Position numbers and translations under genes: made by a program. A stretch of DNA of 64,000 nucleotides from a virus, in the IMG/VR virus record IMGVR_UViG_3300045988_081432, positions 16,198 to 80,197 of that record; one strand, 5' to 3'. Each line of letters starts with the position of its first letter. Positions within the stretch are counted from its first letter, which is position 1. This document shows positions 1-64,000 of this stretch, piece by piece. The notes beneath the pieces were generated by a model. That model saw only the letters and a list, made by a program, of their open reading frames with translations. It was not told the origin of the DNA and did no database searches.

Positions 1-153
1 CAGGCAATTGTATCTGTTCCTACCTATCAGTTTACAACTACTGCTTGTGCAGCGAATTACTGCAATCCTTATTTTGTAAGCGGCACTGCTTATGCAAATG
101 GCCCTGCTTACACTAATACTGGTTGTGGTTGCAACGGTGGACTTACTTTCTGA
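1..153 (+). CDS. 3' end of a Cys/Gly/Tyr-rich protein; the 5' end lies outside the window
   Basis: Frame 1 is open from the window edge to TGA 151-153. Translation reads QAIVSVPTYQFTTTACAANYCNPYF...TGCGCNGGLTF. Confidence 0.3.
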   Translation, partial: QAIVSVPTYQFTTTACAANYCNPYFVSGTAYANGPAYTNTGCGCNGGLTF

Positions 154-247
154 TTAAGTTCTAATTAATCTTTATTGTGGGACAAGTATTCCACAGAATA
201 ACATTATATACATTTTTACTTATTTTTTTACAAGCGGGTGAAGATTT

Positions 248-781
248 ATGAACTTCACAAATCCAAGTCCTCTTATTGGAGGTATGCGTTCTCCACAGAA
301 TGTTATGCCAGTAGATGTAGGAGGAACACAAAATCAATATCAGAATCAATATCAAAGAAATATGTCGCCAGAACAGTGGGAGTATGTACAACAGGTTCGT
401 AGAACTGGTTATGACCCAAATATGATGCCTCAAGTACAGCAACCACAACAGCCAGAACAGTCTGACCCTTATAATGATTTTATTACAGAGTTTAATCAGT
501 GTTCTAACGTAGTTCAGGCAAGTATATTAGAAAATCCTGAATTTAAACAGTGCATGGCTGAATGTGACAAAAAGATTCAGGCAACTATGGAGGCTCTAGT
601 ACGTCCACAGGTTATGCAGACACAAGATGGTCGTGTAGCTTTCGAGAGGTTGTTAGCGTCTTTCCGTGGTGTCAGAGACCAAGCAAAGCAGCAAGAAGCT
701 CAGAATATGCAAAGAATACAAGCGTTAATGAATGATGACGTTGTTCGTAAGCGTATTGAAGAGTTAGAGAAGAATAAGTGA
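248..781 (+). CDS. hypothetical protein with a Q/N-rich N-terminus
   Basis: 177-aa ORF with an ATG start after a purine-rich RBS. It contains a QNQYQNQYQ repeat. I recognise no domain. Confidence 0.55.
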   Translation: MNFTNPSPLIGGMRSPQNVMPVDVGGTQNQYQNQYQRNMSPEQWEYVQQVRRTGYDPNMMPQVQQPQQPEQSDPYNDFITEFNQCSNVVQASILENPEFKQCMAECDKKIQATMEALVRPQVMQTQDGRVAFERLLASFRGVRDQAKQQEAQNMQRIQALMNDDVVRKRIEELEKNK

Positions 782-791
782 GGTGCTTGCT

Positions 792-1091
792 ATGATTTCT
801 GATAAAGAACTTTTTAAACAGATGGCCGACCGTGATGTTGTAAATCTATACCGTTATCTTATTTACAATCTTGCTGGTGGTACGAGTATTGCTACTTATG
901 CAAGTTTGTTTGAAGATAAGATTTTGGGATATGCTAATATTGGTGTGGATAAAGCCTGTGATTGGCTGTTTGGTAAAGATGTCGGTTGTGACATTGACGA
1001 GGCGGCTGATATCGCACAAGCTGTTGTTTCTGATAAGATTGAAGAATACCGCAAACGTGTTAAAGAACAACGTGCGGCTAAAAATGCGTAA
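792..1091 (+). CDS. hypothetical protein
   Basis: Track ORF 783..1091. ATG 792 lies 6 nt after a GTGAGGTG RBS. It is co-directional with and tightly packed against its neighbours. Confidence 0.55.
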   Translation: MISDKELFKQMADRDVVNLYRYLIYNLAGGTSIATYASLFEDKILGYANIGVDKACDWLFGKDVGCDIDEAADIAQAVVSDKIEEYRKRVKEQRAAKNA

Positions 1092-1136
1092 TAACATTGT
1101 AACATAATTGATAGTCCTAATAAATAGGTGATTATT

Positions 1137-1505
1137 ATGAGATGGCCTATCGTGACCGTTACATCACTTGATAGCTCTGCTGCTGGTGTGGACGTATTAA
1201 AGGCAAATCCTATATATACTATAGAAAGTTTGCCCTATCCAAGACGCTATTATTATTTTGCCTTACTCATTAAGGTTGGTTTTGAATTTAATGATAATAA
1301 GTCTCTCTTGCTGACAGACAATGATGAAGTCAACAAGTATCACCTTGTTGACCGTCTTGGCAATGCAGTCCTTGCTTCTCAGGCTATTGGGTACTCTCAG
1401 AGCCAGAGATTAATGTACTGTATGTATGACGATGTAAAGAAAATTGTCCGCGTTCTAAGTCCTCTAGCTCCTACTGATTATTATATTGAGGGTTGGCTTA
1501 CTTAA
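1137..1505 (+). CDS. hypothetical protein
   Basis: Track ORF 1128..1505. ATG 1137 follows a TAGGTGA RBS. The 19-nt initiation region 1122-1140 is identical to 5810-5828. Confidence 0.55.
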   Translation: MRWPIVTVTSLDSSAAGVDVLKANPIYTIESLPYPRRYYYFALLIKVGFEFNDNKSLLLTDNDEVNKYHLVDRLGNAVLASQAIGYSQSQRLMYCMYDDVKKIVRVLSPLAPTDYYIEGWLT

Positions 1506-1528
1506 TAATATAATAAGGAGTGGAAGGA

Positions 1529-2065
1529 ATGGTATTAAACAACGGTATTGCCCCATGCGGTACGATGTCAAGATGTTGTTGCTGTAATATGCGGCTTATT
1601 TGTGCTAAATCCCCTTACTGTGTTATAAATTCAGGGAGTGGTTCTTCTGATAAGAAACTGGAAGAGATTGAGAATCTTATCCAGCAATTAATCCAGTCGC
1701 AAGCACAAGCACTTGCTGACCTTGAAACAAAAGCTACTGCCGCTCAAGCTAGTTTAAATACAATTACTGCTAATATAGCAACATTGCAAACGACTAGTGA
1801 TAATTTAACGACAGCATTTGGTGAATTTGCACAAGATACAAAAACTAAGCTAGACGAAATCTATGCTAAAGTAGAAAATATACCAGCGACCAGTACAACT
1901 TCTGTCAATGATTTAGATACACCGATTGATGTAGATTCTTCTGATGTATCAGAGGATGATTCAAAATCACTTACTGTATTAAAACCAAAAGAAACAGAAG
2001 ATACTATTCTGGTTGAAAAGAAAGGCTTATTTGGTAAATCCAAATGGGTAGAACAAAAGAAATAA
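1529..2065 (+). CDS. hypothetical coiled-coil protein with an N-terminal Cys cluster
   Basis: ATG 1529 follows AAGGAG. The N-terminus reads ...CGTMSRCCCCNMRLICAKSPYC, followed by a long heptad-like Q/A/L/T region. Confidence 0.55.
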   Translation: MVLNNGIAPCGTMSRCCCCNMRLICAKSPYCVINSGSGSSDKKLEEIENLIQQLIQSQAQALADLETKATAAQASLNTITANIATLQTTSDNLTTAFGEFAQDTKTKLDEIYAKVENIPATSTTSVNDLDTPIDVDSSDVSEDDSKSLTVLKPKETEDTILVEKKGLFGKSKWVEQKK

Positions 2066-2272
2066 TTTTGAGTTAAATTTTAGAAATTATAGACCCTTTA
2101 GTGAGTATAAGTTATTGTACTTAGTAAAGTGTCTATAATATTTTGTTATAGACATAATTTGAAATTTAACTTATAGGTGTGCGCCCGTATGTGCATGAAA
2201 GGAAAACATTATGACATTTGGTAAAAATGCGAAGAATAATCACCTTTATATTTATAAGGAAGGTGATGTAGT

Positions 2273-2458
2273 ATGAAGTATGAGAAAGAAAAATATTTCT
2301 CTTGTTATTCTCCTAATCTTAAAGAATATCTGGAAAGAAATGGATTTGAACCTATTACTTCGTTTGTACACATCAGAGAGAATAAGACTTGTTGGGTATT
2401 TGAGAAAGTGCCTGAGCTATCTATATATCTTGAACAGTGGACTCGCAATCGCAAGTAA
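2273..2458 (+). CDS. small hypothetical phage protein
   Basis: 61-aa ORF with a GGAAGGTGA RBS 6 nt upstream of the ATG. The overlapping alternative-frame ORF 2280..2465 has no RBS. Confidence 0.45.
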   Translation: MKYEKEKYFSCYSPNLKEYLERNGFEPITSFVHIRENKTCWVFEKVPELSIYLEQWTRNRK

Positions 2459-2850
2459 AGGGTAAATTATATGAAAAATATTGTAAGAAATTTTCTGTTG
2501 CTATCGTAGTATTTGTGACTACATTTATCACAGTTTATTATTCTGTTGTGTATGCAACAAAGAAACAGATTGTATTTGATGGTTCTGATATTCTAATAAT
2601 TATTTTCTTTGGCTTACTATCTTTGATGGTCGTGTTTATGCTACTTTATATCAATTCTAAATTAAACTCATTCTCTAATGCTCTATCTGATATTTCTAAT
2701 AAGATTGATATATCAGAAGAAAACATGATAAATTTAGAAAAGAGTACGCAGAGAATTATATTAAAGGAAGTAAAAGAGAATAGGGAATTTAAGGGAAAAA
2801 TTTTAGAAAGGATTGAGCATGAAGAGAAATCCGAACAGCAATCGGAGTAA
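2437..2850 (+). CDS. membrane protein with two hydrophobic helices and a coiled-coil tail; start uncertain
   Basis: 137-aa ORF. It has only a GTG start and no clear RBS. It contains copy 1 of the 76-bp repeat, which encodes FSNALSDISNKIDISEENMINLEKS. Confidence 0.45.
   Translation: MDSQSQVKGKLYEKYCKKFSVAIVVFVTTFITVYYSVVYATKKQIVFDGSDILIIIFFGLLSLMVVFMLLYINSKLNSFSNALSDISNKIDISEENMINLEKSTQRIILKEVKENREFKGKILERIEHEEKSEQQSE
2670..2745 (+). repeat. 76-bp perfect direct repeat, copy 1 (inside CDS 2437..2850)
   Basis: Identical by hand alignment to 3092-3167. Confidence 0.9.
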
Positions 2851-3100
2851 AAGATGGGTAGAAAGAAATTGCCTATCCTCTGATAGATGCGTGTCTTATG
2901 TAAAGGATTTATGTGAAGCTTATGGCATTAAATATAAAATTTCTGGCGATAAGCTTTTTGTGGATTCTGATGGGATTTCCTATCGGGTTTATCCTGACTA
3001 TGAAAATATATGTATAATTGCAGTAAATAAAATAACTGGTGAGAAAAAATGGTATGACGGAGATTCATGTTGGGTTGACTTCATATTAGATATTCTCTAA
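2819..3100 (+). CDS. hypothetical protein carried between the two 76-bp repeat copies
   Basis: ATG 2819 follows a GAAAGGA RBS (the track starts at TTG 2813). The stop TAA 3098-3100 lies inside repeat copy 2. Confidence 0.5.
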   Translation: MKRNPNSNRSKRWVERNCLSSDRCVSYVKDLCEAYGIKYKISGDKLFVDSDGISYRVYPDYENICIIAVNKITGEKKWYDGDSCWVDFILDIL

Positions 3101-3167
3101 TGCTCTATCTGATATTTCTAATAAGATTGATATATCAGAAGAAAACATGATAAATTTAGAAAAGAGT
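3092..3167 (+). repeat. 76-bp perfect direct repeat, copy 2 (not in an expressed frame)
   Basis: Identical to 2670-2745. In the frame equivalent to copy 1 it is preceded by TAG 3087-3089. Confidence 0.9.
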
Positions 3168-3168
3168 C

Positions 3169-3197
3169 TTGACAACTTCTGTATGTTGTGCTATATT
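3169..3197 (+). promoter_or_regulatory. sigma-A type promoter with an extended -10
   Basis: TTGACA at 3169-3174, a 17-nt spacer, and TATATT at 3192-3197 preceded by TGc. It lies 49 nt upstream of ATG 3246. Confidence 0.7.
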
Positions 3198-3245
3198 AAC
3201 AATGGAAGCAAATAATTCCATAAAATAGTACAAGGAGAAGTCGTT

Positions 3246-3743
3246 ATGAGTGTTCCACTAAGTTTGTTAATTTATAATCCAATTGAAGCATATATCTTGA
3301 TTTTGTTATGTGATGTTATTGCCGAGAATGACACAAAGTTTACCATTAAAAGAGCATTACTTTTGTGGGATTTTGGTGCGACAAATTTGTTTATCCAGCT
3401 AGTTCCGTATATTTGGTATGGGAAATGGTTCTTTGCAATTTTTAATGTTTCTGTGAATTATATAATAATACCATTTTCTATCATGTATTATTACAGAATT
3501 GTGTCTTGCCGCATAGGTTATTTTAGATGTTTTATTTCCGAATTAATCAATTGTTTGTTTATAATAATCATATCTAATATATTTGATTTGTTAATAGATA
3601 AATATGATATGTTCTTTTCAAGAAGTATATTTCACGAATTTATATCAAATATGACTATATTTTTCGTGCAAATTATACTATATTCTATTATAAAACATAG
3701 GAGATTTTTATATGAAAAACATTTTCAAAACTTTCGCAAGTAA
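3246..3743 (+). CDS. polytopic membrane protein of unknown function; first gene of the agr-like module
   Basis: 165 aa with about five hydrophobic segments. Its stop overlaps the start of the peptide ORF at 3712, which suggests translational coupling. Confidence 0.6.
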   Translation: MSVPLSLLIYNPIEAYILILLCDVIAENDTKFTIKRALLLWDFGATNLFIQLVPYIWYGKWFFAIFNVSVNYIIIPFSIMYYYRIVSCRIGYFRCFISELINCLFIIIISNIFDLLIDKYDMFFSRSIFHEFISNMTIFFVQIILYSIIKHRRFLYEKHFQNFRK

Positions 3744-3840
3744 CTGTGTTGAAAAAGCCTTTACTTCTCTCGGTCACTACCAGCCTAAGATGCCAAATTC
3801 TCTGATGGAAAAGGCTCAGAAGGAAAATAAGGAAGACTAA
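3712..3840 (+). CDS. 42-aa AgrD-like autoinducing-peptide precursor candidate (absent from the ORF track)
   Basis: AGGAG at 3699-3703 lies 8 nt before the ATG. The translation is MKNIFKTFASNCVEKAFTSLGHYQPKMPNSLMEKAQKENKED. It has an amphipathic leader, a short core and a charged tail with a YQPKMPNSL motif that resembles clostridial AgrD tails. Confidence 0.45.
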   Translation: MKNIFKTFASNCVEKAFTSLGHYQPKMPNSLMEKAQKENKED

Positions 3841-3884
3841 TCTTCCCTTATCCTTATATTATAGACATTGTAGACTTTAATATA

Positions 3885-3918
3885 GGGAGTCAGTCTTTTG
3901 GCTGGCTCCCTTATTTTT
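3885..3918 (+). terminator. rho-independent terminator-like hairpin
   Basis: GGGAGTCAGTC / GGCTGGCTCCC forms an 11-bp stem with two G-U pairs, followed by TTATTTTT. Confidence 0.55.
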
Positions 3919-3941
3919 GTGTAATAAAGGAATATTCTGTT

Positions 3942-4547
3942 ATGGATATTTTTAGATATATTGAAGACGTATCTTATAAACTCGGTTTAAAAGTTGCAAA
4001 TTATTTCCATGAAGACAAGGATGGGATTGAAGAGACACAATATGGGATGTTCGCTATTTTGAGTTTCTTGTTTGAGTTTGGAACTGGACTTATTATATCT
4101 CTTATTTTTGGATATGTCAAGTATTTTCTTGTATTTCAAATTACCTATTGTTTTCTACGTTCTGTTTGTGGTGGAGAACATTGCAAAACATTTGCATCTT
4201 GTTGGGCAGTAACAAACATTATCTCATTTGTTGGAAGTATGATAGCTATTTTATTATCCGTAAACAGTATGTTTGTAATGATTGGAGTTATTATTACATC
4301 TCTGGCATCTGTTGATATGTTTTATATTATTCCGAAACCAAGCGAAAATTCTCCTAGTAGAGGGAGTAGAGATATCGAGTTTAAAAGACGCTATATTGAG
4401 GGGACTTGTGTGTTAATTTTCTTAGCTTGTATTTTGGCGTTTTTTGATATAAAGTTTGTTTCTGCTTCTATTTGCTCTGCTTATATTATGTGTTATATTA
4501 TGCTATCTAAATATGGCGAAAAATTTATGACTCTATTTAAGTTTTGA
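3942..4547 (+). CDS. agrB: AgrB-family membrane peptidase (AIP-processing enzyme)
   Basis: 201 aa and polytopic. It carries an FLRSVCGGEHCKTFASCW motif with His80 and Cys87 spaced 7 residues apart, as in the catalytic His/Cys of S. aureus AgrB. A basic cytoplasmic loop PKPSENSPSRGSRDIEFKRR is present. Confidence 0.75.
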   Translation: MDIFRYIEDVSYKLGLKVANYFHEDKDGIEETQYGMFAILSFLFEFGTGLIISLIFGYVKYFLVFQITYCFLRSVCGGEHCKTFASCWAVTNIISFVGSMIAILLSVNSMFVMIGVIITSLASVDMFYIIPKPSENSPSRGSRDIEFKRRYIEGTCVLIFLACILAFFDIKFVSASICSAYIMCYIMLSKYGEKFMTLFKF

Positions 4548-4553
4548 TTAATT

Positions 4554-4640
4554 AAAGACCAGAGGATAGGGATATTAAGCTGCTATCGCCCGTTGTTAGG
4601 AGATACAGGTTCTTTGGCTTGCCTGTCTGGTCTTTATTAT
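4554..4640 (+). other. long structured intergenic element, possibly a complex terminator or small RNA
   Basis: AAAGACCAGA (4554-4563) pairs with TCTGGTCTTT (4626-4635), plus a GG/CC extension. The stem encloses two possible inner hairpins and is followed by a T-rich tract. Confidence 0.3.
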
Positions 4641-4677
4641 TTATAATTGTAGAACCAGCTTTAAAGAGGTGCGTTCT

Positions 4678-4944
4678 ATGATTATAAATGATTTAGCAAC
4701 AATAGCAAATTCTGATTTAATATCAGGAGCTGCAAACATTAGTCAATTTATAAATGTTTATCAAGCGACTAAAGGTGCGACATCATCTCAGTTAAATACA
4801 GAGCTTATTAAGCAAAACCAACATATTGAAAATAAACTTGACGAACAAACGAATATGTTGCTTGAAAAACTATTGTCTGAATTAAAGATTATAGAAGAAC
4901 AAAATATTGAAATAATTAAACTGTTGGGTGGCGGCGTCAAATGA
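4678..4944 (+). CDS. hypothetical protein, paralogue of the next gene
   Basis: ATG 4678 follows an AAAGAGGTG RBS. Its N-terminus MIINDLATIANSDLISGAANI and Leu/Ile-rich C-terminus are shared with 4941..5165. Confidence 0.5.
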   Translation: MIINDLATIANSDLISGAANISQFINVYQATKGATSSQLNTELIKQNQHIENKLDEQTNMLLEKLLSELKIIEEQNIEIIKLLGGGVK

Positions 4945-5165
4945 TTCTTAATACTAATGCAGAATTAGGTGGATTAGATGCCCTTGGTGTTGCAGATACA
5001 ATTATTGCTTCATTATTATTAAATTATTCTGAGAAATCTTATAGGTTAAATCTCGATAATACCTCAGAAAATAAAAAAGTTATTTCTCTATTAAACGAAA
5101 TAAATGAAAATGAAAAAACTATTATTTCTTTATTACAAAGAATAATAGAAGATGATAAGCATTAG
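4941..5165 (+). CDS. hypothetical protein, paralogue of the previous gene
   Basis: Shares a 4-nt ATGA overlap with the upstream gene. The sequence is MILNTNAELGGLDALGVADTI...LLQRIIEDD. Confidence 0.5.
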   Translation: MILNTNAELGGLDALGVADTIIASLLLNYSEKSYRLNLDNTSENKKVISLLNEINENEKTIISLLQRIIEDDKH

Positions 5166-5306
5166 TCTTGTCTTATCGGTAAAATAATCCAGACTAAATA
5201 AACGAGTGACGGTTCTGACTCGTCGTAAAAATAAAAATTGACCGAGCGATGATTCACGACAGGGAATAAAAGGGGTCAAAAATATTATAGAAAGTAGTGG
5301 ATATCA

Positions 5307-5777
5307 ATGGGTGTATTGCAAATTATTATTAATATTTGCTCTACTTTTGGTGTGTCTGGACTCCTTTTGTTCTTTGTGAAAAGGCACTATGAAAAGAAAG
5401 ACGAAGCTTTAAAAGAGGGAAAGCGGGAGAGAAGAGAAATCAAGGATGCGATTGATAAAATTGCTAAACAAAACGAAGAGCAGTATGCAATGATTGCATT
5501 TCAAAAGGATAAGATAAGTTCTCTTTCTGATGATGTTAAGGTTTTAAGAGAGCAAGGAAATCAAAATTCACAAGCGGATAGAGATATACTTCGGGATGCG
5601 ATGTTAAGGACATATCATAATTGTTATGAAGTCAAAGGTTGGATTTCTGTTAATGACTTAGAAAGTTTTCAACACATGTTTGAGAGCTACACAGCGTTGC
5701 ACGGTAACGGAATGATGCCGTCTGTTCATGAAAAAATTTTAAGTCTACCAACTATTCCACCTGAGAATAAATCTTGA
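5307..5777 (+). CDS. membrane-anchored coiled-coil protein
   Basis: 156 aa with an N-terminal TM segment (ICSTFGVSGLLLFFV), then a charged coil and a globular C-terminus. Confidence 0.55.
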   Translation: MGVLQIIINICSTFGVSGLLLFFVKRHYEKKDEALKEGKRERREIKDAIDKIAKQNEEQYAMIAFQKDKISSLSDDVKVLREQGNQNSQADRDILRDAMLRTYHNCYEVKGWISVNDLESFQHMFESYTALHGNGMMPSVHEKILSLPTIPPENKS

Positions 5778-5824
5778 ACATTTCATTAAATTATAAAATC
5801 ACTTTTAACAAATAGGTGATTATT

Positions 5825-6154
5825 ATGACAGTAAATGAATCTAAAAATATTATCCAAAAACTAATTAAGTATTCTATTTGTGAACTTGAAACGGCAGAGT
5901 GTTACCAAGAACTAATGGGCTGTGTTGAAGACTCTTCTATGTTTTCCAAATTCAAAGAGTTTGCAAATGAAGAACTAACTCATTACGAGTATGATTTGTC
6001 AACCGCAATGGTTATGGCTCAAAAATTGAAAGACAATGGTGATATTGCGGATGTTGATGAAATGATTAGTAATATCTATAAAGAGAATGAGACAGACTGG
6101 AAGAATAAGATTGTCTGGAAAATTGCTAACACTAAGTTAAAAACTTCTCGCTAA
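5825..6154 (+). CDS. hypothetical helical protein
   Basis: ATG 5825 follows a TAGGTGA RBS; the track starts at GTG 5816. Confidence 0.5.
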   Translation: MTVNESKNIIQKLIKYSICELETAECYQELMGCVEDSSMFSKFKEFANEELTHYEYDLSTAMVMAQKLKDNGDIADVDEMISNIYKENETDWKNKIVWKIANTKLKTSR

Positions 6155-6457
6155 ATGATGCTAGATGCGTGGCTAGAGGTCGTTAAACAGCGACGATAAA
6201 TGTTGAGAAAACCAGTACATTACTACGGTATTGTATGGTTTCAAAACTAATTATGATTTATACAGCTGTATGTTAGTACGAGGCGCTGATGAATTTTAGT
6301 AACCGTTTTTAAGTATTAAAGAATACGACCGTATAAACCATATAGAAATGTTTGTTGCTATGGCAACTATCCATAAGTAAAGATGCTTGTGGATAGTAAC
6401 GATGGCAATAAGTCATCGGCTGAATTAAAGGGGTATTTGGTACAGAAAGGAGTACAC

Positions 6458-7633
6458 ATGGAAGATAGTCTACTAAAGCGTAAGGACGAGACCGATAAGG
6501 AATATGGTTTACGTCTAGCTATCAATAAAGACGTATACGATATTAGCTGGTCTAAAATTTGTGACCTTATGTTTGAAGCAACTGGCGTAAGAAAAGACGA
6601 AAGTGCTTATCGTAAATATTATATGGCATTCCTTGATGGAGTTGATTATCAAAAGAATAAAGACCCGTCTGAACAAATGGACGAGTTAATGAATAAAGAG
6701 CTAGATATTAAATTAAAAACTGTCAAGATGCGGGATTATAAAGCAGCGCTTAACCGTGATGTTAATAAGATTGCTCGTTTTGATATGCTTAAACAAGACA
6801 TTTCAGACTATGTTATTAAAAATCATTTGGAGTTTAATGATAATAAAAGCAACTTTTCATCAACCGAGAAGAGTGCTATTTTATGCCTATCTGATTTCCA
6901 TTATGGTATGGTGACTGATAATTATCTTAATAAATATAATCCTGAAATCTTCCATGAGCGCATGACCAAACTTTTTGACACAGTTGTTAAGAAGATTTAT
7001 TCTGAAAAGATTGGTGCTCTGTACGTTATTAATTTAAACGATGCTATTTCTGGATATATTCATAATACTGTTCGGATTGAGAATCGTAAGAATGTTATTG
7101 AACAGGTAATGGAAGTTTCTAATGCTTTGGCAGAGTTTCTAAATGGGCTTTCTCAACATTGTAATATTGAATATTATTCTGTTATTGATAATCATTCTCG
7201 TTGTATGGCTAATAAGTATGATAGCTTGCAAAATGAAAATTTTTCTCTACTTGTTGACTGGTATTTGAAAGCAGCTTTACATTATGTCCATAATATTCAT
7301 ATTAATGAGAACGAATTTGATAATGATATTTTAACATTTAGTATTTATAACTGGAATTATCTAGGCTCTCATGGAGACAAAGACAGTATTCATGATATAG
7401 TTCAGAATATGACGCTTTTAACCCATAAGTTCTATGATGCGATGTTTATTGCACATAAACACCATGTAGAGTCTAAAGAAGTTGATGGAACTATGGTTTT
7501 TATGAATGGTTCTCTTTGTGGTACAGATAACTATGCAAAGTCTTTGCGTATCACTTCTCACCCTTCCCAGACTATGTATATTGTCACCCCTGATAATCCC
7601 TATGAATCTATAAATATTATCCGTTTGGATTAA
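6458..7633 (+). CDS. calcineurin-like metallophosphoesterase
   Basis: ATG 6458 follows AAAGGAG; the upstream extension to 6383 has no RBS. Motifs seen are LSDFHYG (DxH), NLNDAISG, IDNHSR (GNH-like), GSHGDK and AHKHH (GHxH-like). Confidence 0.65.
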   Translation: MEDSLLKRKDETDKEYGLRLAINKDVYDISWSKICDLMFEATGVRKDESAYRKYYMAFLDGVDYQKNKDPSEQMDELMNKELDIKLKTVKMRDYKAALNRDVNKIARFDMLKQDISDYVIKNHLEFNDNKSNFSSTEKSAILCLSDFHYGMVTDNYLNKYNPEIFHERMTKLFDTVVKKIYSEKIGALYVINLNDAISGYIHNTVRIENRKNVIEQVMEVSNALAEFLNGLSQHCNIEYYSVIDNHSRCMANKYDSLQNENFSLLVDWYLKAALHYVHNIHINENEFDNDILTFSIYNWNYLGSHGDKDSIHDIVQNMTLLTHKFYDAMFIAHKHHVESKEVDGTMVFMNGSLCGTDNYAKSLRITSHPSQTMYIVTPDNPYESINIIRLD

Positions 7634-7645
7634 GGCGGTGGTTAC

Positions 7646-8701
7646 ATGGCTATTGCTAAAAAAGGAAAACAAATCGGAGAAGAGACGAAGAAGAAACTGA
7701 TTTGCATTAGTTGTGGCTGTGGAGTTCAAAATAATTTCAATGCCACAAAAGACGAATATCATAAGTTCTTTAATAAGATACCATATTGTAAGGATTGTGT
7801 CAAGTCTATTTATAAAGGATACTTGGTAAAATACAATGGTAATACAAACCTTGCTATTTATTTTACTTGTAGAAAAATTGATATTCCGTACATTCATCAA
7901 GCGTATTTGGCGGCTATGAAAGAATCTCAGAATGAAAACTCTGTGTTAAATGGAGAAGAGAACCTATTGCCAATTTACCTAAAGAATCTTGCATTCGCAG
8001 ATAAAAATGGTTGGGGTTCGAGCTTTGATGATTCTCAGGGCGAAAACAATATTGAAGGTCTTAGTAACTACGATGTTTATACAAAAATTAAACGTCCTAA
8101 GAAAGTTACTAGCGAGCTTGACGATGACGATAATTATGAAGATATTGAATTTAGTACAGCATATTTGCAAAGTGTATGGGGAAGATTTGATAATGATGAC
8201 CTAGCATATCTTCAAAATGAATATATGGATTGGGAATCCAAACTAGGCCAAATTGATACCAAAGATATTGATATTATTGTTAGACAGATTTGTTATCAAA
8301 CCCTTGACATTAATAAAGCTCGTGAAAATGGTGAAGATGTTACAAAGAAACTAAACGCTCTAACTTCACTTATGAATAATGGTGGCTTGCTTGAAAAACA
8401 GAATAGGGCCGTCCAAAATTCTAAGGTTGTTGGTCAGCGCATTGAAGATATTGAAACATTTAGACCTGTTAAGAAAGCCGACCCTGAATTAGCAGATGTA
8501 GATAATGTTAATTTGTTATTTGATGCGTTTGCTGGTTGTACTGCAAGGGCTTTGGGTAAAAATAATAAATATGTTGAAAAATTTGAAAAGGAGTTTGAAC
8601 CTTGGAGTATTGATATAATTGAAAAGGGTAAAGCTCAACTTCTTGGAACGGAGAGTGATGGAGAATGTCAGAGTCAGACAAAATTACAATCCGAAGACTA
8701 A
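7646..8701 (+). CDS. putative terminase small subunit (Zn-ribbon protein)
   Basis: Lies immediately upstream of and overlapping terL. It contains CISCGCG...CKDC cysteine pairs. The call rests on position only. Confidence 0.4.
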   Translation: MAIAKKGKQIGEETKKKLICISCGCGVQNNFNATKDEYHKFFNKIPYCKDCVKSIYKGYLVKYNGNTNLAIYFTCRKIDIPYIHQAYLAAMKESQNENSVLNGEENLLPIYLKNLAFADKNGWGSSFDDSQGENNIEGLSNYDVYTKIKRPKKVTSELDDDDNYEDIEFSTAYLQSVWGRFDNDDLAYLQNEYMDWESKLGQIDTKDIDIIVRQICYQTLDINKARENGEDVTKKLNALTSLMNNGGLLEKQNRAVQNSKVVGQRIEDIETFRPVKKADPELADVDNVNLLFDAFAGCTARALGKNNKYVEKFEKEFEPWSIDIIEKGKAQLLGTESDGECQSQTKLQSED

Positions 8702-9908
8702 AGAAAAAACGTGCCACACTTCAAGAGCAATACAATGAAAATTTTGAGGCATGGGTTGGGTATTGGAGAGCGAACCCTCAAAGATTTATTACTGAATATC
8801 TAGGTTTACCATTGTATGATTTTCAAAAAGTTTTAATTTGGGAAATGAATAATACTGCAAACTATATATTTATAGGGAGCAGAGGCATAGCGAAGTCTTC
8901 TCTAACATTAGATTTCTGTTGTCAAATGGCTATTCTTTATCCGGGTCTCAAAATTCTTGTTGTTTGTCCTGTTAAATCGCAGAGTAAACAATTCGTTAAG
9001 AAGATTTATGAATATATGCGAATGAGTAAGAACCTAGAACAGGAAATCAAAGTTGATGAGATTAAGATTGGCGTTAATGAATGTCAGGTTCCGTTCAAAA
9101 ATGGTTCTACAATTTTTACTGCGACGTACAGTGAAAATGCCCTCGGATTGAGAGCTAATATATTAATTGTTGATGAATTTGTCCGTACAGAGAAAGAAGT
9201 TATTACTCGTGTTTTTGACCCTATGCTTTCCGACCCAAGAAAACCAAGATATCTTGATTTAACAAGAGAGCAAAGAGCAGAAGAATACAAACACGAAGAA
9301 TTAAGAAAGATTTACCTATCTTCAATTAGACGTGCGGATGAGTGGTCTTATAAGACCTTTGAGGATTATATAAACTGGATGACAGACGGCAATAGAGATT
9401 ATTGCGCAACAGTTGTTAGTTATGCTCTTGGTGTTAAAAATGGGTTTATTAGCAAAAAGAAAGTAGAGGACACTTTTAAATCCAATCTGGAAAATATTAA
9501 CATTTTACAGGCAGAATATAACTGTATTGCAGAACGTGGTACTGGCAACTCTTATTTCACATATAAAATGATGGATAGAGTTAGAACTAACTCCAAAGCA
9601 TTCTGTTGTATGTCTGATGAGGAATATATTCAGTATAAAGATTGTAGAGAAAAATACCCTTACTATCAAGAAAAACTACCCAATGAAATTAGGTTGCTGT
9701 GTATGGACGTTGCTGTTATTGAATCTAGCAAAAACGACAATACTGCATTTTTTATTATTAGGTTAATTCCTGATAGTGGAAGATATACAATTATTGTACC
9801 ATACGCAGATAGTATGCATGGTCTAAACTCAATCGCTCAAACTAAGAGAATGAAACAATTATTTTATGAGTTTGAATGCGATTATATGATACTTGATACA
9901 CAAGGCGT
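8665..9908 (+). CDS. terL: terminase large subunit, exon 1
   Basis: Contains Walker A GSRGIAKSS, Walker B ILIVDEF and the nuclease-domain motif LLCMDVAV. The reading frame runs into stops shortly after ...MILDTQG. Confidence 0.85.
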
Positions 9909-10168
9909 GAAATGCTTGCGCCAATTATATAGTAATATATAATTAAGTATTGCGGAAAAAACTGGAAGGCTGAAACGCTAATCAGAGTGGAAGTTATATA
10001 ATAATATATATAACACACGCAACGCATAGAGATTGAAACTATTTATAGAATATAACATCTCCAAGAGTCCGCAACTCCTATTTAAATTTAGGATGAAAAG
10101 ATATGCTGAACTAATACGAATGGTAAGTATTAGAATTTAGAGATAAAAAGCTCTAAAGATAACAAATG
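9909..10168 (+). ncRNA. group I intron without an ORF in terL; the 3' end is either G10168 or G10171
   Basis: P1 pairs exon GGCGU (9904-9908) with intron GCGCC (9918-9922), with a U-G wobble at the splice site. The intron ends in G. The J8/7-P7-like sequence AAGAUAUGC (10098-10106) pairs with GCAUA (10024-10028). Splicing restores ...DTQGV(G)ISIFDYATTE... Confidence 0.7.
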
Positions 10169-10700
10169 AGGTATTTCTATTTTTGACTATGCTACCACGG
10201 AAACCTATGATGAAAACCGTGGTGTTACTTACCCTGCATGGACGGTAGTTAACCCAGAAGATATCAAGATGGTCAACCGTACTATTGATAGAAATGCAGT
10301 ACCCGTAATTTATTCTGTTAAAACTCCAATCCAGTTGAAGTCTGCTATGTTTAGTAATATGCGTGATTTGATTACCGATGGGCGAGTTAATCTACTTGTT
10401 GATAGCCAAGAGGGTCTTGATTATATGATGAAGAACTATCAGTATTACAAGATTGAAGATGAGGATTTAAAGAAACGTCTTATGAATCCTTATGTACAAA
10501 CTAATCGGCTTGTTGATGAGGCAATCAGTTTGGAACAGGTGGTTACTCAGGGCTATATTAACCTAAAGGAAAAAGCTGGAAATCGTAAAGACCGTGTTAT
10601 GTCTTTGGCTTACGGTCTTTGGTACGCCAAATTGTTGGAAGACCAATACATCAATAAACAAGAAACTAATAGTCTATTAGACTGGACATTCTTTGGATAA
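10169..10700 (+). CDS. terL: terminase large subunit, exon 2
   Basis: The frame is open from 10170 upstream of the track Met at 10269. It continues the nuclease domain. Exons 1 and 2 together make 1776 nt, which is in frame. Confidence 0.8.
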
Positions 10701-10727
10701 TTATTTTAAGAAAGTGAGGTGAGATGT

Positions 10728-12401
10728 TTGCCAAGAAAAAAGAAAGTTGAACAAGAAACGCTGTCTGAGAAACAGGTTAATGATGTTCTAAATGCGTATG
10801 ATTATTTTATGAATTTCTCTGATTCTTATAATCGCAGTTATTATAGTGGTGGCGCTGATTATAATACGCCAGATACTATTAATAGAAGGCTAAAAGATAT
10901 TAACTTAACACAAGTTGATACTACCGTAGCAGATATTGAAAAGGCTTTAAAGAACGCGAAGGATTCAGAGGAAATTCTTTCTAATTATGCACAGACGCTT
11001 GAGATTACAAATATGTCCTTTAAGCGTCTAACGCAATATTTGCCAAATCTGGCGGCATTTAACTTAACTTTTGACCCAATCAATGTCACAAAAGAATCTG
11101 AACTAAAGTCTAAAGAATTTAAGAAAGATTTGGCTAAAGTAGATGAGTTTTGTAACAAGTTCGATTATCGCACAGAATTTGCGACTGCTATGCGTCAGTG
11201 TTTTAGACAAGGTGCAATGTTTAGTGTTCTCCGTGATGAAGGAGACAAATATACTCTTCAAGAGCTTCCAAAACAATTTTGCAAGATTACTGGGCGTTTT
11301 GACTATGGTTATTTGTATGACTTTGATATGACATGGTTTTTAAATATGGATGGTGTTGATATTGATATGTACCCCACTATCTTCAAACGTATGCTAAATC
11401 GGATTCAAAAGAACCATAACAAACCTTATGACCCTGCAAGACGTTTGCAATCAAGAAATACTGGCTTTAATTATTGGCAACAGACTTCTCCTGAAAATGG
11501 GTTCTGGTGTTTTAAGCTCGACCCAGAACTAGCAACTATTTTGCCTTATTATTCGGGCATTCTTGGTAATGCTAGTTTCCAGCCTGTTGTTAGAGGTCTA
11601 CAACAGGATAAATACTTTATTGATGCTTCTAAGATTCTGGTTGGTATCCTTGGGTTCAATAAAGAACAGAAGAGTGGTCAGGTCGCCAACTCTATTAATA
11701 TGACACCTGAGATGATTGGTAAATTCTTAGGTGTTGCTCGTAAAGGACTAAATAGCCAGATTGGTTTAGCTGTGCTGCCCACTGACGATGTTAAAGCTGT
11801 AGATTTTAGTGTTTCAAATACCAATTCCGATGTTGACTATGCAAGCTCTGTTGTTAAACAAAGTGTTGCTTCTAGTGAAGCCCTGTTTGGAACTGAAAAG
11901 CTAAATAGTCATCAGTCTAAACTAGCTTCTCAGATTGATAATAATACTATTGAAGCGCTTTATCCTATGTTTGCTAATTTTATGGAATTTTTTATTAATA
12001 GAATGACCGAGAAATATAAATTCAAAGTTCGTTTCCATGATGAAAATGTCCCTGACCAAAAGGCAGAGCGCAAAGCGCTATTCAATGATTTTTCTAAGAT
12101 AGGATTTGTAGATATGCAGCTTGCCGCCCGTTGCAATGATATGAATGTATTCGAGTATACAAGACACTTACAAATTTCCAAGAATTGTTTTGATGTTAAG
12201 GGGATGGTCATTCCTCTAAATCAATATCTAACTCCCCCTGTACAAACTAGAACTGGTACTAGCACAACAACAAAACCACCAGAGAATCCTCTTACTAAAG
12301 GTAGCGTTGGTAGACCACCAAAACCTGAGAGTGATTCTGAGTCTACGGAAGCAAGTTGGGCGAGAGGTTCTAATGAACTCAAACAGGAATTTAACGATTA
12401 A
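10728..12401 (+). CDS. portal protein (call based on position)
   Basis: ~557-aa ORF directly after terL. TTG 10728 lies 8 nt after GAGG; the track starts at GTG 10719. Confidence 0.6.
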   Translation: MPRKKKVEQETLSEKQVNDVLNAYDYFMNFSDSYNRSYYSGGADYNTPDTINRRLKDINLTQVDTTVADIEKALKNAKDSEEILSNYAQTLEITNMSFKRLTQYLPNLAAFNLTFDPINVTKESELKSKEFKKDLAKVDEFCNKFDYRTEFATAMRQCFRQGAMFSVLRDEGDKYTLQELPKQFCKITGRFDYGYLYDFDMTWFLNMDGVDIDMYPTIFKRMLNRIQKNHNKPYDPARRLQSRNTGFNYWQQTSPENGFWCFKLDPELATILPYYSGILGNASFQPVVRGLQQDKYFIDASKILVGILGFNKEQKSGQVANSINMTPEMIGKFLGVARKGLNSQIGLAVLPTDDVKAVDFSVSNTNSDVDYASSVVKQSVASSEALFGTEKLNSHQSKLASQIDNNTIEALYPMFANFMEFFINRMTEKYKFKVRFHDENVPDQKAERKALFNDFSKIGFVDMQLAARCNDMNVFEYTRHLQISKNCFDVKGMVIPLNQYLTPPVQTRTGTSTTTKPPENPLTKGSVGRPPKPESDSESTEASWARGSNELKQEFND

Positions 12402-12415
12402 TTGAGGTGATATAA

Positions 12416-12676
12416 TTGGCACTATCTAAAGAAGTGATTAAGGCTCTAAATAGCTCTAATGGTCTAACTCAGTCTCTAAATGTCGGGCAGGCTATTTCTG
12501 ACGCTATTGATGAATGTGGTGGTTCTACTACCAATGTGCAAAATGTTACTAATGTAATTGATGCACCTAAGATTGCACACCACGATAAGCTAGATGGTAA
12601 TGTTACAATTGCTACTCTAAAAACTGCCTACAATTCTCTTATAGACGACCTAATTAAGGTCGGTCTAATGGAGTAA
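12416..12676 (+). CDS. hypothetical head-module protein
   Basis: TTG start 5 nt after a GAGGTGA RBS. 86 aa. Confidence 0.5.
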   Translation: MALSKEVIKALNSSNGLTQSLNVGQAISDAIDECGGSTTNVQNVTNVIDAPKIAHHDKLDGNVTIATLKTAYNSLIDDLIKVGLME

Positions 12677-12707
12677 TTATATGTTAAATTTAATGAAAGG
12701 AGGTGAC

Positions 12708-14372
12708 ATGAGATTGGAGAATAAAAGTTTATATTTCACATTTGGTATTGACGACGTAAATGTTATTGAAGACGATGATAGATTTGCTATCACTAAGATT
12801 CGTGCATTTGCAGAAAAAGAGAATAGTCATACTCAGCCAATTTCTTTTGATTCTCTTAAAACGACTGCTAATACTATTTATAATGTTCCTGTTGTAGTTG
12901 AGTTTACTGATTGGAATGATGACGGTATTGGTACTCACTCTAAGGCAGAAATCCCGGTTGGGTTTGTTTACTCTGAAAACAATCCTGTCACCTTTGAATA
13001 TGATGAAGAGCGAGACAAGAATTTCTTGACTATTAAAGCTCTTATTTGGAAAAACTATTCTAAAAATATTGTTGATATTATTCATAGTTCCAATGACAGA
13101 AAGAAAGTATCTGTTGAAATGACCACTACTGATTATCAAGATAATGGCCCATTTGATAAACCAGACGTTTATAGTTGGAAATATCAAGCTATTACTATTT
13201 TGTCAGACCAAGTTGCAGAGGCTTGTAAGGGAAGCAATGTTCAGCTTATGAAATTCTCTAAGGATAAAGAAAATTATATTAAAGAAAATTTTGCTGACAA
13301 AATTTCTATTGATAATTCTAAAGAAGCCGCTACAAGTGGCGAGTGGTCTAATCCCGGTCAGAAGCTATTCAAGCCAATTACAGAAGCGTCTAACGCAAAG
13401 TCTTTGCTAAAAGAGGCATATTTAATTGGTGATTTCTCCGACAATGAGTATGAAATTACGAAATTCAAGTATCCACATCACGTTGTTCGTGATGGTAAAC
13501 TTATTGTTCATAAAGATGGCTTGCAGTCCGCATTCTCTAGGGCTGCACAGCAGGGAATTGTTAAAGGAGACGTGAAGTCCCACTTGCTGAAACACTATCG
13601 TGAGCTTGGTTTGGATACACAAAATTTTGCAGAATTTGGTTTCTCGCAAGATGAGTTCAACCAGTATTTTGCAGAAGATTATAAACAGGACGAGGGTGAA
13701 AACGTGGAAGAAGAGAAGAAAGTAACAGAAGCCGAAGTCACTGAGACCAAGAAGGAAGATGAGACTAAGGTGGAGGAAGCGGAAGCAGCCGAAGAAAAGA
13801 CCGAGAAAAAGGTTGAAGAGGCTTGTGAAACCGAGACCATCACAGAATCTTGCGAAACTAAAATGGGTAGTGACAAGAAAATGGCTGACGATGAAGACGG
13901 TAAAGATGATGATTCCGATGAGCGTCATGATGAGCCTGACAATGACGATGATGACAATAAGGAAAATATGTCTCTTGAAGAAGCTATGTCTGAAATTTCT
14001 AATCTAACTGCTGAAAATGAAAAACTAAAAAAGGACAATGAAGCATATATGGCTAAATTTGAAGCCATGTCTGATTATGATGAACTAAAGGCTTTTAAGT
14101 TTGCAGCAGAAGAAAAAGAAAAGCAAGAAGCTAATATGGTTAAGATGTGTGAAGTCCTAGACGAAATCTCTGAAAAGGGCGTTGAAATGTCTGAGGATGA
14201 ACGTAATGCTTATATCGCTAAATTTAGCGAATATGATAGTGTAGCCGCATGGAGTAACATGGTAAAAGCCGCAGAGTTTGACCGAGTTGGTGCTCCCTCT
14301 GGCAACATTCACAAGATTGGTCTACCTTATGGAGAGAAGAAGAAATCTACTGGTTCCATTTGGGACAATTAA
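12708..14372 (+). CDS. putative prohead protease/scaffold-like fusion protein
   Basis: ATG 12708 follows AAAGGAGGTGA. The N-terminal globular domain contains GTHSKAEIPVGF. It is followed by a very acidic E/K/D-rich segment and a coiled-coil C-terminus. The gene lies between portal and capsid. Confidence 0.4.
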   Translation: MRLENKSLYFTFGIDDVNVIEDDDRFAITKIRAFAEKENSHTQPISFDSLKTTANTIYNVPVVVEFTDWNDDGIGTHSKAEIPVGFVYSENNPVTFEYDEERDKNFLTIKALIWKNYSKNIVDIIHSSNDRKKVSVEMTTTDYQDNGPFDKPDVYSWKYQAITILSDQVAEACKGSNVQLMKFSKDKENYIKENFADKISIDNSKEAATSGEWSNPGQKLFKPITEASNAKSLLKEAYLIGDFSDNEYEITKFKYPHHVVRDGKLIVHKDGLQSAFSRAAQQGIVKGDVKSHLLKHYRELGLDTQNFAEFGFSQDEFNQYFAEDYKQDEGENVEEEKKVTEAEVTETKKEDETKVEEAEAAEEKTEKKVEEACETETITESCETKMGSDKKMADDEDGKDDDSDERHDEPDNDDDDNKENMSLEEAMSEISNLTAENEKLKKDNEAYMAKFEAMSDYDELKAFKFAAEEKEKQEANMVKMCEVLDEISEKGVEMSEDERNAYIAKFSEYDSVAAWSNMVKAAEFDRVGAPSGNIHKIGLPYGEKKKSTGSIWDN

Positions 14373-14402
14373 AAATTATTAATTTTAGGAGGAAATTTTA
14401 CT

Positions 14403-14948
14403 ATGTATGATGTTCTAATTAAGAACGGCTATGCGGCTCTAAATGTTGATAACTGGAACCGTACTGTCGTATGCGAAGAGGACGTACCCAACGGTGCAGT
14501 TTTTGCTCTAAGTGAGTATTCTACCGATGCTGATAGCAAGATTGTTTGGAAGGCTGGCAAGCCTGCCGCAGACGCAAAGAATCTATGGATGGCATCTAGC
14601 CCCGAAGTCGTTATTACTACTCTACCTGACGGCACTGAGCTAAAGGGTATTGATAACAATATCCGCGATTTCGTAAATATCAAGGGGCATCCTATTGATG
14701 CTTTCAAGCTAATCGAAGACGATGTTCTTACTATCGTTCCTAGTGAGACTAATGCAACTGAAATGGCTACTGCAAAGTTCCTAATTCCTGATACTACTAA
14801 GTTCACCCTAAAGGCACAGGCTACGGCTACCGCTCCTACTGCTGGTATGTATCTAAAGGCATTGGGTGCCACTACCGCTCATATTGGCGATGGCAACCTA
14901 GTTAAGAAGGCAGTTACCGCTTACAAGTTCGTTGTATGTGTAGCTTGA
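14403..14948 (+). CDS. head protein, possibly a decoration or scaffold protein
   Basis: Strong AGGAGG RBS. Codon usage is C-ending and expression-biased, like the capsid gene. It lies directly upstream of the major capsid gene. Confidence 0.5.
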   Translation: MYDVLIKNGYAALNVDNWNRTVVCEEDVPNGAVFALSEYSTDADSKIVWKAGKPAADAKNLWMASSPEVVITTLPDGTELKGIDNNIRDFVNIKGHPIDAFKLIEDDVLTIVPSETNATEMATAKFLIPDTTKFTLKAQATATAPTAGMYLKALGATTAHIGDGNLVKKAVTAYKFVVCVA

Positions 14949-14977
14949 TGATATTTTAAGAAAAGGAGAATAATACT

Positions 14978-16069
14978 ATGAATGAGAAGACTCTAGCTTT
15001 CTCCGGCGATATGACTGCCGAAGTAAAGATTAAGGATTATTTTAATGACTATGCAAAGCAGCGTGGTCAGTACGACGGCCCTGTTGACACTTCTATCTCT
15101 TTTGCCGAGAAGGAGAAGAAGATTAATGACCTACTGATGGCAGAAGTTAAGAAGCTATCTGGTCTGGATTTCAATAATTCTTTTGCCTCCATTGAGATGA
15201 TGGCTAAGAATCCCACTTTCCAGTGGGCATACATGGCTGTTATTGATGCCGCCATTGATATGGTTCTACCTGATTTTGTAGACCGTACTACCAGTGTCTA
15301 TACCGAAATGCGTAATGGCGCTATTGGTGATAGCTTTAAGTTTGATGTTGAGTCTAACGACCTGTTTATTGTCTCCAAGGCTGGTCGGAATCAGCGTAAT
15401 ACTGAGTTCCAGCGTGAAGATATTGGGCAGCGTTCTATCATCCCCTTCAACCACAATATTTCTGTTGCTTCCAATAAGTACAAGGCTCTGTGTGGCAAGG
15501 AATCCATGGCTCGTTTCCTGATGAAGGCTGTTCTATCTATGGAAGCAGAACTAACCAAGGAAATTGCTCTAGCATTTGCTACCGCCATGGATGATGTTAA
15601 GGACAATGGCGCAGAGGCTCTACACGTTGCTGGTCTAGCGGACAAGAGCGTTATTAAGCTAATTCAAACTGTTTCTGCTTATAACCGTGCTCCCGCTATT
15701 CTGATGGGTACTATGAGCGCTGTTCATGACCTACTTCCTCAGTCTGCTAATCTGCGTATGATGGTTGATTCCGATTACGTTCGTGTTGGCTATATCTCTA
15801 ACATTTATGGTACTGATGTAATGGTTATGCCTCAGTATGCCGATTATGCCGCTGCTGACCAGTACAAGCTGGCTCTGCCTGATGATAAGATTTATGTCAT
15901 CAGCCCCTCTGCTCAGAAGCCTGTCAAGCTGTGCCTAGAGGGTGCTACTACCTCTAACACTGTTGATAGCAATGCAGATGCAGACCTGACCACCAATACT
16001 ACTATCAATAAGAGCTGGGGTATCGGTGTCATCACCAACGCTATTGCTGGTGTCATCACTGTCAGCTGA
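14978..16069 (+). CDS. major capsid protein (call based on position and composition)
   Basis: 363 aa with an AAGGAGA RBS and strongly biased codon usage. A terminator hairpin follows. Confidence 0.6.
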   Translation: MNEKTLAFSGDMTAEVKIKDYFNDYAKQRGQYDGPVDTSISFAEKEKKINDLLMAEVKKLSGLDFNNSFASIEMMAKNPTFQWAYMAVIDAAIDMVLPDFVDRTTSVYTEMRNGAIGDSFKFDVESNDLFIVSKAGRNQRNTEFQREDIGQRSIIPFNHNISVASNKYKALCGKESMARFLMKAVLSMEAELTKEIALAFATAMDDVKDNGAEALHVAGLADKSVIKLIQTVSAYNRAPAILMGTMSAVHDLLPQSANLRMMVDSDYVRVGYISNIYGTDVMVMPQYADYAAADQYKLALPDDKIYVISPSAQKPVKLCLEGATTSNTVDSNADADLTTNTTINKSWGIGVITNAIAGVITVS

Positions 16070-16096
16070 TTGCTTGTTAAATTTTAAATAATTGCT

Positions 16097-16130
16097 CTAC
16101 TCCTTCGGGAGTAGGGTTTATATTATTTTT
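16097..16130 (+). terminator. terminator hairpin after the capsid gene
   Basis: CTACTCC-ttcg-GGAGTAG forms the stem-loop, followed by a T-rich tract. Confidence 0.55.
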
Positions 16131-16149
16131 GGATTAAAAGGGGTATAAA

Positions 16150-16779
16150 ATGGCGACTAATACACAGAGAATTGAAAACCTTGAAAAGGGTATGTCAGAA
16201 ATGCAGGGTACGCTTGGTGAGATTCTTGCTGCACTACGCGGTTTTTCTACTTCCTCTGCTCAAAATGAATCTGTTGCAGTTGTACACGAGGATAACCCAT
16301 CCGAAGAAGATTATACAGAACCAGAGGACGGAAAGAGCATTCGTGTTCGCAGTCTGTTTAATGGGACTCTTAATCTTACTTATGGGGATAGACGCTTTGT
16401 TACTTTTAATAAGTACGGCGACGAAAATCGTGTGCTATACCGTGACTTGATTCAAATTGTGAATATGAATCACAAGTTTGCGGAAGAAGGATACTTTGAA
16501 ATTGAGGATGCAAGTGCCGTTTATTTTCTTGGTATGACTTATGCTTATAATAATATTATTAAGTATAAAGACATCGAAAATATTTGCAGTTATTCCGATG
16601 ACAAAGTGAAGACTCTAATTGAGAACGCAAGTGACTATCAGAAAAGCCTAGTAGCAAATCGCGTTGCTCATCAAATTGTTGATGGTAAGAACGTAGACTA
16701 CAACAAGGTCAATTTGATTAATAAGTTGTGTTCCGTAGATATTAGTAAGCGCGCAGAGTCTATTCGCTCACTTGCTTAA
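16150..16779 (+). CDS. hypothetical head/connector protein
   Basis: 209-aa ORF in the co-directional late-gene array. Confidence 0.55.
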   Translation: MATNTQRIENLEKGMSEMQGTLGEILAALRGFSTSSAQNESVAVVHEDNPSEEDYTEPEDGKSIRVRSLFNGTLNLTYGDRRFVTFNKYGDENRVLYRDLIQIVNMNHKFAEEGYFEIEDASAVYFLGMTYAYNNIIKYKDIENICSYSDDKVKTLIENASDYQKSLVANRVAHQIVDGKNVDYNKVNLINKLCSVDISKRAESIRSLA

Positions 16780-16805
16780 ATTATTTTAAATAAGAAAGGC
16801 GGTGA

Positions 16806-17357
16806 ATGGGATTGAACAATATTAGTTTATTTAATAATGAAATAGAAGACAAACCTGTTGAAGAACCAGACGCTCCACCAGAGCAAACACAACTTTCTGG
16901 TACAAATTTTAACGAGATTTATAAATTATTTTTAATTTCATTACAAGATTATGAGCTAAAACGGCTATTTAATGATAACCCAGAAGCAGCCGATGATTTG
17001 CTTATGTACTTCTTACTAAGAGCGATTCCGCTTTTTATAAATTGTCAGAAAGATATTGAACAATATCATCAAAATGAATCAGGGGAGTATGAATTTAACG
17101 ACACACTGACATTAACAGAAAAGACTATTCTTTCAGATTTAATGGTTCAATGCTGGCTTGACTTTATAATTTCTGATACTACTCAGCTTGGTGGTTTGCA
17201 AGATACTGACTTTAAGCGTGAATCTGCTTCTAATAATTTGAAGGAGAAAGCAAATTATGCTGATAGATGGCGAGAAAAAGTAAATCAGAAAATTATAAAC
17301 TATGGTCTAAAGAACACCCCATTTGCTGAATGGGCGGTGGGAAACTATGGACTTTAA
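16806..17357 (+). CDS. hypothetical head-tail connector protein
   Basis: 183-aa ORF in the late array between the capsid and tail genes. Confidence 0.5.
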   Translation: MGLNNISLFNNEIEDKPVEEPDAPPEQTQLSGTNFNEIYKLFLISLQDYELKRLFNDNPEAADDLLMYFLLRAIPLFINCQKDIEQYHQNESGEYEFNDTLTLTEKTILSDLMVQCWLDFIISDTTQLGGLQDTDFKRESASNNLKEKANYADRWREKVNQKIINYGLKNTPFAEWAVGNYGL

Positions 17358-17649
17358 TGGAATCAATTTTTCTGACAAAGAAATTCAAGAGTATAAACAA
17401 TCTGTAATTAATAAACTATTTGCAATTCTTGGAATTTTTGAGGATTGCGAAGCTATAAATGATTATTCTGGGTATACTGCTTACATCAAGAGGTTAACAA
17501 GGGAATTTAATGGGCTGTACAATATGTTCGGTATTGTAAATTTCCTTTCTGTTGTTAGTATTCTTGAGGGTTCGCAAGTACCCATTGAACATTCAGAGGT
17601 TAAAAGACTAGTGTTCCATTGTATCTCTTTGGTCAAAAAGGCTAGGTGA
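17347..17649 (+). CDS. hypothetical connector protein
   Basis: ATG 17347 follows a GGTGGGAA RBS; the track starts at 17323. Confidence 0.5.
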   Translation: MDFNGINFSDKEIQEYKQSVINKLFAILGIFEDCEAINDYSGYTAYIKRLTREFNGLYNMFGIVNFLSVVSILEGSQVPIEHSEVKRLVFHCISLVKKAR

Positions 17650-17653
17650 TACC

Positions 17654-18646
17654 ATGCCATATTATGATACTTTCATGAATGTTAATAAACACCCTGCTCA
17701 AAGATGGAGAAATCAACTTCAAGACACGGTTGATAAAGTCTTTGAGAATGCGTCTACATGGTGGGATGACGTGTGGGAAGAGAAAGAATTTGGCTCTGAT
17801 GCTCTTGAGACAATTACAACTAATGAAGAAAAAAGAAAAGAATTATTTAATAAAATAGATATCCGTATTACATCACTTGTTGATGCTAAAACCGGACAGC
17901 GTGTAAACGATGACTATAAGAAATTAATTTATAAAGACTTGGATTATAGACCAAAGTTAGGACAAAGGTATTTCTTTGACGATAATATCTGGATTATATA
18001 TTCGCGTGATAATATTCGCAAGAGTTCATCTAGTGCTTATGTTAGACGTTGTAACAATACAATCAATACTCTAGCAGAGGACGAGAAAACAATCCATCGT
18101 GAACCATGTTATATTGAGTATAAAATTGTTGAAGACCAAATTTCTACATCGGAAGTTATTGATGTAGCCAAAGATAAAATTGAGGTTGTTTGCCAGTATA
18201 ATGATTGGACAAGTCGGTACAGAATTAATACTCGTTTTATGTTAAATGGTGTAACATATAAGATTAGACAGTTTGTTAATTTCTTAAATATGAATACATT
18301 CCAAGATAATCCGGGACTATTAAAATTCTATGCAGACTTTGAAAATTATAATGCGGCAGACAATCCGAAGAATGATTTGGCTAATGACGATAAAGAACCA
18401 AAGCAGCCGGAAGAATTTACTATTCTTTTAAACGGCTCGAAAACATTTGTTCTTGATGGAGATAACTATACGTTTGAATGCAACAAGGACAAAACAGTGT
18501 CTAAAGATTATTATTCTTTTACATCCACAAATAACAGTTTTAGAATAAAAAACTATCATCAAAGCACCAATCCGCTTATTGTGAATTGCTACCAAGATGA
18601 TATACTAATAAAAACATTTAATATTAAATTAGGAGGTGTTGTATAA
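17654..18646 (+). CDS. hypothetical structural protein
   Basis: 330-aa ORF in the late array. Confidence 0.55.
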   Translation: MPYYDTFMNVNKHPAQRWRNQLQDTVDKVFENASTWWDDVWEEKEFGSDALETITTNEEKRKELFNKIDIRITSLVDAKTGQRVNDDYKKLIYKDLDYRPKLGQRYFFDDNIWIIYSRDNIRKSSSSAYVRRCNNTINTLAEDEKTIHREPCYIEYKIVEDQISTSEVIDVAKDKIEVVCQYNDWTSRYRINTRFMLNGVTYKIRQFVNFLNMNTFQDNPGLLKFYADFENYNAADNPKNDLANDDKEPKQPEEFTILLNGSKTFVLDGDNYTFECNKDKTVSKDYYSFTSTNNSFRIKNYHQSTNPLIVNCYQDDILIKTFNIKLGGVV

Positions 18647-19261
18647 TTGTATTACGAAGAGCTTAGTTCTATCGTTTTCGCAGTTATTTATAACAGACTT
18701 CTAAGAAGTGAGCGTTTGGTTAGGTTGTTGACTTGTTACGAGCGAAATACCTCCCCTTATTTTGATAAATCTTTTGACGAAAAGATTAAGAAAATTGGTG
18801 GGTTGAATAATCTTGTTTATATGGGGCAAGACCTAGATAAATGCACAGACGTTCATATTTATCCACTAGAGCATATTCCTGACGCAAAATTAGACCAAAA
18901 AACATATTTAACTGTAACACTCAATGGTGGTTACACCACAGAGGTTGCACAGTATAAAAAGGTTATTATATGTGTCGATGTGGTAGTTCACGATGAACAA
19001 AGTGTTATTCTGTCTGATAATCCCGACTATCCGATAGCTTATCGTCTTTACGATATCGTGCATGAAATTGACGCAATCATTAATGACAAAAGGTTGGAGG
19101 ACTTTTCTGCCGGACGTGTGAACCTGATAGGATTTCAACGTCGTTATTATAATGGTTATTTTAATGGTTTGCAGCTTCAATATCAACTAACACTAAATAG
19201 CACAATTGGTTGTGATGGTGGTTCTACAAATCTATTACCTAAATTTACACTGAAAAATTGA
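18647..19261 (+). CDS. hypothetical structural protein
   Basis: TTG start 8 nt after a GGAGGTG RBS. 204 aa. Confidence 0.5.
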   Translation: MYYEELSSIVFAVIYNRLLRSERLVRLLTCYERNTSPYFDKSFDEKIKKIGGLNNLVYMGQDLDKCTDVHIYPLEHIPDAKLDQKTYLTVTLNGGYTTEVAQYKKVIICVDVVVHDEQSVILSDNPDYPIAYRLYDIVHEIDAIINDKRLEDFSAGRVNLIGFQRRYYNGYFNGLQLQYQLTLNSTIGCDGGSTNLLPKFTLKN

Positions 19262-20139
19262 ACGCTTTACAACTGTATTGCGGGAGACCGCTAAAATTAG
19301 CAGAAAACGTATATGTAGAACACCCAAAACTTGATAAACTACTTAACGACGTTGGTGAAAAAGACGCTTATAGTGAATACATGAAAAACCTAGCCCTTAT
19401 CACAACTCAGTCTAAAGATATCGCTGATATCCTGTGGGTGGAAAATAAGATATGGTATGAAGATATCAAAAGCGAATACGAGTTTTTCATTCAAGAATGT
19501 TTGGCAGATAGCACATCAAATAATGTTTTTATTAGAGATGGAGAAGTCGTTTCAGAAATGGACGAAGAATGTATTGTTATCAATAATGATATGTCTAATG
19601 CGCTTAACTATTTTCTGGATTTAAATGGTAAATGGATTGTATTAGGCAGAACTGTTGGAGAAAATACACAAATTTTTCTTTTGAGTGTTAAATGTGAAGA
19701 TGAAAAGTTATATATAGAGTCTGATTCTATTAAGTTCAATGAACAGACTTATCATATATTGGTGGAGTATTTAAGAGAAGTAAACTGGATTCATCCAGAA
19801 TACAAGTTTCTTAAAGGTGCTACTAAAAAAGCAAAGAAAATAATCTTACAAAGAAGTTATGAAGAAAGAGAATATGAGGCAAAAAAGAGCAAAGAGAGAG
19901 ACAAAGAGGAAGTTAATTTCCAAAGTATCTTATCCTGTCTCGTAACCTTTAAAATATTTTCTTATGATGAATTGCCTAATATACCTGTGTATGTAATTTA
20001 TGATTCATATTTTAGATATGTTAAGGCTGATAATTATAGAAACACAATGGAGGCTTTACATTCTGGGTGTATCGACACAAAGAAAAACCCGATTGATATA
20101 AATAAGATTCATTGGTCTTCTATTCTTGAAAATAATTGA
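19258..20139 (+). CDS. hypothetical structural protein
   Basis: TTG start overlapping the upstream stop (TTGA). 293 aa. Confidence 0.5.
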   Translation: MNALQLYCGRPLKLAENVYVEHPKLDKLLNDVGEKDAYSEYMKNLALITTQSKDIADILWVENKIWYEDIKSEYEFFIQECLADSTSNNVFIRDGEVVSEMDEECIVINNDMSNALNYFLDLNGKWIVLGRTVGENTQIFLLSVKCEDEKLYIESDSIKFNEQTYHILVEYLREVNWIHPEYKFLKGATKKAKKIILQRSYEEREYEAKKSKERDKEEVNFQSILSCLVTFKIFSYDELPNIPVYVIYDSYFRYVKADNYRNTMEALHSGCIDTKKNPIDINKIHWSSILENN

Positions 20140-20165
20140 TGATTATTATTTAAGGAGGAAAAAAT

Positions 20166-21023
20166 ATGGCAACTGCTGGAACCCCTCGAAACTTTGTTGT
20201 ACAGCAAATCTTCGAGTTCCTACTACAAGATACTACCGATAAGTCTATTATCGGTTATCTAAAGCATTGTAAAACTTCTACCCTAGAAAATACCGTTGAA
20301 ATGGTGTATCCTAGCGGAGGCAGAGGTAATGTATATATTGGACGTGGCTTTTCTCACAGCCGCCGTGCGAATCTGAATGTGGAGAGCGCTACTTGGAACA
20401 CCGAAATTATTGCAGCTCAGAACGGCACTGATGTCGTTACTGGTGAAACCACTTATACCAAGTATATTCAGATTGACCTAAAGGACGCAACTTATAGTTA
20501 CAACCTTCCTGTTCCCGCCGTAAAGGAACCCGGTCAGACTCTATATATTGGCACTATTTATGGTACTCAATCCGATGGTGACTACGTTAAGGTTATTACC
20601 GAGGACGAGAGCGCAAGCGAAGGTAAATTTACTTATACTAAAGAAGTTACCGAAACTTCCCCTGCACCGGCAAAAATTACCCTCGCTGAAAAAGATGTTA
20701 AGGATATGATTGAGACCATGGGTTGCACTAAGCTATCTATGGCGTATACTGTCAAGTCTACCGCAAACGCCCAACGTATCGAGATTAAGACTGGTACTAT
20801 GCCTGACACTGTTCTTGTTACCGCTTATGGCCTAGTTGCAGATATTTGTGATGGCAAGCTATATCCTTGCGTTATTCACGGCATGGCACAAATTGATGGT
20901 AACTGGAATTGGGAGCTAACAGCAGATGGCGACCCTGCCGTTCAGAACATCTCTATGCAGTTTGTTTCTGGTTGTGCTTCTGATGACCTGTATACTATCA
21001 CCATTGATACTGACGAAGAATAA
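20166..21023 (+). CDS. major tail (tube) protein (call based on position and composition)
   Basis: AAGGAGG RBS and capsid-like biased codon usage. A strong terminator follows. No sheath-like gene is seen nearby. Confidence 0.5.
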   Translation: MATAGTPRNFVVQQIFEFLLQDTTDKSIIGYLKHCKTSTLENTVEMVYPSGGRGNVYIGRGFSHSRRANLNVESATWNTEIIAAQNGTDVVTGETTYTKYIQIDLKDATYSYNLPVPAVKEPGQTLYIGTIYGTQSDGDYVKVITEDESASEGKFTYTKEVTETSPAPAKITLAEKDVKDMIETMGCTKLSMAYTVKSTANAQRIEIKTGTMPDTVLVTAYGLVADICDGKLYPCVIHGMAQIDGNWNWELTADGDPAVQNISMQFVSGCASDDLYTITIDTDEE

Positions 21024-21041
21024 TTTGTTTTGTTAAATTAA

Positions 21042-21077
21042 ATGTAGGTAACGCTTTGACGTTGCCTACATTTTTTA
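21042..21077 (+). terminator. rho-independent terminator
   Basis: ATGTAGGTAACG / CGTTGCCTACAT forms a 12-bp stem with one G-U pair and a 6-nt loop, followed by TTTTTT. Confidence 0.75.
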
Positions 21078-21106
21078 TATTTGAAATTTTATGAAAGGAG
21101 GATTTT

Positions 21107-22729
21107 ATGGCTTATGATGTAAGTAAGAAAATAAACGTAGGTTTGGCAAAAATATATGTTCAGCTTGCCGATTCTCTATACCTCCGAAAAATTGATGCAC
21201 AAAAAGAGTATCTTTCTTTATCTGGTGGTACTCTGACAGGTGATATAACATTAGATGATAGTTCATTGTATCTCAAGAAAAATTCCAATGTATCTAAATT
21301 TAGTCAAAACTCAAATAATAACCTAGATATTTATAGTGATAAAAATATACAGTTCAGTACAAATGGCTCTACCTATTTCGTTGCAAATCCAAGCTATATA
21401 TCTTTAGAAAATAAGCACAATAATGTGTCTGTCGAACTTGTAAACGAAGACGGTTCTGGTTCTCCTTATGGTGGACTTACAATTTACAGTACCAAAAACG
21501 GAGTCCCTGAGATGACAAGCGCCATTAGCTCTGGCTATATGAATGGAACTCCGTACCAAGATTTTACAGTTGAAGATGGAGGTCTTTTTTCTTGGAATGT
21601 TGTTGACGGAGACGATATAAACGGCGTTACAAAGATTGATAAAAACGGACTGACGCTATCAAATCCAGATTCAACATCTGGGAAGTTCTCTATGCTTAAA
21701 TTTGAAAGCGGGAATAATGGGTTTGTGTCTATATTTAGCCCAGAAGAAAACACATTAACTCTATCCGCTTCTGACTGTATTATGCTAAATAATAATTTTG
21801 GCGTTTCTGATACGGCAATTATGCTATATCAGGAAAATAAAATCCATTTTGATGGTGGTCACGATAATGGCGTAGTTATGTATAGTAAAACAGGTTCACA
21901 CGAATTGAGTATTGACTTAGATAACAAACATTTTGTGATTAACAAAGATGGTTTTAGTGGAAACGCTAATACGGCAACATCGGCATTAAAATTGTCACAA
22001 GAAAGAACTGTAAGTGGCGGCACTGACATCATGTTAAATTACAAATATGATGGTTCTAACGACTCGGAGGCCGAAGTAGGTTTTTATGCCTGTAATGCAA
22101 AGGTTGGAAATCAGAATAATTATCCATATCATCGTATTGCAAGAATAGACTTAACGTCAGAAAATTATAAAGACTGGTCAACAACACTATATATTTCTCA
22201 GGGTTATCTTGGTGGCGGTTTTGGCATTTGTAGAATTGCTATGAGAACTAATGGCACTGGCGCTAGGTCTGGTGTAGAAGTAAAATGGCTTGCCAGAAAT
22301 AATCTGTCAACAGACTTTGTTCAGATTGCAGTTGATGACACAATTAATGCAACTTATGCCGATGTATTTGTGAAGATTGAGTCTTCTTACGCCTCCACCA
22401 CAATCAGAGCATTTGCCTCTGAGTCTCGTGGATTCATTAAGAGAACATGGGTTCTTGTTGACTCAGAAGAAGTTGATAATACTACAGAAGAAGCAAAGGA
22501 AAATTCTGTGGAGTGCTACAAATCAATATCTGAGGCTGGTAACGAGCTTCATAATGCTCAGTACACAGCCATCATCACTGGCAGTGATACAATAGCGGAA
22601 AGAGCAAACAGAGATTCTAATGGACAAACCATTGCATCTACTTATATTGCAAATATTGAAGCATCTGGTGCTAATACTATTAAAATCACTTATGGAGACG
22701 GTCATAGTTCAACCGTGTCGATTCAATAA
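21107..22729 (+). CDS. tail-fibre-like protein
   Basis: 540 aa. The N-terminal LSLSGGTLTGDITL motif is typical of phage fibre proteins, and the body is beta-rich and Ser/Asn/Gly-rich. Confidence 0.45.
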   Translation: MAYDVSKKINVGLAKIYVQLADSLYLRKIDAQKEYLSLSGGTLTGDITLDDSSLYLKKNSNVSKFSQNSNNNLDIYSDKNIQFSTNGSTYFVANPSYISLENKHNNVSVELVNEDGSGSPYGGLTIYSTKNGVPEMTSAISSGYMNGTPYQDFTVEDGGLFSWNVVDGDDINGVTKIDKNGLTLSNPDSTSGKFSMLKFESGNNGFVSIFSPEENTLTLSASDCIMLNNNFGVSDTAIMLYQENKIHFDGGHDNGVVMYSKTGSHELSIDLDNKHFVINKDGFSGNANTATSALKLSQERTVSGGTDIMLNYKYDGSNDSEAEVGFYACNAKVGNQNNYPYHRIARIDLTSENYKDWSTTLYISQGYLGGGFGICRIAMRTNGTGARSGVEVKWLARNNLSTDFVQIAVDDTINATYADVFVKIESSYASTTIRAFASESRGFIKRTWVLVDSEEVDNTTEEAKENSVECYKSISEAGNELHNAQYTAIITGSDTIAERANRDSNGQTIASTYIANIEASGANTIKITYGDGHSSTVSIQ

Positions 22730-22752
22730 CGTAATGGAAGGAGAGATTTGTT

Positions 22753-23082
22753 ATGATGGAATTTTTAACCCCCATTATTATTAATCTAACTAGAGTTGTT
22801 ATCTCTGCGTTTGTTACCTATCTATGTGTTGCAATTATTCCTCGATTTGTAACTATTTTAAAGCAAATCGGTTTATATCGGGTTGTGAAATTTTTTGTAG
22901 CTGCGGCTGAAAAAATGGCAGATACAAAAAGGATTCCCAAAGAAACAAAAAAACAATGGGTAAAAGATATACTCGCAAAAGTTGGTATTCAAGACAATGA
23001 AATTATTGACGCTTTGATTGAGGGTGCTGTTGAAGAACTTGACAATCAGAAGGGCAAAATAGGGGATGCTTTTAATAAGTAA
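22753..23082 (+). CDS. putative holin-like membrane protein (resembles the LL-H/holin-6 family)
   Basis: 109 aa with an N-terminal TM region (PIIINLTRVVISAFVTYLCVAII). The helical C-terminus ends in IEGAVEELD. Confidence 0.4.
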   Translation: MMEFLTPIIINLTRVVISAFVTYLCVAIIPRFVTILKQIGLYRVVKFFVAAAEKMADTKRIPKETKKQWVKDILAKVGIQDNEIIDALIEGAVEELDNQKGKIGDAFNK

Positions 23083-23107
23083 TTCCATGTTAAATTGGGT
23101 GTAAGAA

Positions 23108-23542
23108 ATGAAACATAATAGAATATGTGCTTATTGTGGACGCTCCTATTATGTTTGTTCATCTTGCATTTCTGCTGGGTCATATAAGAACTCTTATTGT
23201 TCACAAGAATGTTTTCGCAGAAGTGTAATGAACAATGGGAGTTTCCAACCAATAATTATAGAAGGAGAAGAAATGAAAACTTTATTGAGAGGAAAGTTAG
23301 CAGGAACAGATATCTTTGTAGATATTATTGGTTATGACCTAGAACTTGGAAAATTTGACTGCCATGATGGCGTAACTCGTACACCAGATGATTTCAGATA
23401 TTTTGTTATTCCTTGTGACGAAATGAAGACAATTAATAAATACGTATCTGAATTAAACGAGAAAAAAGTCAAAACTTCTGGCCGTACCTCTATTACAAAG
23501 AAGACTGAAACAGAAAGGCCAAAGCATGAAATTAAGCCTTAA
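23108..23542 (+). CDS. Zn-ribbon protein, function unknown
   Basis: 144 aa containing CAYCGRSYYVCSSC...CSQEC cysteine pairs. Confidence 0.5.
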   Translation: MKHNRICAYCGRSYYVCSSCISAGSYKNSYCSQECFRRSVMNNGSFQPIIIEGEEMKTLLRGKLAGTDIFVDIIGYDLELGKFDCHDGVTRTPDDFRYFVIPCDEMKTINKYVSELNEKKVKTSGRTSITKKTETERPKHEIKP

Positions 23543-23725
23543 ATTGTAAAATACTCGAAAATGGGTTATTTATCCGTATATTTATGGATTTTTAGCTCAT
23601 TTTCATTTTTAGATGTATGACAATGAAAGTGAAATTTTATTGCTAAATAAAGTGCTGTAAACACGGGGATTTTTAAGGGTGGGTTGTGGCTGTTTACAGG
23701 ATTTTAGATTGAAAGGGATAAAAAT

Positions 23726-24148
23726 ATGGATAAATGTTTCAAAATGTATATCAAAGATGTTACACACGAACAGCTAATTGGCGTATATGACTCTAAAAAT
23801 TTAAACGTGAAGAGTTTATATACATCTGTAACAAATGATGAAAATAGTTTTACTCTAACTTTTTCAGACGACCAACTTGTTGAATATCTACAATTTAACA
23901 AGAATATTATGCTACGGTTTATTATCATTTATGAGCAGTATTGTTTTAATCTGCCCGACCCGATGTATCGTCTTGAAAAGTATAGCACAATCAATTATTA
24001 TCTGTCAAGAGATGATAACCCAGCAGATGAAAAATATTGGGAATTGATGCTAAATAATGTCGTAAAAAGTAATCGCAACGAATATTTCTTTACTGAAAAT
24101 GGCAGGAAGCCGGAGATTAACATTGATGAATGTTGGAAAGATTTTTGA
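23726..24148 (+). CDS. hypothetical protein
   Basis: 140-aa ORF with an AAAGGGA RBS. Confidence 0.5.
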   Translation: MDKCFKMYIKDVTHEQLIGVYDSKNLNVKSLYTSVTNDENSFTLTFSDDQLVEYLQFNKNIMLRFIIIYEQYCFNLPDPMYRLEKYSTINYYLSRDDNPADEKYWELMLNNVVKSNRNEYFFTENGRKPEINIDECWKDF

Positions 24149-24668
24149 ACAAAAGTTCAAAGAGAGTATTCCTAAAGATGTGGCAGTAATTAGACTGCAT
24201 GACAGCGCAAGTGGTTTTGGGCAAGATAGCAAGTCAACAAGATTTTCTATGAAATCTCCATTTGATTTTATCTTGTTCAAAACTCCTTGTATGTATTGTC
24301 TGGAATTAAAATCAACAGACAAGAAAAGTTTTTCTTTTGAACGTGAGAAACCAACGAAAGAAAACCCTACTAAACGAGAAATCCATTGGCATCAAATTCA
24401 AGCTCTTACTGAGTATAATAAGTATTGTAATTGTATATGTGGTTTTGTGTTAGACTTTAGAAATGATGGAACTTATTTCTTGAGTATCAAAGATTTCAAT
24501 AAATTTAAAGAAAAATCAACTAAAGTTTCAATAAATATTCAGGACTGTATTGCGTATGGTGCTGTTCAAATAGATAGAGAATTAAAGAAAAAATATTATA
24601 GCTACGATGTAGCAAAGTTATTAGATAAGATTGGAAGTGACGAAATTGGGAAGAAGAACTGTATATAA
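24126..24668 (+). CDS. recU: RecU-like Holliday junction resolvase (PD-(D/E)XK nuclease)
   Basis: The FDFILF...CLELKSTDKKSFSF...HWHQIQAL...GFVLDF...YFL pattern matches the RecU core (D...E-x-K...HQ). ATG 24126 is preferred over the track start at 24099. Confidence 0.65.
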   Translation: MNVGKIFEQKFKESIPKDVAVIRLHDSASGFGQDSKSTRFSMKSPFDFILFKTPCMYCLELKSTDKKSFSFEREKPTKENPTKREIHWHQIQALTEYNKYCNCICGFVLDFRNDGTYFLSIKDFNKFKEKSTKVSINIQDCIAYGAVQIDRELKKKYYSYDVAKLLDKIGSDEIGKKNCI

Positions 24669-25686
24669 TAGAATTTATACAGAAGAAATCTGGGCAAAGG
24701 TTAATGAAGACAATAAGAACTTGTTGAAAGATTATCTTGCATATAAGACTACTGGCGGTCGTTCTCCACAGACGATTTATCAATATGAACAAATGATTCG
24801 TCTGTTCTTCTGTTGGAATTATTTGCATAATAAAGATACGTTCTTTGTGGATTTGAAGAAGCGGCAACTTGTTAGTTTCTTTAATTATGCAATTACAGAA
24901 ATGGGATGGTCTAGTAATAGAATCTCTACTATTAAATCATCTCTATCTTCTATGTCAGATTATATTGAAAATGTTCTTGATGATGAGTTTCCTGATTTTA
25001 GAAATATTGTTGTTAAACTGGAAACTCCTGTAAAGCAGACTGTTCGTGAAAAGACTGTTATGAGCGAAGAGCAGATTCAAGATTGTCTTGATAAATTGGT
25101 TGTCGCCAAACGGTATCAGGCGGCTTGCTATCTTGCTCTTGCTGTCAGCTCTGGTGCAAGAAAAGCAGAACTGATTCAATTTAAAGCAGATTGGTTCACT
25201 GACGAAAATATTGTTTACGGCTGTATGTGGAAGACCCCTGAACAAATCAGAACCAAGGGAAAGGGTAAGCAAGGCAAGTTGCTTCATAAATTTACATTTA
25301 TTAAGTCTTTCAAACCATACTATGAACTTTGGATGAAATATCGCAAAGAAAATAATATTGAGAGTGAATGGCTATTTATTGTAAAGAACGATGACGGCAC
25401 TTATCGTCAAGCAAGTATTTCAACAGCAGATAGCATTTGTAGAACAATTTCGGCTGTTTCTGGCCTAGATTTTTATAGCCACTGCTGTAGGCATCGTTAT
25501 GTTACAATGATGAAGGAAGCGAAGTTACCTGATGATGTTATTGTTGCGTTGGTAGGATGGCAGAGGGAAAGTGGTTCGGTTTTAGTGAACTTATATTCAG
25601 ACATTGACGTTGCAGACACGCTTGATGAATACTTTGATGAAAACGGTATCAAAGAAGTAAAGACTGGCACTGTAAGCGATATTTAA
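24631..25686 (+). CDS. int: tyrosine recombinase/integrase; start codon uncertain
   Basis: N-terminal SAM-like core-binding region. The catalytic region contains ARKAEL (Arg), HCCRHRY (HxxR), LVGW and NLYSD (Tyr). Confidence 0.8.
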   Translation: MEVTKLGRRTVYNRIYTEEIWAKVNEDNKNLLKDYLAYKTTGGRSPQTIYQYEQMIRLFFCWNYLHNKDTFFVDLKKRQLVSFFNYAITEMGWSSNRISTIKSSLSSMSDYIENVLDDEFPDFRNIVVKLETPVKQTVREKTVMSEEQIQDCLDKLVVAKRYQAACYLALAVSSGARKAELIQFKADWFTDENIVYGCMWKTPEQIRTKGKGKQGKLLHKFTFIKSFKPYYELWMKYRKENNIESEWLFIVKNDDGTYRQASISTADSICRTISAVSGLDFYSHCCRHRYVTMMKEAKLPDDVIVALVGWQRESGSVLVNLYSDIDVADTLDEYFDENGIKEVKTGTVSDI

Positions 25687-25697
25687 CAAGGAGATAT

Positions 25698-26822
25698 ATG
25701 ACACTTCAAGAATTATTAGACCACTATAGTCTTACAATTGTAAATGAGTCGAGCGAGATTAGAAATTATACTAAACTTGAGCTAGAAAGTTCTGAGGGGT
25801 ATAAATATTATCTTAACAAAAGCAATCTGAGCTGTGCTTATAGGCGAAATGCTGAATTATGTAAATATTTCAAAAATCCGTATACGGAGCATAACTTATC
25901 TAATTTCCTTAAAATAGAAACAAACGGAGACGTTGTAATCAAGGATTTTCAAGATGCTCAAAATGCACACAGTCCGATTCTTTTACACTGTAATTCTATT
26001 GACTTAGATTATACTAAAAGTGCTAATGAAATTACATCTGGGAGATATTATATAAAAAGTAAAATGCCAGATTATAAGAATCCTGAAAGGCTTGGGATAG
26101 AATATGTTAAAACAGAGGCCGTAAAATATGGTATTGAAATAGTAGATTCAGAGTACATTAATAATATGACCCCACTTAAATTCGTATGTTTAAGACATAA
26201 AGATAAGGGCGTTCAGGAAAGAACATGGTCTAACATAAGAAAGAAAAAATTTCCATGTAAATATTGTTATTACGAAAATACACTTGGTAACAACTGGAAA
26301 TCCTCTGTTGATGCCAAAGAGAGATTTGAGATAGTCTCAAAAGAATTAAAAAATCCATTTATAGATATAATTGGGGAATATAAATCTGCTCATAACAAAA
26401 TCGAATGCAAATGTTTAAAATGCGGAGAAACTTTTTATCTCAGGCCAGACCATATTAGGCGTGGTATTGGACATAGTGGTTGTAACAAATCTCTTGGAGA
26501 GGAACGTCTTGAGAAATATCTCAAAGAACATAACATAAATTATATCGGTCAGTACCGTTTTGGAGACTGTGTTCGCAAAGAAAGAGATATGCCGTTTGAC
26601 TTTTATCTTCCTGACCTAAATATTGCAATAGAATACGATGGCATACAACACTATAAACCTGTTGTTAAATTCGGTGGAGAAGAAGGCTTTGCAGAGCTAA
26701 AATTGAATGATTACTTCAAGACAAATTATTGCATTGAACACAATATAAAACTAATTAGAGTTCCGTATACTGAGTACGATAGCATGGAAGAGTTTCTAAA
26801 TAACTATTTTAACAAGGATTAA
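25698..26822 (+). CDS. free-standing homing-endonuclease-like protein with a Vsr/DUF559-type PD-(D/E)XK C-terminal domain
   Basis: Repeated Zn-ribbon modules (FVCLRHK...CKYC and CKCLKCGETF). The C-terminal FDFYLPDLNIAIEYDGIQHY...IRVPY is typical of this nuclease fold. Confidence 0.5.
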   Translation: MTLQELLDHYSLTIVNESSEIRNYTKLELESSEGYKYYLNKSNLSCAYRRNAELCKYFKNPYTEHNLSNFLKIETNGDVVIKDFQDAQNAHSPILLHCNSIDLDYTKSANEITSGRYYIKSKMPDYKNPERLGIEYVKTEAVKYGIEIVDSEYINNMTPLKFVCLRHKDKGVQERTWSNIRKKKFPCKYCYYENTLGNNWKSSVDAKERFEIVSKELKNPFIDIIGEYKSAHNKIECKCLKCGETFYLRPDHIRRGIGHSGCNKSLGEERLEKYLKEHNINYIGQYRFGDCVRKERDMPFDFYLPDLNIAIEYDGIQHYKPVVKFGGEEGFAELKLNDYFKTNYCIEHNIKLIRVPYTEYDSMEEFLNNYFNKD

Positions 26823-26835
26823 AGGAGCTGAAATT

Positions 26836-27504
26836 ATGACACTAAAGACTGTTATTGATAAACTAAACCAATATAAAAACAAGCTGATTGACAAAGAGGC
26901 TCTTGACAGTTGGCTCTTTGAGAATATCAATATTACTAATTATATCTCTATTGGTAATAAGTACGCTTATATCCACAAGATTAATGAAACTTTCTCAGAA
27001 GAAATTGCTGAGAATCTAAACAATAAACTAGATATCGAACTTGTATTTATGCGTTATGATATGCACGTCTTGTTTGATATTCTTCTTAAATATACCGATA
27101 TTGAAGTAGTAAAGGATGATAAGTCTCCTGAGTATTATGATATTATGGTCGAAACCGAATTTGACCGTTATCTAAAACTAGCTATTGGTAATGATTGTGT
27201 TAAATTTATGAATGCTTTTGAAAAGGCTTCTGGCATCAATGAAATTAACACTATGAATATTATTAAGGGGGCTATTGATAGTAATATTACTCAGGATAAG
27301 ATTGATGCTCTTGATAAGGTATTTAAGAAACTAAACACTAAGAAGAATAGAACCTTCCTAGAAGATGTAATGGCATATTCCAACCCTGCCGTTAAGGAAC
27401 TAATGGACGGTATGCGTAAGTCTGCTACGGAAGAAGCAGATAAGAAATTAAAGGAGAAGTATTCTAAGCCGGAAGGTGATACAAATGGCGAAGCCGTCAG
27501 TTGA
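26836..27504 (+). CDS. hypothetical protein, possibly a tail assembly chaperone by position
   Basis: 222-aa acidic protein located two genes upstream of the tape measure. Confidence 0.4.
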   Translation: MTLKTVIDKLNQYKNKLIDKEALDSWLFENINITNYISIGNKYAYIHKINETFSEEIAENLNNKLDIELVFMRYDMHVLFDILLKYTDIEVVKDDKSPEYYDIMVETEFDRYLKLAIGNDCVKFMNAFEKASGINEINTMNIIKGAIDSNITQDKIDALDKVFKKLNTKKNRTFLEDVMAYSNPAVKELMDGMRKSATEEADKKLKEKYSKPEGDTNGEAVS

Positions 27505-28105
27505 CAACAGAAAACTCCAAGTGGCAATTTGGAATAAAATTGATAAAATTAATGACAATTTTGTTGATGATTATGAAAAAGCTGCTAAGAATATCCTGAT
27601 GACGATTGCCCAAGAAGGGGTCAAAAAAATTAAGGAATATATAAAAAAGTATTTTTACGATGATATTTCTGAATCTCCTTATTATGAAAGATTAGCAGAA
27701 CAAGGCGGTTTTTTAGCAACTATTAGTTATACTATTATTGACAAACATGGTATGCCAAATCAAATTAGAATTTACTGTGATTGGGACAAGCTCAAACGTG
27801 TCATTCGTCCGTATAGTCCCGGTCAAACTCCACAATTTGACGCTCACAACGGTTTCGATAATAAGAAATTTACAGAAGGATTGTACGACTACATTATGGA
27901 TGGCACATGGAACTCGCCTTATGGCAATCCTAAAACAAATGGTATCGGAGAAGGAGTAAACGAAGAACTTTCTCAACTTCTTACTGGTAGAGCAAGACAA
28001 GAGATTGCGGCTTATATGAAGAAATACTTCAAAGATACTACTATCAAACACCGTGTTGTTGGTGGTCTTTCTGTTAGCAAAGATACAAAGAGACATAAGA
28101 AATAA
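27485..28105 (+). CDS. hypothetical tail-module protein
   Basis: ATG 27485 follows a GAAGGTGA RBS; the track starts at 27476. Confidence 0.45.
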   Translation: MAKPSVDNRKLQVAIWNKIDKINDNFVDDYEKAAKNILMTIAQEGVKKIKEYIKKYFYDDISESPYYERLAEQGGFLATISYTIIDKHGMPNQIRIYCDWDKLKRVIRPYSPGQTPQFDAHNGFDNKKFTEGLYDYIMDGTWNSPYGNPKTNGIGEGVNEELSQLLTGRARQEIAAYMKKYFKDTTIKHRVVGGLSVSKDTKRHKK

Positions 28106-28117
28106 GGAGGTGGGTAA

Positions 28118-29355
28118 ATGGCGCAATCTCAAAGTGATATTTTTAGTTTTCTAATTACACCTGAATTTGATACCAAAGGTGTCACTGACAGCGGAAAATA
28201 TCTTGAAGAAGAAGTCAAGCAGATAGCAGAAAAGATATCAAATCAGATTAGCGAAGTCATGGGGAGGGGCTTTTCTTTCCCGAAAAATTTCAAAAAAGAT
28301 GATATCAACGAAGTCACAAAACTAGTTGAAAGTTTAGGTGGCAGTGTAAAAAGAACTGGCGAATATATTACATCGTCTTTTAAGGATGCAAGCGGAACAA
28401 CTGTAACGCTAAAGCAAAATTTAAAAGACGCAATAGATGTAGCAGAAGCAGAAAGCCTAAAGGCTGCCAAAAATATTCAAGAAGTAATCAACATAAGAAA
28501 AGAGTTTGAACAACTAAGAACTTCTACCGCTACATATTCTGGCGCAGAGCAAACCAAAGAGCAAAATCAACTTGAACAAAATATTATAAAAAGTATCGAA
28601 GAACAATATAATTACCGACTAAAAATTATTGATGCTCAGAATAGTGGCAACAAAATTCAAGAGAACTATTATACAGAGCTTTTAAATATTGCAAAAGGCG
28701 AAGAACAGGTATACACAATTCAATATAACGGTTCTCAGAATAATATAAAATTTAAAAAACAAGAACTTGCACAAGAAGAACGACTCTATCAAAAAAAATC
28801 TGATTCTGTAAAACAAGAAAATGAACTCGTTAATGCTATTAAACAGTATGCAAAACAATATCAGACTGTCAAGCAATTAGAGAGCAAAGGTCAACAAAAC
28901 ACTCAGGCTTATACTGATGCTAAAAATGCTTTACAGCAGCTAACAAATACTTTAACAACGTATGGTGTTAAAGTTGTAACAAGCTCCGACGGTACAACAA
29001 AACTTGTAGCACAACAAAATTCAATGGCTGACAGCTCCAATAAGGTCAAAACAGCGTTGGACAATGCCAATGGCAGTTTAGCAAAAGCTGATACTGCACA
29101 AAATTCCATATCGAAATCTATTCAGTCTAGTGTAGAGAATTTTATTAAATATCAGGTGGTTATGGAAGCCATCAACAAAATCACTAGCGAATTTACATCT
29201 GCAATTTATGATATGAACCAAGCCATGACACAAGTTCGTATGGTTACAATGGGTAGCTATGAAGATACTGTAGCATTGGCTGATAGTTATACTAAATTGG
29301 CAAAGCAACTTGGTACTACTACGACCACGGTTGCAGAAGGCGCAGATGCTTGGCT
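28118..29355 (+). CDS. tape measure protein, exon 1
   Basis: Coiled-coil N-terminus. The conserved TMP core begins at ...LAKQLGTTTTTVAEGADAWL, after which the frame breaks. Confidence 0.8.
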
Positions 29356-29723
29356 TAAATGTCTAGGTCAAGTAAAATCTCTCTAATTGCTGGAAAGTCC
29401 TTAGAGCTTTGATAACCAAGTTATTATAGTGATATAATAATGGCTGAACTAATCATTCAGGCATGGTAAAATAATCGAAGATTGGATAATCAGCAGCCAA
29501 GATTCTTAAATATTTATAATAAAGCTATTAAAATATTTCAATAGATATGATATAATATTTAAGAATAAGGTTCATCGACTAATTGTAAGGGCAAGTGCTC
29601 TGAAACGGGAGATACCTTGTTAAATTTAACAGATAAAGATATAGTCAGAACTTATGTAGAAATACATAGAAAATCCTATATGGAATCTTTTGATAAGTGG
29701 CGATTATTAAGAGTAACAAATTG
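29356..29723 (+). ncRNA. group I intron without an ORF in the tape-measure gene
   Basis: P1 pairs exon UGGCUU (29351-29356) with AGGUCA (29365-29370), placing U29355-G29366 as the wobble at the splice site. Omega-G is G29723. P7 pairs GACUA (29577-29581) with UAGUC (29642-29646), preceded by AAGAUA. This matches the Tetrahymena-type J8/7-P7 core. Confidence 0.75.
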
Positions 29724-30299
29724 AAGACAGGGTTATAATGCTCAAGAAGCAATGGAGATGCTAAAGCAGTCAACTACGTTGGCTGTTGTTGGTCAATTGG
29801 ACGCAGCTTCTAGCACTGACCAACTTACGGCAATCACAAAATCCTATAATGTAGCTGTAGAAGATACAAGCAAAATCGTAGATAAACTTGTTGCGGTTGA
29901 CTTAAATTATGCCGCTAGTACAGGTGAAATCTCTACAGCATTACAAAAAGTCGCTAGTTCTGCTGGACAGGCAGGGTTAGGGCTTGATAAACTAATCGGT
30001 CTAATTACAATTTCCGAGGAAAAGACTCGACAAGCGCCAGAAGTTATTGGTTCCGCTTGGCAGAGTATTATCGCGCGTATAGGTAAAATCACAGCAAAAG
30101 TAGATTTAGATGACCTTGTTGATGAAAATGGCAAGGTTGTGGCTACAATTAACGATGCTGATAAAGTTTTATCTAAATATGGTATCAATTTAGTTGACAC
30201 TAGTGGTAAAATGAGAGACATGGGAACCATTATGGACGAAATCGGTGCTAAATGGGGTCAAATGTCTACTCTTGAACAAAACCAGTTGGCTTATGTGGT
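29724..30299 (+). CDS. tape measure protein, exon 2
   Basis: The frame is open from 29725, upstream of the track Met at 29752. The spliced sequence reads ...ADAWL-RQGYNAQEAMEMLKQSTTLAVVGQLD..., which is the TMP core. Confidence 0.8.
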
Positions 30300-31335
30300 T
30301 TTAAGTAGCCACAATACGAAGTAATTCGTAGGTGTTTATAACACTACAACATTCCTATATCGGTGAACCCTAAGTTTGTACAAATAAGGGAATACCGAGA
30401 TAATTTTATTATGAAGGATGGTGGAAAAGGAATGGATTTTTATTCCTTGTCACAAGATGAAGTTTCAGTTATTTTAGGTGGGTTGCTTGGCGATTCATGT
30501 TATAAAAAACGAGATAACGTCATCGTATTTTCTCACTCAGCAAAACAAAAAGAATATTTGTCTTGGAAACATGATATATTATCAGATATCTCGTCTGATA
30601 TTCGCACAAGAGTAGTAGGAAAATCTATTATTACAGATGAAGAATTGGTTAATGTGTCATTTTCTACAAAAACAAATAAAAAATATCACTCCGATTATAA
30701 CTCTATAAGAACCCTAATATTTTCCAACGGTAAAAAAACAGTCAATAGAAAATGGCTTAATATGCTCACACCTTTATCATTGGCCGTTTGGTGGATGGAC
30801 GATGGGTGCTTGTCCGTTCATAAGAAAAAAGATGGCGCTATTTCAAGATTTGGTAAATTAAGTACAAATGGATTCTCATACGAAGAGCAAAAAATTATGA
30901 AGGATTATTTCAAGACGGTTTGGGATATTGATGTAAAAATAACCCCAGAAAAGGGAAATTATTTCTTGAGATTTACAGTCCCGAACTTAAAAAAACTATT
31001 CTTAATTATATATCCATTTGTAATGCAAGTGCCAGACATGATTTATAAGATAAATATGAAATATAAACTAGAAAAACTGAGTGATGACGACGAGTATAAA
31101 GTAATACAAACTATTATATACGATACTCTCGATAATAAAAAATCGTAACGACTAAACGAGGAATGCTCCTTATATCAAACACATCTCTTATTGTTGGGAT
31201 GTGTTTTGTTGTATAAGGATGAAAATATAGTCTGAACTATAAGGAAACTTATAGAAGAGCGGTCAAGTGTAAAGACACTTTTAAGGAGAACCGTTCTCGC
31301 CTATTTTAATAATAGGTCACAAAAGTAACAGATTG
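30300..31335 (+). mobile_element. group I intron carrying a LAGLIDADG homing endonuclease
   Basis: P1 pairs exon UGUGGU (30294-30299) with GCCACA (30308-30313), with U30299-G30308 as the wobble. Omega-G is G31335. P7 pairs GACUA (31150-31154) with UAGUC (31228-31232), preceded by AAAAUA. An internal ORF lies at 30363..31148. Confidence 0.75.
30363..31148 (+). CDS. double-motif LAGLIDADG homing endonuclease (intron-encoded)
   Basis: Two motifs are present, ILGGLLGDSCY and AVWWMDDGCL. The start may be an internal ATG near 30412. Confidence 0.8.
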   Translation: MNPKFVQIREYRDNFIMKDGGKGMDFYSLSQDEVSVILGGLLGDSCYKKRDNVIVFSHSAKQKEYLSWKHDILSDISSDIRTRVVGKSIITDEELVNVSFSTKTNKKYHSDYNSIRTLIFSNGKKTVNRKWLNMLTPLSLAVWWMDDGCLSVHKKKDGAISRFGKLSTNGFSYEEQKIMKDYFKTVWDIDVKITPEKGNYFLRFTVPNLKKLFLIIYPFVMQVPDMIYKINMKYKLEKLSDDDEYKVIQTIIYDTLDNKKS

Positions 31336-34300
31336 GGCAGGCGTAAGACAGAGAAACGTATTTATTGCAGCTATGGAAGATTACAATAAAGTCTTGGAAG
31401 CAACTAGTGTTGCAGAAAATGCAAACGGTGTTGCTGCTGAAAAAATGACGGTTTACAATGAATCTCTTGAAGCTGCACAAAATAGATTAACCGCAAGTGT
31501 TCAACAATTTGCACAGGATTCTAACCTTGATAGAACCCTTGCATTAGCATACGACGGTTTGTCAAAAGTCGTAGAAATTCTAAATATTCTACTAAATAAA
31601 ATTCCAGTTCTATCACCAATGATTAAAGCACTAGGGGCTGCTCTAGCAACAGCTTTCGTAGGTAATATGCTTAAAAATATATGGGAGACTTCCAATTTAA
31701 TTGGGCAACTTCCAAGTCTTGCGGCAACTGCCACAAGTGCGATTGGGGCGCTAAATACAACATTATTTACAATGGGTTCTGTTGCAGTACCAATATGGGG
31801 TGTGGTAGCGGCCATTACCGCCATTGGAGCTGTTGCGAAAGTAGCATGGAACGCTTGGAAAGATGCTCAACCAGAGGCGCAAGTCAAAAAAGCAAACGAA
31901 GCCCTGCAAGAGAGCCAACAGAGTCTTGATGAGACAAATAATAAAATAACTGAAATTAACAAACAAATCTCAGAAATCAACTCTAAAGGTACTTTAACCT
32001 TAGCAGATGAGCAACAAAAAGAGAACCTTCAAGGGCAACTTGATGTTCTAAAAGAAATTCAGAAAACGCAAAATGATGTTAATGAGGCGAATAAAGCCGT
32101 ATCAAAAGAAAAAACTCAGGAAGAGATTAAATCAAGATATGGTGATAATAAGTCTGTTGAAGAATATCAGTCTTCTTTTGTAGGTATTGCACCGAAACTT
32201 TATGACACAGAATCAGCAAGCGTCAATCAACTCCTTGCAAATATTGCCCAGCTAAACAAAGAAAAACAAAATCTCGATAAAACAGATGAGAATTATGCGA
32301 CTAGGTTACAACAACTTAATTCTCAGATGGACGCTCAAACACTTGCTTTACAAAATCAGAAATTAACAATTCTTCAAGATATGCAAACTTTACAAAATCT
32401 TGGGGATACAAGTTCTGATGTGTATAAGATACTTCAAGAGCAACTTGACACGGTTAACCTAGCGCTTGACCCGTCTAATTTTGAAACGATTAAAGTCCAA
32501 AATTTAATTGACACTTCTGGTATTTCTGATAAGTTACAAGAAGCTGTTCAAGACGGTGGAGAAGCTGGGCAAAAAACAGCAAAAGAGTATGCAAATAAAT
32601 TTGCACAACAAATTCTAAATTCTGATGATTCTATAAAAGCAGCTTGGGCGCAAGCTATGAATATTGATGTCAATGACTTAAACATTGACAATTTAACGCA
32701 AGAACTCCTTACGAAGTTCCAGCAAATGTATGGGCAAGTTAATCAAGCAATATTTGAATTAACTTCCGAACAGGTTGCAGACTGGACTACCGAGGCAACA
32801 AATGCTCTCGTTACTCAAGACGAGGCAATGAAGGATTACATTTCTACCGTTGCAAATGTCACAGAGAAACAAGAGATTCTAAATACGGCGTATAGCGAAA
32901 TGAAAGAAAAGGGCGAACTTAGTGTCGCCACAGTTCAGAAGCTAATTAAGCAAGAACCGTCTCTTGTTAGTGCGCTTACTGTAGAAAACGGGCATATCAG
33001 AATAAATATTGATTCTCTTCAAGATTTATCAAATGGTTATTTTGATACAGCTATTGAAACAAAAAAACAACAAATAACACAAACGCAGTCTGTGATTGAT
33101 GAAACAAAAAAAAGAATAGAAGCAATAAACCAAGAAATGATTGCTCTTGGTAAGCTTATCAAAAAAAGAATAGAAGCAGGAGAAAAGGTCTCTGCGACAG
33201 ATTTAGACACATATCGTGGACAGCAAAAAACAAAATACTATCTTGAACAACAAGGAAAGCAAGCGCAAGAGACTCAGGACGATTTACAAGAACAATTAGA
33301 TGCTTTAACAAAATTACAAGAAGCTGGACTAACTTATACACCTTCAAAAGGCAAGTCTTCTGGGAAATCTGCCGCTGACAAAGCTGCAAAAGACTTTGAG
33401 AACGCAATCAAAGAAAAAATCAAAAACCTAAAGAGCATCGTAGAACTATATTCTGAACGAACTGATTGGGACGACCCCACTGTTATTCAGGAATTTACGA
33501 ATGATTACAACAACCTCTTTGACGAAGTAATAAACAATCCAAAAGCAAGGAAAATCTTAGCCGATTCTTTCAATTTGGATATTAGTGAAATGTCCGACGA
33601 AAAAGCAATTGAGGCTTTAACTGCTCTTTGGAAGAAACAAGCTGGAACTATAGATGAGGCAAGACAGAAACTTCAAGACAATTACTTAAAAGGCATTCAA
33701 GATGCCGCTAAAGCCGAGAAAGAGCAGTTTGATGAAGCTAAAAAGCAGATTGAAGAACTAAATAAGATGACCACCAACATGATTAAGACTTATGTTGGTC
33801 TGCTTGAAAAGGCTGGTAATCTTGTTTTTAGTATTCTTGAAAAGGTCTCTGACAGATATGATAAACAGATAGATAATCTTGATAAAATCATGGATGGTCT
33901 TGATGACCAGAAAGATGCTTTTGATGACAAGATTGATGCTCAAAAAGAATATCTACAGCTTCAAAAAGAAGAGATGGATAATGAGGACAAGCTTGCCGAA
34001 AAGACAAAATCTATCGCTGATATTGATGCACGTCTAATTGAGTTACAATACGACGACTCTGCCGCTGCGCAAGCTGAACGTCTAAAACTTCTTGACCAGA
34101 GAGCAGAAGCAGAGAAAGACCTTAAAGACCTACAGGCTGAACAAGCCTACGATTCTCAGATAAACGCTCTAGACGCTCAGAAGAAGCAGTTCGACAAAGA
34201 TATTGAAGCTCAAAAGAAAGCCCTAGAAGAGCAGAAAAAGGCACTAGAAGAGTCTCAGACAAAATTTGAGAATACTCTGAACAAAATAAAATCTGGATTT

Positions 34301-35824
34301 GATGGTTTTATCAAAGTTCTGAATAGTGATATATTCCAAAATCTCGCTGCTAACTTGTTAAATAGCATAGATGGCGACACTCTAAAACAAGCTCTTTATT
34401 CTTGGAATAGACTATTTGGTTCTGGTATTGATGCCGATGTTACAAATACATTACAGGCATACGGTACTGCTGGGAAATATGGGTGGACTCCCGGTAAAAA
34501 TATGCAAGATTTCTTGAATATGTTTACTCAAGGCTCTAACACCCAACAACAAATCCTTGACCAAGTAGAACAGGCCATTTCTTCTAATAAGGCTGGCAAT
34601 CTTGATATTTCTGGATATAAAAATAACATAGATTTCTTGAACAAGTCTTGGGACTCTTTTAAGCAAAATGCTATTGATAGCGTTACTCAAGTTGGTGAGA
34701 GTTCTCAATCCATTGTTAAGAACCTCTGGGATTTCGGCAACAAAATGCTTAATCAAGAATCTGCTTCTGGCAGTGGTGTTGTACGAACTATCGCAAAGGG
34801 TATTTCCACCACTATAAAAAGTGGTAAAAAGGGAATATCTACATTTCTGCAACAAGGCATTCAGGCTAACCAAGCTCTAGGCATTAGCGGGCAGGGTATA
34901 CTATCTCAAGTTGGTAACTTTGCACAAAATATCATGAAGCTTGTCGGAGGTTCTGGCGGTGGCATCTTAAAAACTACAATACAGTTCGGCAGTACACTAT
35001 TAGGCAAAATTAGTGGAACCTCTTTGAGCTTAGCAAAGGGAATTACAACGGTTGGTGGAAATGGTATTGCTACTATCGGCAATTTAGGAGTACAAGTTCT
35101 TAAATCTCTGTCTGGTGTGGCAACTAGCATTTTTGGAAGTAGCGCTACCGCAGGGATTACTAGCATGATACCAACACTAGGTTCTGCCGCAGGAGGTCTT
35201 GGTAGTGCCGCTGGGTTACTCGGTCTTGGGGCAAAAGGTGGCCTTATCGGATTAGCTGTGGCTGGTGGAGCTATTCTTTCAAGTGGTATCAAATCTAATC
35301 TTAAAAATCTTTGGGGGTCTAACTTACCAACATGGAAGAAAGTTACTGGAACCGCACTTAATTTCCTCACTCCGGCGGGCTGGTTCTCAGGTTTTAAAAA
35401 CCTCCTTTTTGGTCGTCACCACTCTGGTGCTGATTACGTCAAAAAACAAAACCCCACATTGGATAAGATGCTTGGGTTAGGGAGTGACGAAACTGTTTCT
35501 ATCCTAAAAGTCGGTGAAGCAGTTGTACCTACATGGGCAAATAACGCTAGTAGTTCAGCTTCTAACAGTAACTACACTGGCGCTGCAACTCAAGCTGTAA
35601 GAGCCGCCCAGCAAGCTTCCAGAATATCTTCTTCCGTTAACAATAGTAACAGCTCTGTGGTGAATACAATATCTATTCCTATTAATATTCAGGGCAACGC
35701 AGATGAATCTACTGTTAAATTGTTGAGAGAAGAGTCGGATAAAATTGCTAAAATGGTTTTCAAACAAATAAATAAACAAACAAATATGAGTGGATACAGA
35801 AATATACGAGCCGCAACAATTTGA
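31336..35824 (+). CDS. tape measure protein, exon 3
   Basis: The frame is open from 31316. The spliced sequence reads ...NQLAYVV-AGVRQRNVFIAAMEDYN... It has long coiled coils and a Gly/Ser/Ala-rich hydrophobic C-terminal part. The three exons sum to 6303 nt, or 2100 codons plus stop. Confidence 0.85.
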
Positions 35825-35883
35825 TAATATGCCGATACTATTAAATATTATTTAACAAGTCGGCAATGAAGAGAGGTGAGTTT

Positions 35884-36819
35884 ATGATTGGTGGTTATCA
35901 ATTTATGTTCAACGGAAGGAGAAGCGAAGATTACCATGTTTCTATGGTCATGATAGATAATTCTTATACGAACAGGGTGTCAGGTGGAGACAAACAGGTT
36001 GTAACAGCTTCCATCCGTAGAAATCCGCAAAAGCAGTATTTAGATACCGAATACTCAGATGTATTGCAATTTAACATAGAAATTATTTTCAACGAAGATA
36101 AAGCAGTAGATATTTACCGACTAACAGACTTAAAAAATTGGTTATCCTCTCCTGTCGGATACGAAGAGCTTCAAATTTGTGCAGAAAATTTTGATAGGTT
36201 TTATTACAACTGCGTTATCCACCTCAAAGAAGACCTGATTTACGCTGACGGGTATCGAGGGGTGTCTGCCACCGTAGAATGCGATGCCCCGTATGCCTAT
36301 GAATTTGAAACCGTATTAAAATATAGTTTGAACCCAGATGTTTCTAAATCAGACACTTTTGTATTTAGTAATTACTCTGATGATTTTGAATTGATGAGTC
36401 CAAAACTACAATTTCACATGGCAGAAGATGGGAATTTTAGTATAAATGTAAAACACTACAGCGAAAATAAATATATGATAAATTATAAGAATAATATTAT
36501 ACTAAATAATGTTTCTTATAACAAATGTATTGTTTACTGTAGGATGAACCAGATTCCCGTAAGTGCTATCGAAAAAGCGTTAGACTATGATGTTACAACC
36601 AATTTTTCTCATTTGAATAAAAACGATATTGTGTATTTAGATAATAAAAATTATATTATAATATTAAATGAAGACCCGTCATCTGATATTTTTTCTAAAT
36701 TCAATAAAAAGTTTTTTAAGCTACCACGAGGTATGAATACAATAACCGTATATGGTAAGGCTGATTATATGTATATGGCATACCAAAATGCCAAGCGGTT
36801 AGGAGGGAGTTACTATTAA
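35884..36819 (+). CDS. distal tail protein (Dit), call based on position
   Basis: ATG 35884 follows GAGGTGA; the track starts at 35866. It lies immediately after the tape measure. The N-terminus is MIGGYQFMFNGRRSEDYHV. Confidence 0.5.
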   Translation: MIGGYQFMFNGRRSEDYHVSMVMIDNSYTNRVSGGDKQVVTASIRRNPQKQYLDTEYSDVLQFNIEIIFNEDKAVDIYRLTDLKNWLSSPVGYEELQICAENFDRFYYNCVIHLKEDLIYADGYRGVSATVECDAPYAYEFETVLKYSLNPDVSKSDTFVFSNYSDDFELMSPKLQFHMAEDGNFSINVKHYSENKYMINYKNNIILNNVSYNKCIVYCRMNQIPVSAIEKALDYDVTTNFSHLNKNDIVYLDNKNYIIILNEDPSSDIFSKFNKKFFKLPRGMNTITVYGKADYMYMAYQNAKRLGGSYY

Positions 36820-39800
36820 ATTTGATTTTGATTTAAATAACAGATATAAGTATCCATATATTGAATTATGCAATCCAGATAAAACCGTAATCGGAATAGT
36901 TTCTGGAATTACCGATTTGGTAATCTCTCCAAAATGGGGGTCTTGCTCAGAGGTATCATTTACTGCATACGAAAAATATAATGACGTTGAAAATAATAGT
37001 TATGGACTTCTATGCAAGAGTAGGCTCCTTCATATAGATGGCTTTGGATATTTCGTAATTAAAGATTATAGTGAGTCTTGTGAGAACAAGGTTCATAACA
37101 AATCAATTACTGCATATTCTGCGGAGTACTTGTTGAACAATAAAAGCGTCAATCTTACGTTTGTCACAACTGCTGGCGACATTAACAATACAGATAGCAC
37201 AACAATTACAACAAGCAATTATTTCTTTTATAGAGAAGAACAGCCTGAAAAGTCTTTGCTTCATCAGCTAATTTCAGTGGCTCCGCAATGGACAATCGGT
37301 TATGTAAGTGACTCTTTGAAAAATAAATCGCGGTCTTTTAGCGAAACAGATAACGGCCTATATGGGTTTCTTACAAACGATGTGGCTCAATCTTACGAAG
37401 CCTTATTTGTATTTGACAATGAAGAGTATACTATAAATGCATACGACCCATCAGAAGTAATTAAGCAAACCAATATCGTATTATCTTTTGATAACCTGTT
37501 AAAAAACGCGACCATTACCGAAATGTCGGATGATATTTATACTGTACTAAATGTAACCGGAGCAGAAGATTTAAGCATTCGGAAGGTTAACCCGAATGGT
37601 ACAAAAAAAATATATTGTCTAGATTATTACACTGGTACTCTTGATAAAAACGCAGACAACTATTATGAAAATTATAATAGTTGGATTAAAGATAATGCCT
37701 TAAAGAAAAAAATTCTTGACTGGGAAAAGAGTTGCAAAGAGGCAATTCATGATACCAGTGAAGGTTCTTATGCCTATTGGACAGAACTGCATAAGAAATT
37801 TAATGCCTCTTTAATAAATGAGCAAGCAAAATTAAAAGAAATGCAAACTTATTGTGACATTGCGAAACAGAATATGTCTGCTTATTCAGATTACAGTGAT
37901 ATTTATAGCGAGTATGTAACCATACAAAGAGTTACAATTCTAGGAAATGTAAGGACAAAAACTGTAACCTATCAGAAATGGGTAGACGTTTATTCCCATA
38001 GTAGCAAAAATTGGGAAATTGTTGATTACGGCAATGTTAGCGCTATGTGTATTCCAAATACTAATGTTACGTGGTATTCTTATTGGAAAAATTATGCAAA
38101 AGGGTTGGAGTACAATATCAAAGCCGAAGAAGAGTCTCATATCTTAAATGGCTCCCCAATTAATGTAACATTCCATTCATTTAACAAAACAGATTTTGAA
38201 CTGGGCGAAAACGGCTCTTATCCGGTTAATAAAGAATATTCGCAAACCAGTAATTTTGACTATATATCTTCTCATCCTAAAGGTGATATATACAGTGCCG
38301 CCGTAAAAAATCATAGTATTACCCCAGAAAGCCCTGCAATAAAATATACGATATTGGCTCTAAAAGACGAGCTTAAATTAATTCAAAACGAACGTGATAA
38401 AATTGTGTCTCAGTTTTCTTTTGAATCAAATTTTACCGAAGAAGAAAAAATTGCTATTGAGCCATATTTAATCGAAGGGACATTTAGCGACGAAACTTTT
38501 ATAGTTACAGATAGCATGGAAGTCAAAGACTATTCCGATACATCAACAAAGGTACAGGTAATTGATGCAAATGGAAACATCTCCGTTAAAACTATTGGAG
38601 AGTTAAAAGACACAGATACTATTATGGATGACATTTATGTAGCCAATCAACTTGTTGATGCAGGATATAAAAAACTGGAAATCGTTAGCCAACCAAGTTT
38701 CTCTTTTTCTCTTGAAAGTGCGAACTTTTTATTTATAGAAAAATTCAAACCATTTATTGACCAACTTCTCTCCCTTGAAAAAGAAAAAGGAAGTTTGTTT
38801 GGAGCGATTATAAATGTAGAATTAGATAATGGTAATTGGGTTTATCCATATCTACAAGAAATGGAAATTCAATATGATGACCCCGATAATTTTACAATGA
38901 GTTTTGGTAACAGATTTAGGCTGTCCACAGAAACTTATACTTTTAGCGAATTACACAACGCAACTACAAATGCCGTGTCGAATGTTTCTTCGCTATTATC
39001 TTCTGTATCTCAACCTGTAACAAATGGTACAATTGATGCCATTTCTGCTTATACCAATACCAATCTTAATTTAACCAAGCAGACCATTGTTGCTACGGAC
39101 GAGAATGACTTTACTATTGGCTCATACGGTATTATGGGTAAAAAGAAATCTACCGCTGAAAACAATGTAGATGGCTTCGACCCTGAACAACTATGGATAA
39201 CAAATAATAAGATTTGTTTTACTACAGACGGATGGGAAACTACAGAGTCGGTATTTGGCAAAATAACTAACGAGGACGGTAGTACAACCTATGGATTAAT
39301 TGCCGATACTCTTATTGGAAATTTGATTATGGGTAAAAACCTAATTATTCAAAATAGTGGAGAGACTATGACCGTGGACGAGGATGGCCTTACTGTTAAA
39401 AATGATAGCACTGGTGTCAGTATTGACCCAAATGCAGAAAGTGTATTTAATATCTATAAAAGAAAGGTCATAGAAAGCCCCGATGAAGAAGATGAAGATG
39501 TACTAGAAGAAAGAAGCTCCGTTTTGACTGTGGATGAAAATGGAAACCTAACTATTTATGGTGGTGTTTTACAAGTTGGTGACGGTAAAAGTTTAGGTTA
39601 CATAATCGACGGAACTACTGGTACTATTAAATCTATCAAAACCGTAGAAAATTCTGACACTCCGTTATTTGAACTTACACCAGACGGATATCTATTTACT
39701 TCTGGCACGACTATTAACGGAGAAGAAACCGTAGACCCTCCCTCAGTTGTCACCCCGAGTGGTACAAACGGCATTGTGAATCGTCAAGATATTACAATGC

Positions 39801-40138
39801 CAAGCGGTCTGATGGATAGATTAAGAGTTATTGCAAGGGCCGAATATCATGGCCCATATAACTATATTCTTGACCAAGTTGGACAAACCGATAGTGAGGG
39901 TTGGAGAAAAATTTGGGGGTACTACTCATCTCGCAATCTAAATCAAATGCTTGTTGATTTCCAGAACCAAGGGAATCCACTAATTCAAAAAAATAGCAGA
40001 GACTTAACATATTATAAAACGTGGGATGACACACAGTCTTACATCAATACACAATTTGGAATCTCATCGTCTGATAAATTTAAAAAACAAACTGTAACAA
40101 TTAATGGTACAACTTACACTATTTTGGTATCTGCTTAA
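36815..40138 (+). CDS. tail-associated (Tal-like) baseplate/tip protein; proposed non-canonical ATT start
   Basis: The frame is open from 36803. The coding-like N-terminus IKFDFDLNNRYKYPYIELCNPDK lies upstream of the track start (TTG 36917). AGGAGGGAG lies 7-9 nt before ATT 36815, which overlaps the Dit stop. Confidence 0.5.
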   Translation: MKFDFDLNNRYKYPYIELCNPDKTVIGIVSGITDLVISPKWGSCSEVSFTAYEKYNDVENNSYGLLCKSRLLHIDGFGYFVIKDYSESCENKVHNKSITAYSAEYLLNNKSVNLTFVTTAGDINNTDSTTITTSNYFFYREEQPEKSLLHQLISVAPQWTIGYVSDSLKNKSRSFSETDNGLYGFLTNDVAQSYEALFVFDNEEYTINAYDPSEVIKQTNIVLSFDNLLKNATITEMSDDIYTVLNVTGAEDLSIRKVNPNGTKKIYCLDYYTGTLDKNADNYYENYNSWIKDNALKKKILDWEKSCKEAIHDTSEGSYAYWTELHKKFNASLINEQAKLKEMQTYCDIAKQNMSAYSDYSDIYSEYVTIQRVTILGNVRTKTVTYQKWVDVYSHSSKNWEIVDYGNVSAMCIPNTNVTWYSYWKNYAKGLEYNIKAEEESHILNGSPINVTFHSFNKTDFELGENGSYPVNKEYSQTSNFDYISSHPKGDIYSAAVKNHSITPESPAIKYTILALKDELKLIQNERDKIVSQFSFESNFTEEEKIAIEPYLIEGTFSDETFIVTDSMEVKDYSDTSTKVQVIDANGNISVKTIGELKDTDTIMDDIYVANQLVDAGYKKLEIVSQPSFSFSLESANFLFIEKFKPFIDQLLSLEKEKGSLFGAIINVELDNGNWVYPYLQEMEIQYDDPDNFTMSFGNRFRLSTETYTFSELHNATTNAVSNVSSLLSSVSQPVTNGTIDAISAYTNTNLNLTKQTIVATDENDFTIGSYGIMGKKKSTAENNVDGFDPEQLWITNNKICFTTDGWETTESVFGKITNEDGSTTYGLIADTLIGNLIMGKNLIIQNSGETMTVDEDGLTVKNDSTGVSIDPNAESVFNIYKRKVIESPDEEDEDVLEERSSVLTVDENGNLTIYGGVLQVGDGKSLGYIIDGTTGTIKSIKTVENSDTPLFELTPDGYLFTSGTTINGEETVDPPSVVTPSGTNGIVNRQDITMPSGLMDRLRVIARAEYHGPYNYILDQVGQTDSEGWRKIWGYYSSRNLNQMLVDFQNQGNPLIQKNSRDLTYYKTWDDTQSYINTQFGISSSDKFKKQTVTINGTTYTILVSA

Positions 40139-40158
40139 TAAGGACGAAAGGAGCCTTT

Positions 40159-40398
40159 ATGAATAAAGAAAATCTGATTACTCTGGTTGGGCAAATTTAC
40201 AGGGGACTTGACACAATTAGCGTCTCAGGGTATAACAACATAAAAGTGCTTTCTAACTGTATGGAGGCGCTACAGCAGTTGGCAAATGACATTAATGATG
40301 CTGAACCAAATTTGCAACGCACTGCAAATAAGGATAATATCAAACCAGTAAATCCCGGAAAGCCGAGACCAGAGCCATCAAAGAAAGATGGTGATTAA
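40159..40398 (+). CDS. hypothetical tail protein
   Basis: 79-aa ORF with an AAAGGAG RBS. Confidence 0.5.
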   Translation: MNKENLITLVGQIYRGLDTISVSGYNNIKVLSNCMEALQQLANDINDAEPNLQRTANKDNIKPVNPGKPRPEPSKKDGD

Positions 40399-40834
40399 AT
40401 TGAAAAGAATCGAGTCTGAACAATTTAGTGACTTCTATCAACAAATTGACGATATTGAACTTTTTCAGGGAGACACAGTAACTCTTCCGTTTCAATTTAC
40501 AGACTATAATGAGGACGTAATTCCACTGATTGTTTCTGACAAGAGCAAGACATCTGTTGAGTGGAGGTTATGTCCTTACGGACAGCCGCAAAACCCAATC
40601 CTTCAACTGAAATCTACACAAGAAAATAATAAGACTGACGATGTGTATATAGATACGGACACTAATGTCGCCTATGTAAATCTCGATGCAGCAAGGACTA
40701 GAAATTTAATTTACGGGAAATACACGCAACAGATTATTCTTCATTATGATTTTCAGGATGGAACTGAGCCAAAAGACTTTTTGAGGGCGCAGGGATTTAT
40801 GAACTTTAAAAATAAAATTCAAGATTTTTTCTAA
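40388..40834 (+). CDS. hypothetical tail protein
   Basis: 148-aa ORF whose start overlaps the upstream gene. Confidence 0.5.
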   Translation: MVIKLKRIESEQFSDFYQQIDDIELFQGDTVTLPFQFTDYNEDVIPLIVSDKSKTSVEWRLCPYGQPQNPILQLKSTQENNKTDDVYIDTDTNVAYVNLDAARTRNLIYGKYTQQIILHYDFQDGTEPKDFLRAQGFMNFKNKIQDFF

Positions 40835-40849
40835 GGAGGAGCTTACAGT

Positions 40850-41278
40850 ATGGTTTCTAAAGATTTTGCAAATAAAATCAATGCGGAGATTTTTGGTGGT
40901 CAAAATTATACCCCACCTACCACATGGTATTTTGGGCTTTCTACTCAAGCCATTACCGATGGTATTATCCCTGTTGGAGCAGAACCTACAAATCCGGGAT
41001 ATTCTCGTACACAAATTGCTAATAACCAAACAAACTTTACTGCACCAACATATAACGCCACCTATACGCTAAGTTTCGTTAGTAATAAAACACCGATTAC
41101 TATGAGCGAAATTACTGGTGGTTCTCAGATTACGGTTCCCTATTTCTTTCTTTCCAGCTCTAATACCGGGAATACTTGTGAGATTTGGGGTAGTTTTGCT
41201 AACGCAAGAATTTTGACTGTAGACTCACAGCTTATTATCAAAGCTGGTGGCGCAATTTTCTCTCTTGAGAATATTTGA
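40850..41278 (+). CDS. hypothetical tail/fibre-associated protein
   Basis: 142-aa ORF with an AAGGAGGAG RBS. Confidence 0.5.
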   Translation: MVSKDFANKINAEIFGGQNYTPPTTWYFGLSTQAITDGIIPVGAEPTNPGYSRTQIANNQTNFTAPTYNATYTLSFVSNKTPITMSEITGGSQITVPYFFLSSSNTGNTCEIWGSFANARILTVDSQLIIKAGGAIFSLENI

Positions 41279-41300
41279 CCTATAAATGAGGTGAAACTAA

Positions 41301-41957
41301 ATGTTACCACCTATTAAAGTAAAAATTTGTGATAGAAATAAAAGTATGCAACAAGCGTTTGGTGATAAAAGCGCAAAAGTAGAAACACAAGACGGAAAGA
41401 TTCTGATTAAAAAAAGTGAAGATATTTTACCTACGGATAGAATTATCACTTATATCCCAAACGACTATATTAAGCCAATCAAAATAAGGATTATAGACCT
41501 AAATATTATTTTCGCATTTCTATATGGCGAACTTGCCAAACTGGCGTTCTTTTGTAAAATAAATATAGACGGAGTTCTAATTCTGAGATTTGGCAAATTT
41601 AATATTAAACTAAACTTTTTCCACGAAATAGAAAAGACATTGAGTACATCATTCGGGAAGTTTTATGAAAAAATATTGGTCTCTGCTATCTCTGAAAAAG
41701 CCACCAGTACGTTTTGGATGGCGACAAAAGCCACCTCGTATATACTTACACAAAGCATTAAATTAACTACTGTAATAAATGAGAAGTATGTTCTCCCACA
41801 GCCTATAAAAATTAATATCCCACCGATAGTTAATGCGATTGTCTATACGTTATACTACAAAAAAATAGGGGATATTACTACTGGTACGCTTGAAGAACAA
41901 TTTCTCAATAATGAAATGACTATTGGAAATATATTCACTAGAAAAGAAGAGACCTAA
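41301..41957 (+). CDS. hypothetical protein
   Basis: 218-aa ORF with a GAGGTGA RBS. Confidence 0.5.
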   Translation: MLPPIKVKICDRNKSMQQAFGDKSAKVETQDGKILIKKSEDILPTDRIITYIPNDYIKPIKIRIIDLNIIFAFLYGELAKLAFFCKINIDGVLILRFGKFNIKLNFFHEIEKTLSTSFGKFYEKILVSAISEKATSTFWMATKATSYILTQSIKLTTVINEKYVLPQPIKINIPPIVNAIVYTLYYKKIGDITTGTLEEQFLNNEMTIGNIFTRKEET

Positions 41958-42006
41958 TACGCTTGTTACTATTTCGTTGTTAAATTATTTATAAGGAGTG
42001 GATTTA

Positions 42007-44172
42007 ATGCCTAAATATTCTGAAAATTTGAATCTAAGACTAGATGACCCTGTTGCCGACGTATCACAGTTGTCAAGAAACTGGTTTGAGGCTAACTTCG
42101 GATATACCGATAGTAACATGACCAAAATTGATTCTGCCTATAAAGCAATGAAAGATGATATAGCTGATACTCCAACAAAATCTGGCGTTGGAGCTACTGG
42201 TGACTGGGATATCAATGTTACTGGCTCTGCCAATAGCGCTGTTCATGATGGAGTAGGAAACGACATCTCTTCTTCTTATATAACTGGTATATCAGTCGGA
42301 AACACCTCTATTACTTATACAAAAGGAGACGGAACCGACCAAGAAGAGACTATTAAAACAGATAAAACTTTGAGTATTAAAGGAATGGCTGCGGACGCAA
42401 AGGCAACGGGAGACTTGATTAAGAAATCTATCTATCCTACACTTGTGGTAAGTGTTACTGCTGGTTCATCTGTTACCGTTACGAAGGACTCTTATTCGTT
42501 CTCTGGTACTACTGACGACAAAGGCAAAGTAGAGTTTAACCTCCCCGCATTGGGACGATGGGATATTTCTGCAAGTCATAATGGTAGAACCGTAACCGAC
42601 TTCATTGATATTGATGTTCTTGCTAAAAGGTATACTATCAGTTTGGTATATTTTAACGCAAACTTAGTTGTTAGTGCTCCAACTAATGCCGTTGTGACTG
42701 CTATTTCTGGACACTATCAGTATACTAAGACCTCTGGTTCTGAAGGAAACGCTACTTTTGACATTAATCACGCTGGCAATTATACTGTTACAGCCACAAT
42801 GAATACCGCCACTTCCAATCCTGTGCCTGTAGATATTACAGAAGATGGTGGCAATTATAGCGCCGAGGCAGTATTCCGCACTATTACAGTAACTTGTAAC
42901 TCCGGTAGCTCTATTACAGTCCAAAAAGATGAAGAGGTCTTAACCGGTAATAGTACAGGCGTCCCTGTTAAATTTTATATTCCATCTACCGGCTCTTGGA
43001 CTGTAACAGCAACGCTGGGTGAAAATGTCGCCCAAGAAGAAATTAACGTAGTAGACTTTACCGACTATCCTATTACACTAAATTATGCTAGAATTTTTGG
43101 TGTAGTATGGGCTTATTCTAATTCTTCTACCGCGCTTGCTCGTGTTACAAAAGCTAATGACCCGAATAACTATGTAAATACAGATATTACTACCAGTCCC
43201 TCTCCCGCTGTAGGTACTGGTTCTGGTAGTAGTCCATTTGACGATTATATGCCGTGGAAGGGTATGGACGAATATAACATCGTTAACGGTGTTGTTGGGG
43301 CAAAATATGGCGAAGCTGGATTCTCTCGTAGTTCTAACGATGTAATGGTATATATTCCTGAATTTTGGTATAAGGTCGTAGACAATGGTAGCGCAAGCAA
43401 GCGTTACTTTTACATTGCAAATAAGGCAACAGATGGATTCGAGAAACATCCTGGTTCTGGGCGCTATGTAGGTCGTTATAATACGTCTAACAATCGTTCC
43501 GTATCTCCTTCGACGCCTTACATTAATATGAGTCGTGCATCTGCTCGTAATGGGGCAAGAGGCAAGGGAAACAAGTGGGCGCTATACGATTACGCTTCTT
43601 GGTGTGCTGTATGGTTACTTTATATAATAGAATATGCGGACTGGAACAGCCAGAGCAAAATTGGTAGAGGGTATGTAGATAACAACATCAATCTAATTGC
43701 TTCTGGCTATACTGACAGCATGACTTATCATACTGGACGTGTCTCTGGTTCTGATGGCTCTACCTCAGTGCAATATCGCCATATTGAGAACCCTTGGGGA
43801 AACGTCTACGAGTGGATTGATGGCATAAACTTTAGTGGTAATGGAGTATATATTTGTACTGATATTTCTAAATACGCCGATGATACCGTCACAAACTATA
43901 CTTATGCCGGCGCTAAAACTCAATCTAGCGGATACATCTCTATGACTGGATATTCTTCCACATATCCATGGAGTTTTTATCCAACTAGTACCAGTGGCAG
44001 CGAAACAACATATATCCCTGACTACTTTTACTCTGGCGGCGGTTGGCGTGTTTTGTGTGTTGGTGGTGATTGGGACGGTGGGTCGAGGGCCGGTCTGTTC
44101 TATTTCTATGCGGACGTTGGTTCTAGCAGCTCGAGCTCGAGCATCGGGGCGCGGCTCCTTTTCGTCCCCTAA
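42007..44172 (+). CDS. tail fibre/receptor-binding protein and DGR target, with a C-type-lectin/FGE-fold C-terminus
   Basis: ATG 42007 follows AAGGAG. It has three tandem ~60-aa Ig-like repeats. The C-terminal domain contains WALYDYASWCAVWLL, NPWGNVYEWIDG and GGGWRVLCVGGDWDGGSRAGLFYF...IGARLLF. The last 43 codons form the VR. Confidence 0.75.
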   Translation: MPKYSENLNLRLDDPVADVSQLSRNWFEANFGYTDSNMTKIDSAYKAMKDDIADTPTKSGVGATGDWDINVTGSANSAVHDGVGNDISSSYITGISVGNTSITYTKGDGTDQEETIKTDKTLSIKGMAADAKATGDLIKKSIYPTLVVSVTAGSSVTVTKDSYSFSGTTDDKGKVEFNLPALGRWDISASHNGRTVTDFIDIDVLAKRYTISLVYFNANLVVSAPTNAVVTAISGHYQYTKTSGSEGNATFDINHAGNYTVTATMNTATSNPVPVDITEDGGNYSAEAVFRTITVTCNSGSSITVQKDEEVLTGNSTGVPVKFYIPSTGSWTVTATLGENVAQEEINVVDFTDYPITLNYARIFGVVWAYSNSSTALARVTKANDPNNYVNTDITTSPSPAVGTGSGSSPFDDYMPWKGMDEYNIVNGVVGAKYGEAGFSRSSNDVMVYIPEFWYKVVDNGSASKRYFYIANKATDGFEKHPGSGRYVGRYNTSNNRSVSPSTPYINMSRASARNGARGKGNKWALYDYASWCAVWLLYIIEYADWNSQSKIGRGYVDNNINLIASGYTDSMTYHTGRVSGSDGSTSVQYRHIENPWGNVYEWIDGINFSGNGVYICTDISKYADDTVTNYTYAGAKTQSSGYISMTGYSSTYPWSFYPTSTSGSETTYIPDYFYSGGGWRVLCVGGDWDGGSRAGLFYFYADVGSSSSSSSIGARLLFVP
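44030..44157 (+). repeat. DGR variable region (VR)
   Basis: 128 nt that aligns with 44334-44461 at an offset of 304. There are 14 mismatches, and 13 of them sit opposite adenines in the downstream copy. Confidence 0.85.
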
Positions 44173-44180
44173 TGGGGGAC

Positions 44181-44203
44181 TGGGGGTCGCAACCCCCATT
44201 TTT
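44181..44203 (+). terminator. GC hairpin plus T-run immediately after the VR; a DGR target-recognition hairpin and/or terminator
   Basis: TGGGGGT-cgca-ACCCCCA forms a 7-bp stem with a 4-nt loop, followed by TTTTT. Confidence 0.6.
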
Positions 44204-44333
44204 AATGATTATTTAGACGCTTTCGCTTGTTTTATCTAAATGGCTCCAAGATAAAACAGACTTTTTATATTTTGGGATTGTTTGTGCTGCGCCCGATGTT
44301 CTACTAGGCATTCGACGCTAGTGGAAAACGCTG

Positions 44334-44461
44334 ACTCTGGCAGCGGTTGGCGTGTTTTGTATGTTGGTGGTGATTGGAACGGTGGGTCGAATGCCGGTCT
44401 GTTCTATTTCAATGCGAACAATGATTCTAGCAACTCGAACTCGAACATCGGGGCGCGGCTA
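44334..44461 (+). repeat. DGR template region (TR)
   Basis: This is the invariant donor copy. It contains 25 adenines by hand count and 8 AAY codons in the frame equivalent to the VR. It lies directly upstream of the RT. Confidence 0.85.
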
Positions 44462-44560
44462 CTTGTTTATTCTCCGTTTATTATCGCACAAACTCTCCCG
44501 CACCACTTGGTGAAAATATTGCCAATTAGGAAGCGAATTAGTAGGTTTATTCTCGAAAAT

Positions 44561-45748
44561 TTGCGCGGCAAACAAGGAGATGTTTTTATTCCTAAAAGAA
44601 AAGGTTATTTATATGAAAAAATGCTAAATAAAGAGCAAATTCGCTTTATCATTCAAGAAGCGGCAAGAGGGAAAACAAATAGAAGAGAAGTTCGCCGTGT
44701 ATTGAAAAATTTAGATTTATATGTAGACAAAACATACGAGATGCTGGTTACGGAGTCGTTTAAGCCATCTGTCCCGCATGAAAAAGAAATCTATGACGTA
44801 AGCAGTCAAAAGGTCAGAATTATCAAAACAGTACCATTTTGGCCTGATGGAATTATGCATTGGCTTATTGTTGATGCTCTAAAACCTATCTTTATGAAAG
44901 GTATGTATGATTGGTCTTGTGCTTCTATTCCCGGAAGAGGCGGGGTAAAAGTCCAAAAGAAACTGCAAAAATTTATTAGAACAAGCAAAAAGGCTAAATA
45001 TGCCGCCGAATTAGATGTCTCGAAATACTATCCGTCAATATCTACTGATACCCTAATAGAATTATTAAGAAGAAAAGTAAAAGATAAGAAAATGATTAAA
45101 ATAGTTCAGGATATAGCGGAATCTTGCGGTGGAGGTCTAGCGATAGGATACTATATTTGTCAATGGCTGGCGAACTTTTATCTGGAATCACTAGACCATT
45201 ATATTGCATCTCTGCCCGGTGTAGATTGTTACACCAGATATATGGATAATATAACATTGATAGGGGCAAACAAAAAACTGTTACATGAAGCAAGAAGAAA
45301 AATAGAAATGTTTTTAAAAGATAAATTGTCATTAAAACTAAAGGGAAATTGGCAAGTATATAGATTATCTTTTACAAGAAAAGTTTCCCAAAAACACCTT
45401 CTTCTAGACAAAAAACAACAAAGACTAAGAAAACCTAGGTTAGTATCTGCTGTTGGATGTAGATTCGCTAAGACATATACTATTGTAAGAAAGAGAAATT
45501 TTCTACGTTTAACCAGACAAAGCAGAAAAATTCAAAAGAAGCAAAACAAACATTTAAAAATATCTTTTAACATGGCGACGGGTTTTATAAGCAGAATCGC
45601 ACAATTAACAAGGTGCGACAGTCAATATGCCAAAGAAAAATACGTTTATTCAATAAACATGAAGCAATTAAAGGAGGTTATCAGAAATGAAAGTAAACGC
45701 AAGCTGTGCTCCAAACAAAAGCTTTCGTGTAGAGGAAATCCCGAATAA
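44561..45748 (+). CDS. DGR-type reverse transcriptase; start uncertain (TTG 44561, ATT 44588 or ATG 44621)
   Basis: The N-terminus is KRKGYLYEKM...AARGK. RT motifs present are SIPGRGG, AELDVSKYYPSI, GLAIGYYICQWLANFY (a variant of the DGR IGxxxSQ motif) and RYMDNITLIG (motif C reads YMDN rather than YxDD). The track ORF start at 44282 is read-through of the TR. Confidence 0.8.
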   Translation: MRGKQGDVFIPKRKGYLYEKMLNKEQIRFIIQEAARGKTNRREVRRVLKNLDLYVDKTYEMLVTESFKPSVPHEKEIYDVSSQKVRIIKTVPFWPDGIMHWLIVDALKPIFMKGMYDWSCASIPGRGGVKVQKKLQKFIRTSKKAKYAAELDVSKYYPSISTDTLIELLRRKVKDKKMIKIVQDIAESCGGGLAIGYYICQWLANFYLESLDHYIASLPGVDCYTRYMDNITLIGANKKLLHEARRKIEMFLKDKLSLKLKGNWQVYRLSFTRKVSQKHLLLDKKQQRLRKPRLVSAVGCRFAKTYTIVRKRNFLRLTRQSRKIQKKQNKHLKISFNMATGFISRIAQLTRCDSQYAKEKYVYSINMKQLKEVIRNESKRKLCSKQKLSCRGNPE

Positions 45749-46085
45749 GCCCGGGTTTGCTCTTGCGCGGTTTTTTGAAAATGTAGTGGAAAATGAAAAA
45801 AAGATTGATGACAAAACTATTAAGGAATATAACTATGATGAATATCATTTAATTATGCCTTATTATGACAATATAGAAAAAGATGTTTCTGCAAACATTG
45901 AGAATTTAATGACTCAAGCAAAATACGAAGAGGAAGAGAAAAATACAATTCCTAATCTCAAAGGCCAAATTAGTGAGCTAGAAAAACAAAAATCTAAACT
46001 TGAAGAGCAGACAACGGATATGCAACTTGCTCTATGTGATGTATATGAGCAAATGTTATCTGTTACTTCTACCACAAAGGAGTGA
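45687..46085 (+). CDS. acidic coiled-coil protein, function unknown
   Basis: Strong AAAGGAGG RBS 8 nt before ATG 45687. It overlaps the RT 3' end by 62 nt. Confidence 0.55.
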   Translation: MKVNASCAPNKSFRVEEIPNKPGFALARFFENVVENEKKIDDKTIKEYNYDEYHLIMPYYDNIEKDVSANIENLMTQAKYEEEEKNTIPNLKGQISELEKQKSKLEEQTTDMQLALCDVYEQMLSVTSTTKE

Positions 46086-46091
46086 TTTGTA

Positions 46092-46214
46092 ATGCCTAAA
46101 ATTTATGCAGAACTCATTCGTAAAGGATTCAAAACTATTGACGATGTTCCTGTTTCTATCAGGGAAGAAGTAGAAAAGATTCTCGCAGAGAGCACTCATT
46201 GTGCGCTCTCTTGA
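46092..46214 (+). CDS. small conserved-looking phage protein of 40 aa, paralogue of the next ORF (not in the track)
   Basis: Translation is MPKIYAELIRKGFKTIDDVPVSIREEVEKILAESTHCALS. It shares an xIYAxLIxKGxKTIxxVPxxIREEV pattern with 46256..46348. Confidence 0.45.
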   Translation: MPKIYAELIRKGFKTIDDVPVSIREEVEKILAESTHCALS

Positions 46215-46255
46215 ATTTATTTGTTAAATTATTTATAAGAAAAGGAGATAATATT

Positions 46256-46348
46256 ATGGCTATTATTTATGCTACTCTAATTGTTAAAGGTAAAAAGACT
46301 ATTAACCAAGTCCCCGCAATCATTCGTGAACAGGTAAAGAAATCCTAA
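46256..46348 (+). CDS. small phage protein of 30 aa, paralogue of the previous ORF (not in the track)
   Basis: Translation is MAIIYATLIVKGKKTINQVPAIIREQVKKS. An AAAGGAGA RBS lies upstream. Confidence 0.45.
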   Translation: MAIIYATLIVKGKKTINQVPAIIREQVKKS

Positions 46349-46370
46349 AGGACTTGGAAGTTGAGATTTG

Positions 46371-47312
46371 ATGAAAAATATTATAGATATTTCTTATGCT
46401 CAAGGTAAAATTTCTGATGCGCAATGGAAATATTTCAAAGAGAATCTAACTGGAATTATTATTCGCTTTGGTTATCGCGGGTATTCTAATGGGAATATAA
46501 AACTTGATAAATGCTTAGATTATAACGTATTTAAGTGCCAAGAATATAATATCCCGTATGGGTTATATATATTTTCTCAAGCCATGGACAAGCAAGAAGG
46601 TATTGAAGAGGCCAACGCAATAATCTCATCTGAATACTTCAATAATGCAACTCTCGGTATTTGGTTTGATTCAGAATTAGCCGATGATGGGAATGGTAGA
46701 GCAGATAACATTTCCGTTGAATCTCGCACAGAGGCAACAAAAGGATTCTGTGATACTATTATTCTTGCAAACAAGAAAACCGGAATTTATGCTTCTTCCA
46801 GTTGGTTCATTTCCAGACTAGATATGAGTAAACTGCAATACCCAATTTGGGTGGCACACTACGGGAATGATTATTCTTATAAAAAAAATGTTGTATTGTG
46901 GCAATACTCTAGCTCTAACCCTATGCTTATTCCGGGGTTTGCAAAACTTGACTGTAATAAGATTGTTGATGAATCTTTCTTTAATAATTCGAGTCCCGTT
47001 CTTGCTAAATCAAAGAAATATTTTATCCAACAAATTCAAAAAGCTCTCGGTGTTAAAGCGGACGGTATTTTCGGCCCAAAAACATTAGCAGCTACAATTA
47101 CAGTCAGCAAAACTAAGAATAGAAAGCATCCTGTTGTAAAAACATTGCAGGAATACTTGAATTATTTAGGGTATAACTGCGGTGCGGCAGACGGGATTGC
47201 TGGTGTTAAATTTGATAACGCCGTGAAACAATTTCAGAAAGAGCATGGATGTATTGTCGATGGAGAGCTAACAGCACAAAAAACTACTTGGAAAAGAATT
47301 TTAACAATTTAA
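46371..47312 (+). CDS. endolysin: GH25 muramidase plus PG_binding_1 repeats
   Basis: The N-terminal IDISYAQGKI...IIRFGYRG...IPYGLYIF matches the GH25 pattern. The C-terminus has two LGVKADGIFGPKT / GAADGIAGVKF peptidoglycan-binding motifs. Confidence 0.85.
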   Translation: MKNIIDISYAQGKISDAQWKYFKENLTGIIIRFGYRGYSNGNIKLDKCLDYNVFKCQEYNIPYGLYIFSQAMDKQEGIEEANAIISSEYFNNATLGIWFDSELADDGNGRADNISVESRTEATKGFCDTIILANKKTGIYASSSWFISRLDMSKLQYPIWVAHYGNDYSYKKNVVLWQYSSSNPMLIPGFAKLDCNKIVDESFFNNSSPVLAKSKKYFIQQIQKALGVKADGIFGPKTLAATITVSKTKNRKHPVVKTLQEYLNYLGYNCGAADGIAGVKFDNAVKQFQKEHGCIVDGELTAQKTTWKRILTI

Positions 47313-47323
47313 TCCAAATATTA

Positions 47324-47365
47324 AGAGAGACGTGTCGAATGACATGTCTCTCTTTTTTTTTTTTT
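47324..47365. terminator. strong bidirectional terminator at the convergence point of the two transcription blocks
   Basis: 13-bp stem AGAGAGACGTGTC / GACATGTCTCTCT with a 4-nt loop, followed by a run of 12-13 T. Confidence 0.85.
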
Positions 47366-47371
47366 GGCGTT

Positions 47372-47638
47372 TTAAATTTCTATAGCAATAGATTTAGCAA
47401 CACATTCTGGCTGACTATATTCATAGTCACAAGCAAGCAATTCTGATTTACCTGTTTCCAAATTAACACCAAGATAAGAAGAATAGTCCCTGTTAGAACA
47501 ATAGCCGTAGTTTTCTCTAAAGCCTCTATGGTTTATAGATTTAATATACCATTTATCATTAAACTTAAAAACGGTTCCACATTCTAAGTCTCTAATTCTG
47601 ATTTCATCTAAAGATGACTTTTCCATTATATTTGCCAT
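47372..47638 (-). CDS. hypothetical protein
   Basis: 88-aa ORF; last gene of the minus-strand array. Confidence 0.5.
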   Translation of the reverse strand: MANIMEKSSLDEIRIRDLECGTVFKFNDKWYIKSINHRGFRENYGYCSNRDYSSYLGVNLETGKSELLACDYEYSQPECVAKSIAIEI

Positions 47639-47648
47639 AAATTTAATC

Positions 47649-47975
47649 TCAAGTGCATGGATACCAAGCCTTGTTCAGTTCAAGTGTGGGAATGTTGTAA
47701 TCTTTTGCGGCATCATGTTCAATACGACACCCACGAGCATTCTCCCATCCATCCATAAACACAGCAAGGTCTGCTTTGGCAAGAACTTCAAGAGAACGCC
47801 CAAGATATACAAGGGACGGGACATCTTCTGCGAAATGGAAGATAGTATCGAGAACCTTAATATCTTCACCGAGATATTTCTTTAAATCTTTAACGAGTTC
47901 ATCTCGTTCCCACTGAATTTCACCAGTCTCTTTACCCTTCATGGGTTGAGAAATAAATATGTTCATTTTAGCCAT
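47649..47975 (-). CDS. DUF4406 / nucleoside 2-deoxyribosyltransferase-like protein
   Basis: IFISQPMKGK...ADLAVFMDGWENARGCRIEHDAA follows the pattern of this fold, as I recall it. Confidence 0.5.
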   Translation of the reverse strand: MAKMNIFISQPMKGKETGEIQWERDELVKDLKKYLGEDIKVLDTIFHFAEDVPSLVYLGRSLEVLAKADLAVFMDGWENARGCRIEHDAAKDYNIPTLELNKAWYPCT

Positions 47976-47979
47976 AAAA

Positions 47980-48255
47980 TCAACCTTTCATGATATTAAG
48001 TTTTGCGTTATAAATCATCATACAGTCATCAATCCAATCATCAACTGAATAGCCTGAAATGATTAGGCGAAAACCACCATTGCCGTCATTTGACATATCA
48101 TCTGCTTCACGCCGCATGGACTTTAGAATTAGAATAGTCTGTTCAAGGACAGACAAACTTACCTCTGCAAGATTAATGGTAATAAATCCATCAAGTAAAT
48201 TTAACACACTATTTGTTTTTAGGGTTTCATTTTTGTTATCTTTTGCGTCGAACAT
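47980..48255 (-). CDS. hypothetical protein
   Basis: 91-aa ORF with an AAAGGAGG RBS, just downstream of the promoter at 48279-48307. Confidence 0.5.
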   Translation of the reverse strand: MFDAKDNKNETLKTNSVLNLLDGFITINLAEVSLSVLEQTILILKSMRREADDMSNDGNGGFRLIISGYSVDDWIDDCMMIYNAKLNIMKG

Positions 48256-48278
48256 TTGAATCGACCTCCTTTATTAAT

Positions 48279-48307
48279 ATTATATCAAAGTCTCAATCAA
48301 AAGTCAA
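48279..48307 (-). promoter_or_regulatory. sigma-A consensus promoter
   Basis: On the minus strand, TTGACT (48307-48302), a 17-nt spacer and TATAAT (48284-48279). Confidence 0.7.
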
Positions 48308-48310
48308 GAC

Positions 48311-48832
48311 TTATTTATTGCTACTGCCAAGAGCGCCAACACCACGTTCAGAATCAATCTTTTGTAGCTCTTCAATACTAATTTCAGAAAGATTTACAAC
48401 TGGAACGTACTCAACAGCAAATTGAGCAATAGCTTTTGATGTAGGAACATAAATAACATTATCGTTATTGAAGACTCTATCAACATCGTTTGATAGGACA
48501 ATGTCTTTGTTACATCCGTTATAAATTGACACGAACCATTCACCACGATACCCAGAGTCAATCTGACCAGCCATTACAATCATATTTGCCTTTGTATTAG
48601 AGCCGCGCTCACGAACAGCGATACGATACTTTTTATCAAATGCACTATACAAACCGGTAGGGACAAGTTCGTTAGTGTGAGACGGAATTATAAAGTCTTC
48701 TGTGATATGTGCATAAACATCGTAACATCCATCTTCGTCACGCTTAGTAGGAAATTTAACAGAACTATCTTTACGAGCAAATTTAATATCATCTACTCCA
48801 CAAAAGGTGTCAAAAATATTATCAAAATACAT
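48311..48832 (-). CDS. dut: dUTPase
   Basis: Contains AGQIDSGYRGEW and the C-terminal RGVGALGSS motif, both characteristic of trimeric dUTPases. Confidence 0.8.
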   Translation of the reverse strand: MYFDNIFDTFCGVDDIKFARKDSSVKFPTKRDEDGCYDVYAHITEDFIIPSHTNELVPTGLYSAFDKKYRIAVRERGSNTKANMIVMAGQIDSGYRGEWFVSIYNGCNKDIVLSNDVDRVFNNDNVIYVPTSKAIAQFAVEYVPVVNLSEISIEELQKIDSERGVGALGSSNK

Positions 48833-48866
48833 TACAAATACTCCTTTATTAATTGGTTTATTAATT

Positions 48867-49235
48867 TTACTTAAAACGCCTGTTCTTCATCCATTGTTCA
48901 TACCTTTCTCTAATTGGTTTTTCACAAAACTCAATCAGTTCATCAATTTCTTTATTTACAAGCTTAACTTTTTCTTCTTTTGACAACTGCTCAAAAGATT
49001 TAGTAGGATTAAATCTCAGTTTTACATCCCTAATATATGTCTCTTTAACAATATTTGTATAATTTAATTCTGTACCTTCCATTACTTTTGCCATTGGTGA
49101 CATATAGGTATCATACACTTCTATGTTAAATTCTGCAAATCTATTTCCAGAGCTGTCAGTATAAACATCGCTATCAATTATCTTTTTATGAAATGGATTT
49201 TGCCCTCTTGGTCTGCTCTTTGGTTTATACCCCAT
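48867..49235 (-). CDS. hypothetical protein
   Basis: 122-aa ORF in the co-directional array. Confidence 0.5.
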   Translation of the reverse strand: MGYKPKSRPRGQNPFHKKIIDSDVYTDSSGNRFAEFNIEVYDTYMSPMAKVMEGTELNYTNIVKETYIRDVKLRFNPTKSFEQLSKEEKVKLVNKEIDELIEFCEKPIRERYEQWMKNRRFK

Positions 49236-49260
49236 AATTATTACCTATGAAAACAAAATT

Positions 49261-49416
49261 TTAATTACTACCAATATCCGAAAGTTCCTCTAGCATATCT
49301 TCAATAGCTCGTTTATAGCCACGCCAAGACATCAAACTTTCTGTAGAGAAGCTATGATTCCGTATCATATCGTTTGCAAAAGCAAGTTTTCTTAGCAGAT
49401 ATTCTTTTAATTCCAT
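49261..49416 (-). CDS. small hypothetical protein of 51 aa (not in the track)
   Basis: Translation is MELKEYLLRKLAFANDMIRNHSFSTESLMSWRGYKRAIEDMLEELSDIGSN. An AAGGTGTGG RBS is present. It fills an otherwise empty gap. Confidence 0.45.
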   Translation of the reverse strand: MELKEYLLRKLAFANDMIRNHSFSTESLMSWRGYKRAIEDMLEELSDIGSN

Positions 49417-49434
49417 GCTTACCACACCTTAATT

Positions 49435-49617
49435 TTATGAGTACCATTTATACGTCTGCATAAAAGTCCAAACGCCATCGCCAAAACCGAGTTTTTCAAG
49501 AGTGTCACACATAAGAGTATCCATAGACTCATGTGCAAACTTAACGCTCTTGTACTGACTACGAACTTTCATTTCTTTGTTAAATTCATCAATCATTTCT
49601 TGTGGAATATTATACAT
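49435..49617 (-). CDS. hypothetical protein
   Basis: 60 aa with a GGAGAG RBS 5 nt upstream. Confidence 0.5.
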   Translation of the reverse strand: MYNIPQEMIDEFNKEMKVRSQYKSVKFAHESMDTLMCDTLEKLGFGDGVWTFMQTYKWYS

Positions 49618-49628
49618 GACTACTCTCC

Positions 49629-49904
49629 TTACTTACTATACCAACCAAGTTGTCTCATTTTCTTTAGGATTAGCTTAGTTTCGTATCCAGTTAGCCCAAC
49701 ACAAATATTACCCTTAAAACGCTTATCAAACGTATCCTTATCATAGGATTGAATAATACTGTTTCCATCTGTCCTATGAATAACAGTTAAGACTTGCATA
49801 TAATTATAAGTATCATTATAGCGCTCATATACGACCGCCCACTTGTCTTCCCTTACTTTCTTAAAGCCAATTTCTTCTAACTTCTTATCGGTGCTCTTAA
49901 ACAT
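49629..49904 (-). CDS. hypothetical protein
   Basis: ATG 49904 lies 6 nt after AAGGAGA; the track starts at 49928. Confidence 0.5.
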   Translation of the reverse strand: MFKSTDKKLEEIGFKKVREDKWAVVYERYNDTYNYMQVLTVIHRTDGNSIIQSYDKDTFDKRFKGNICVGLTGYETKLILKKMRQLGWYSK

Positions 49905-49906
49905 AA

Positions 49907-50107
49907 TCATTCTCCTTTTGAAATACAAACTAGATTTCCTCTGCCACCAATCGGTTTTACTGGCTCTGGCTCTGGGATATAAGAAAACTTATAGCATTCA
50001 GGATGTTTATTATAATCTTCAATAAGCCATTGAACAGCATATCTCAGCATTTGTTTTTCTTGTTCTTTTGTTAATCCTTGAATAGACCTATACTCTTTTT
50101 GTTCCAT
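49907..50107 (-). CDS. hypothetical protein
   Basis: 66-aa ORF in the array. Confidence 0.45.
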   Translation of the reverse strand: MEQKEYRSIQGLTKEQEKQMLRYAVQWLIEDYNKHPECYKFSYIPEPEPVKPIGGRGNLVCISKGE

Positions 50108-50465
50108 TAATATTATACCTCTTAATCCTATTCTCTGTCAAGTGGAGAATTTTACATAAGTCAGAATTTTCTTTATTTATATAACTCTCGAATATGCCAT
50201 CGTTTTCAAGTTCTGCAAAATCACCCCTGCTTCCAATGTCATTAATCATTTTAACAAAATTTGTTTGAATTGACAGCTTCGCCATTTTCTCAAGAAAATC
50301 ATCTTCTTTCGAGATTTTCATGCAATACTTGTTAAACTCTTCTGCGGAAGCATATAGAAGCATACGACGCATTTCTATCCAAAATTCTTTTTGCTTTGGC
50401 TCACAGGTTTTTATAATATCTACAACGGCATCTGCCATTAAAAGTTTTGATTCTAACTCTGTCAT
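50088..50465 (-). CDS. hypothetical protein
   Basis: 125-aa ORF in the array. Confidence 0.5.
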   Translation of the reverse strand: MTELESKLLMADAVVDIIKTCEPKQKEFWIEMRRMLLYASAEEFNKYCMKISKEDDFLEKMAKLSIQTNFVKMINDIGSRGDFAELENDGIFESYINKENSDLCKILHLTENRIKRYNINGTKRV

Positions 50466-50474
50466 ATCAAATCC

Positions 50475-50702
50475 TTAATATTGGAACCAATTTCCTTGAC
50501 TATCCATCATAATTTTCTTCCCACAAAATTTACAACGAGAACAAACAGAATACCTTTTAAATGTCTTTTCTTCAACAGGTTCGTGCCAACCAAGAATATC
50601 ATGATAAAACCATGTCATTGCTTTGTATGGGTGAACACACCATATAGCACCAGACAACCACAAGAGAAATAGAATAACAATAAATATCTCAAAAAGCAAC
50701 AT
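50475..50702 (-). CDS. small membrane protein with a C-terminal Cys pair motif
   Basis: N-terminal TM segment (LLFEIFIVILFLLWLSGAIW) followed by CSRCKFCGKK. Confidence 0.5.
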   Translation of the reverse strand: MLLFEIFIVILFLLWLSGAIWCVHPYKAMTWFYHDILGWHEPVEEKTFKRYSVCSRCKFCGKKIMMDSQGNWFQY

Positions 50703-50730
50703 AATATCACCTCTTAATGAAAGAAATCTT

Positions 50731-50994
50731 TTATTCCTTAATGATAGTTTTTAAAATTGTATTGTTAAGTGAGTCTGTCCACATAATAGGGACAAGAGAG
50801 TCTGAGATAAATTCTACCATTTCATCACAACCAGAGAAATACCAATCATTGCTAAAATAATCACGCTCAATTTTGTGTACTTCAAATTTATTAGATGAAA
50901 TATTTTTGAATACCATCCATATTTCTCTGCTGTTCATTCCAGTAGGAAGTCCATATTTTGCTATTGAATACCAATAAATTGTTTGTTCAATCAT
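50731..50994 (-). CDS. DUF551-like protein, paralogue A
   Basis: ATG 50994 follows AAGGAGA. Contains IYWYSIAKYGLP...PIMWTDS. It is in tandem with its paralogue at 50987..51265. Confidence 0.5.
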   Translation of the reverse strand: MIEQTIYWYSIAKYGLPTGMNSREIWMVFKNISSNKFEVHKIERDYFSNDWYFSGCDEMVEFISDSLVPIMWTDSLNNTILKTIIKE

Positions 50995-51265
50995 AATTCT
51001 CCTTAATAAAAGCATCTATAGTACTAGGCTCAAAAGAAGCAGTCCACATAATAGGTGTAAAGTCTGCACAATCAAAGTCAACCTTCTTCATGTGTAAATG
51101 TGGGCTTGCAAATCTCCACGTCTTACAACTGTCGTCGCAAGTTACTTCATAAATTTGATGAATTTTACAACTTGGATTTCTAAACAAAAACCAATAACTA
51201 CTATTTCTATTGCGTGGAAGTCCCTCGTCTTTAATAGAGTGCCAAATAACTTCTTGTTTAATCAT
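50987..51265 (-). CDS. DUF551-like protein, paralogue B
   Basis: Contains VIWHSIKDEGLP...PIMWTAS. Confidence 0.5.
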   Translation of the reverse strand: MIKQEVIWHSIKDEGLPRNRNSSYWFLFRNPSCKIHQIYEVTCDDSCKTWRFASPHLHMKKVDFDCADFTPIMWTASFEPSTIDAFIKENYD

Positions 51266-51714
51266 AGCAAATGCCTCAGTCCACTTATATATTTTTCTTT
51301 TAGCCTATCGGTCAATGTATCTTTTAGAATTAAATGGTCTTTAATGTCTGCTAATTTAACAAACCACGCAATCTGACCATAACGTGTTCTAGCACTATCA
51401 TGAATACGTTCACAATAATCTTCGTACTTCTCACCTTTATTTGTAAGAAGCCTTAGAGCTTTATAGGCACATTCATAATCGGGATACAACTCGTACGGCT
51501 CATAATCTGTATCCTCTAACAAGTCGTGCATCATGGCAACACACCAGCATTCATTGCGAATATCGACAGGGATTACATCATTATCAGAAATATAATCAGC
51601 TACACGCTTGGCATGGTCAAATGTCTCTTTGTCATAGTATGTTCTTGCCGCATGAATTGCAATTTTGGTAAGTTTATAAGATGGCGTATCTAAGACAGAT
51701 TGATGTTCTTCCAT
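51262..51714 (-). CDS. HD-domain small alarmone hydrolase-like protein (RelA/SpoT hydrolase fold)
   Basis: The HAKRVADYI...CVAMMHDLLEDT motif is the His...HD...ED signature of the HD_4 family. 150 aa. Confidence 0.65.
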   Translation of the reverse strand: MEEHQSVLDTPSYKLTKIAIHAARTYYDKETFDHAKRVADYISDNDVIPVDIRNECWCVAMMHDLLEDTDYEPYELYPDYECAYKALRLLTNKGEKYEDYCERIHDSARTRYGQIAWFVKLADIKDHLILKDTLTDRLKEKYISGLRHLL

Positions 51715-51720
51715 TTAACA

Positions 51721-51987
51721 TCACTTCCTTTTATAATCATTGCAAATTTCTGGTGGATTGTTAAAATTACTGTATCTACAGTTACAATTATAAGCCCGTG
51801 TTGCGTTGCTATCTTTGTATTTTAAGTGTTTACAAGTGTCGCAAAGTGGCAAATCTGACGACTGTTCCTTCTGAACTTTCTTTGACGCTTTATAAATCAG
51901 AATCAAAATACGAAGAATATAACTCAGACTAAGAACCAGAAGAACACCGATTCCAATTTTAATAAATTGCCAAATAAAATTAATCAT
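51721..51987 (-). CDS. membrane-anchored Cys-rich protein
   Basis: N-terminal TM segment, then CDTCKHL...NCNC...C. Confidence 0.5.
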   Translation of the reverse strand: MINFIWQFIKIGIGVLLVLSLSYILRILILIYKASKKVQKEQSSDLPLCDTCKHLKYKDSNATRAYNCNCRYSNFNNPPEICNDYKRK

Positions 51988-52013
51988 AATTTAATACCAA
52001 CAAAAATTCATTT

Positions 52014-53228
52014 TTATTCACCAGCTTTGAAGTTATAAACAGGTTTGATGTGATTTATAATTTCAACAGTAGGAGAAATTGCGTCGATAATTTCCTGTGC
52101 TGGTTTATATGCCATTGGGCATTCATCCAGCGTACCTTCGTTCACAGAGGTTGAATAAATTCCATCCATCTGCTTCTTGAACTCGTCTATGCTAAATGCT
52201 TTCTTAGCCGCCACTCGGCTATACATTCTGCCAGCACCATGAGGTGCAGAACAGTTCCAATCAGGGTTGCCCTTACCAATGCAAATCAGACTTCCATCCT
52301 TCATGTTTAGAGGAATAATCAGCCTCTCTCCCTTCTTGGCAGAAACAGAACCCTTTCTAATGATATTGTCAGACATATCAATGTAATTATGAACCGTCTG
52401 GAAGAAATGAATTTCTGGAATTTTCTCTTGCAAACCAACACCATTAAGAATTTCATTCATGATATGAAGCCTATTCATAGTTGCAAAGTTTTGGCAGATT
52501 TTCATATCGTGTAAATATGCTTCTCTGTCTTTGCCCTCAAGATAACAAAGCTCATTAGGAATATCTGGAAACTTAAAATTTAACTCAGAAAGTTTCTGAG
52601 AAATTTCTTTTTCTCTCCCTTCGGCCTTTAGTTGATTGATAAGAGCGTCAACAGCTTCTTTCTTTTTGTTCTTACCTTTGAGATTTGAAATTGCAACATT
52701 TTGGTAATACTCTGCCACTTGCTTTCCAAGATTACGGCTCCCCGTATGAATTACCAAATACTGATTGTCGTTATCATCTTCATCCAGTTCGATAAAGTGA
52801 TTACCACCACCAAGAGTACCAAGACTACGAACAATCCGGTCGATATTATGCAAAGAGTCTTTACAGGTTAAATCATCCAAAAAATTTTCTTCGAGAGTTG
52901 GTTCTTCGTGAACAGCCATTCCAGCAGGAACCCGCCCATGGATTACCTCGTCCAACTTCTTAGGGTCTATATGATTCTTGCCAAGTTCCGCAACTAACAT
53001 ACCACAACCGATATCTACACCAACAATGGAAGGAATAACCTTATTCCCTAAGTCAGCGGTAAAACCAATAACGCAACCAGTGCCAGCATGAACATCAGGC
53101 ATAATACGGATTTTGCATCCATCCACAAAACTCTGATTGCACAAAGATAGAATCTGCTGAGATGCGGATTCTTCAATGTTATCAGTAAACACTTTTGCGG
53201 TAGCGTATTTGCCATCAATCAGCTTCAT
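52014..53228 (-). CDS. rtcB: RtcB RNA 3'-phosphate ligase
   Basis: Contains MPDVHAGTGCVIGF, GGGNHFIE, HTGSRNLG, NFATMNR, VHNYI and SAPHGAGR, all hallmark RtcB motifs. Confidence 0.9.
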   Translation of the reverse strand: MKLIDGKYATAKVFTDNIEESASQQILSLCNQSFVDGCKIRIMPDVHAGTGCVIGFTADLGNKVIPSIVGVDIGCGMLVAELGKNHIDPKKLDEVIHGRVPAGMAVHEEPTLEENFLDDLTCKDSLHNIDRIVRSLGTLGGGNHFIELDEDDNDNQYLVIHTGSRNLGKQVAEYYQNVAISNLKGKNKKKEAVDALINQLKAEGREKEISQKLSELNFKFPDIPNELCYLEGKDREAYLHDMKICQNFATMNRLHIMNEILNGVGLQEKIPEIHFFQTVHNYIDMSDNIIRKGSVSAKKGERLIIPLNMKDGSLICIGKGNPDWNCSAPHGAGRMYSRVAAKKAFSIDEFKKQMDGIYSTSVNEGTLDECPMAYKPAQEIIDAISPTVEIINHIKPVYNFKAGE

Positions 53229-53238
53229 CTAAATCACC

Positions 53239-53499
53239 TCATTCAATATAATCATCATAAATCATAACAACTGGAATTGATTCATTTTGGCTAAGAACAA
53301 TAATTTGCTTATTAAGATTATGCTCTAGCATAACCAAATCTTCTAGCGTATCAAGTTCAATTTCACCAAAATATTCAGTCCAGCAATAGCCACTACGGGT
53401 CTTCTGTTCAAAATTATAAAAATTAAGAACAGGGTATGTTTCTTCGAGAGGTTTATTCCAATAGCCAACAGACTTAATCTTAAATTTCATATTATTCAC
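53239..53499 (-). CDS. hypothetical protein
   Basis: 86-aa ORF that overlaps the upstream gene by 8 nt. Confidence 0.5.
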   Translation of the reverse strand: MNNMKFKIKSVGYWNKPLEETYPVLNFYNFEQKTRSGYCWTEYFGEIELDTLEDLVMLEHNLNKQIIVLSQNESIPVVMIYDDYIE

Positions 53500-54097
53500 C
53501 CAACTTAATAGTCACACCATTGTCAATTTCAATTGGATATTTATAAGTTCCATCATTAAAACATTCGTATCTAATAAACCTATCAGCATTATTCATGAGA
53601 ACTTTCTTATCATGGCGATTCCAAATAATATAGTCATAATTATAATTTAGAACATCCATGTCGCTCTCGTTGAACGCTTTTGCTTCTGCTTCTGGATTAC
53701 GAATCAGAACCGTCTTTGCATGGAACTCTTTCTTATACTTGTCAATTTCTTCTGGTTCACGAACATCAATAAACACAAGAAGCCATTCATAATCATCAAA
53801 AAAACTACTCGTCTTATCTTCGTCCATCGAAGTCCAGAATCTAATATTTTCTACGGTCTTCTTAAAAGGAACATCATTGTATTCGGTAAGAAGATGCTTC
53901 ATACCGCTAAGAAGATTACGACCTTTTTCGTCCTTATTCCCATCCCATCCAAGTTGCTTTGCTTTCATCTTAATCCAATCCACACTAGAAAACTGCATTA
54001 CATGAATAAGATAATCTTCATATCCTTTACAATAACTAGCGAAAGTATCTTTACCAGCAGTGGATACGCCATTAAGAATATAATATTTTACGTTCAT
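53492..54097 (-). CDS. P-loop kinase, dNMP-kinase-like
   Basis: N-terminal P-loop LNGVSTAGKDTF resembles phage deoxynucleoside monophosphate kinases. A polynucleotide kinase role cannot be excluded. Confidence 0.45.
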   Translation of the reverse strand: MNVKYYILNGVSTAGKDTFASYCKGYEDYLIHVMQFSSVDWIKMKAKQLGWDGNKDEKGRNLLSGMKHLLTEYNDVPFKKTVENIRFWTSMDEDKTSSFFDDYEWLLVFIDVREPEEIDKYKKEFHAKTVLIRNPEAEAKAFNESDMDVLNYNYDYIIWNRHDKKVLMNNADRFIRYECFNDGTYKYPIEIDNGVTIKLGE

Positions 54098-54122
54098 TTA
54101 TAATCCCTCACTTTCTATAAGT

Positions 54123-54151
54123 ATTATAGCAAAAAGGGCAGGGTTTGTCAA
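54123..54151 (-). promoter_or_regulatory. sigma-A consensus promoter embedded in a terminator hairpin
   Basis: On the minus strand, TTGACA (54151-54146), a 17-nt spacer and TATAAT (54128-54123). The -35 box lies in the hairpin loop. Confidence 0.65.
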
Positions 54152-54162
54152 TACCCTGCCCT
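54135..54162 (-). terminator. terminator hairpin after dnaE
   Basis: On the minus strand, AGGGCAGGGT-attgacaa-ACCCTGCCCT forms a 10-bp stem, followed by TTTTT. Confidence 0.7.
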
Positions 54163-54171
54163 AAAACAATT

Positions 54172-57100
54172 TTAGATATTTACAAGAACTTCATAGTTAG
54201 TTATGTGCCAATAATCTTTCTGTTTTTCAAGATGCTTACAGAGTATTACATCACCAACTTGAAATTCTTCATGGTAATTTTTAGAAGTAATAGTGTAATT
54301 AGATTGCTTACCACTACCAATACTCTGCGCCGTAATCTGCCTTGCCCATACTCTACCACTAGCCTTAGACTTTAGTGCTTTGACATCAAGGATATATAGC
54401 TTTGGTCTGTCTTCTTGCTTACCTGTTGCAATATCAACATAACCCATGTATTCTTTCTGAATTTCTGCTTTTTCTTTAATAGTCATAGGTTTGATACCTA
54501 ATGACATAATCAAAGTTTCACATTCGTTCAAAATTGCCATATTATCTAGTTGAGAATAGGATTTAGATTCTTTGCCAGCCTTAGTAGTAGAAACAGAATG
54601 TCTCTCTACAATCGCCCTTACGACATCACTGTTAGCTAGTTTTTCTTTTTTCAAAGTCTTTGCTGTACCAAACATATCATACATCTTAACAAGACGTAGA
54701 AGTTCTTTAGCATTGCCAAATTCATCAAAGAAATCTAGCTTAATAAGGATATCTAATTGACGGGAATTTACAGATGTCTTTCCGTAAATATCTCGTAGTA
54801 AATCTACAAAGGAATCATAATGGTTATCTCGTAGACTATATAAATCATCAGCACAAGATTGGTTCATAAATTTAACAGAACCAATGCCTTTGTAAATTGA
54901 ATTAGATTCTTTATCAACAAAATATTCTGCTTTTGAATACCTAAACTTTGGTTTCTTGATTTTTACTTTGATAGATTTTGCATATTCAGACGCCTCATTT
55001 GTCTTGTCTTCGTCATCAACAAAAATATTTAAGCAACAACAAATATATTCAAGAGGATAATAGTATCTTAACCAAGCACATTCATAAGATATAGACGTAT
55101 AACTAACTGCATGAACCAGAGAAAAACTATAACGAGTGGCATTTAGAACGCAACCAAGAAAAATATCCATAATCTCATCAGATTTTTCTTGAGAAAGTCC
55201 CAATCTAACCTTTCCGTTTTCCTCAAATCTCTGCTTGATAATTGGCAACTGTTCTTTTGTGCCAAGTTTTTTACCAATAATTTTTCTTAATTTGTCCGCT
55301 TCTAGGAATGTATACCCACAGAATTTCATTACGAACTCCATAATAGGTTCCTGTAGAATAGGATAACCCATTGTAGAAGCAAGTAAATCATCAATTTCCT
55401 TAACGCCACTATGATACCCAATGCCACTTACAGCATTATCGTAAACATCTTTTCCGCAAGGGCGAATTAAACCAGACACAAAAGTGATAATATCAAACTT
55501 TGTAATGGACGGATAATCATGGTGAATCCTACTCCAAGATGCGGGACTAAGAATTTTCTTGATAGTTTGTTCTCCATAATTACTATTCAACTGAAAAATA
55601 AGAGATGTATCATTCTTAATTGATTCAAAAACTTTATCATCATCGAAAGTAAGATTCTTTGGAGAAATACGTTCAATGCCAGCGACATCACAGCATTTAT
55701 TAATAACGCCAACATTATCAAGAGCGAGTTCATCCATCTTAACCCAATTCAGAGAATCAAGTTCTTTCATATTCAAGACGCAAACAGGGTATTCGTCACC
55801 AGCAAGGGTACAGATGCCAAGCTCTGATTCAATATCTCTATCTGCAACAAGAACACCAGAAGGATGGCTACCAAGAGAGGTGACAGTGCCTTGTACTAAA
55901 TCAACAATCTCAAATAGTTTTGGATATTTCTTACGCCAAGAGTCGTCAATTGTCGTTACCTTGTTTTCGCCTTCCGTTGCTTCATAAACCGCTTTTGCGA
56001 TTTCATCAACAATTTCAAGCGGCATATCAAGGCCGCGTCCAATATCACGAATAGCACCACGCAAAGCAATCGTGTTAAATGTAATAATCTCAGAAGTCTT
56101 AATATTAGGTAAATCCAAATGGTCTTTTAGCATCCAACGCTTAGTCGCATCACGGTCTTTTGAATACTGGTCTGTATCAATATCGGGAAGACTATACTTA
56201 GATTCGTCCATAAAGCGCCAAAAATGAAAGCCATATTTAAGAGGGTTAACTTCTGTTACACCAAGAGAATAAAGTGCAAGACTAGAGGCAGCAGACCCAC
56301 GAGCAGGGCCAGTATAGAATCCGTGGTCTTTTTCCCATCTGGAAATATAGTCTGCAAGGATAATATAGTCAACGGAATCAATGGCTTTGAATGTCTTAAA
56401 TTCATGATTAAGGCGGTTTCTTACGTCATCTTCTGAAAAACCTTCGCTCACAATAGAACCAACAGCCTGTGGGTTGAATAGCTTATCTCGCAGAATCTTT
56501 TCAGAATCATCATAAATCTTTGGAAATTTAAATGACGTATCAAGGGTAAATGGCTGTACCATATCAGCCATAACATTTGTGTTCTGAATCGCTTCAAGAT
56601 AAGCAGATTCAGGAAGTGCGTCTTGAATATGATATGCTTCTACTAGTTCATCATAGCTCTTCCACGTTAAATCCCACTGTGCTTCGTCATCATTAAATAC
56701 AACCCTCTTTCCAGCTTGGAGAACTTTTCTTGCCTTTTCTTGTAATTTATTCGCACAGTGGAAGTCTGTACCCGTAATTAATGGAACATTAATCTGCCTA
56801 CTTAGTTCGTAAAGATATTGGTTGTAAATCTTTTGCTTTTCTACATTATGATGTTGAATCTCTAAAAAACAACGGCCTTTGTTTTTGGCAAGAAATTTGA
56901 TAAATCTCTCTTTTAATTCTTCGTTTCCTTTACAAAGAACCGAGGCCACACACGCAGTACACACAATAATGTTATTACTTGTTCCAAGCAATTCTGCAAA
57001 AGTAATACGAGGAACGTAATAAAAATGTCCATCTTCACGATTATATGCACGACTCGACATCTTATTCAGTTCAAAAAATCCGTCTTTGTTCTTTGCAATC

Positions 57101-57369
57101 AAAACGCAGTGATAATTGTCACGGATTTTTTCGTTAAGGCTCTCTGTAACATAAAACTCACAGGCGTGAATATATTTTAGCCCAGCAGCTTCAATAGCAT
57201 CTTTTTTATGTTTCCACTCGTAAAAGCATCCATGCTCACTAATTGCAAGCGCGGTCATACCACATTCTTTTGCTAGATTTGCATACTGCTTAAATGTAGC
57301 AATACTATCAATACCAGCATTAGGATTTGACAGCATGGTGTGGCAATGATATACAGTATAATTTGACAT
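54172..57369 (-). CDS. dnaE: DNA polymerase III alpha subunit (DnaE-type, with an N-terminal PHP domain)
   Basis: 1065 aa. The PHP start is YHCHTMLSN. The palm motif is GPARGSAASSLALYSLGVTEVNPLKYGFHFWRFM. Confidence 0.85.
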   Translation of the reverse strand: MSNYTVYHCHTMLSNPNAGIDSIATFKQYANLAKECGMTALAISEHGCFYEWKHKKDAIEAAGLKYIHACEFYVTESLNEKIRDNYHCVLIAKNKDGFFELNKMSSRAYNREDGHFYYVPRITFAELLGTSNNIIVCTACVASVLCKGNEELKERFIKFLAKNKGRCFLEIQHHNVEKQKIYNQYLYELSRQINVPLITGTDFHCANKLQEKARKVLQAGKRVVFNDDEAQWDLTWKSYDELVEAYHIQDALPESAYLEAIQNTNVMADMVQPFTLDTSFKFPKIYDDSEKILRDKLFNPQAVGSIVSEGFSEDDVRNRLNHEFKTFKAIDSVDYIILADYISRWEKDHGFYTGPARGSAASSLALYSLGVTEVNPLKYGFHFWRFMDESKYSLPDIDTDQYSKDRDATKRWMLKDHLDLPNIKTSEIITFNTIALRGAIRDIGRGLDMPLEIVDEIAKAVYEATEGENKVTTIDDSWRKKYPKLFEIVDLVQGTVTSLGSHPSGVLVADRDIESELGICTLAGDEYPVCVLNMKELDSLNWVKMDELALDNVGVINKCCDVAGIERISPKNLTFDDDKVFESIKNDTSLIFQLNSNYGEQTIKKILSPASWSRIHHDYPSITKFDIITFVSGLIRPCGKDVYDNAVSGIGYHSGVKEIDDLLASTMGYPILQEPIMEFVMKFCGYTFLEADKLRKIIGKKLGTKEQLPIIKQRFEENGKVRLGLSQEKSDEIMDIFLGCVLNATRYSFSLVHAVSYTSISYECAWLRYYYPLEYICCCLNIFVDDEDKTNEASEYAKSIKVKIKKPKFRYSKAEYFVDKESNSIYKGIGSVKFMNQSCADDLYSLRDNHYDSFVDLLRDIYGKTSVNSRQLDILIKLDFFDEFGNAKELLRLVKMYDMFGTAKTLKKEKLANSDVVRAIVERHSVSTTKAGKESKSYSQLDNMAILNECETLIMSLGIKPMTIKEKAEIQKEYMGYVDIATGKQEDRPKLYILDVKALKSKASGRVWARQITAQSIGSGKQSNYTITSKNYHEEFQVGDVILCKHLEKQKDYWHITNYEVLVNI

Positions 57370-57392
57370 ATCAAAACTCCTTTCTAATTATT

Positions 57393-57421
57393 ATTATATA
57401 CGAAAATAGTGCATCTGTCAA
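57393..57421 (-). promoter_or_regulatory. sigma-A consensus promoter embedded in a hairpin, upstream of dnaE
   Basis: On the minus strand, TTGACA (57421-57416), a 17-nt spacer and TATAAT (57398-57393). Confidence 0.65.
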
Positions 57422-57431
57422 GATGCACTAT
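57406..57431 (-). terminator. perfect 10-bp hairpin after the primase-helicase gene
   Basis: On the minus strand, ATAGTGCATC-ttgaca-GATGCACTAT, followed by TTTCG. The U-tract is weak. Confidence 0.5.
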
Positions 57432-57449
57432 CAATTTATTTGTTAAATT

Positions 57450-59489
57450 TTAGAACGGGAGATTTGGTTCTTGTGTTGATTCTGTTGGAATATCAGGTTC
57501 AGAGGCAAACGTGGGAGTAGGATTAAATTTAAGTTCAGGGATATTAGCAACAATTCTCTTGCTTAAATTATCATCATAATGAATCTTGTTACCAAGTTCA
57601 CGCTCCCAGCGATAACGCATATTAAGCTCTTGCTCATCAGAAAAAATACGCATAGAACAATTGTCATAATACAATTTTAGTTTGCTACCAGCCTTGCCCG
57701 ATTGACGGTCTTTGACAACTGATAGCTGAAAATCATAACCCTCTGAATCTTCGTTCAGAATCTTACAAGCGATACATCTGTCAGCAATGTTGGCAATTTC
57801 CATTGCTCCGGCAACGCTTTGCAGACCAACTTCCGTTTCTCCTTGGGCAAGTTTGCGAGAGTGAGCAACAAGGGCTACTTCAACAGGATATTTACGAGTA
57901 AACATTTTAACCTGTTTGATAAAATCTGTCTGTTTTTCCAGTTTAGTATCGCCAGCGCAACCTCTTAAATCAAGACACATCAAGTTGTCAATCACAAAAC
58001 ACGTTGTATTATAACGACGGTAAGCATAATCCATCTGCTGTAACAAACTCATACTCTCTGTGCTTAGAGAACTGTCGTCTGAACAGTCATCATATACAAA
58101 TAGATTTTCGTGATAATATTGACGGATTAAATCTGTAGCCTGTTTTGATACTGCATAGCCCTTTGGACGGTCTGGGCCGTTATCATATTCGATAATATGA
58201 CGGTCTCCCGCAAGAGGTCTAAAAATATTACCCAGCAAGAACTGAGCAGGGATTTCGCCAGAATAAATAAATACGTTTTGATTTTGCTCCAATGGAGCGG
58301 CTACACAAATCTGATTTAGTAGGCTACTTTTGCCATTTCCGGCAAGAGCTGTAATCAAAGTAAGTGTGTTTTCAAAATTGCCGTATAGAACCTTATTTAA
58401 AGCTTTAATTCCAAAAGAAATGTTTGGCACATTCTGTAGCTGCATCTCTTCGTAATCAAACAGATGTTTAACGCGAGGATTTTCTACCGCTTTAGCATCT
58501 GCAATCATTTTTAGAATTGCACTGCCATCAATAGCAATCATTACATTATTAGCATCTGTTTTACGGATAGGTTTCTCTTGATTAAATTGCTTGTAATATT
58601 CTTCAACGGCTTCCTGTGCATAATCAGGAGACTCTACAATATAACAACGATACTCGCCCAGCTTTTGAACAATCTTCTTTGTCCCTTCTTCACCAGCAGT
58701 ATCGTTATCAAGCCATAGGATAATCTTCTTAAATTTCTCAAGAAAGTCGAAGTTATACTTAATCCAATTTAGGTCTGTTGCGCCCCCCGGAATAGACACT
58801 ACATTGTGACTACCAGACTGCCATACAGCCATAGCATCAAGATTTCCCTCCGTAACAATTAGAGGTTGGGTAATATCAATATTGTTGATATTAAACAGAG
58901 AATAACAAGGAGAACAATCACCCTGCCACCAATACTTAGACTCTCCATGCTTTACAGCGTGAGCATGACGATATTTTACACCAACTAAACGACCATTAAT
59001 ATCCTTGAACTTAAATTGAACGTCACCTTTTTTGGTTTGTCCAATATCAAAAAACTTAATAGTTTCTTCTGTAAATCCACGTTTCTTTAGATAAGCAGTA
59101 GCATTAGAATTGTCTTCAACAGAATCATCAACAGGGAATTTATAATTCTCTAAGCTTTCACGTTCATCGTAACCAAAACCACGCTTGAAATCAAATTCAA
59201 TATGGCAACGGTCAAATAGGCGCTTTAGAGCTTGTGCGTAAGTTTCATCATAGGCATACATATATGCGTTGATGATACTATAATTACCGCCATTGCTAAA
59301 ATCGTGGTAGCAAAGGTCTTTTTTATTCCAAATAAAACTAGGGTTAGAATCGCTTGAAAATGGAGAAGAACCCGTTAGTTTCTCTTCGTCAAAATTACGA
59401 AGGTTCATTAGCTTTGCAATCTCGATAGCCTGTTCTTCATTGCCAAGCATCTGCTCGGCTTCCTTAATCTTGTCTAGTAAATCTGCCAT
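57450..59489 (-). CDS. bifunctional primase-helicase (TOPRIM domain plus DnaB/gp4-like P-loop helicase)
   Basis: TOPRIM motifs VTEGNLDAMAV and WLDNDTAGEEG. The helicase Walker A is ALAGNGKSSLL and Walker B is FVIDNLM. Confidence 0.75.
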   Translation of the reverse strand: MADLLDKIKEAEQMLGNEEQAIEIAKLMNLRNFDEEKLTGSSPFSSDSNPSFIWNKKDLCYHDFSNGGNYSIINAYMYAYDETYAQALKRLFDRCHIEFDFKRGFGYDERESLENYKFPVDDSVEDNSNATAYLKKRGFTEETIKFFDIGQTKKGDVQFKFKDINGRLVGVKYRHAHAVKHGESKYWWQGDCSPCYSLFNINNIDITQPLIVTEGNLDAMAVWQSGSHNVVSIPGGATDLNWIKYNFDFLEKFKKIILWLDNDTAGEEGTKKIVQKLGEYRCYIVESPDYAQEAVEEYYKQFNQEKPIRKTDANNVMIAIDGSAILKMIADAKAVENPRVKHLFDYEEMQLQNVPNISFGIKALNKVLYGNFENTLTLITALAGNGKSSLLNQICVAAPLEQNQNVFIYSGEIPAQFLLGNIFRPLAGDRHIIEYDNGPDRPKGYAVSKQATDLIRQYYHENLFVYDDCSDDSSLSTESMSLLQQMDYAYRRYNTTCFVIDNLMCLDLRGCAGDTKLEKQTDFIKQVKMFTRKYPVEVALVAHSRKLAQGETEVGLQSVAGAMEIANIADRCIACKILNEDSEGYDFQLSVVKDRQSGKAGSKLKLYYDNCSMRIFSDEQELNMRYRWERELGNKIHYDDNLSKRIVANIPELKFNPTPTFASEPDIPTESTQEPNLPF

Positions 59490-59503
59490 TGTAAGCCCTT
59501 TCT

Positions 59504-60418
59504 TTATTCGTGATTAACACAGAGTCCACAGCTATCTTTATAACCACAAAGATTTCTTCCGTAGAAGTCATTCTTATAGTCAAAAAGCTCTGAATATTTC
59601 TTGTGTCCATCACCAAACCGTAATCTCTTCGTGTCTGTATTATAGCACGGATTTTCAATTTTTACAATAGGGTCTTCTAATTCTACACAAAAATTATTTG
59701 TTTCTTCTACCTTGAAATTATCCCAGTTTACGGAGAGGATGGCATCAATGGTACGTTTTGCCCAGTCCATAGCCATACGATATTCTTTCCTGTCAAAAGG
59801 AATAACTACCAATTCACCCTTACGAAACATATTAAAATAAAGGGTTTTAGGCCATTCATCATACTTCTCGTGAACTGCATAAGCATATAGGTATAGCTGT
59901 TTTGCATAATCTGCGAGTTCTTCTTTTGACTTAAATTTAGACTTAGATTTATGGTCAATAATAATTAGTCTGCCACTCTTTTTACTTCTGGCAATAAGGT
60001 CAACCTTACCATTAAACAGAGCGTAATCAGTAATTGGAATTTCAAACTCATATTCTGATTCAAGAATATCCCAATTTGAATATCCTTCAAAATTGGTAAA
60101 ATAATTCTCTCCATCTGCGTAATAGTAAGGATATAAGTCTTTTGAAAATGTATCAGACATCTTTACAACAAAGCTAGACGGGACTTCTGTTTGAAAGTTA
60201 TCCTGATAATAAGATAACATTTCCCAAATTTCAAGTTGACCTTTCTCATACATTTCAAGAATTTTATGACAAAATGTTCCAAACTCACTTAGACCACTTT
60301 TATCATTTTTCTTTTCATGCAAAACGTAGTTTTTATAGTAACAAATTGGACACTCACCAAAATTCTTTAGCTTAGAAAATGAGAAAGTTGGTAGTTTCTT
60401 TTGCTTCTCTTCTTCCAT
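59504..60418 (-). CDS. Cas4/RecB-like PD-(D/E)XK exonuclease with an Fe-S-type cysteine set
   Basis: N-terminal CPICYY, core DLIAR...IIIDHKSK...QLYLYAYA, and C-terminal CGYKDSCGLC. Confidence 0.7.
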   Translation of the reverse strand: MEEEKQKKLPTFSFSKLKNFGECPICYYKNYVLHEKKNDKSGLSEFGTFCHKILEMYEKGQLEIWEMLSYYQDNFQTEVPSSFVVKMSDTFSKDLYPYYYADGENYFTNFEGYSNWDILESEYEFEIPITDYALFNGKVDLIARSKKSGRLIIIDHKSKSKFKSKEELADYAKQLYLYAYAVHEKYDEWPKTLYFNMFRKGELVVIPFDRKEYRMAMDWAKRTIDAILSVNWDNFKVEETNNFCVELEDPIVKIENPCYNTDTKRLRFGDGHKKYSELFDYKNDFYGRNLCGYKDSCGLCVNHE

Positions 60419-60441
60419 ACTTTCCCTCCTTTAATACAAAA

Positions 60442-60467
60442 TAGCCACCACCGAAAGGTGGTGGCTA
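60442..60467 (-). terminator. hairpin terminator or attenuator between ssb and the exonuclease gene
   Basis: 11-bp stem TAGCCACCACC / GGTGGTGGCTA with a 4-nt loop, followed on the minus strand by TTTTG. Confidence 0.6.
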
Positions 60468-60498
60468 AAACCATCAATTATTTTTGGTTAAATTTTAC

Positions 60499-60909
60499 TT
60501 AGAAAGGAAGGTCATCGGACGCAGTAGGAGCGCTCTCAACAGGTGCAGACTTAGGAGCGGGTGCAGGAATATCCTTATTAGTCTCACTATTACCAGAACC
60601 AGAAACAAACTCAATATGGTTTACGGTAAAAGTGATATTCTTGCGCTTAACATCCTTTGCCTTATCTTCATACATAGAAGTAGTAATGCGGCATTGGTCA
60701 ACCACAATCAGACTGCCCTTCTTGCAAAACTTGCAAATAGTCTCTGCGGTCTTGCCGTAAGCAACGAAGTCAAGATATGTAGTGGTCTTCTTGTCTCCTT
60801 TACCTTCATCCTGTGCTAGACAAAAACGAGTGTAAGAAGTACCATTAGTGCTAGTTACCAGTTCAGGGTCAGCAACAAAACGACCCATGTAATCAAAGTT
60901 ATTCAGCAT
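60499..60909 (-). CDS. ssb: single-stranded DNA-binding protein
   Basis: OB-fold N-terminus (GRFVADPEL...YLDFVAYGKTAE) and the canonical acidic C-terminal tip DDLPF. Confidence 0.9.
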   Translation of the reverse strand: MLNNFDYMGRFVADPELVTSTNGTSYTRFCLAQDEGKGDKKTTTYLDFVAYGKTAETICKFCKKGSLIVVDQCRITTSMYEDKAKDVKRKNITFTVNHIEFVSGSGNSETNKDIPAPAPKSAPVESAPTASDDLPF

Positions 60910-60938
60910 AGTTTAATCTCCTTTATAATGTTAAATAT

Positions 60939-60967
60939 ATTATATATCAAACTCGACTAAAAGTCAA
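60939..60967 (-). promoter_or_regulatory. sigma-A consensus promoter upstream of ssb
   Basis: On the minus strand, TTGACT (60967-60962), a 17-nt spacer and TATAAT (60944-60939). Confidence 0.7.
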
Positions 60968-60976
60968 GTATTATTA

Positions 60977-61960
60977 TTAGTTGTTCTTAGCTTCCAGCTC
61001 GGCCAGAATATTCTTAGCCACACCAATATCAGTAATAGAATTATAGTTGGCACTAGTATGGTACTTCTTGATAATACCTACAAGGTCGGTCTTAGATAAC
61101 TTATCAGCGCCAACTAGAGCCTGTGCAAGACTACCAATCTTATTAATAGTATCAGTTAGCTCGGAAGTTTCACTAACAGAACCAGAGCCGTCATAATCAG
61201 GAGCCTGAGCAAATGTCCTTGCAGAAGTAGCTTCCACATCAGAACTATTAGCCCACTTGATAATCTTCTTGCCAAAGTCCTCAGACAGAATAGTATAACC
61301 CTCATTTTCAAAGATATGAGTGTTATCCTTTTCACACTTAGCCATGTGAGAAGTTACATCAATGTTGAAAGTAGTAGTGAAGTAATACTCGAAACCGTCA
61401 CGCTGTTTTGCACCGACACCCAGCTTCTTAACAGCAGTACGACCACGCTCGTCCTTATCAACTTCATACTGGTCTTTGCCCTTCATAGTGGCAATAATAT
61501 GAATAGGACTATACTGCATAGTGTCAATAAACTTATCATGGCGAGGGGTAATTAGCTTCCAGTCTTGATAACGACCGCCAGCCTGTTGCTGTAGCTCAAG
61601 ACAGCCTCCCTTACCTTCCCATTCGGCAGAAGTGCTATCAATAATAAGAATAGCGTACTTTTCTTCAACCGCATAGTTAATTAGCTCAGTAAATTGTTCT
61701 GGTGCATAAGGAGGAACCAAATCAACAATGTCATAATCAAATTCATTAGCATAATAACGACCACGAGAACCCTCTGTATTTGCGAATAGGATACGTCCGT
61801 TAGTACCGACATCAGTACCAGTCTTCTTCATTTCTTCACGCATACCAGTTGCAAGACGTAGTGCGCTGTAACTCTTGCCAGAGCCACTAGGCCCCATCAG
61901 AGCAATCTTAACAGCAATCTTCTCACGAACAGCCTTTTGAACCTTAAAGTTGAATCCCAT
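60977..61960 (-). CDS. Sak4-like AAA_24 ATPase (RecA-fold recombination protein)
   Basis: Walker A is MGPSGSGKS and Walker B is ILIIDSTSAEW. Its size and its position next to ssb fit this call. Confidence 0.6.
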   Translation of the reverse strand: MGFNFKVQKAVREKIAVKIALMGPSGSGKSYSALRLATGMREEMKKTGTDVGTNGRILFANTEGSRGRYYANEFDYDIVDLVPPYAPEQFTELINYAVEEKYAILIIDSTSAEWEGKGGCLELQQQAGGRYQDWKLITPRHDKFIDTMQYSPIHIIATMKGKDQYEVDKDERGRTAVKKLGVGAKQRDGFEYYFTTTFNIDVTSHMAKCEKDNTHIFENEGYTILSEDFGKKIIKWANSSDVEATSARTFAQAPDYDGSGSVSETSELTDTINKIGSLAQALVGADKLSKTDLVGIIKKYHTSANYNSITDIGVAKNILAELEAKNN

Positions 61961-61981
61961 TATATAATTCTCCTTGTTAAA

Positions 61982-62200
61982 TTAGTTATTATTGCTCTTA
62001 ACAAAATTCTCACGACGCTTCTTACAATTAGCGCAATGACAAGGGAACGTGTCATAAGTCTTAAACCATTCCGCCATCTGTACTTCCTTTATAGGGAATA
62101 CGCCACCACAGTCAACACAGGTATAGTACAGCATCTTTTCGGACTTATGTTTTGCCTTACCTTTTACAGGTTCAATCATGTTAATATGCTTCTCTTCCAT
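61982..62200 (-). CDS. small Zn-ribbon protein
   Basis: 72 aa containing CVDCGG...CHCANC. Confidence 0.5.
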   Translation of the reverse strand: MEEKHINMIEPVKGKAKHKSEKMLYYTCVDCGGVFPIKEVQMAEWFKTYDTFPCHCANCKKRRENFVKSNNN

Positions 62201-62215
62201 TTTTATTCTCCTTTG

Positions 62216-62584
62216 TTAGTTATTATTAAAATGCTTTTCAACAAAATAGTCGTAAGCACACTTCATATCTTCAATCTTGCCACACATATCATCTGCGATG
62301 CGCTCTTCCTTGTCGGCAATATCCATCAGGTTCTTGGCGATTGCACGAAGATTCTTTGCCATAGTCATGTGCTGACCGATACGGTCATCAGTGGAAAGAA
62401 TATCAAACTTCTTCTTTGCAAGAGCCTTACCAAATTCTGCATCATACTCGTCATTATCACGAGGACGAACGTGACAAGTAATGCGCTTACCCGGAACTTC
62501 AAATTCTCCAATCTTGGTATGGACAATCAGACGTTCAGTAGAACCATCAGCAACCGTAGTCGTGTTAAAAATCTTCGTAATCAT
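62216..62584 (-). CDS. hypothetical protein
   Basis: 122-aa ORF with an AAGGAGAAG RBS. Confidence 0.5.
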   Translation of the reverse strand: MITKIFNTTTVADGSTERLIVHTKIGEFEVPGKRITCHVRPRDNDEYDAEFGKALAKKKFDILSTDDRIGQHMTMAKNLRAIAKNLMDIADKEERIADDMCGKIEDMKCAYDYFVEKHFNNN

Positions 62585-62657
62585 TTTGCTTCTCCTTAGT
62601 TTTTTTGTAAATAAAAGTCGTTTTTCATAAACCAGTCGGGATTGGTTTCTATATAAT

Positions 62658-62685
62658 ATTATACTCAGAAAAAATCGTTTGTCAA
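62658..62685 (-). promoter_or_regulatory. sigma-A consensus promoter
   Basis: On the minus strand, TTGACA (62685-62680), a 16-nt spacer and TATAAT (62663-62658). The -35 box overlaps the stop codon of the upstream gene. Confidence 0.65.
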
Positions 62686-62966
62686 GAGTTATTTGGAATT
62701 ATTTTTGATAAATTTTCTGGCTCTAAAAAGTTATATGCTGTATATCTACATAAACATAACTTCTGCTTCTCAGAAACATACCCATGAGCGTCATAATATG
62801 ACACAATGTTTCTACATAACTTCCGATAATCTGTTTCTGGTTTATTTTTAGAGTTAATCATATCATTAATTTGATATACAGTAAACTCCTTGTACAACCT
62901 ATCAATGACCTCTTGTCTAGGTAGACGCTTGGGTTTTTCAACGTCAAACAGCATCTTCAAACCCAT
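62682..62966 (-). CDS. hypothetical protein
   Basis: ATG 62966 lies 5 nt after AAGGTGAG; the track starts at 62972. Confidence 0.5.
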   Translation of the reverse strand: MGLKMLFDVEKPKRLPRQEVIDRLYKEFTVYQINDMINSKNKPETDYRKLCRNIVSYYDAHGYVSEKQKLCLCRYTAYNFLEPENLSKIIPNNS

Positions 62967-62977
62967 AAGCACTCACC

Positions 62978-63316
62978 TTACTCTTTCCGGGTCTTCTTCT
63001 CGTTCATGCAACGAACAAGGAAATCGTATACGTCTTCCCAGTCATTCAGCTCTGGACTAGAGCCATCTGCAAACTGAATATCGCCAAGCTTATAATCACG
63101 AAGATAATTACGCTCATAACAAATATATCCAAGCCAGTCGTCATCTAGGTCATTAAACTGCTCCTGAATGACATACATGAGTGCGCCCTCAAGACCACTA
63201 CTCATAATAGACGAATCATCATTGTAATCACGGAACACCTTATTAATGGCTGTTTCAAAATCATCATGTTTTGTGATTTCTTTCATAGCTTTTACAAAAG
63301 CTTTCTTACTAATCAT
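62978..63316 (-). CDS. hypothetical acidic protein
   Basis: ATG 63316 lies 8 nt after GGAGG; the track starts at TTG 63331. Confidence 0.5.
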   Translation of the reverse strand: MISKKAFVKAMKEITKHDDFETAINKVFRDYNDDSSIMSSGLEGALMYVIQEQFNDLDDDWLGYICYERNYLRDYKLGDIQFADGSSPELNDWEDVYDFLVRCMNEKKTRKE

Positions 63317-63318
63317 GT

Positions 63319-63399
63319 TCAGTACCTCCAATCATCATGTTCATCAGTGAAACAGTACAAAAGAACAATTCCGAAAAGTATAATTCCGAGAACTATCAT
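63319..63399 (-). CDS. 26-aa hydrophobic micro-protein candidate
   Basis: Translation is MIVLGIILFGIVLLYCFTDEHDDWRY, preceded by a TAAGGAG RBS. Confidence 0.35.
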   Translation of the reverse strand: MIVLGIILFGIVLLYCFTDEHDDWRY

Positions 63400-63408
63400 A
63401 AAAACTCC

Positions 63409-63468
63409 TTACTTAAAGATAGCCTTCATTACGACCAATGCAACAATACACATAAAAAACGTATGCAT
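63409..63468 (-). CDS. 19-aa hydrophobic micro-protein candidate
   Basis: Translation is MHTFFMCIVALVVMKAIFK, preceded by an AAAGGAGG RBS. It is the first ORF after the promoter at 63501-63529. Confidence 0.35.
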   Translation of the reverse strand: MHTFFMCIVALVVMKAIFK

Positions 63469-63500
63469 ACTCTGGCCTCCTTTTCTTCGTTTCTATAAGT

Positions 63501-63529
63501 ATTATATCACCATAATAAATATTTGTCAA
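63501..63529 (-). promoter_or_regulatory. perfect sigma-A consensus promoter
   Basis: On the minus strand, TTGACA (63529-63524), a 17-nt spacer and TATAAT (63506-63501). Confidence 0.75.
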
Positions 63530-63533
63530 CACC

Positions 63534-64000
63534 TTATCCTAACATTTTTTCCAATTCCAAGATTTCGTTTTCAACATTCTCAATTCTGACTTCATAATAG
63601 TTTCTTATCTTAGCGTTCGCGCTTTCACTAAGAATAATAAGATTATTCAGCTCAGATTTTCTATCATTAAGCTCTTTCAGTATAAAATTATTTATCTCTT
63701 CTTGCTCAAATAAATTCTTATACTTTGTATACAGAATATAAATCTCTTGGCTTGGTCTACAATGTGTTTTTCTCTTTTTACTATTTCCCTCTCCGCACCC
63801 GTACATACATAATGCTCTTTCTATATTCCCTTCATTCTTCTCCAAATAATATTTCAACATTTTTACTCCACATCTAATATTAGTTTTTTCATTATACAGC
63901 TCATCTTTATTCACGCCCAAAAATTCTATCACTTCCCCACTTGTACTTATCTGCATCAGTCCCCTATACTTTTCTCCAACGTCTCCCTGAAATCTACTCT
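63534..64000 (-). CDS. SLT-domain lytic transglycosylase plus coiled coil; the 5' end lies outside the window
   Basis: The frame stays open upstream of the track Met to the window edge (...GEKYRGLMQISTSGE). GLMQI and MYGCGEGN resemble the SLT GLMQ and AYNxG motifs. Confidence 0.55.
   Translation of the reverse strand, partial: SRFQGDVGEKYRGLMQISTSGEVIEFLGVNKDELYNEKTNIRCGVKMLKYYLEKNEGNIERALCMYGCGEGNSKKRKTHCRPSQEIYILYTKYKNLFEQEEINNFILKELNDRKSELNNLIILSESANAKIRNYYEVRIENVENEILELEKMLG

Follow-up and report, generated by a model that had tools for sequence, protein, structure and literature searches.

A kinase-less, multi-allelic agr-type cassette in SPbeta-like gut phages, with a candidate threonine-closed peptide ring and a co-inherited orphan membrane protein

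In the agrBDCA system of Staphylococcus aureus, the membrane peptidase AgrB carries its catalytic His and Cys seven residues apart, the precursor consists of a leader, a five-residue ring and a charged follower, and a hypervariable specificity region lies between conserved flanks, which in staphylococci takes in part of AgrB. In the fsr system of Enterococcus faecalis (FsrB, FsrD and GBAP), the ring is closed by a hydroxyl, as a Ser lactone, and fsrD is in frame with the gene of the preceding membrane protein, which is the AgrB homologue, while having its own start; the FsrC kinase and the FsrA regulator are also present. Arbitrium (AimP/AimR), which is found in SPbeta-related phages, uses a linear hexapeptide that is imported by Opp and bound by a cytoplasmic TPR receptor, and SPbeta itself carries sublancin together with immunity genes. 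MroQ, a membrane protease of S. aureus, belongs to the CPBP/Abi family and is not known to be hypervariable. Together with SpsB it performs the second processing step of the S. aureus AIP (PMC9388083). The nucleophile of the AgrD ring is Cys, rarely Ser, and an S-to-N shift is described for clostridial cyclic AIPs (PMC8251862). Chromosomal clostridial agrBD pairs with no adjacent two-component system, and with no gene resembling the membrane protein described below, are known, C. difficile Agr1 (PMC8534292; with RgaS-RgaR, PMC10327067) being an example. Phage-borne agr has been described, in the literature searched, mainly through the C. difficile phage phiCDHM1, where the genes look host-derived, kinase included; its agr3 locus has the order agrC-agrB-agrD with no AgrA, lies beside the lysin and integrase region and is proposed by its authors to have been transferred from the host (Hargreaves et al. 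2014, PMC3901668).

Here, we describe an agr-type module in a window of 64,000 nucleotides of phage DNA (positions 16,198 to 80,197 of IMG/VR virus record IMGVR_UViG_3300045988_081432), which we read as a self-contained, multi-allelic cyclic-peptide cassette of SPbeta-like gut phages, in which a 165-aa membrane protein, here called MEM, may be a kinase-less receptor or gate that replaces AgrC, the likeliest role that we can assign to it; to this reading as a whole we give a probability of roughly 0.4. A preliminary description, made from the letters of the window, had listed a promoter, a 165-aa ORF, a peptide ORF, a hairpin and a 201-aa ORF, and had remarked on the non-canonical order of membrane protein, peptide, hairpin and agrB in a phage context. 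All of these elements lie where it had placed them, and both the order and the context hold. The features are as follows.

3169..3197, plus strand: predicted sigma-70-type promoter (-35 TTGACA at 3169-3174, a 17-nt spacer ending in TG, -10 TATATT at 3192-3197)
3232..3237, plus strand: RBS AAGGAG of the MEM gene, 8 nt before the ATG, read from the sequence
3246..3743, plus strand: MEM gene, 165 aa, five transmembrane helices, orphan family
3271..3780 (approximate): hypervariable allelic block, starting near codon 10 of MEM, taking in the peptide leader and ending at the ring codons
3699..3704, plus strand: RBS AGGAGA, within the 3' end of the MEM gene and 7 nt ahead of the peptide ATG, read from the sequence
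3712..3840, plus strand: AgrD-type precursor gene, 42 aa, with leader M1-F17, predicted ring T18-H22 and follower Y23-D42
3763..3777, plus strand: predicted ring codons Thr18-Ser-Leu-Gly-His22, Thr18 being the putative nucleophile and His22 the C-terminus expected after cleavage
3884..3921, plus strand: hairpin and T-tract resembling an intrinsic terminator, between the peptide gene and agrB
3926..3932, plus strand: RBS AAAGGAA of agrB, 9 nt before the ATG, read from the sequence
3942..4547, plus strand: agrB, 201 aa, AgrB-family membrane peptidase/cyclase

The whole cassette occupies 1.4 kb; the MEM and peptide genes overlap by 32 nt in different frames, and agrB starts 101 nt downstream of the peptide gene. 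Each of the 32 complete close loci has the order MEM, peptide, agrB. Four distant phage lineages, with MEM at only 19-29% identity, have it too, MEM or an in-frame MEM-peptide fusion sitting immediately 5' of AgrB in the same syntenic slot; MEM was directly 5' of the peptide and AgrB in every locus examined. The carriers are related to SPbeta through the Yon/Yom structural-gene families in their Pfam annotations, and the GenBank phage collection holds a single relative, the unannotated MT835481.1; the window has no tRNA genes. When profiles of MEM and of this AgrB were run against 185,579 reference bacterial genomes, relatives of neither were found, which makes a recent capture from a sequenced host unlikely. 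Judged by these comparisons, the module is an old, syntenic part of an SPbeta-like human-gut phage lineage and is vertically inherited. The preliminary description had pointed to phiCDHM1 as a rare precedent; phage-borne agr was indeed already known from that phage, but unlike the phiCDHM1 genes the present module is not a recent host-derived addition.

The 201-aa protein is, by profile comparison, a true AgrB, as had first been proposed. The suggested search against Pfam AgrB (PF04647) gave a match of 85.6 bits (E = 3.5e-24; cut-off 23) spanning model positions 3-181 of 185, and NCBIfam PRK01100 matched at E = 1.2e-13 with a score under the equivalog cut-off; the AgrB profile had no match among PDB sequences. 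The protein contains the signature LRSVCGGEHCKTFASCW, in which His80 (CAT, 4179-4181) and Cys87 (TGT, 4200-4202) stand seven residues apart, and these two, together with G77, G78, P131 and K132, do not vary among 13 divergent homologues, of which the most distant is 23% identical, with the PKPSENSPSRG loop also conserved. A profile alignment lays residues 50-100 on residues 47-97 of S. aureus AgrB, so that His80 and Cys87 align to its His77 and Cys84; the spacing claimed earlier thus stands, and neither residue is substituted in the homologues. The AgrB of phiCDHM1 is likewise homologous (hhalign probability 96.7%, 27% identity). His80 and Cys87 are therefore the predicted catalytic pair, with follower removal and cyclisation as the predicted activity.

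The 42-aa ORF that overlaps the MEM stop, and that had been called AgrD-like, is a real gene by the measure of its conservation, being found in 32 of the 32 complete related loci behind a purine-rich RBS that is retained in the relatives. A wider search gathered 83 peptide clusters, 81 of which have the follower motif YQPK-x-P, and among 12 follower codons compared across nine loci, seven vary only synonymously and one changes its amino acid, a pattern pointing to purifying selection on the follower. Against NCBIfam TIGR04223 (cyclic lactone autoinducer peptide) the window peptide reaches 14.4 bits (E = 0.034) against a cut-off of 19, while the same model matches 11 of 19 members of the peptide family, the best at E = 2.4e-7, and a few public metagenomic phage records already annotate the peptide automatically as 'AgrD' or 'cyclic lactone autoinducer peptide'. 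The predicted follower, which begins YQPKMPNSLMEK (Y23 onward) and includes the charged stretch YQPKMPNSLMEKAQKENKED (four K/R and four D/E), is of the clostridial type and nearly identical to that of phiCDHM1 AgrD (YQPKMPNSL here, NQPKMPKSL there).

The ring assignment had to be refined. Cys12 was rejected as the ring residue because it is variable among the clusters, whereas Thr18 is invariant in 83 of 83 and is followed by four residues that take 41 forms. The usual ring position is thus kept without a conserved Cys or Ser, an invariant Thr standing there in register with the Ser of phiCDHM1 AgrD, which itself has no Cys; the Pro of KMP comes ten residues after Thr18, as Pro38 does after Cys28 in S. 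aureus AgrD-I. Thr18 is therefore the candidate ring nucleophile, the ring chemistry being modelled on that of agr, and the literature searched yielded no description of a Thr-closed AgrD ring. The leader has only 17 residues and a hydrophobic moment of 0.26, which 1822 of 5000 shuffles (36%) equalled or exceeded; so short a leader, without significant amphipathicity, hints that MEM helps the precursor to reach the membrane. The phiCDHM1 leader differs in being hydrophobic. A programmed frameshift joining MEM to the peptide was also considered and rejected, as the peptide lies in the +1 frame with a strong RBS of its own, and the start of that gene, ATG-AAA-AAx, overlaps the end of MEM and accounts for the conserved YEK tail.

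The near-consensus promoter with an extended -10, likewise noted at the outset, matches the consensus at 11 of 12 positions and is the best plus-strand match in 2000-6000. Overall, sites resembling promoters are no commoner here than the AT-rich composition would give by chance (24, against 23.1 +/- 6.0 in shuffled sequence), so it is the conservation of the site, and not the frequency of such matches, that supports the prediction: both hexamers and the TG are retained in nine of nine aligned relatives, with a spacer that varies. The hairpin between the peptide gene and agrB (3884-3911) has 12 pairs, seven of them G-C, and a TTTT loop, and is followed by TATTTTTGTG. Terminator-like sites are enriched in the region (5 against 0.8 +/- 0.9 expected), the pairing is maintained through base substitutions in relatives, and two distant loci (L023 and L026) carry unrelated, non-homologous terminator hairpins at the same position. 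The element is probably a leaky attenuator, with leakiness suggested by the 30 nt after the hairpin, which contain no separate promoter for agrB. Downstream of agrB, 4545-4660 was tried as a structured RNA and set aside (fold z-score only -1.13, no Rfam match).

MEM had been described as a protein with about five transmembrane segments, and its AlphaFold2 model indeed has five long helices (pLDDT 83.3, pTM 0.77). Family alignments show TM1 and TM5 to be conserved and TM2-TM4 to be hypervariable; N11, E14 and N135 never vary and Q51 and E131 hardly do, and there is no conserved His. The distribution of K and R suggests an N-out, C-in topology, under which N11/E14 would lie in the outer half of TM1, Q51 in that of TM2 and E131/N135 in that of TM5. 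By sequence and fold comparison MEM is an orphan family: Pfam, NCBIfam, PHROGs and PADLOC gave nothing beyond chance-level matches, neither the MEM profile nor a fold search with the model found a match in the PDB, and in BFVD the fold search retrieved only an uncharacterised member of MEM's own family. Against 1.84 billion representatives the profile found only 76 matches, all of 36-206 aa and none fused to a kinase.

Several more specific identities for MEM were tried and dropped. As an AgrC-like sensor domain it found only small proteins in the profile search, and the comparison with the phiCDHM1 AgrC profile was negative; as a diverged AgrB it had an hhalign probability of 1%. One of 39 members matched Pfam Peptidase_U4 (SpoIIGA) at E = 0.0057, which was treated as chance, the MEM profile showing no similarity to B. 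subtilis SpoIIGA. A holin gave only chance-level matches (E = 0.05-0.23 in one or two of the 39 members), and the GH25 endolysin at 46368-47312 does not adjoin MEM, being about 43 kb away. About ten distant members of the family are in-frame MEM-peptide fusions, a form resembling the in-frame arrangement of fsrD, with the difference that the upstream partner in fsr is the AgrB homologue; in the fused forms the internal ATG is preceded by RBS-like runs, and fusion may thus be incidental.

It is the allelic structure of the locus that ties MEM to the peptide. Sliding-window nucleotide identity against eight relatives delimits a block at about 3271-3780 in which phages are 40-70% identical, between flanks that are 90-100% identical; MEM, leader and ring lie inside it and AgrB outside, a difference from the staphylococcal arrangement. 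Same-ring pairs drawn from the 32 complete loci share at least 92.7% MEM identity, whereas in different-ring pairs MEM identity is at most 71.5% (mean 44%), and the divergence holds even in the 101 different-ring pairs with AgrB 92-100% identical. A permutation test of the association between ring and MEM gave 0 of 5000, the loci being related and the pairs therefore not independent samples. MEM does not track the leader, since in L001 and L046 the leaders are identical, the rings differ and MEM is only 40.7% identical. Nor does ring identity alone determine the MEM sequence, since L047, a more distant phage (AgrB 73%), has the same SLGH ring as the window with a MEM only 45% identical. On this evidence MEM, leader and ring are one swappable, co-inherited block, and with AgrB generic, MEM would be the allele-specific partner of the peptide.

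The absence of an AgrC/AgrA pair, claimed at first for the window, extends to the relatives: no kinase or LytTR family was found in the directly scanned window ORFs, and HisKA, HATPase, LytTR and Response_reg are missing from the relatives' precomputed Pfam annotations, which cover most of the window and 10 kb upstream. In this the locus departs from phiCDHM1, which has an AgrC histidine kinase and no MEM, and from S. aureus agrBDCA, where the order is not partner, precursor, agrB and where the place of the 165-aa, kinase-free variable partner is taken by AgrC. The preliminary description had taken the phage to be a producer of the signal and not a sensor; this may be too narrow, because MEM, lying in the same hypervariable cassette as the ring, could be a sensing partner.

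In the mechanism that we propose, the promoter at 3169-3197 would drive transcription of MEM and of the translationally coupled 42-aa precursor, and a smaller share of transcripts would continue through the leaky terminator at 3884-3921 into agrB. By analogy with staphylococcal and clostridial agr, AgrB would recognise the follower and cut after His22 to form a Cys87 acyl-enzyme, which the Thr18 hydroxyl would resolve to give a five-residue lactone, T-S-L-G-H. Were the leader then removed directly before Thr18, the ester could undergo an O-to-N acyl shift, comparable to the S-to-N shift of clostridial cyclic AIPs, yielding an all-amide cyclic pentapeptide. For a TSLGH ring without a tail the calculated [M+H]+ is 496.251, and the ring form would weigh 18 Da less than the linear one. 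MEM would serve as the membrane receptor or gate in AgrC's place, without a kinase, and infected cells could tell the peptide that they themselves encode from at least 40 other types. The further step, that MEM founds a new class of kinase-less receptor for an AgrB-made, Thr-closed cyclic pentapeptide and that the cassette is a communication or kin-recognition system owned by the phage, is one that we put forward only tentatively and consider doubtful. MEM has no output domain and no detectable similarity to phiCDHM1 AgrC or to any known family, which speaks against a receptor.

We infer the role of MEM, as receptor, processing or export partner or immunity protein, from these patterns, and a scaffold, processing enzyme, exporter or immunity protein would account for the translational coupling and the fusions no less well than a receptor would. 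The most serious competitor, possible although on balance unlikely, is a biosynthetic or export partner that holds the precursor at the cytoplasmic face for AgrB and then removes the leader, carries the ring across the membrane, or both. MEM would then stand in functionally for S. aureus MroQ or SpsB, as a small polytopic membrane protein with the AgrB product as its substrate, and a receptor encoded by the host would sense the mature peptide, or the peptide would block host agr signalling. The overlapping, coupled genes fit such a role, as do the fusions, whose predicted C-in topology places the precursor in the cytoplasm, where AgrB acts; so do the short leader, the invariant polar residues within the membrane (N11, E14, Q51, E131 and N135), which would suit a catalytic or transport site, and the lack of a phage kinase or regulator. 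Orphan agrBD pairs with the receptor encoded elsewhere, C. difficile Agr1 among them, are, moreover, known (PMC8534292, PMC10327067). A generic peptidase or exporter would, however, be expected to read the conserved leader or follower and to stay as conserved as AgrB, whereas among phages with AgrB 92-100% identical MEM identity drops to 40-54%, and MEM is indifferent to leader identity. The comparison with MroQ also falters on the family level, since none of 39 MEM members significantly matched CPBP/Abi or any other peptidase family (CPBP/Abi being absent from the 20 families returned for them at E up to 1), and MEM lacks a conserved His.

If the peptide were instead a cyclised antibacterial or anti-phage weapon and MEM its allele-specific immunity protein, a reading that we regard as improbable, the co-inheritance of a small hypervariable peptide with an adjacent polytopic membrane protein would be typical of bacteriocin-immunity cassettes, with the immunity-like gene first and co-transcribed, and the relationship to sublancin-bearing SPbeta would be apt. 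Five-residue rings of the AgrD type are known as signals and not as toxins, however, and the PADLOC defence library gave no match; in-frame fusion to the precursor of the very toxin that it counters would also be odd for an immunity protein. Two loci, L013 with a premature stop in MEM and L018 with a MEM frameshift, have intact peptide and AgrB genes and would poison themselves, unless they are assembly errors or dead-end mutants. By far the least probable account is that the three ORFs are no functional unit, agrB being a stray host gene, the 42-aa ORF a product of chance and the membrane protein unrelated. It could draw on the unremarkable frequency of promoter-like matches, on the window peptide scoring under the curated AgrD cut-off and on the module being dispensable, as a deletion in L030 that removes the end of MEM and most of the peptide indicates. 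The conservation data already largely refute it: the arrangement persists in 32 of 32 close loci and in the four distant lineages, the follower appears to be under purifying selection, and neither MEM nor this AgrB clade turned up in the reference bacterial genomes.

Searches of the literature on phage-encoded agr, Thr-type AgrD and gut SPbeta-like phages returned no description of this module, and neither the Thr ring, the MEM partner nor the pherotype-like polymorphism was found described there. What sets the locus apart is the combination of a kinase-less module, an invariant Thr, where the clostridial pairs have Cys or rarely Ser, and dozens of discrete alleles, each tied to an orphan MEM; this high polymorphism in an old, syntenic module is a further difference from phiCDHM1. 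Should its function be confirmed, AgrB chemistry would be widened to a Thr-closed ring, as lactone or all-amide cyclopeptide, agr-type systems would gain a third component, and the module may reveal a peptide-based channel of phage communication or kin discrimination in the gut, a setting for which the literature searched describes no such system. If MEM is a receptor, the cassette would parallel arbitrium with sensing at the membrane, would come in more than 40 private peptide 'dialects' and would be carried by an abundant SPbeta-like gut phage lineage, where it would steer lysis timing, lysogeny, superinfection or another such decision of the phage. The likeness to arbitrium is functional only, consisting in short phage peptides with many variants and a co-varying partner in SPbeta-related phages; there is no homology, and here the peptide would be an AgrB-processed ring with a membrane-protein partner. 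Locus L037, at first considered a natural deletion, was excluded on proving to be a palindromic assembly chimera. The phages of the lineage are prevalent in the gut, a gene flanking the module having entries in 658 blocks of the assembly collection, and metagenomes already contain allele swaps and knock-outs of the module that arose naturally.

The window carries what is most probably an AgrBD-type peptide-making module (we put the probability at about 0.85), in which a membrane protein of an orphan family, here called MEM, is followed by an AgrD-type peptide gene, a hairpin and agrB. There is good support for the phage encoding an AgrD-type precursor that its AgrB processes, and for the resulting peptide existing in many discrete types; for MEM the role is inferred, with a receptor ranked before a processing partner and an immunity protein last. 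The cassette is laid out as follows.

3169–3197, + strand: predicted sigma-70-type promoter (sequence match), TTGACA-17-TATATT with TG before the -10 hexamer
3246–3743, + strand: ORF, MEM gene, 165 aa, with an AAGGAG ribosome-binding site upstream
3712–3840, + strand: ORF, peptide gene, 42 aa, starting inside the 3' end of the MEM gene in a different frame, 7 nt after its own AGGAGA
3884–3921, + strand: hairpin seen in the sequence, 12 pairs, G+C-rich, with a T-tract; terminator-like
3942–4547, + strand: ORF, agrB, 201 aa

The preliminary description had read the 201-aa protein as an AgrB peptidase with the catalytic His and Cys correctly spaced, and both points hold, the protein matching the Pfam AgrB model over nearly its whole length at 85.6 bits (cut-off 23). 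In an alignment that extends down to 23% identity G77, G78, H80, C87, P131 and K132 are invariant, and a profile alignment sets H80 and C87 on His77 and Cys84 of S. aureus AgrB. The AgrB of phiCDHM1, a C. difficile phage with earlier-known agr genes, is clearly homologous, though distantly so (hhalign 96.7%, 27% identity).

Judged by its sequence, the peptide family is AgrD-like. The window peptide itself scores 14.4 bits against TIGR04223 (AgrD), for which the curated cut-off is 19, while 11 of 19 members of its family match this model (best E = 2.4e-7), which upholds the earlier proposal that the overlapping 42-aa gene is AgrD-like; a few public records already name family members ‘AgrD’ or ‘cyclic lactone autoinducer peptide’. 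The family profile recovered 83 peptide clusters, every one with a Thr at the same position before a run of variable residues. The four residues after this Thr take 41 different forms across the clusters (for example SLGH in the window, ALNH in L010 and FFGH in L015), the second being hydrophobic, the third mostly N, G, S or A and the fourth mostly H, Y, F or W, and they are followed by YQPK-x-P (81/83 clusters) and then SLMEK; the window peptide's Cys12 varies among the clusters. The Thr stands ten residues upstream of the Pro of KMP, a spacing equal to that from Cys28 to Pro38 in S. aureus AgrD-I, and is in register with the Ser of the Cys-less phiCDHM1 AgrD, with which the peptide shares the follower QPKMPKSL. 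Follower codons that vary do so almost only synonymously (seven synonymous-only against one with an amino-acid change), which indicates that the peptide ORF is translated and under purifying selection.

In the proposed pathway AgrB would cut the peptide after His22, and Thr18 would close a five-residue ring, T-S-L-G-H. The calculated [M+H]+ values of such ring products, 18 Da below the linear forms, are 496.251 (TSLGH), 643.320 (FTSLGH) and 714.357 (AFTSLGH). At the ring position of AgrD-type peptides the literature consulted has only Cys and, rarely, Ser (PMC8251862), so the Thr ester is something that we infer. It is also conceivable, on the model of the S-to-N shift shown for clostridial AIPs (PMC8251862), that a leader cut directly before the Thr would permit an O-to-N shift to an all-amide ring.

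The trio of MEM, overlapping peptide gene and agrB occurs together in 32 of 32 complete close loci, in agreement with the gene order first described (membrane protein, peptide, hairpin, agrB), and recurs in four distant phage lineages (L023, L025, L026 and L027) whose MEM proteins are 19–29% identical to that of the window. Its slot is constant, lying after homologues of window genes 248–3100 and before homologues of 4669–6154 and YonJ/YonG-like genes. The relatives carry the YonJ, YonG, YonD, YomX, YomW and YomU families, which are SPbeta-type structural genes, together with a DnaE-type polymerase, primase, RtcB, dUTPase and GH25 lysin, and a YonO-like polymerase of the RdRP family occurs in one distant relative. 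Neither a kinase nor a LytTR regulator was found among the relatives' precomputed Pfam hits, which span most of the window and 10 kb upstream, or among the ORFs scanned directly, in line with the preliminary description, which saw no AgrC/AgrA pair in the window. Neither MEM nor this AgrB clade turned up in the 185,579 reference bacterial genomes scanned; the GenBank phage collection holds a single relative, an unannotated sequence from human faeces that is 83% identical in nucleotides, and the sources of related loci, where named, are human-gut metagenomes. The index of the assembly collection lists a 177-aa protein (248–781), about 50% identical even in distant phage lineages, in 658 blocks, which points to a phage lineage spread very widely through the sequenced samples.

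Shuffled sequence yields promoter-like matches about as often as the real one (24 observed vs 23.1 ± 6.0); the candidate at 3169–3197 is the best plus-strand match, and nine aligned relatives preserve both its hexamers and the TG as the intervening spacer changes. Terminator-like sites exceed expectation (5 vs 0.8 ± 0.9), the pairing of the hairpin at 3884–3921 is preserved despite substitutions in relatives, and distant loci have non-homologous terminator hairpins at the same spot. Transcripts would on this model begin about 7 nt past 3197, most of them ending near 3915 and a share reading on into agrB. A perfect 76-nt direct repeat (2670–2745 and 3092–3167, spacing 422 nt) has its first copy within a 137-aa ORF (2437–2850), while its second spans the stop of a 95-aa ORF, ending 1 nt short of the cassette promoter's -35 hexamer; the copies are 100% identical whereas related phages diverge by 5–10% in the region, suggesting recent duplication or gene conversion. 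On the minus strand, a 12/12 consensus promoter match (TTGACA-17-TATAAT, 4092–4120) inside agrB is aimed at the agrB start and the peptide gene, and a terminator-like hairpin lies at 3848–3829. Each antisense hexamer is found in 8 of 9 relatives but overlaps conserved codons; an antisense RNA of roughly 250 nt over the agrB 5' end, with its start expected near 4085, is possible.

MEM is modelled by AlphaFold2 as five long helices (pLDDT 83), and Lys/Arg counts, by which loop 1 and the highly basic C-tail lie inside, predict an N-out, C-in topology. The conserved helices are TM1 and TM5, which hold the polar invariants N11, E14 and N135; Q51 and E131 are almost invariant, and TM2–TM4 are extremely variable. 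No match was found in Pfam, NCBIfam, PHROGs or PADLOC, nor in PDB sequence or fold searches, and a BFVD fold search returned solely an ‘Uncharacterized protein’ of the MEM family. Only 76 hits, all of 36–206 aa and none attached to a kinase, came from a full HMMER profile search across 1.84 billion representatives. Comparisons with AgrB and with the AgrC sensor domain of phiCDHM1 showed MEM to be unrelated to either. About ten distant members are in-frame fusions with the peptide at the MEM C-terminus, and the three fused loci examined keep an RBS-like purine run before the internal ATG, so separate synthesis of the peptide is probable there too. The YEK conserved close to the MEM C-terminus arises because the peptide gene start (tATGAAAAa) is read there in the other frame.

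Against eight relatives, nucleotide identity is 90–100% on the flanks and falls to 40–70% only at about 3271–3780, a stretch that begins at MEM codon 10, takes in the peptide leader and ends at the ring, with AgrB outside the trough. Across 32 loci with 12 ring types, pairs that share a ring have MEM proteins at least 92.7% identical and pairs with different rings at most 71.5% (mean 44%); where rings differ and AgrB is 92–100% identical (n = 101), MEM identity averages 45.5% and reaches 53.9% at most. None of 5000 permutations matched this association, the loci being related and the pairs not independent. Loci L001 and L046 have identical leaders and different rings, yet their MEM proteins are 40.7% identical, so MEM does not track the leader; the more distant L047 (AgrB 73%) has the SLGH ring of the window with a MEM only 45% identical, and ring identity alone thus does not fix the MEM sequence. 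By analogy, the pattern resembles agr specificity groups, except that here a generic AgrB lies outside the variable block and MEM is the variable partner. Three loci have damaged modules, namely L013 (3001–3500) with a premature stop at MEM codon 71, L018 (3001–3500) with a frameshift near codon 83, and L030 (1601–2030) with a deletion that joins MEM residue 135 to the last peptide residues, removing the MEM end and most of the peptide. They suggest that the module is dispensable, and could be ‘signal-blind’ or null phages, or sequencing errors. An apparent deletion in L037 (2017–3614) was rejected as a palindromic assembly chimera, in which the reverse complement of upstream genes follows MEM residue 138.

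The co-variation of MEM within the cassette, its invariant polar positions, which lie in the outer halves of the helices, and the generic AgrB favour, tentatively, MEM as a cognate receptor or gate that replaces AgrC. A partner in processing, export or scaffolding is a somewhat less likely alternative: MEM and the peptide gene are translationally coupled, some members are in-frame fusions for which a C-in topology is predicted, and the short leader shows no significant amphipathicity, but the hypervariability of MEM speaks against it. The cassette genetics and the precedent of SPbeta could also fit a protein conferring immunity to a peptide weapon, a role made quite improbable by the MEM-null variants that keep an intact peptide and AgrB, and by AgrD-type rings being known as signals.

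The closest described case is phiCDHM1, in keeping with the rarity of phage agr genes mentioned in the preliminary description; its agrC-agrB-agrD set includes a kinase, is located by lysis and lysogeny genes and was proposed by its authors to derive from host transfer (PMC3901668). AgrB and the follower motif are common to both, as is a hydroxyl side chain at the ring position. Unlike that of phiCDHM1, the module described here has no identified kinase, carries Thr at the ring position and includes an orphan membrane protein that co-varies and in some members is fused to the precursor; its gene order is reversed, with an internal putative attenuator, and it has long belonged to a prevalent gut-phage lineage, in which it is highly polymorphic. 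No description of a kinase-less, Thr-ring, MEM-paired gut-phage module was found in the literature searched; there is a real, though less than even, chance that it constitutes a new type of phage peptide-communication system.

Comparison of window 4548–4668 with L005, L006, L015, L017 and L046 shows that some close relatives have an extra 418-aa ORF immediately after agrB, with RRXRR and HNH endonuclease domains in the L046 copy, that is missing from the window; one relative with the ORF, IMGVR_UViG_3300045988_088154, has a cassette identical to the window's, and the difference has the look of an insertion polymorphism caused by a mobile homing endonuclease. A group I catalytic intron (29313–29669; Rfam RF00028, 69.5 bits) starts in the last ~75 nt of ORF 28118–29386 and ends just before a PhageMin_Tail ORF (29752–30324), with a LAGLIDADG_2 homing-endonuclease ORF further downstream in a relative. 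An RT-18 RNA motif (44501–44579; Rfam RF03021, 68.7 bits) inside a 488-aa ORF (44282–45748) with a weak reverse-transcriptase match, taken with Mtd_N-type proteins in distant relatives, points to a diversity-generating retroelement whose target would be a tail or receptor-binding gene. A tyrosine-recombinase (Phage_integrase) gene at 24631–25686 sits in the middle of the structural/tail block, not in a lysogeny module, and no prophage copy was found in the 185,579 reference genomes. The DnaE-type polymerase at 54172–57369 (1065 aa) is intein-free, and that of a relative (L022, 4519–9057; 1512 aa) has a LAGLIDADG intein.

Follow-up and report, generated by a model that had tools for sequence, protein, structure and literature searches.

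A tail-fibre gene whose 3′ end recurs a short distance downstream, followed by a gene for a reverse transcriptase (RT), raises the question whether the phage carries a diversity-generating retroelement (DGR) and, if so, whether this element still works. Our analysis of the window, a stretch of 64,000 nucleotides from an IMG/VR virus record, points to an active DGR of the Avd-less type, with target gene, template repeat (TR) and RT in this order, a reading to which we give a probability of about 93%. The DGR is genuine but fairly ordinary, a further example of a known architecture, and its activity is suggested by comparative genomics. All features described here lie on the plus strand.

The target gene (42007..44172) encodes a phage tail (fibre) protein of 721 aa, not 722 aa as given in the initial annotation, that starts at ATG 42007, eight nucleotides behind the ribosome-binding site AAGGAG, and ends with the stop codon TAA at 44170-44172 in the list of open reading frames. 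It matches PHROG 5302 "tail protein" (E 1.4e-78) and its neighbours are genes for a minor tail protein, a Gp80-like fibre protein and a GH25 lysin. The exact protein was found on 8-9 public contigs. The phage belongs to a gut-type lineage of Clostridia phages. The C-terminal 340 aa of the target (residues 382-721, encoded at 43150..44169) had no Pfam or PDB sequence match. AlphaFold2 modelled them with high confidence (pLDDT 96.5, pTM 0.95), and Foldseek ranked a DGR variable protein, TaqVP (5VF4, E 7e-11), first among the matches of the model, ahead of TvpA (2Y3C), Mtd (1YU0-4), FGE, PvdO and EgtB. The C-type-lectin/FGE-fold tip that had been proposed from the sequence is thus borne out by the model; it would display the variable residues. 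This domain has about 1,259 homologues with varied N-terminal parts.

Machine alignment revealed an ungapped direct repeat of 131 nt between a variable region (VR, 44030..44160) at the 3′ end of the target gene, on the C-type-lectin-type fold predicted by AlphaFold2 and Foldseek, and a non-coding TR (44334..44464) at an offset of 304 nt. It contains the 128-nt core (44030-44157, repeated at 44334-44461) that had been aligned by hand; this core is not literally the last 128 nt of the gene but stops 12 nt before the stop codon. The hand count was otherwise exact. The copies differ at 14 of 131 positions, 13 of which are TR adenines (from TR to VR ten A>G, two A>T and one A>C), and the lone non-adenine mismatch is a T>G at TR 44392 / VR 44088. 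No G or C of the TR differs from the VR, and all 11 amino-acid changes listed in the initial annotation are correct. The mismatches are therefore not evenly spread over the four bases: 13 of 25 TR adenines differ from the VR, as compared to 1 of 106 non-adenines (Fisher one-sided p = 2.3e-10). In the reading frame of the VR, 11 TR adenines fall on codon position 1, 13 on position 2 and one on position 3, and the eight AAY codons reported before were counted again. The A>C change at TR 44461 / VR 44157 was seen in every relative examined, where the VR always has C and the TR has A (G in two), which makes a fixed TR/VR marker (IMH*/IMH-like) more probable than a mutagenesis event. With this position set aside, 12 of 24 mutable adenines are changed.

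The same pattern recurs among relatives. Out of 52 related loci examined, 47 have a VR/TR pair of 90-142 nt with mismatches almost exclusively at TR adenines. In a sister phage (L001, RT 97% identical), all 15 mismatches of its own 136-nt pair fall on TR adenines. Comparison of its VR with that of the window gave differences at 14 of the 25 TR adenines that both share, but at only 1 of 96 shared non-adenines. At the four positions where the two TRs have different non-adenine bases, each VR carries the base of its own TR (4/4), which shows that information flows from TR to VR. The TR of the window has six adenines fewer than that of L001. We also compared, at the protein level, two alleles from other assemblies (P0397 and P0401, 98% identical proteins). 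Against the window, P0397 has 14 and P0401 has 13 residue differences, with 11 and 10 of them, respectively, at the 17 codons that contain TR adenines (hypergeometric 7e-18 and 6e-16). Both share the window-specific G691, which is encoded by a GGT codon of the window TR. Among 15 cluster members, 13 of 14 columns with at least four residue types lie in the VR. The VR is accordingly not monomorphic: population alleles are hypervariable at residues 684-713, exactly at the TR-adenine codons, as would be expected if diversification of these codons is ongoing in natural populations.

The RT gene (44588..45748) directly follows the TR, as previously noted, and encodes 386 aa if ATT 44588 is the start, or 395 aa from an alternative TTG at 44561. 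Homologues begin with MPKR at the position of this ATT. The mechanically predicted "RT ORF" of 488 aa takes in the TR, a fusion that gene callers make routinely and that results in "RTs" of 475-488 aa. The protein matches Pfam RVT_1 (1.7e-9) and PHROG 1423 (7e-77). Its best PDB sequence match is the Bordetella phage bRT (8ub7_A, E 9e-13; group II RT 3e-8), which is also the best fold match of the modelled RT (TM 0.90 normalised to bRT, rmsd 2.7 Å). Two residues of bRT that promote adenine mutagenesis, R74 and I181, have counterparts in the alignment. Together with the motifs of its relatives, these matches in sequence and modelled fold support a DGR-type RT, and no other RT was found in the 64 kb of the window. 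The earlier proposal of a DGR that diversifies the tail-fibre tip by mutagenic retrohoming is hence supported by adenine-specific mismatches, a target with a C-type-lectin fold and a DGR-type RT.

Several features of the locus nevertheless count against an active DGR. The catalytic box YMDN aligns to YMDD of bRT and deviates from the canonical YxDD, which is a feature of RTs in general and not specific to DGRs. No Avd-like match was found in Pfam, NCBIfam or PHROGs for any ORF between 36.9 and 47.3 kb, and neither Avd nor another accessory gene was found within about 4 kb of the locus; Avd is present in 74% of DGRs and not universal. A downstream protein of 132 aa is acidic and is kept in relatives without the RT. 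The RT signature motif of DGRs is [I/V/L]GxxxSQ (PMC7826257) and reads IGYYICQ in the window, with I, G and Q kept and the serine replaced by a cysteine that is invariant across the clade. The second aspartate of the bRT box, D216, is one of three catalytic aspartates (10.1101/2023.10.23.563531), and its position is occupied by asparagine. The conserved start position holds ATT rather than ATG, and one mismatch of the VR/TR pair, the T>G, is not at an adenine.

Such features might indicate a once active and now dead DGR, with a VR/TR pattern left over as a fossil and an ATT-start, YMDN-box RT that no longer works in the phage. The six adenines lost from the TR relative to L001 could be read in the same way, and in two relatives (L126 and L124) TR and RT are deleted and the cassette is therefore dispensable. 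We consider this reading quite improbable, however, because the 98% identical alleles vary almost only at TR-adenine codons and share G691, and because the RT ORF is intact and conserved across more than 70 loci with an invariant (Y/H)MDN. This box occurs in 74 of 79 clade loci in which the motif was found, while YMDD is kept in five relatives at 44-48% identity; among more distant relatives (31-49% identity), 88 of 114 representatives with recognisable motifs have the canonical IGxxxSQ and YxDD. Adenine-specific VR/TR pairs were found in 43 of 48 loci with a YMDN or HMDN RT and enough upstream sequence, and from this comparative evidence the YMDN enzymes appear to be active. ATT or ATC at the conserved start position was likewise found in 10 of 72 relatives, one of which (L210) has no alternative start codon after an upstream stop.

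There is hardly any room for the view that another DGR, with its RT elsewhere in the phage or host, diversifies the VR in trans and that the local RT is not responsible. The VRs of L126 and L124 differ from one another and from that of the window in spite of the missing local TR and RT, but an RT remnant in both suggests a recent deletion after earlier diversification. Moreover, there is no second RT in the window, non-adenine positions agree between each VR and the TR beside it, and the TR followed directly by the RT-18 RNA and the RT is a conserved arrangement. That the 3′ end of the gene was simply duplicated and then diverged by normal mutation, with an unrelated RT (of a group II intron, retron or defence system) close by through chance, finds some echo in weak NCBIfam matches to RT models of group II introns, Drt3a and retrons, but these all score far under the cut-offs, and this reading is refuted as far as present data allow by 13 of 14 mismatches at adenines of one copy only, the concerted evolution of each VR with its own TR, the recurrence of the arrangement in 47 loci, bRT as top match in sequence and fold, and an Rfam search that found no group II intron RNA or retron ncRNA at the locus but RT-18 alone.

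An active DGR is also consistent with the sequences at and behind the end of the VR. The VR closes with a constant, GC-rich and IMH-like 3′ end (GGGGCGCGGCTCCTT, 44146..44160), in which the constant stretch GGGGCGCGGCT is followed by C in the VR (44157) and A in the TR (44461), so that a TR/VR discriminator of the IMH type is present. The VR reads CTCCT in 25 of 25 relatives examined, where the TR has A (or G) at the marker position. Two hairpins follow in the DNA fold. Hairpin 1 (44164..44180; GTCCCC/GGGGAC, loop TAATG) spans the stop codon and is kept clade-wide with compensatory changes, e.g. CTCCCC/GGGGAG in L198. Hairpin 2 (44181..44203; TGGGGGT-CGCA-ACCCCCA followed by a terminator-like TTTTT) was found in 25 of 25 relatives examined, with an invariant CGCA loop and a closing pair that covaries from T:A to C:G. 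Since it often occurs without the T-run in relatives, it is not merely a terminator and likely represents the target-recognition hairpin or cruciform. Hairpins of phage DGRs have been described with a GC stem of 7-10 bp and a 4-nt loop, 4-34 bp after the VR (PMC3240598). Hairpin 2 fits in stem, loop length and spacing, but its CGCA loop deviates from the GRNA consensus, which is a further point against an active DGR.

Between TR and RT we found evidence for a conserved RNA structure. A clamp helix predicted from the alignment and pair counts, formed by a 5′ strand (GGGAUUGUUUGUGC, 44274..44287) and a 3′ strand (GCACAAACUCUCCC, 44486..44499), brackets the TR; 8 of 12 pairs are changed on both sides and 98.9% of cells are paired, as opposed to 31-58% with the partner slid. 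In the RNA fold, the adjacent segment 44289..44300 is predicted to pair with the GC-rich last part of the TR (44444-44456), and this duplex has a negative energy z in 17 of 17 loci scored, with matching changes in L205, L206 and L194. From an anchored alignment we further propose that the 3′ flank of the TR (CUUGUUU, 44462..44468) pairs as template strand with a primer strand at 44570-44576, a duplex for which 92% of cells are paired versus 44-71% when slid and two pairs are changed on both sides (G:C / U:A / A:U; U:A / C:G). The Rfam motif RT-18 (RF03021) is located at 44501..44579, with 68.7 bits against a gathering score of 41.3 and over model positions 1-84 of 84. It consists of a hairpin CACC-ACUU-GGUG, AAAAUA, a long stem interrupted by an internal loop (UAGUAG/CGAAA), and the tail AAACAAGGAG, where the ribosome-binding site of the RT is located. 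In 19 of 19 loci tested, RT-18 lies between a verified TR and its RT, with the RT gene following directly.

These elements can be combined into a possible mechanism. Transcription would cover the stretch between about 44274 and the RT gene, and the RNA would fold such that the long-range helix 44274-44287 : 44486-44499 brackets the TR, with the RT-18 domain just 3′ of it. The RT would copy the TR into cDNA, faithfully at U, C and G and with misincorporation opposite adenines, and the cDNA would take the place of the VR in the tail-fibre gene, a step in which the GC-rich constant end and the twin GC hairpins downstream may serve as guides. About 12-17 codons on the ligand-binding face of the tip would thereby be randomised while the scaffold is preserved, which presumably changes receptor specificity. 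We infer an RNA intermediate that is primed in cis, including the exact priming nucleotide, and a process independent of any accessory protein. More doubtful is a joint reading for a large clade of gut-phage DGRs, which would be Avd-free, have RTs that are still adenine-mutagenic with YMDN and CQ, and use the RNA building blocks of BPP-1 in permuted order. It is conceivable, though we would not count on it, that these blocks comprise a TR-bracketing stop duplex, a stem-loop with adenosines and a template:primer duplex. As part of the same tentative reading, the primer strand would be the RT's own Shine-Dalgarno tail (44570-44579), so that priming and RT translation would be mutually exclusive, and the weak ATT start would throttle the enzyme.

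For the phage, the element implies a rapid, programmed variation of the receptor-binding tip of the tail fibre and hence plasticity of host range. For the DGR field the window is one more example, while the clade offers a natural test case that bears on how mutagenic retrohoming works without Avd and on the extent to which an RT needs the canonical active site. RT-18, so far an orphan Rfam motif, would obtain a concrete role and context.

Among known systems, TaqVP of the Thermus aquaticus DGR comes closest in structure to the C-terminal domain of the target (Foldseek probability 1.0) and is likewise a variable protein of the C-type-lectin fold with a C-terminal VR. Identity is only 16-18% with a TM of just ~0.5, and TaqVP is a bacterial protein whereas the target is a phage tail fibre. 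The DGR of BPP-1 (mtd - avd - TR - brt) shares with the locus a phage tail-fibre target with the VR at the C-terminus of a C-type-lectin fold, adenine-specific mismatches, a GC-rich constant 3′ end of the VR with a TR/VR discriminator, and a GC-rich hairpin with a 4-nt loop after the VR. The "cPRT Stop" of bRT comprises a duplex between the sequences on either side of the TR and, behind it, a small stem-loop and adenosines (10.1101/2023.10.23.563531), and the same order was found here. The modelled RT superposes on bRT, but is longer (386 versus 328 aa), has a very basic C-terminal part (35 K/R versus 6 D/E in 125 aa) and carries YMDN and IGxxxCQ in place of YMDD and IGxxxSQ. Unlike BPP-1, the locus is without an avd gene, its target has no detectable sequence similarity to Mtd, it has two hairpins after the VR with a CGCA loop in the second, and its candidate primer strand is 3′ and not 5′ of clamp and stem-loop. 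The spacer RNA of BPP-1 is Rfam RT-10, that of the locus RT-18, whose function was left open by Weinberg et al. (PMC5737381, 2017), who tied RT-10 alone to a DGR, that of BPP-1. The locus RNA matches the RT-18 model directly upstream of the RT gene, while the flanking pairings (clamp helix and TR-flank/tail helix) lie outside the model. In the consulted parts of Wu et al. (2018, PMC5758913), which contain no mention of the YMDN and IGxxxCQ substitutions, the Avd-less "Architecture A" with a TR-RT core (A1) makes up 29% of 372 curated DGRs and an Avd-independent variant of mutagenic retrohoming is proposed. Architecture A as described there has the same cassette as our locus, namely target, TR and RT without an accessory gene.

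Our analysis supports a diversity-generating retroelement (DGR) that diversifies the tip of a phage tail fibre. Machine alignment identified an ungapped repeat of 131 nt between the variable region (VR, 44030-44160) at the 3′ end of the target gene and the non-coding template region (TR, 44334-44464), at an offset of 304 nt and with 14 mismatches. From TR to VR these comprise ten A>G, two A>T, one A>C and one T>G change, with none at a TR G or C. Adenine specificity, which the initial annotation had claimed from a hand alignment, is thus confirmed: 13 of the 14 mismatches fall on TR adenines, so that 13/25 TR adenines differ compared to 1/106 TR non-adenines (Fisher p = 2.3e-10). With respect to the frame of the target gene, 24 of the 25 TR adenines occupy first or second codon positions, and eight AAY codons are present. 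All 11 amino acid replacements listed earlier were correct on recomputation, while two details needed revision: the repeat is not the last 128 nt of the gene, as 12 nt separate its end from the stop codon, and the fibre protein has 721 rather than 722 aa, counted from ATG 42007. Because the A>C difference at TR 44461/VR 44157 was found in every relative examined, we read it as probably a fixed TR/VR marker and not a mutagenesis event.

Evidence for diversification in nature comes from a sister phage, from public alleles and from related loci. The sister phage (L001) encodes a reverse transcriptase (RT) with 97% identity in a region of 91% DNA identity, and carries its own VR/TR pair in which all mismatches are located at TR adenines. 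The two TRs show four non-adenine differences, and in all four cases the VR of either phage agrees with its own TR. Between the VRs, differences affect 14/25 shared TR adenines versus 1/96 shared non-adenines. VRs that follow their own TR and differ at shared TR adenines indicate a transfer of information from TR to VR after the split of the two phages. Public contigs with the exact target protein number 8-9. Its 90% cluster comprises 20 members, and in an alignment of 15 of them 13 of the 14 columns with at least four residue types fall in the VR. Two alleles of 98% identity show 14 and 13 residue differences to the window, and 11 and 10 of these, respectively, are on the 17 TR-adenine codons (p = 7e-18 and 6e-16). 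Furthermore, among the 52 related loci whose upstream sequence was long enough, 47 contain a VR/TR pair of 90-142 nt, spaced by 220-383 nt, with mismatches almost exclusively at TR adenines. Taken together, information flow from TR to VR, allele variation at TR-adenine codons and recurrence across loci argue for a genuine and evidently active DGR, as initially proposed.

The TR itself also varies. When TR positions 44334-44386 were compared to L001 TR 10053-10105, six of ten differences were an A in L001 and a G (five) or C (one) in the window, and total TR adenines amount to 25 in the window versus 31 in L001. The window TR resembles a copy with partial adenine mutagenesis, which suggests occasional TR self-targeting or VR-to-TR conversion. 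As a consequence of the adenine loss, residue 691 is a fixed Gly in the sublineage of the window and hypervariable in other sublineages.

The target gene (42007-44172, plus strand) is located in the phage tail module and matches PHROG 5302 'tail protein' (E 1.4e-78). It is preceded by genes for a minor tail protein and a Gp80-like fibre protein and followed by genes for XkdX-like small proteins and a GH25 lysin. Sequence searches against Pfam, NCBIfam and PDB gave no match for the last 340 residues, and the fold of the tip was therefore taken from structure prediction. These residues have about 1,259 homologues, attached to varied N-terminal parts. An AlphaFold2 model of the domain built from 60 homologues (pLDDT 96.5, pTM 0.95) matched first, in a Foldseek search against PDB, the Thermus aquaticus DGR variable protein TaqVP (E 7e-11), followed by Treponema TvpA, Bordetella phage Mtd variants, formylglycine-generating enzymes (FGE), PvdO and EgtB. 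The tip is thus predicted to adopt the C-type-lectin/FGE fold of DGR variable proteins, in agreement with the initial guess. Among members of the 90% cluster, most differences outside the VR seem to be clustered in one lectin-fold block at 43480-43760 (target residues about 494-590; for example NTSNNRSVSPSTPYINMSRASARNG versus the consensus NTGSGNYSRTGLFPYVNITRQTARSG), which looks like recombinational mosaicism and not DGR action. Just upstream of the GH25 lysin, two small overlapping tandem ORFs (46092-46214, 40 aa, and 46199-46348, 49 aa) both match PHROG 1382 and look like a duplicated XkdX-like tail-associated protein.

VR and TR have the GC-rich 3′ end GGGGCGCGGCT in common. This is followed by CCTTTTC in the VR and ACTTGTT in the TR, and homology decays past there, like in IMH and IMH*, the 3′ marker regions of VR and TR. 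Two plus-strand hairpins, both conserved clade-wide with compensatory changes, are located behind the VR: the first (44164-44180) spans the stop codon and the second (44181-44198) reads TGGGGGT-CGCA-ACCCCCA and is followed by TTTTT. The CGCA loop is invariant across the clade. The T-run is often missing in relatives, for which reason we consider the second hairpin to be more than a terminator. The DGRs of Bordetella phage BPP-1 and other phages need a GC stem of 7-10 bp with a 4-nt loop, the function of which is sequence-dependent, 4-34 bp past the VR (PMC3240598). The hairpins described here match this requirement, although the CGCA loop departs from the GRNA consensus. An exact search of IMG/VR for the 37-mer comprising IMH and hairpin gave no match. 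A perfect 10-bp inverted repeat (TGTTTTATCT ... AGATAAAACA, 44228-44258) lies between the VR terminator and the start of the DGR RNA, and is kept in L001 as well as in L126 and L124, two relatives without RT.

The latter two (IMG/VR UViG 3300045988_074139 and _088154, respectively) retain the fibre gene, a diversified VR (3430-3560 in L126 and 670-800 in L124, with 12- and 18-nt insertions compared to the window), both hairpins and 70 nt past them. They are devoid of the sequence corresponding to 44273-45617, i.e. TR, RNA motif and most of the RT, and a recognisable remnant of the RT 3′ end overlaps the region where the following gene starts. Judging from these sequences their state is a deletion, the left edge of which is at most 2 nt away from the first base of the 5′ clamp strand described below. 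Both were recovered by a VR/TR pattern search of metagenome contigs (18 bases, 17 specified and one N) that returned 120 loci, among which only these two IMG/VR loci proved related and those checked included chance matches. A near-identity search of a phage GenBank collection revealed no relative of the cassette, the sole match (76%) being in the lysin region.

The region between TR and RT is predicted to encode a structured RNA. Rfam family RT-18 (RF03021) matched 44501-44579 with 68.7 bits (gathering score 41.3), and RT-18 was found directly upstream of the RT in all 19 loci tested. In Weinberg et al., RT-10 is the one RT motif connected with a DGR, and no conclusion was drawn for the remaining motifs (PMC5737381). 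Beyond the segment covered by the Rfam model, the TR is bracketed by a clamp-like long-range helix (44274-44287 with 44486-44499); eight of its 12 pairs show changes on both sides and 98.9% of cells are paired, compared to 31-58% with slid partners. Directly after the 3′ strand of the clamp come the small stem-loop CACC-ACUU-GGUG and, behind it, AAAAUA. CUUGUUU (44462-44468), the conserved 3′ flank of the TR, could form another helix with AAACAAG (44570-44576) in the RT-18 tail, which also bears the Shine-Dalgarno sequence of the RT. For this second candidate 92% of cells are paired, compared to 44-71% when partners are slid, with covariation at two pairs. [quoted passage not shown] A third complementarity, between 44289-44300 and the TR 3′ end (44444-44456), was present in 17/17 loci scored, several of which show matching changes. 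We rejected it as primer duplex, since the TR adenines 44445 and 44447 inside the pairing are mutagenised in VRs and cDNA synthesis must therefore begin 3′ of them; it might instead represent a resting conformation that masks the initiation site. As the fold of the whole region is not significantly more stable than shuffled sequences (z = -1.2), our claims are confined to individual covarying helices.

The RT, the only one in the 64-kb window, matches Pfam RVT_1. Its best solved sequence relative is the Bordetella phage DGR RT (bRT, 8ub7_A, E 9e-13), which outranks group II intron RTs, and an AF2 model (pLDDT 86.7) likewise superposed best on 8ub7_A (TM 0.90 normalised to bRT, rmsd 2.7 Å). Mechanical ORF calling yields 44282-45748 (488 aa), which reads through the TR; public gene calls at the same locus show the same fusion (488 and 475 aa), and fused ORFs also occur in L001 (10001-11467) and in the related locus L219 (4315-5742). 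TR and RT share a reading frame uninterrupted by stop codons, and these 475-488-aa RTs are therefore annotation artefacts with a translated TR as N-terminus. Homologues begin with MPKR-G-Y-L-Y, a start that aligns to ATT 44588 (44588-44590), 8 nt past AAGGAG; TTG 44561 is an alternative start. The codon at the conserved Met-1 is ATG in 60 relatives, ATC in seven and ATT in three (ATT/ATC in 10/72 relatives), and in locus L210 a stop six codons upstream leaves ATT as sole candidate. ATT is probably a weak non-canonical start that holds RT levels low. A programmed frameshift from the out-of-frame ATG 44580 was rejected as explanation for the missing ATG, given an RBS spacing of 0 nt and no comparable site in L210.

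The active site has two non-canonical motifs. The window RT reads IGYYICQ in place of the signature [I/V/L]GxxxSQ (PMC7826257), and YMDN in place of the canonical YMDD; the replaced Asp aligns to bRT D216, one of three catalytic aspartates (10.1101/2023.10.23.563531). (Y/H)MDN and IGxxxCQ are found clade-wide, whereas five relatives of 44-48% identity show YMDD. A set of 150 more distant representatives includes 88 with the canonical SQ/DD and 18, spread over several subgroups, with xxDN. The papers searched gave no mention of the substitution. Since the 47 loci with an adenine-type VR/TR pair include 43 of the 48 that have (Y/H)MDN RTs, the YMDN enzymes appear to be functional.

Other mobile or catalytic elements were observed as well. 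A group I catalytic intron (29313-29669, plus strand; Rfam RF00028, 69.5 bits) between ORFs 28118-29386 and 29752-30324 of the structural module probably splits a phage gene. L001 carries a group I intron (20341-20578, minus strand) next to a gene for DNA polymerase III alpha that contains an intein, and the related locus L178 a twister-sister ribozyme (8902-8984, minus strand; 80.4 bits).

The gap between stop codon and TR comprises only ~160 nt, and a search of neighbouring ORFs (Pfam, NCBIfam, PHROGs) for the DGR accessory protein Avd gave no match. A downstream 132-aa protein was rejected as substitute: it is acidic, it is still present in the relatives that have lost the RT, and its neighbours are the XkdX-like small proteins and the lysin. 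The RT has a strongly basic character (35 K/R versus 6 D/E in the last 125 residues), and we speculate that its C-terminal part might compensate for the missing basic Avd. Cassettes without Avd ('Architecture A') make up 29% of curated DGRs (PMC5758913), and the present cassette is therefore a known variant. DGRs of this general type are already well known and abundant in gut phages. Of moderate specialist interest are the Asp-to-Asn and Ser-to-Cys active-site changes in an apparently active clade, the non-ATG start of the RT, and the absence of Avd alongside BPP-1-like RNA elements. In the BPP-1 ribonucleoprotein, the 'cPRT Stop' consists of a duplex formed by sequences on either side of the TR, followed in turn by a stem-loop and by adenosines with A-minor contacts (10.1101/2023.10.23.563531). 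That study surveyed Avd-containing DGRs only, and clamp, stem-loop and AAAAUA show the same arrangement here.

Follow-up and report, generated by a model that had tools for sequence, protein, structure and literature searches.

Can a reverse transcriptase (RT) that reads YMDN where YMDD is expected still drive a diversity-generating retroelement (DGR)? This question was raised by an open reading frame at positions 44561-45748 of the window, that is, of the whole 64-kb stretch of phage DNA analyzed here (all features described below lie on the plus strand). The YxDD box is regarded as the defining mark of reverse transcriptases, and dead controls are routinely made by mutating its second Asp. 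HIV-1 RT is inactivated by engineered changes at this residue, which makes the activity of an Asp-Asn (DN) enzyme non-trivial. The initial annotation of the locus had listed four atypical features, namely motif C, motif B, the lack of an Avd gene and one mismatch outside adenine, and had offered two readings of them: a recently inactivated, drifting cassette or a DGR of an unusual kind that works without Avd and through a non-canonical active site. The analysis presented here indicates that the locus is very probably a functional, Avd-less DGR of a tailed phage that infects gut Oscillospiraceae, with an RT that belongs to a deep, natural YxDN lineage.

The RT is of DGR type and carries YMDN in motif C

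The RT comprises 395 aa when read from an in-frame TTG at 44561. It matched Pfam RVT_1 (E = 1.4e-9), and its best match among solved structures was the RT of the Bordetella phage DGR, bRT (8ub7, sequence E = 9e-13), which was also the best fold match of its AF2 model. The ATG usually found at the RT start in this clade is replaced by ATT at 44588, 8 nt past the SD sequence AAGGAG (44574-44579). The same replacement occurs in the two closest relatives of the window phage. With ATT instead of the usual ATG, expression of the RT may be low.

Motif A is formed by codons E150-L151-D152 (45008-45016), of which D152 is the catalytic Asp and E150 co-varies with N230. Motif C was identified as Y227-M-D229-N230-I-T232 (45239-45256), and the codons TAT ATG GAT AAT at 45239-45250 encode Y227, M228, D229 and N230 in the RT frame, exactly as initially annotated. 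The reading of motif B as IGYYICQ was likewise correct (45143-45163); it corresponds to the DGR signature [I/V/L]GxxxSQ (PMC7826257) with the Ser replaced by Cys. In the sequence alignment with bRT, RYMDN stood opposite RYMDD and IGYYICQ opposite IGSLTSQ. The RT thus lacks the canonical YxDD box, which is a general feature of RTs and not specific to DGRs. The I, G and Q of the motif-B signature are kept, and Cys, Asn and Ser alternate at the remaining position within the lineage, including its YMDD members. Judged from the aligned homologues, IGxxxCQ is a conservative clade variant that is common to the YMDD sister clade. In the cryo-EM structure of bRT, the residues next to the Mg2+ are D138 (2.2 A) and D215 (2.3 A), and not the second Asp (10.1101/2023.10.23.563531). 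Both of these residues have counterparts in the window RT, D152 and D229, respectively.

The RT adjoins a template region and a diversified tail gene

The cassette is composed of a tail-protein gene with the variable region (VR) at its 3' end, the template region (TR) and the RT, in this order and with nothing between. The target gene (41998-44172) encodes a phage tail protein of 724 aa (PHROG 5302 'tail protein', E = 1.5e-78), whose last ~45 codons constitute the VR. In DGR targets the VR is expected to lie in a C-type-lectin-type variable domain. The one match of this C-terminus to a DGR variable protein, TaqVP of Thermus (5VF4), was weak (E = 0.21) and aligned VR to VR. The VR (44030-44160) is a 131-nt direct repeat of the TR with 89% identity. 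The TR, including its IMH*-type 3' end, extends over 44334-44468 (repeat part 44334-44464, 131 nt) and ends ~95 nt upstream of the RT, so that a DGR-clade RT directly adjoins a TR. The ~160 nt of non-coding sequence noted before between the VR gene and the TR amount to 161 nt (VR gene stop at 44172, TR start at 44334), and no ORF was found in this spacer. Scanning of the window with an HMM of DGR RTs detected this one RT and no second, and a search for extra or remote VRs across the window found none, leaving the VR as the sole copy of the TR.

Comparison of VR and TR revealed 14 mismatches in 131 nt. Thirteen of them are at TR adenines, a bias with p = 5e-9 given the 25 A in the 131 nt of the TR, and the differences are therefore almost confined to TR adenines, as is characteristic of DGRs. 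The remaining one (1/14) is at T44392 of the TR, opposite G44088 of the VR, and is indeed the mismatch outside adenine that had attracted attention. At 44461/44157, moreover, nearly all related cassettes have A in the TR and C in the VR, a fixed A-to-C change that marks the IMH/IMH* boundary and not a mutagenesis event. The lone T-to-G change is ordinary background, caused by low-rate misincorporation at U or by a later point mutation. At least one non-A-to-N difference is found in 23% of DGRs (PMC5758913), and the Bordetella enzyme, when purified, also inserts wrong bases opposite U (~1%), C (~0.5%) and G (~3%) (PMC7826257).

Cis elements and a structured spacer RNA are conserved

The VR ends in an IMH-type element (44146-44163), consisting of the GC-rich GGGGCGCGGC followed by TCCTTTTC, where the homology between TR and VR stops. 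The TR counterpart at this position is TACTTGTT (IMH*). Directly 3' of the VR lies hairpin 1 (44164-44180, stem GTCCCCT/GGGGGAC), which occupies the same place in DN and YMDD (DD) relatives and has the tail-gene stop codon TAA (44170-44172) at its loop. It is followed by hairpin 2 (44181-44198) with a 7-bp GC-rich stem (TGGGGGT/ACCCCCA), the invariant loop CGCA and a subsequent T5. Hairpin 2 is kept across the clade, and its loop-closing pair shows a compensatory change from T-A to C-G. It is a candidate target-recognition hairpin or cruciform and may also act as a terminator. The Bordetella DGR requires a GC stem of 7-10 bp with a 4-nt loop, 4-34 bp past the VR (PMC3240598). The combination of IMH/IMH* with a downstream GC hairpin and a 4-nt loop that is expected of a DGR is thus present in the window, with CGCA versus the published GRNA as the loop sequence.

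Covariation revealed a structured RNA domain in the spacer between TR and RT (44462-44576). It contains helix P1 (44462-44466 with 44572-44576), the P2 hairpin (44501-44504 with 44509-44512) and helices P3 (44519-44523 with 44567-44571), P4 (44532-44538 with 44559-44565) and P5 (44544-44545 with 44553-44554). Over 31 distinct sequences and 22 pairs, 98.2% of the cells were paired and 9 pairs showed compensatory changes. None of 500 shuffles matched this, and slid controls were 30-49% paired. Helix P3 was missed by the RNAalifold consensus; it was added by eye from compensatory changes and tested by pair counts.

The cassette lacks Avd and is followed by an acidic gene

The annotated absence of an Avd gene was borne out: neither the small basic ORFs of the window nor the 132-aa ORF described below matched PF05635, and ten ORFs from across the 64-kb window, eight of them small and basic, gave no Pfam match at E up to 1. 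None of the avd, HRDC, MSL and CH1 accessory families was detected at the cassette. The small basic four-helix-bundle Avd gene of BPP-1-type cassettes is therefore missing from the cassette, although a highly divergent Avd might be encoded elsewhere in the host genome, and the locus has the accessory-free Architecture A, a TR-RT core with an adjoining target gene. Cassettes without accessory genes make up 29% of the curated DGR set (PMC5758913). Of the features first regarded as atypical, YMDN is truly non-canonical, whereas the lack of Avd and the non-A mismatch, at the frequencies given above, are ordinary.

The ORF overlapping the 3' end of the RT (45687-46085) encodes a protein of 132 aa and is acidic, as had been noted, with a pI of 4.7. 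Could it be a new accessory subunit that substitutes for Avd in this lineage? The gene is a conserved neighbour, located 3' of the RT in ~80/87 related loci, where it overlaps the RT stop codon in both the DN and the DD sister clades. The protein matched no family in Pfam and NCBIfam, and a fold search against the PDB gave no significant match, which leaves room for a new factor. However, Avd proteins are basic (mean pI 9.5; PMC5758913), and the model of the 132-aa protein (pLDDT 88) shows a beta-sheet and one long helix and not a four-helix bundle. In L125 a homologue lies in a phage lysis-proximal module, and the 880 nt of upstream sequence at hand there contain no RT. In phage L123 the 132-aa protein is 55% identical to that of the window, versus 97% for the RT, which means that recombination uncouples the two. 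Finally, the position of the gene (tail fibre ... small XkdX-like genes - lysin) fits a virion or assembly gene. A role as a substitute for Avd is thus unlikely, and the gene probably belongs to the phage tail/lysis module.

YxDN RTs form a natural lineage with co-varying active-site residues

Asn was found at the second position in 120/120 of the closest homologues (52-97% identity), all of which carry [Y/H]MDN together with IG..[I/L/V/M][C/N]Q. Cys or Asn at the Ser position of motif B is thus a clade variant as well, present in the same 120/120 sequences. Among 142 scorable cluster representatives at 50% identity, 22 have DN, and DN RTs down to 42% identity were found in Oscillospiraceae genomes, cultured isolates included. 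Strains with DN-RT prophages include Flavonifractor porci P01024, Agathobaculum ammoniilyticum, Yanshouia hominis BX1, Dysosmobacter segnis BX15 and Hominicoprocola fusiformis CLA-AA-H269. In a crude NJ tree the DN sequences fell into at least 4-5 separate groups, the tree being too crude for counting independent D/N transitions.

The Asn is accompanied by changes at two neighbouring positions of the palm. In the 50% representatives, the residue at -2 from the motif-A Asp is Glu in 15 DN versus 0 DD sequences, Lys in 0 DN versus 95 DD and Gln in 5 DN versus 18 DD. At +2 from the Asn, 14/22 DN sequences have Thr, and the corresponding residue is Val, Ile or Leu in 112/120 DD sequences. Related YMDD cassettes constitute an Oscillospiraceae phage sister clade (L062-L087, L098-L108), whose RTs are 47-48% identical to the window RT. 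This clade resembles the window phage in motif B (IGFFICQ), cassette order, hairpins, spacer RNA and the downstream 132-aa gene, but, unlike the window RT, it keeps the canonical K...YMDD.V active-site triplet.

A nucleotide search of GenBank phages gave weak matches only, to unannotated faecal phage contigs. The best GenBank phage protein match to the RT was that of Lactobacillus phage LBR48 (34% identity), and the RTs of this phage and of Butyrivibrio phage Arawn have the canonical K...DD. Full-text literature searches for YMDN or YxDN motifs in connection with reverse transcriptase or DGR yielded nothing relevant, and no YxDN active site is described in the main text of Wu et al. 2018 (PMC5758913). 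Within the literature covered, a YxDN RT lineage that is natural and apparently active, carried by phages and prophages of Oscillospiraceae, is a new point.

DN cassettes show ongoing adenine-specific VR turnover

In 33 distinct DN cassettes, 419/440 TR/VR mismatches were at TR adenines (95.2%, with A accounting for 22.6% of TR bases), and in 22 YMDD relatives it was 282/296 (95.3%). Both groups were also alike in the proportion of TR adenines substituted (43% in DN versus 48% in YMDD cassettes) and in the non-A mismatch rate (0.63% versus 0.58%). Turnover of the VR among related genomes was seen directly: in four groups of independent DN contigs the TRs are 100% identical and the VRs differ, the variable columns being at A in 22/25, 19/19, 19/20 and 20/20 cases. 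The window phage and its relatives L001 and L123, with RTs 97% identical, have near-identical TRs and each its own VR pattern, and the RT dN/dS of these three closest phages is ~0.10. These comparisons showed selection on the DN lineage and, associated with it, an A-specific turnover of the VR that is still going on. The case for a functional DGR is comparative throughout.

A-to-G changes were commoner in the VRs of the DN clade than in those of the YMDD sister clade. The VR differences are products that have passed selection and record past mutagenic homing, not the efficiency of the RT.

Can the Asn be explained without an active DN enzyme?

The DN protein might be an impaired RNA-binding scaffold, with the cDNA supplied in trans by an RT of the host or of a co-resident element. 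Such a role would be in keeping with the loss of a normally invariant residue and with the known ability of DGR components to act in trans on distant targets (PMC5758913). However, the window contains a single RT, and the clade shows little or no variation at the motif-A Asp, the first motif-C Asp and the signature positions I, G and Q, as expected of an enzyme and not of a scaffold. Moreover, A-specific turnover occurs in dozens of phage lineages and many host genera, each of which would need a compatible helper. We consider a scaffold function very unlikely.

Slightly less probable still is that the DGR was recently killed by a G-to-A transition from YMDD to YMDN and has been drifting since, the non-A mismatch being an early sign of decay. 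YMDN is indeed one transition away from YMDD, one VR/TR mismatch is off A and the RT has no usual ATG. Decay does also occur in the lineage, as the DN subgroup L011-L016 and L116 has lost a separate VR/TR pair, which makes these truly collapsed cassettes in a related subgroup. Against recent inactivation stand the Asn in 120/120 homologues and in the distant DN groups, the RT dN/dS of 0.10, a non-A mismatch rate equal to that of the YMDD relatives and cis elements that are all intact. Close relatives with near-identical TRs differ in their A-site VR patterns, and the groups with identical TRs and different VRs make it untenable that the VR patterns are older than the D-to-N change. The decay reading was thereby refuted. 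Conservation in the clade and the VR/TR pattern support the other reading, that of an unusual DGR which does without Avd and has a non-canonical active site.

An assembly or sequencing error at 45248, one base away from GAT, was rejected as the source of the Asn codon and is practically negligible, since Asn is present in the independent assemblies L001 and L123 and in 120/120 of the closest homologues.

Discussion

The locus can be compared with three known kinds of DGR. Like the BPP-1 DGR (bRT-Avd-TR/Sp RNA; 8ub7), it has a phage tail receptor-binding protein that is diversified via a C-terminal VR, A-specific differences between TR and VR, a GC-rich IMH and a GC hairpin with a 4-nt loop past the VR, as well as a structured RNA after the TR. 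It differs from BPP-1 in the lack of Avd and in the uninterrupted order target-TR-RT. The RT has YMDN and not YMDD, Glu and not Lys at -2 of motif A, and Cys and not Ser in motif B; the hairpin loop is CGCA and not GRNA, and the architecture of the spacer RNA is not alignable to Sp. Alike in layout are the DGRs that Wu et al. 2018 (PMC5758913) class as Architecture A or as the Avd-less 'Lineage 3', which are likewise accessory-free, phage-associated target-TR-RT cassettes with a single target. The third is the YMDD sister clade described above, which differs in the active-site triplet.

In the mechanism that we propose, the TR would be transcribed together with the ~110-nt structured 3' spacer, and the RT would copy the TR into cDNA, misincorporating at adenines. 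The GC-rich IMH, together with the conserved GC hairpins past the VR, would then direct replacement of the VR by the cDNA, and as an outcome the receptor-binding tip of the tail protein would be rewritten. In P1, the 3' end of the TR would be paired with bases immediately 5' of the RT ribosome-binding site, and by analogy with Bordetella this helix may correspond to the TR:Sp template:primer duplex that serves in self-priming.

The DN enzyme would catalyse with its two universal metal ligands, D152 and D229. The change from Lys/Asp/Val to Glu/Asn/Thr would amount to a coupled remodelling of the active-site floor, with the carboxylate possibly relocated to E150. Metal use, speed or the misincorporation spectrum might differ at a site rewired in this way. 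Taken as a whole, a two-Asp RT lineage in which this triplet shifts a carboxylate to motif A and in which an Avd-less enzyme is primed from the outer helix of the spacer RNA is a tentative model, and one that we hold to be rather unlikely to apply in all its parts. A precedent for Asn at this position exists among other polymerases: the L polymerases of the Mononegavirales have a natural GDN motif C, in which the first Asp is kept and the second acidic residue is Asn. These are RNA-dependent RNA polymerases of eukaryotic viruses, and their homology with RTs is limited to the palm fold.

A widespread RT lineage with a natural Asn in the YxDD box still leaves a full adenine-mutagenesis footprint. 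Filters based on this motif will wrongly discard YxDN DGRs or call them defective. The compact, Avd-independent two-component diversifier (RT and RNA) is also attractive for the DGR-based tools for directed evolution that are being built. The YxDN lineage represents a natural experiment on the role of the third carboxylate in RT catalysis and fidelity, and as several cultured Oscillospiraceae isolates carry prophages with DN RTs, the question is directly testable.

The RT gene and its start

Direct reading of the region gave an RT ORF that runs in frame from a TTG at 44561 to a stop at 45748 (395 aa); it is the only RT in the window. The protein matches RVT_1 in a Pfam scan. The RT of the Bordetella phage BPP-1 DGR (bRT, 8ub7) was its top solved-structure match by sequence (E = 9e-13) and also the top fold match for its AlphaFold model (mean pLDDT 77). 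Motif A reads AELD, with E150 and D152. The YMDN motif C and the IGYYICQ motif B named in the initial annotation were both present: the former is encoded in frame by TAT ATG GAT AAT at 45239-45250 (Y227-M-D229-N230), the latter lies at 45143-45163, and HMMER aligned RYMDN and IGYYICQ with RYMDD and IGSLTSQ of bRT.

The usual RT start of the clade, the ATG of M-P-K-R, is ATT (I-P-K-R) at 44588 in the window as well as in L001 and L123, its closest independent assemblies. The Shine-Dalgarno sequence AAGGAG (44574-44579) is ideally spaced for this ATT; no such sequence precedes the in-frame TTG at 44561, which lies inside the helices of the spacer RNA, and an ATG at 44580, out of frame with the RT, starts a 15-codon ORF. 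RT translation may be kept low on purpose. Because no stop interrupts the RT frame across TR and spacer (44282-45748), gene callers give a 488-aa "RT" that includes the translated TR (e.g. P0001), which is probably an annotation artefact; similar calls of 454-499 aa occur in relatives.

The motif C asparagine is a lineage trait

A homologue search of 5.8 billion proteins yielded 790 relatives. All of the best 120 (52-97% identity) carry [Y/H]MDN, and their motif B reads IG..[I/L/V/M][C/N]Q except for one IS variant, so that both YMDN and IGxxxCQ, whose recurrence in a clade had been left for checking, do recur. The YMDD relatives, also left for checking, were found as a sister clade that adjoins the YxDN (DN) clade at 47-48% identity and shares the motif B IGFFICQ; the cysteine is therefore a lineage feature independent of the asparagine. 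When cluster representatives at 50% identity were searched exhaustively with HMMER, 142 of the top 150 matches could be scored, 22 of them of the DN type and 120 with the canonical Asp-Asp (DD). The DN representatives share as little as about 31% identity with the query RT and fall in at least 4-5 separate groups of a crude neighbour-joining tree. Translated loci (87 from IMG/VR and 35 from bacterial genomes) agreed with this.

DN cassettes carry the signature of adenine mutagenesis

The VR of the window (44030-44160, the only one found there) differs from the TR (44334-44464) at 14 of 131 positions, 13 of them TR adenines and one T44392 (p = 5e-9). A TR/VR pair was located wherever a locus reached far enough upstream, giving 33 distinct DN and 22 YMDD cassettes. 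Mismatches fell at TR adenines in 419/440 cases (95.2%) in the DN and 282/296 (95.3%) in the YMDD cassettes; 43% and 48% of the TR adenines were substituted, and 0.63% and 0.58% of the non-A sites differed, respectively. Adenine makes up 22.6% of the bases in DN-clade TRs. In four DN groups, independent metagenome contigs had identical TRs (100%) but unlike VRs, and the VR columns varying within these groups lay at TR adenines (22/25, 19/19, 19/20 and 20/20). L001 and L123, the two closest relatives (RT 97% identical), have TRs nearly identical to that of the window, and each of the three has its own pattern of A-site substitutions in the VR; RT dN/dS among them is 0.10. A-mutagenised VRs likewise adjoin the more distant DN RTs (42-46% identity) of Oscillospiraceae MAGs.

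The initial annotation had considered a recently inactivated, drifting cassette. The A-specific DN VRs, the identical TRs with different VRs and the dN/dS value contradict such decay, and the signature of ongoing A-mutagenesis across DN cassettes rules it out. On this evidence, all of it comparative, mutagenic retrohoming by YxDN enzymes appears to be ongoing. Further caveats on an active lineage are the ATT in place of the usual RT start in the window phage and a real cassette collapse in one related subgroup.

This subgroup comprises L011 (1562-4000), L012-L016 and L116 (Flavonifractor sp. An100), whose RT is 60% identical to that of the window, with RYMDNIT intact. They have a single repeat copy: the tail-protein ORF continues without a break into an AAC-rich stretch that resembles a TR and closes with the IMH*-type (TR 3' end) element GGCTACTTGTTT, and the RT follows at once. 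This looks like a collapsed, dead-end DGR in which VR x TR recombination deleted the spacer.

The A-substitution spectra also differed (chi-square p = 3e-5; VRs of loci L001-L087), with A-to-G 59%, A-to-T 30% and A-to-C 11% in DN cassettes (n = 419) vs 42%, 45% and 13% in YMDD relatives (n = 282). The difference could stem from the enzyme or from selection on the tail-protein tip.

Hairpins and spacer RNA

The cis elements of the DGR are intact in the window. The VR is followed by a pair of GC hairpins kept throughout the DN and DD clades: hairpin 1 (44164-44180), at whose loop the tail gene has its stop codon, and hairpin 2 (44181-44198), with a GC-rich stem of 7 bp in the window and a CGCA loop, whose loop-closing pair alternates between T-A and C-G among relatives. 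The Bordetella element requires a hairpin with a 7-10 bp GC stem and a 4-nt loop, located 4-34 bp after the VR (PMC3240598). The post-VR hairpin resembles it in stem and loop length, but its loop (44188-44191) is invariantly CGCA in this lineage, whereas GRNA is the loop consensus published for phage DGRs (PMC3240598).

The TR-RT spacer (roughly 110 nt) is strongly conserved. In a five-helix RNA model 98.2% of cells were paired and nine pairs showed compensatory changes; 0/500 shuffles reached this level, and controls with slid partners were 30-49% paired. Where helix 4 differs in the window, the changes compensate each other and the structure is preserved. P1, the outermost helix, joins CUUGU (44462-44466), at the extreme TR 3' end, to ACAAG (44572-44576) directly upstream of the RT Shine-Dalgarno sequence. 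Self-priming in bRT uses a template:primer duplex between the TR 3' end and a segment of the spacer (10.1101/2023.10.23.563531), and by analogy P1 may be its counterpart. Such a priming duplex would place initiation next to A44461, a TR position that is C in essentially every related VR.

The non-A mismatch, the missing Avd gene and the downstream ORF

The factual statements of the initial annotation on the locus sequence all hold, including the single off-adenine mismatch, at T44392, and the lack of an Avd-type ORF (Avd being the usual small basic accessory protein) between VR and TR, where the 161 nt from the stop codon (44172) to the TR hold no ORF. What does not stand is that these features are unusual; they are already documented variation, and the DGR is in these respects of a known kind. 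The TR has T44392 in L001 and L123 as well, which places the change to G in the VR. DN and DD cassettes alike commonly have one to three non-A differences, 23% of DGRs in a curated set have at least one (PMC5758913), and bRT-Avd, when purified, misincorporates at rates of about 1.2% at U, 0.5% at C and 3% at G (PMC7826257). The VR-to-TR gap is 160-240 nt everywhere in the clade, leaving no room for an Avd gene; a plain TR-RT architecture without accessory gene accounts for 29% of curated DGRs, and avd is absent from one whole lineage (PMC5758913).

The acidic ORF noted at the RT 3' end is a 132-aa gene (45687-46085, pI 4.7) that overlaps the RT end. It is kept in about 80/87 loci, and it might be supposed to encode a novel DGR accessory factor, which we consider improbable. 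Its model has a four-stranded sheet and one 68-residue helix (pLDDT 88), and a PDB fold search with it gave no significant match; one phage contig has a homologue whose upstream sequence, as far as available (880 nt), holds no RT; and in L123 (5001-5378) the protein is only 55% identical, next to an RT that is 97% identical. Because of the model, the occurrence with no RT in the nearby upstream sequence and the divergence in L123, the gene is regarded as a tail/lysis-module member beside the TR-RT unit. The boundary at the RT 3' end is sharply mosaic between window and L123, and an indel of 7 residues (one heptad) in the helix distinguishes homologues of the protein.

Coupled residues in the active site

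Among the 50% representatives, the residue at motif A -2 is Glu in 15 DN and no DD sequences, Lys in no DN and 95 DD sequences, and Gln in 5 and 18, respectively. Two residues after the Asn/Asp, Thr is found in 14/22 DN and Val/Ile/Leu in 112/120 DD representatives. Neither Lys+Asn nor Glu+Asp occurred in this set, which suggests that the two side chains are neighbours with a constrained joint charge. D138 and D215 of bRT approach the Mg2+ seen in its structure to 2.2 and 2.3 A (10.1101/2023.10.23.563531). The equivalent D152 and D229 are both invariant in the clade. On our reading, catalysis would rest on these two ligands without the second motif C carboxylate, and the change from Lys/Asp/Val to Glu/Asn/Thr would be a coupled remodelling of the palm floor, in which Glu150 might take over metal or water coordination. 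The polymerases of non-segmented negative-strand RNA viruses, which naturally have GDN instead of GDD in motif C, are a precedent for the loss of this carboxylate in a palm polymerase.

Genome context and distribution

The window is a tailed-phage segment with a tape-measure-size ORF, baseplate and tail genes, the target tail protein and the TR-RT unit, followed by two XkdX-like mini-genes and a GH25/PG-binding endolysin; the replication module is on the opposite strand. The tandem mini-genes (46092-46214, 40 aa; 46256-46348, 30 aa) both match phrog_1382 (E = 1e-12 and 7e-15) and appear to be a local duplication between DGR and endolysin gene. A 1065-aa ORF (about 54172-57369, minus strand) is likely the homologue of the L001 DNA polymerase III alpha gene, which is annotated with intein (Intein_splicing, PT-HINT) and LAGLIDADG homing-endonuclease domains (L001 13044-13467).

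The relatives are prophages or phages of Oscillospiraceae, in genera including Flavonifractor, Dysosmobacter, Agathobaculum, Yanshouia, Hominicoprocola and Faecousia. Deposited phage genomes held no close RT, the best being that of Lactobacillus phage LBR48 (34%, canonical motifs). A full-text literature search found no description of a natural YxDN lineage of DGR RTs, nor does the main text of the DGR survey PMC5758913 describe one. The sequences compared here thus point to an apparently undescribed lineage of YxDN-type DGR RTs, deep, natural and evidently active, in which a Glu/Thr signature is coupled to the Asn and the spacer RNA is conserved.
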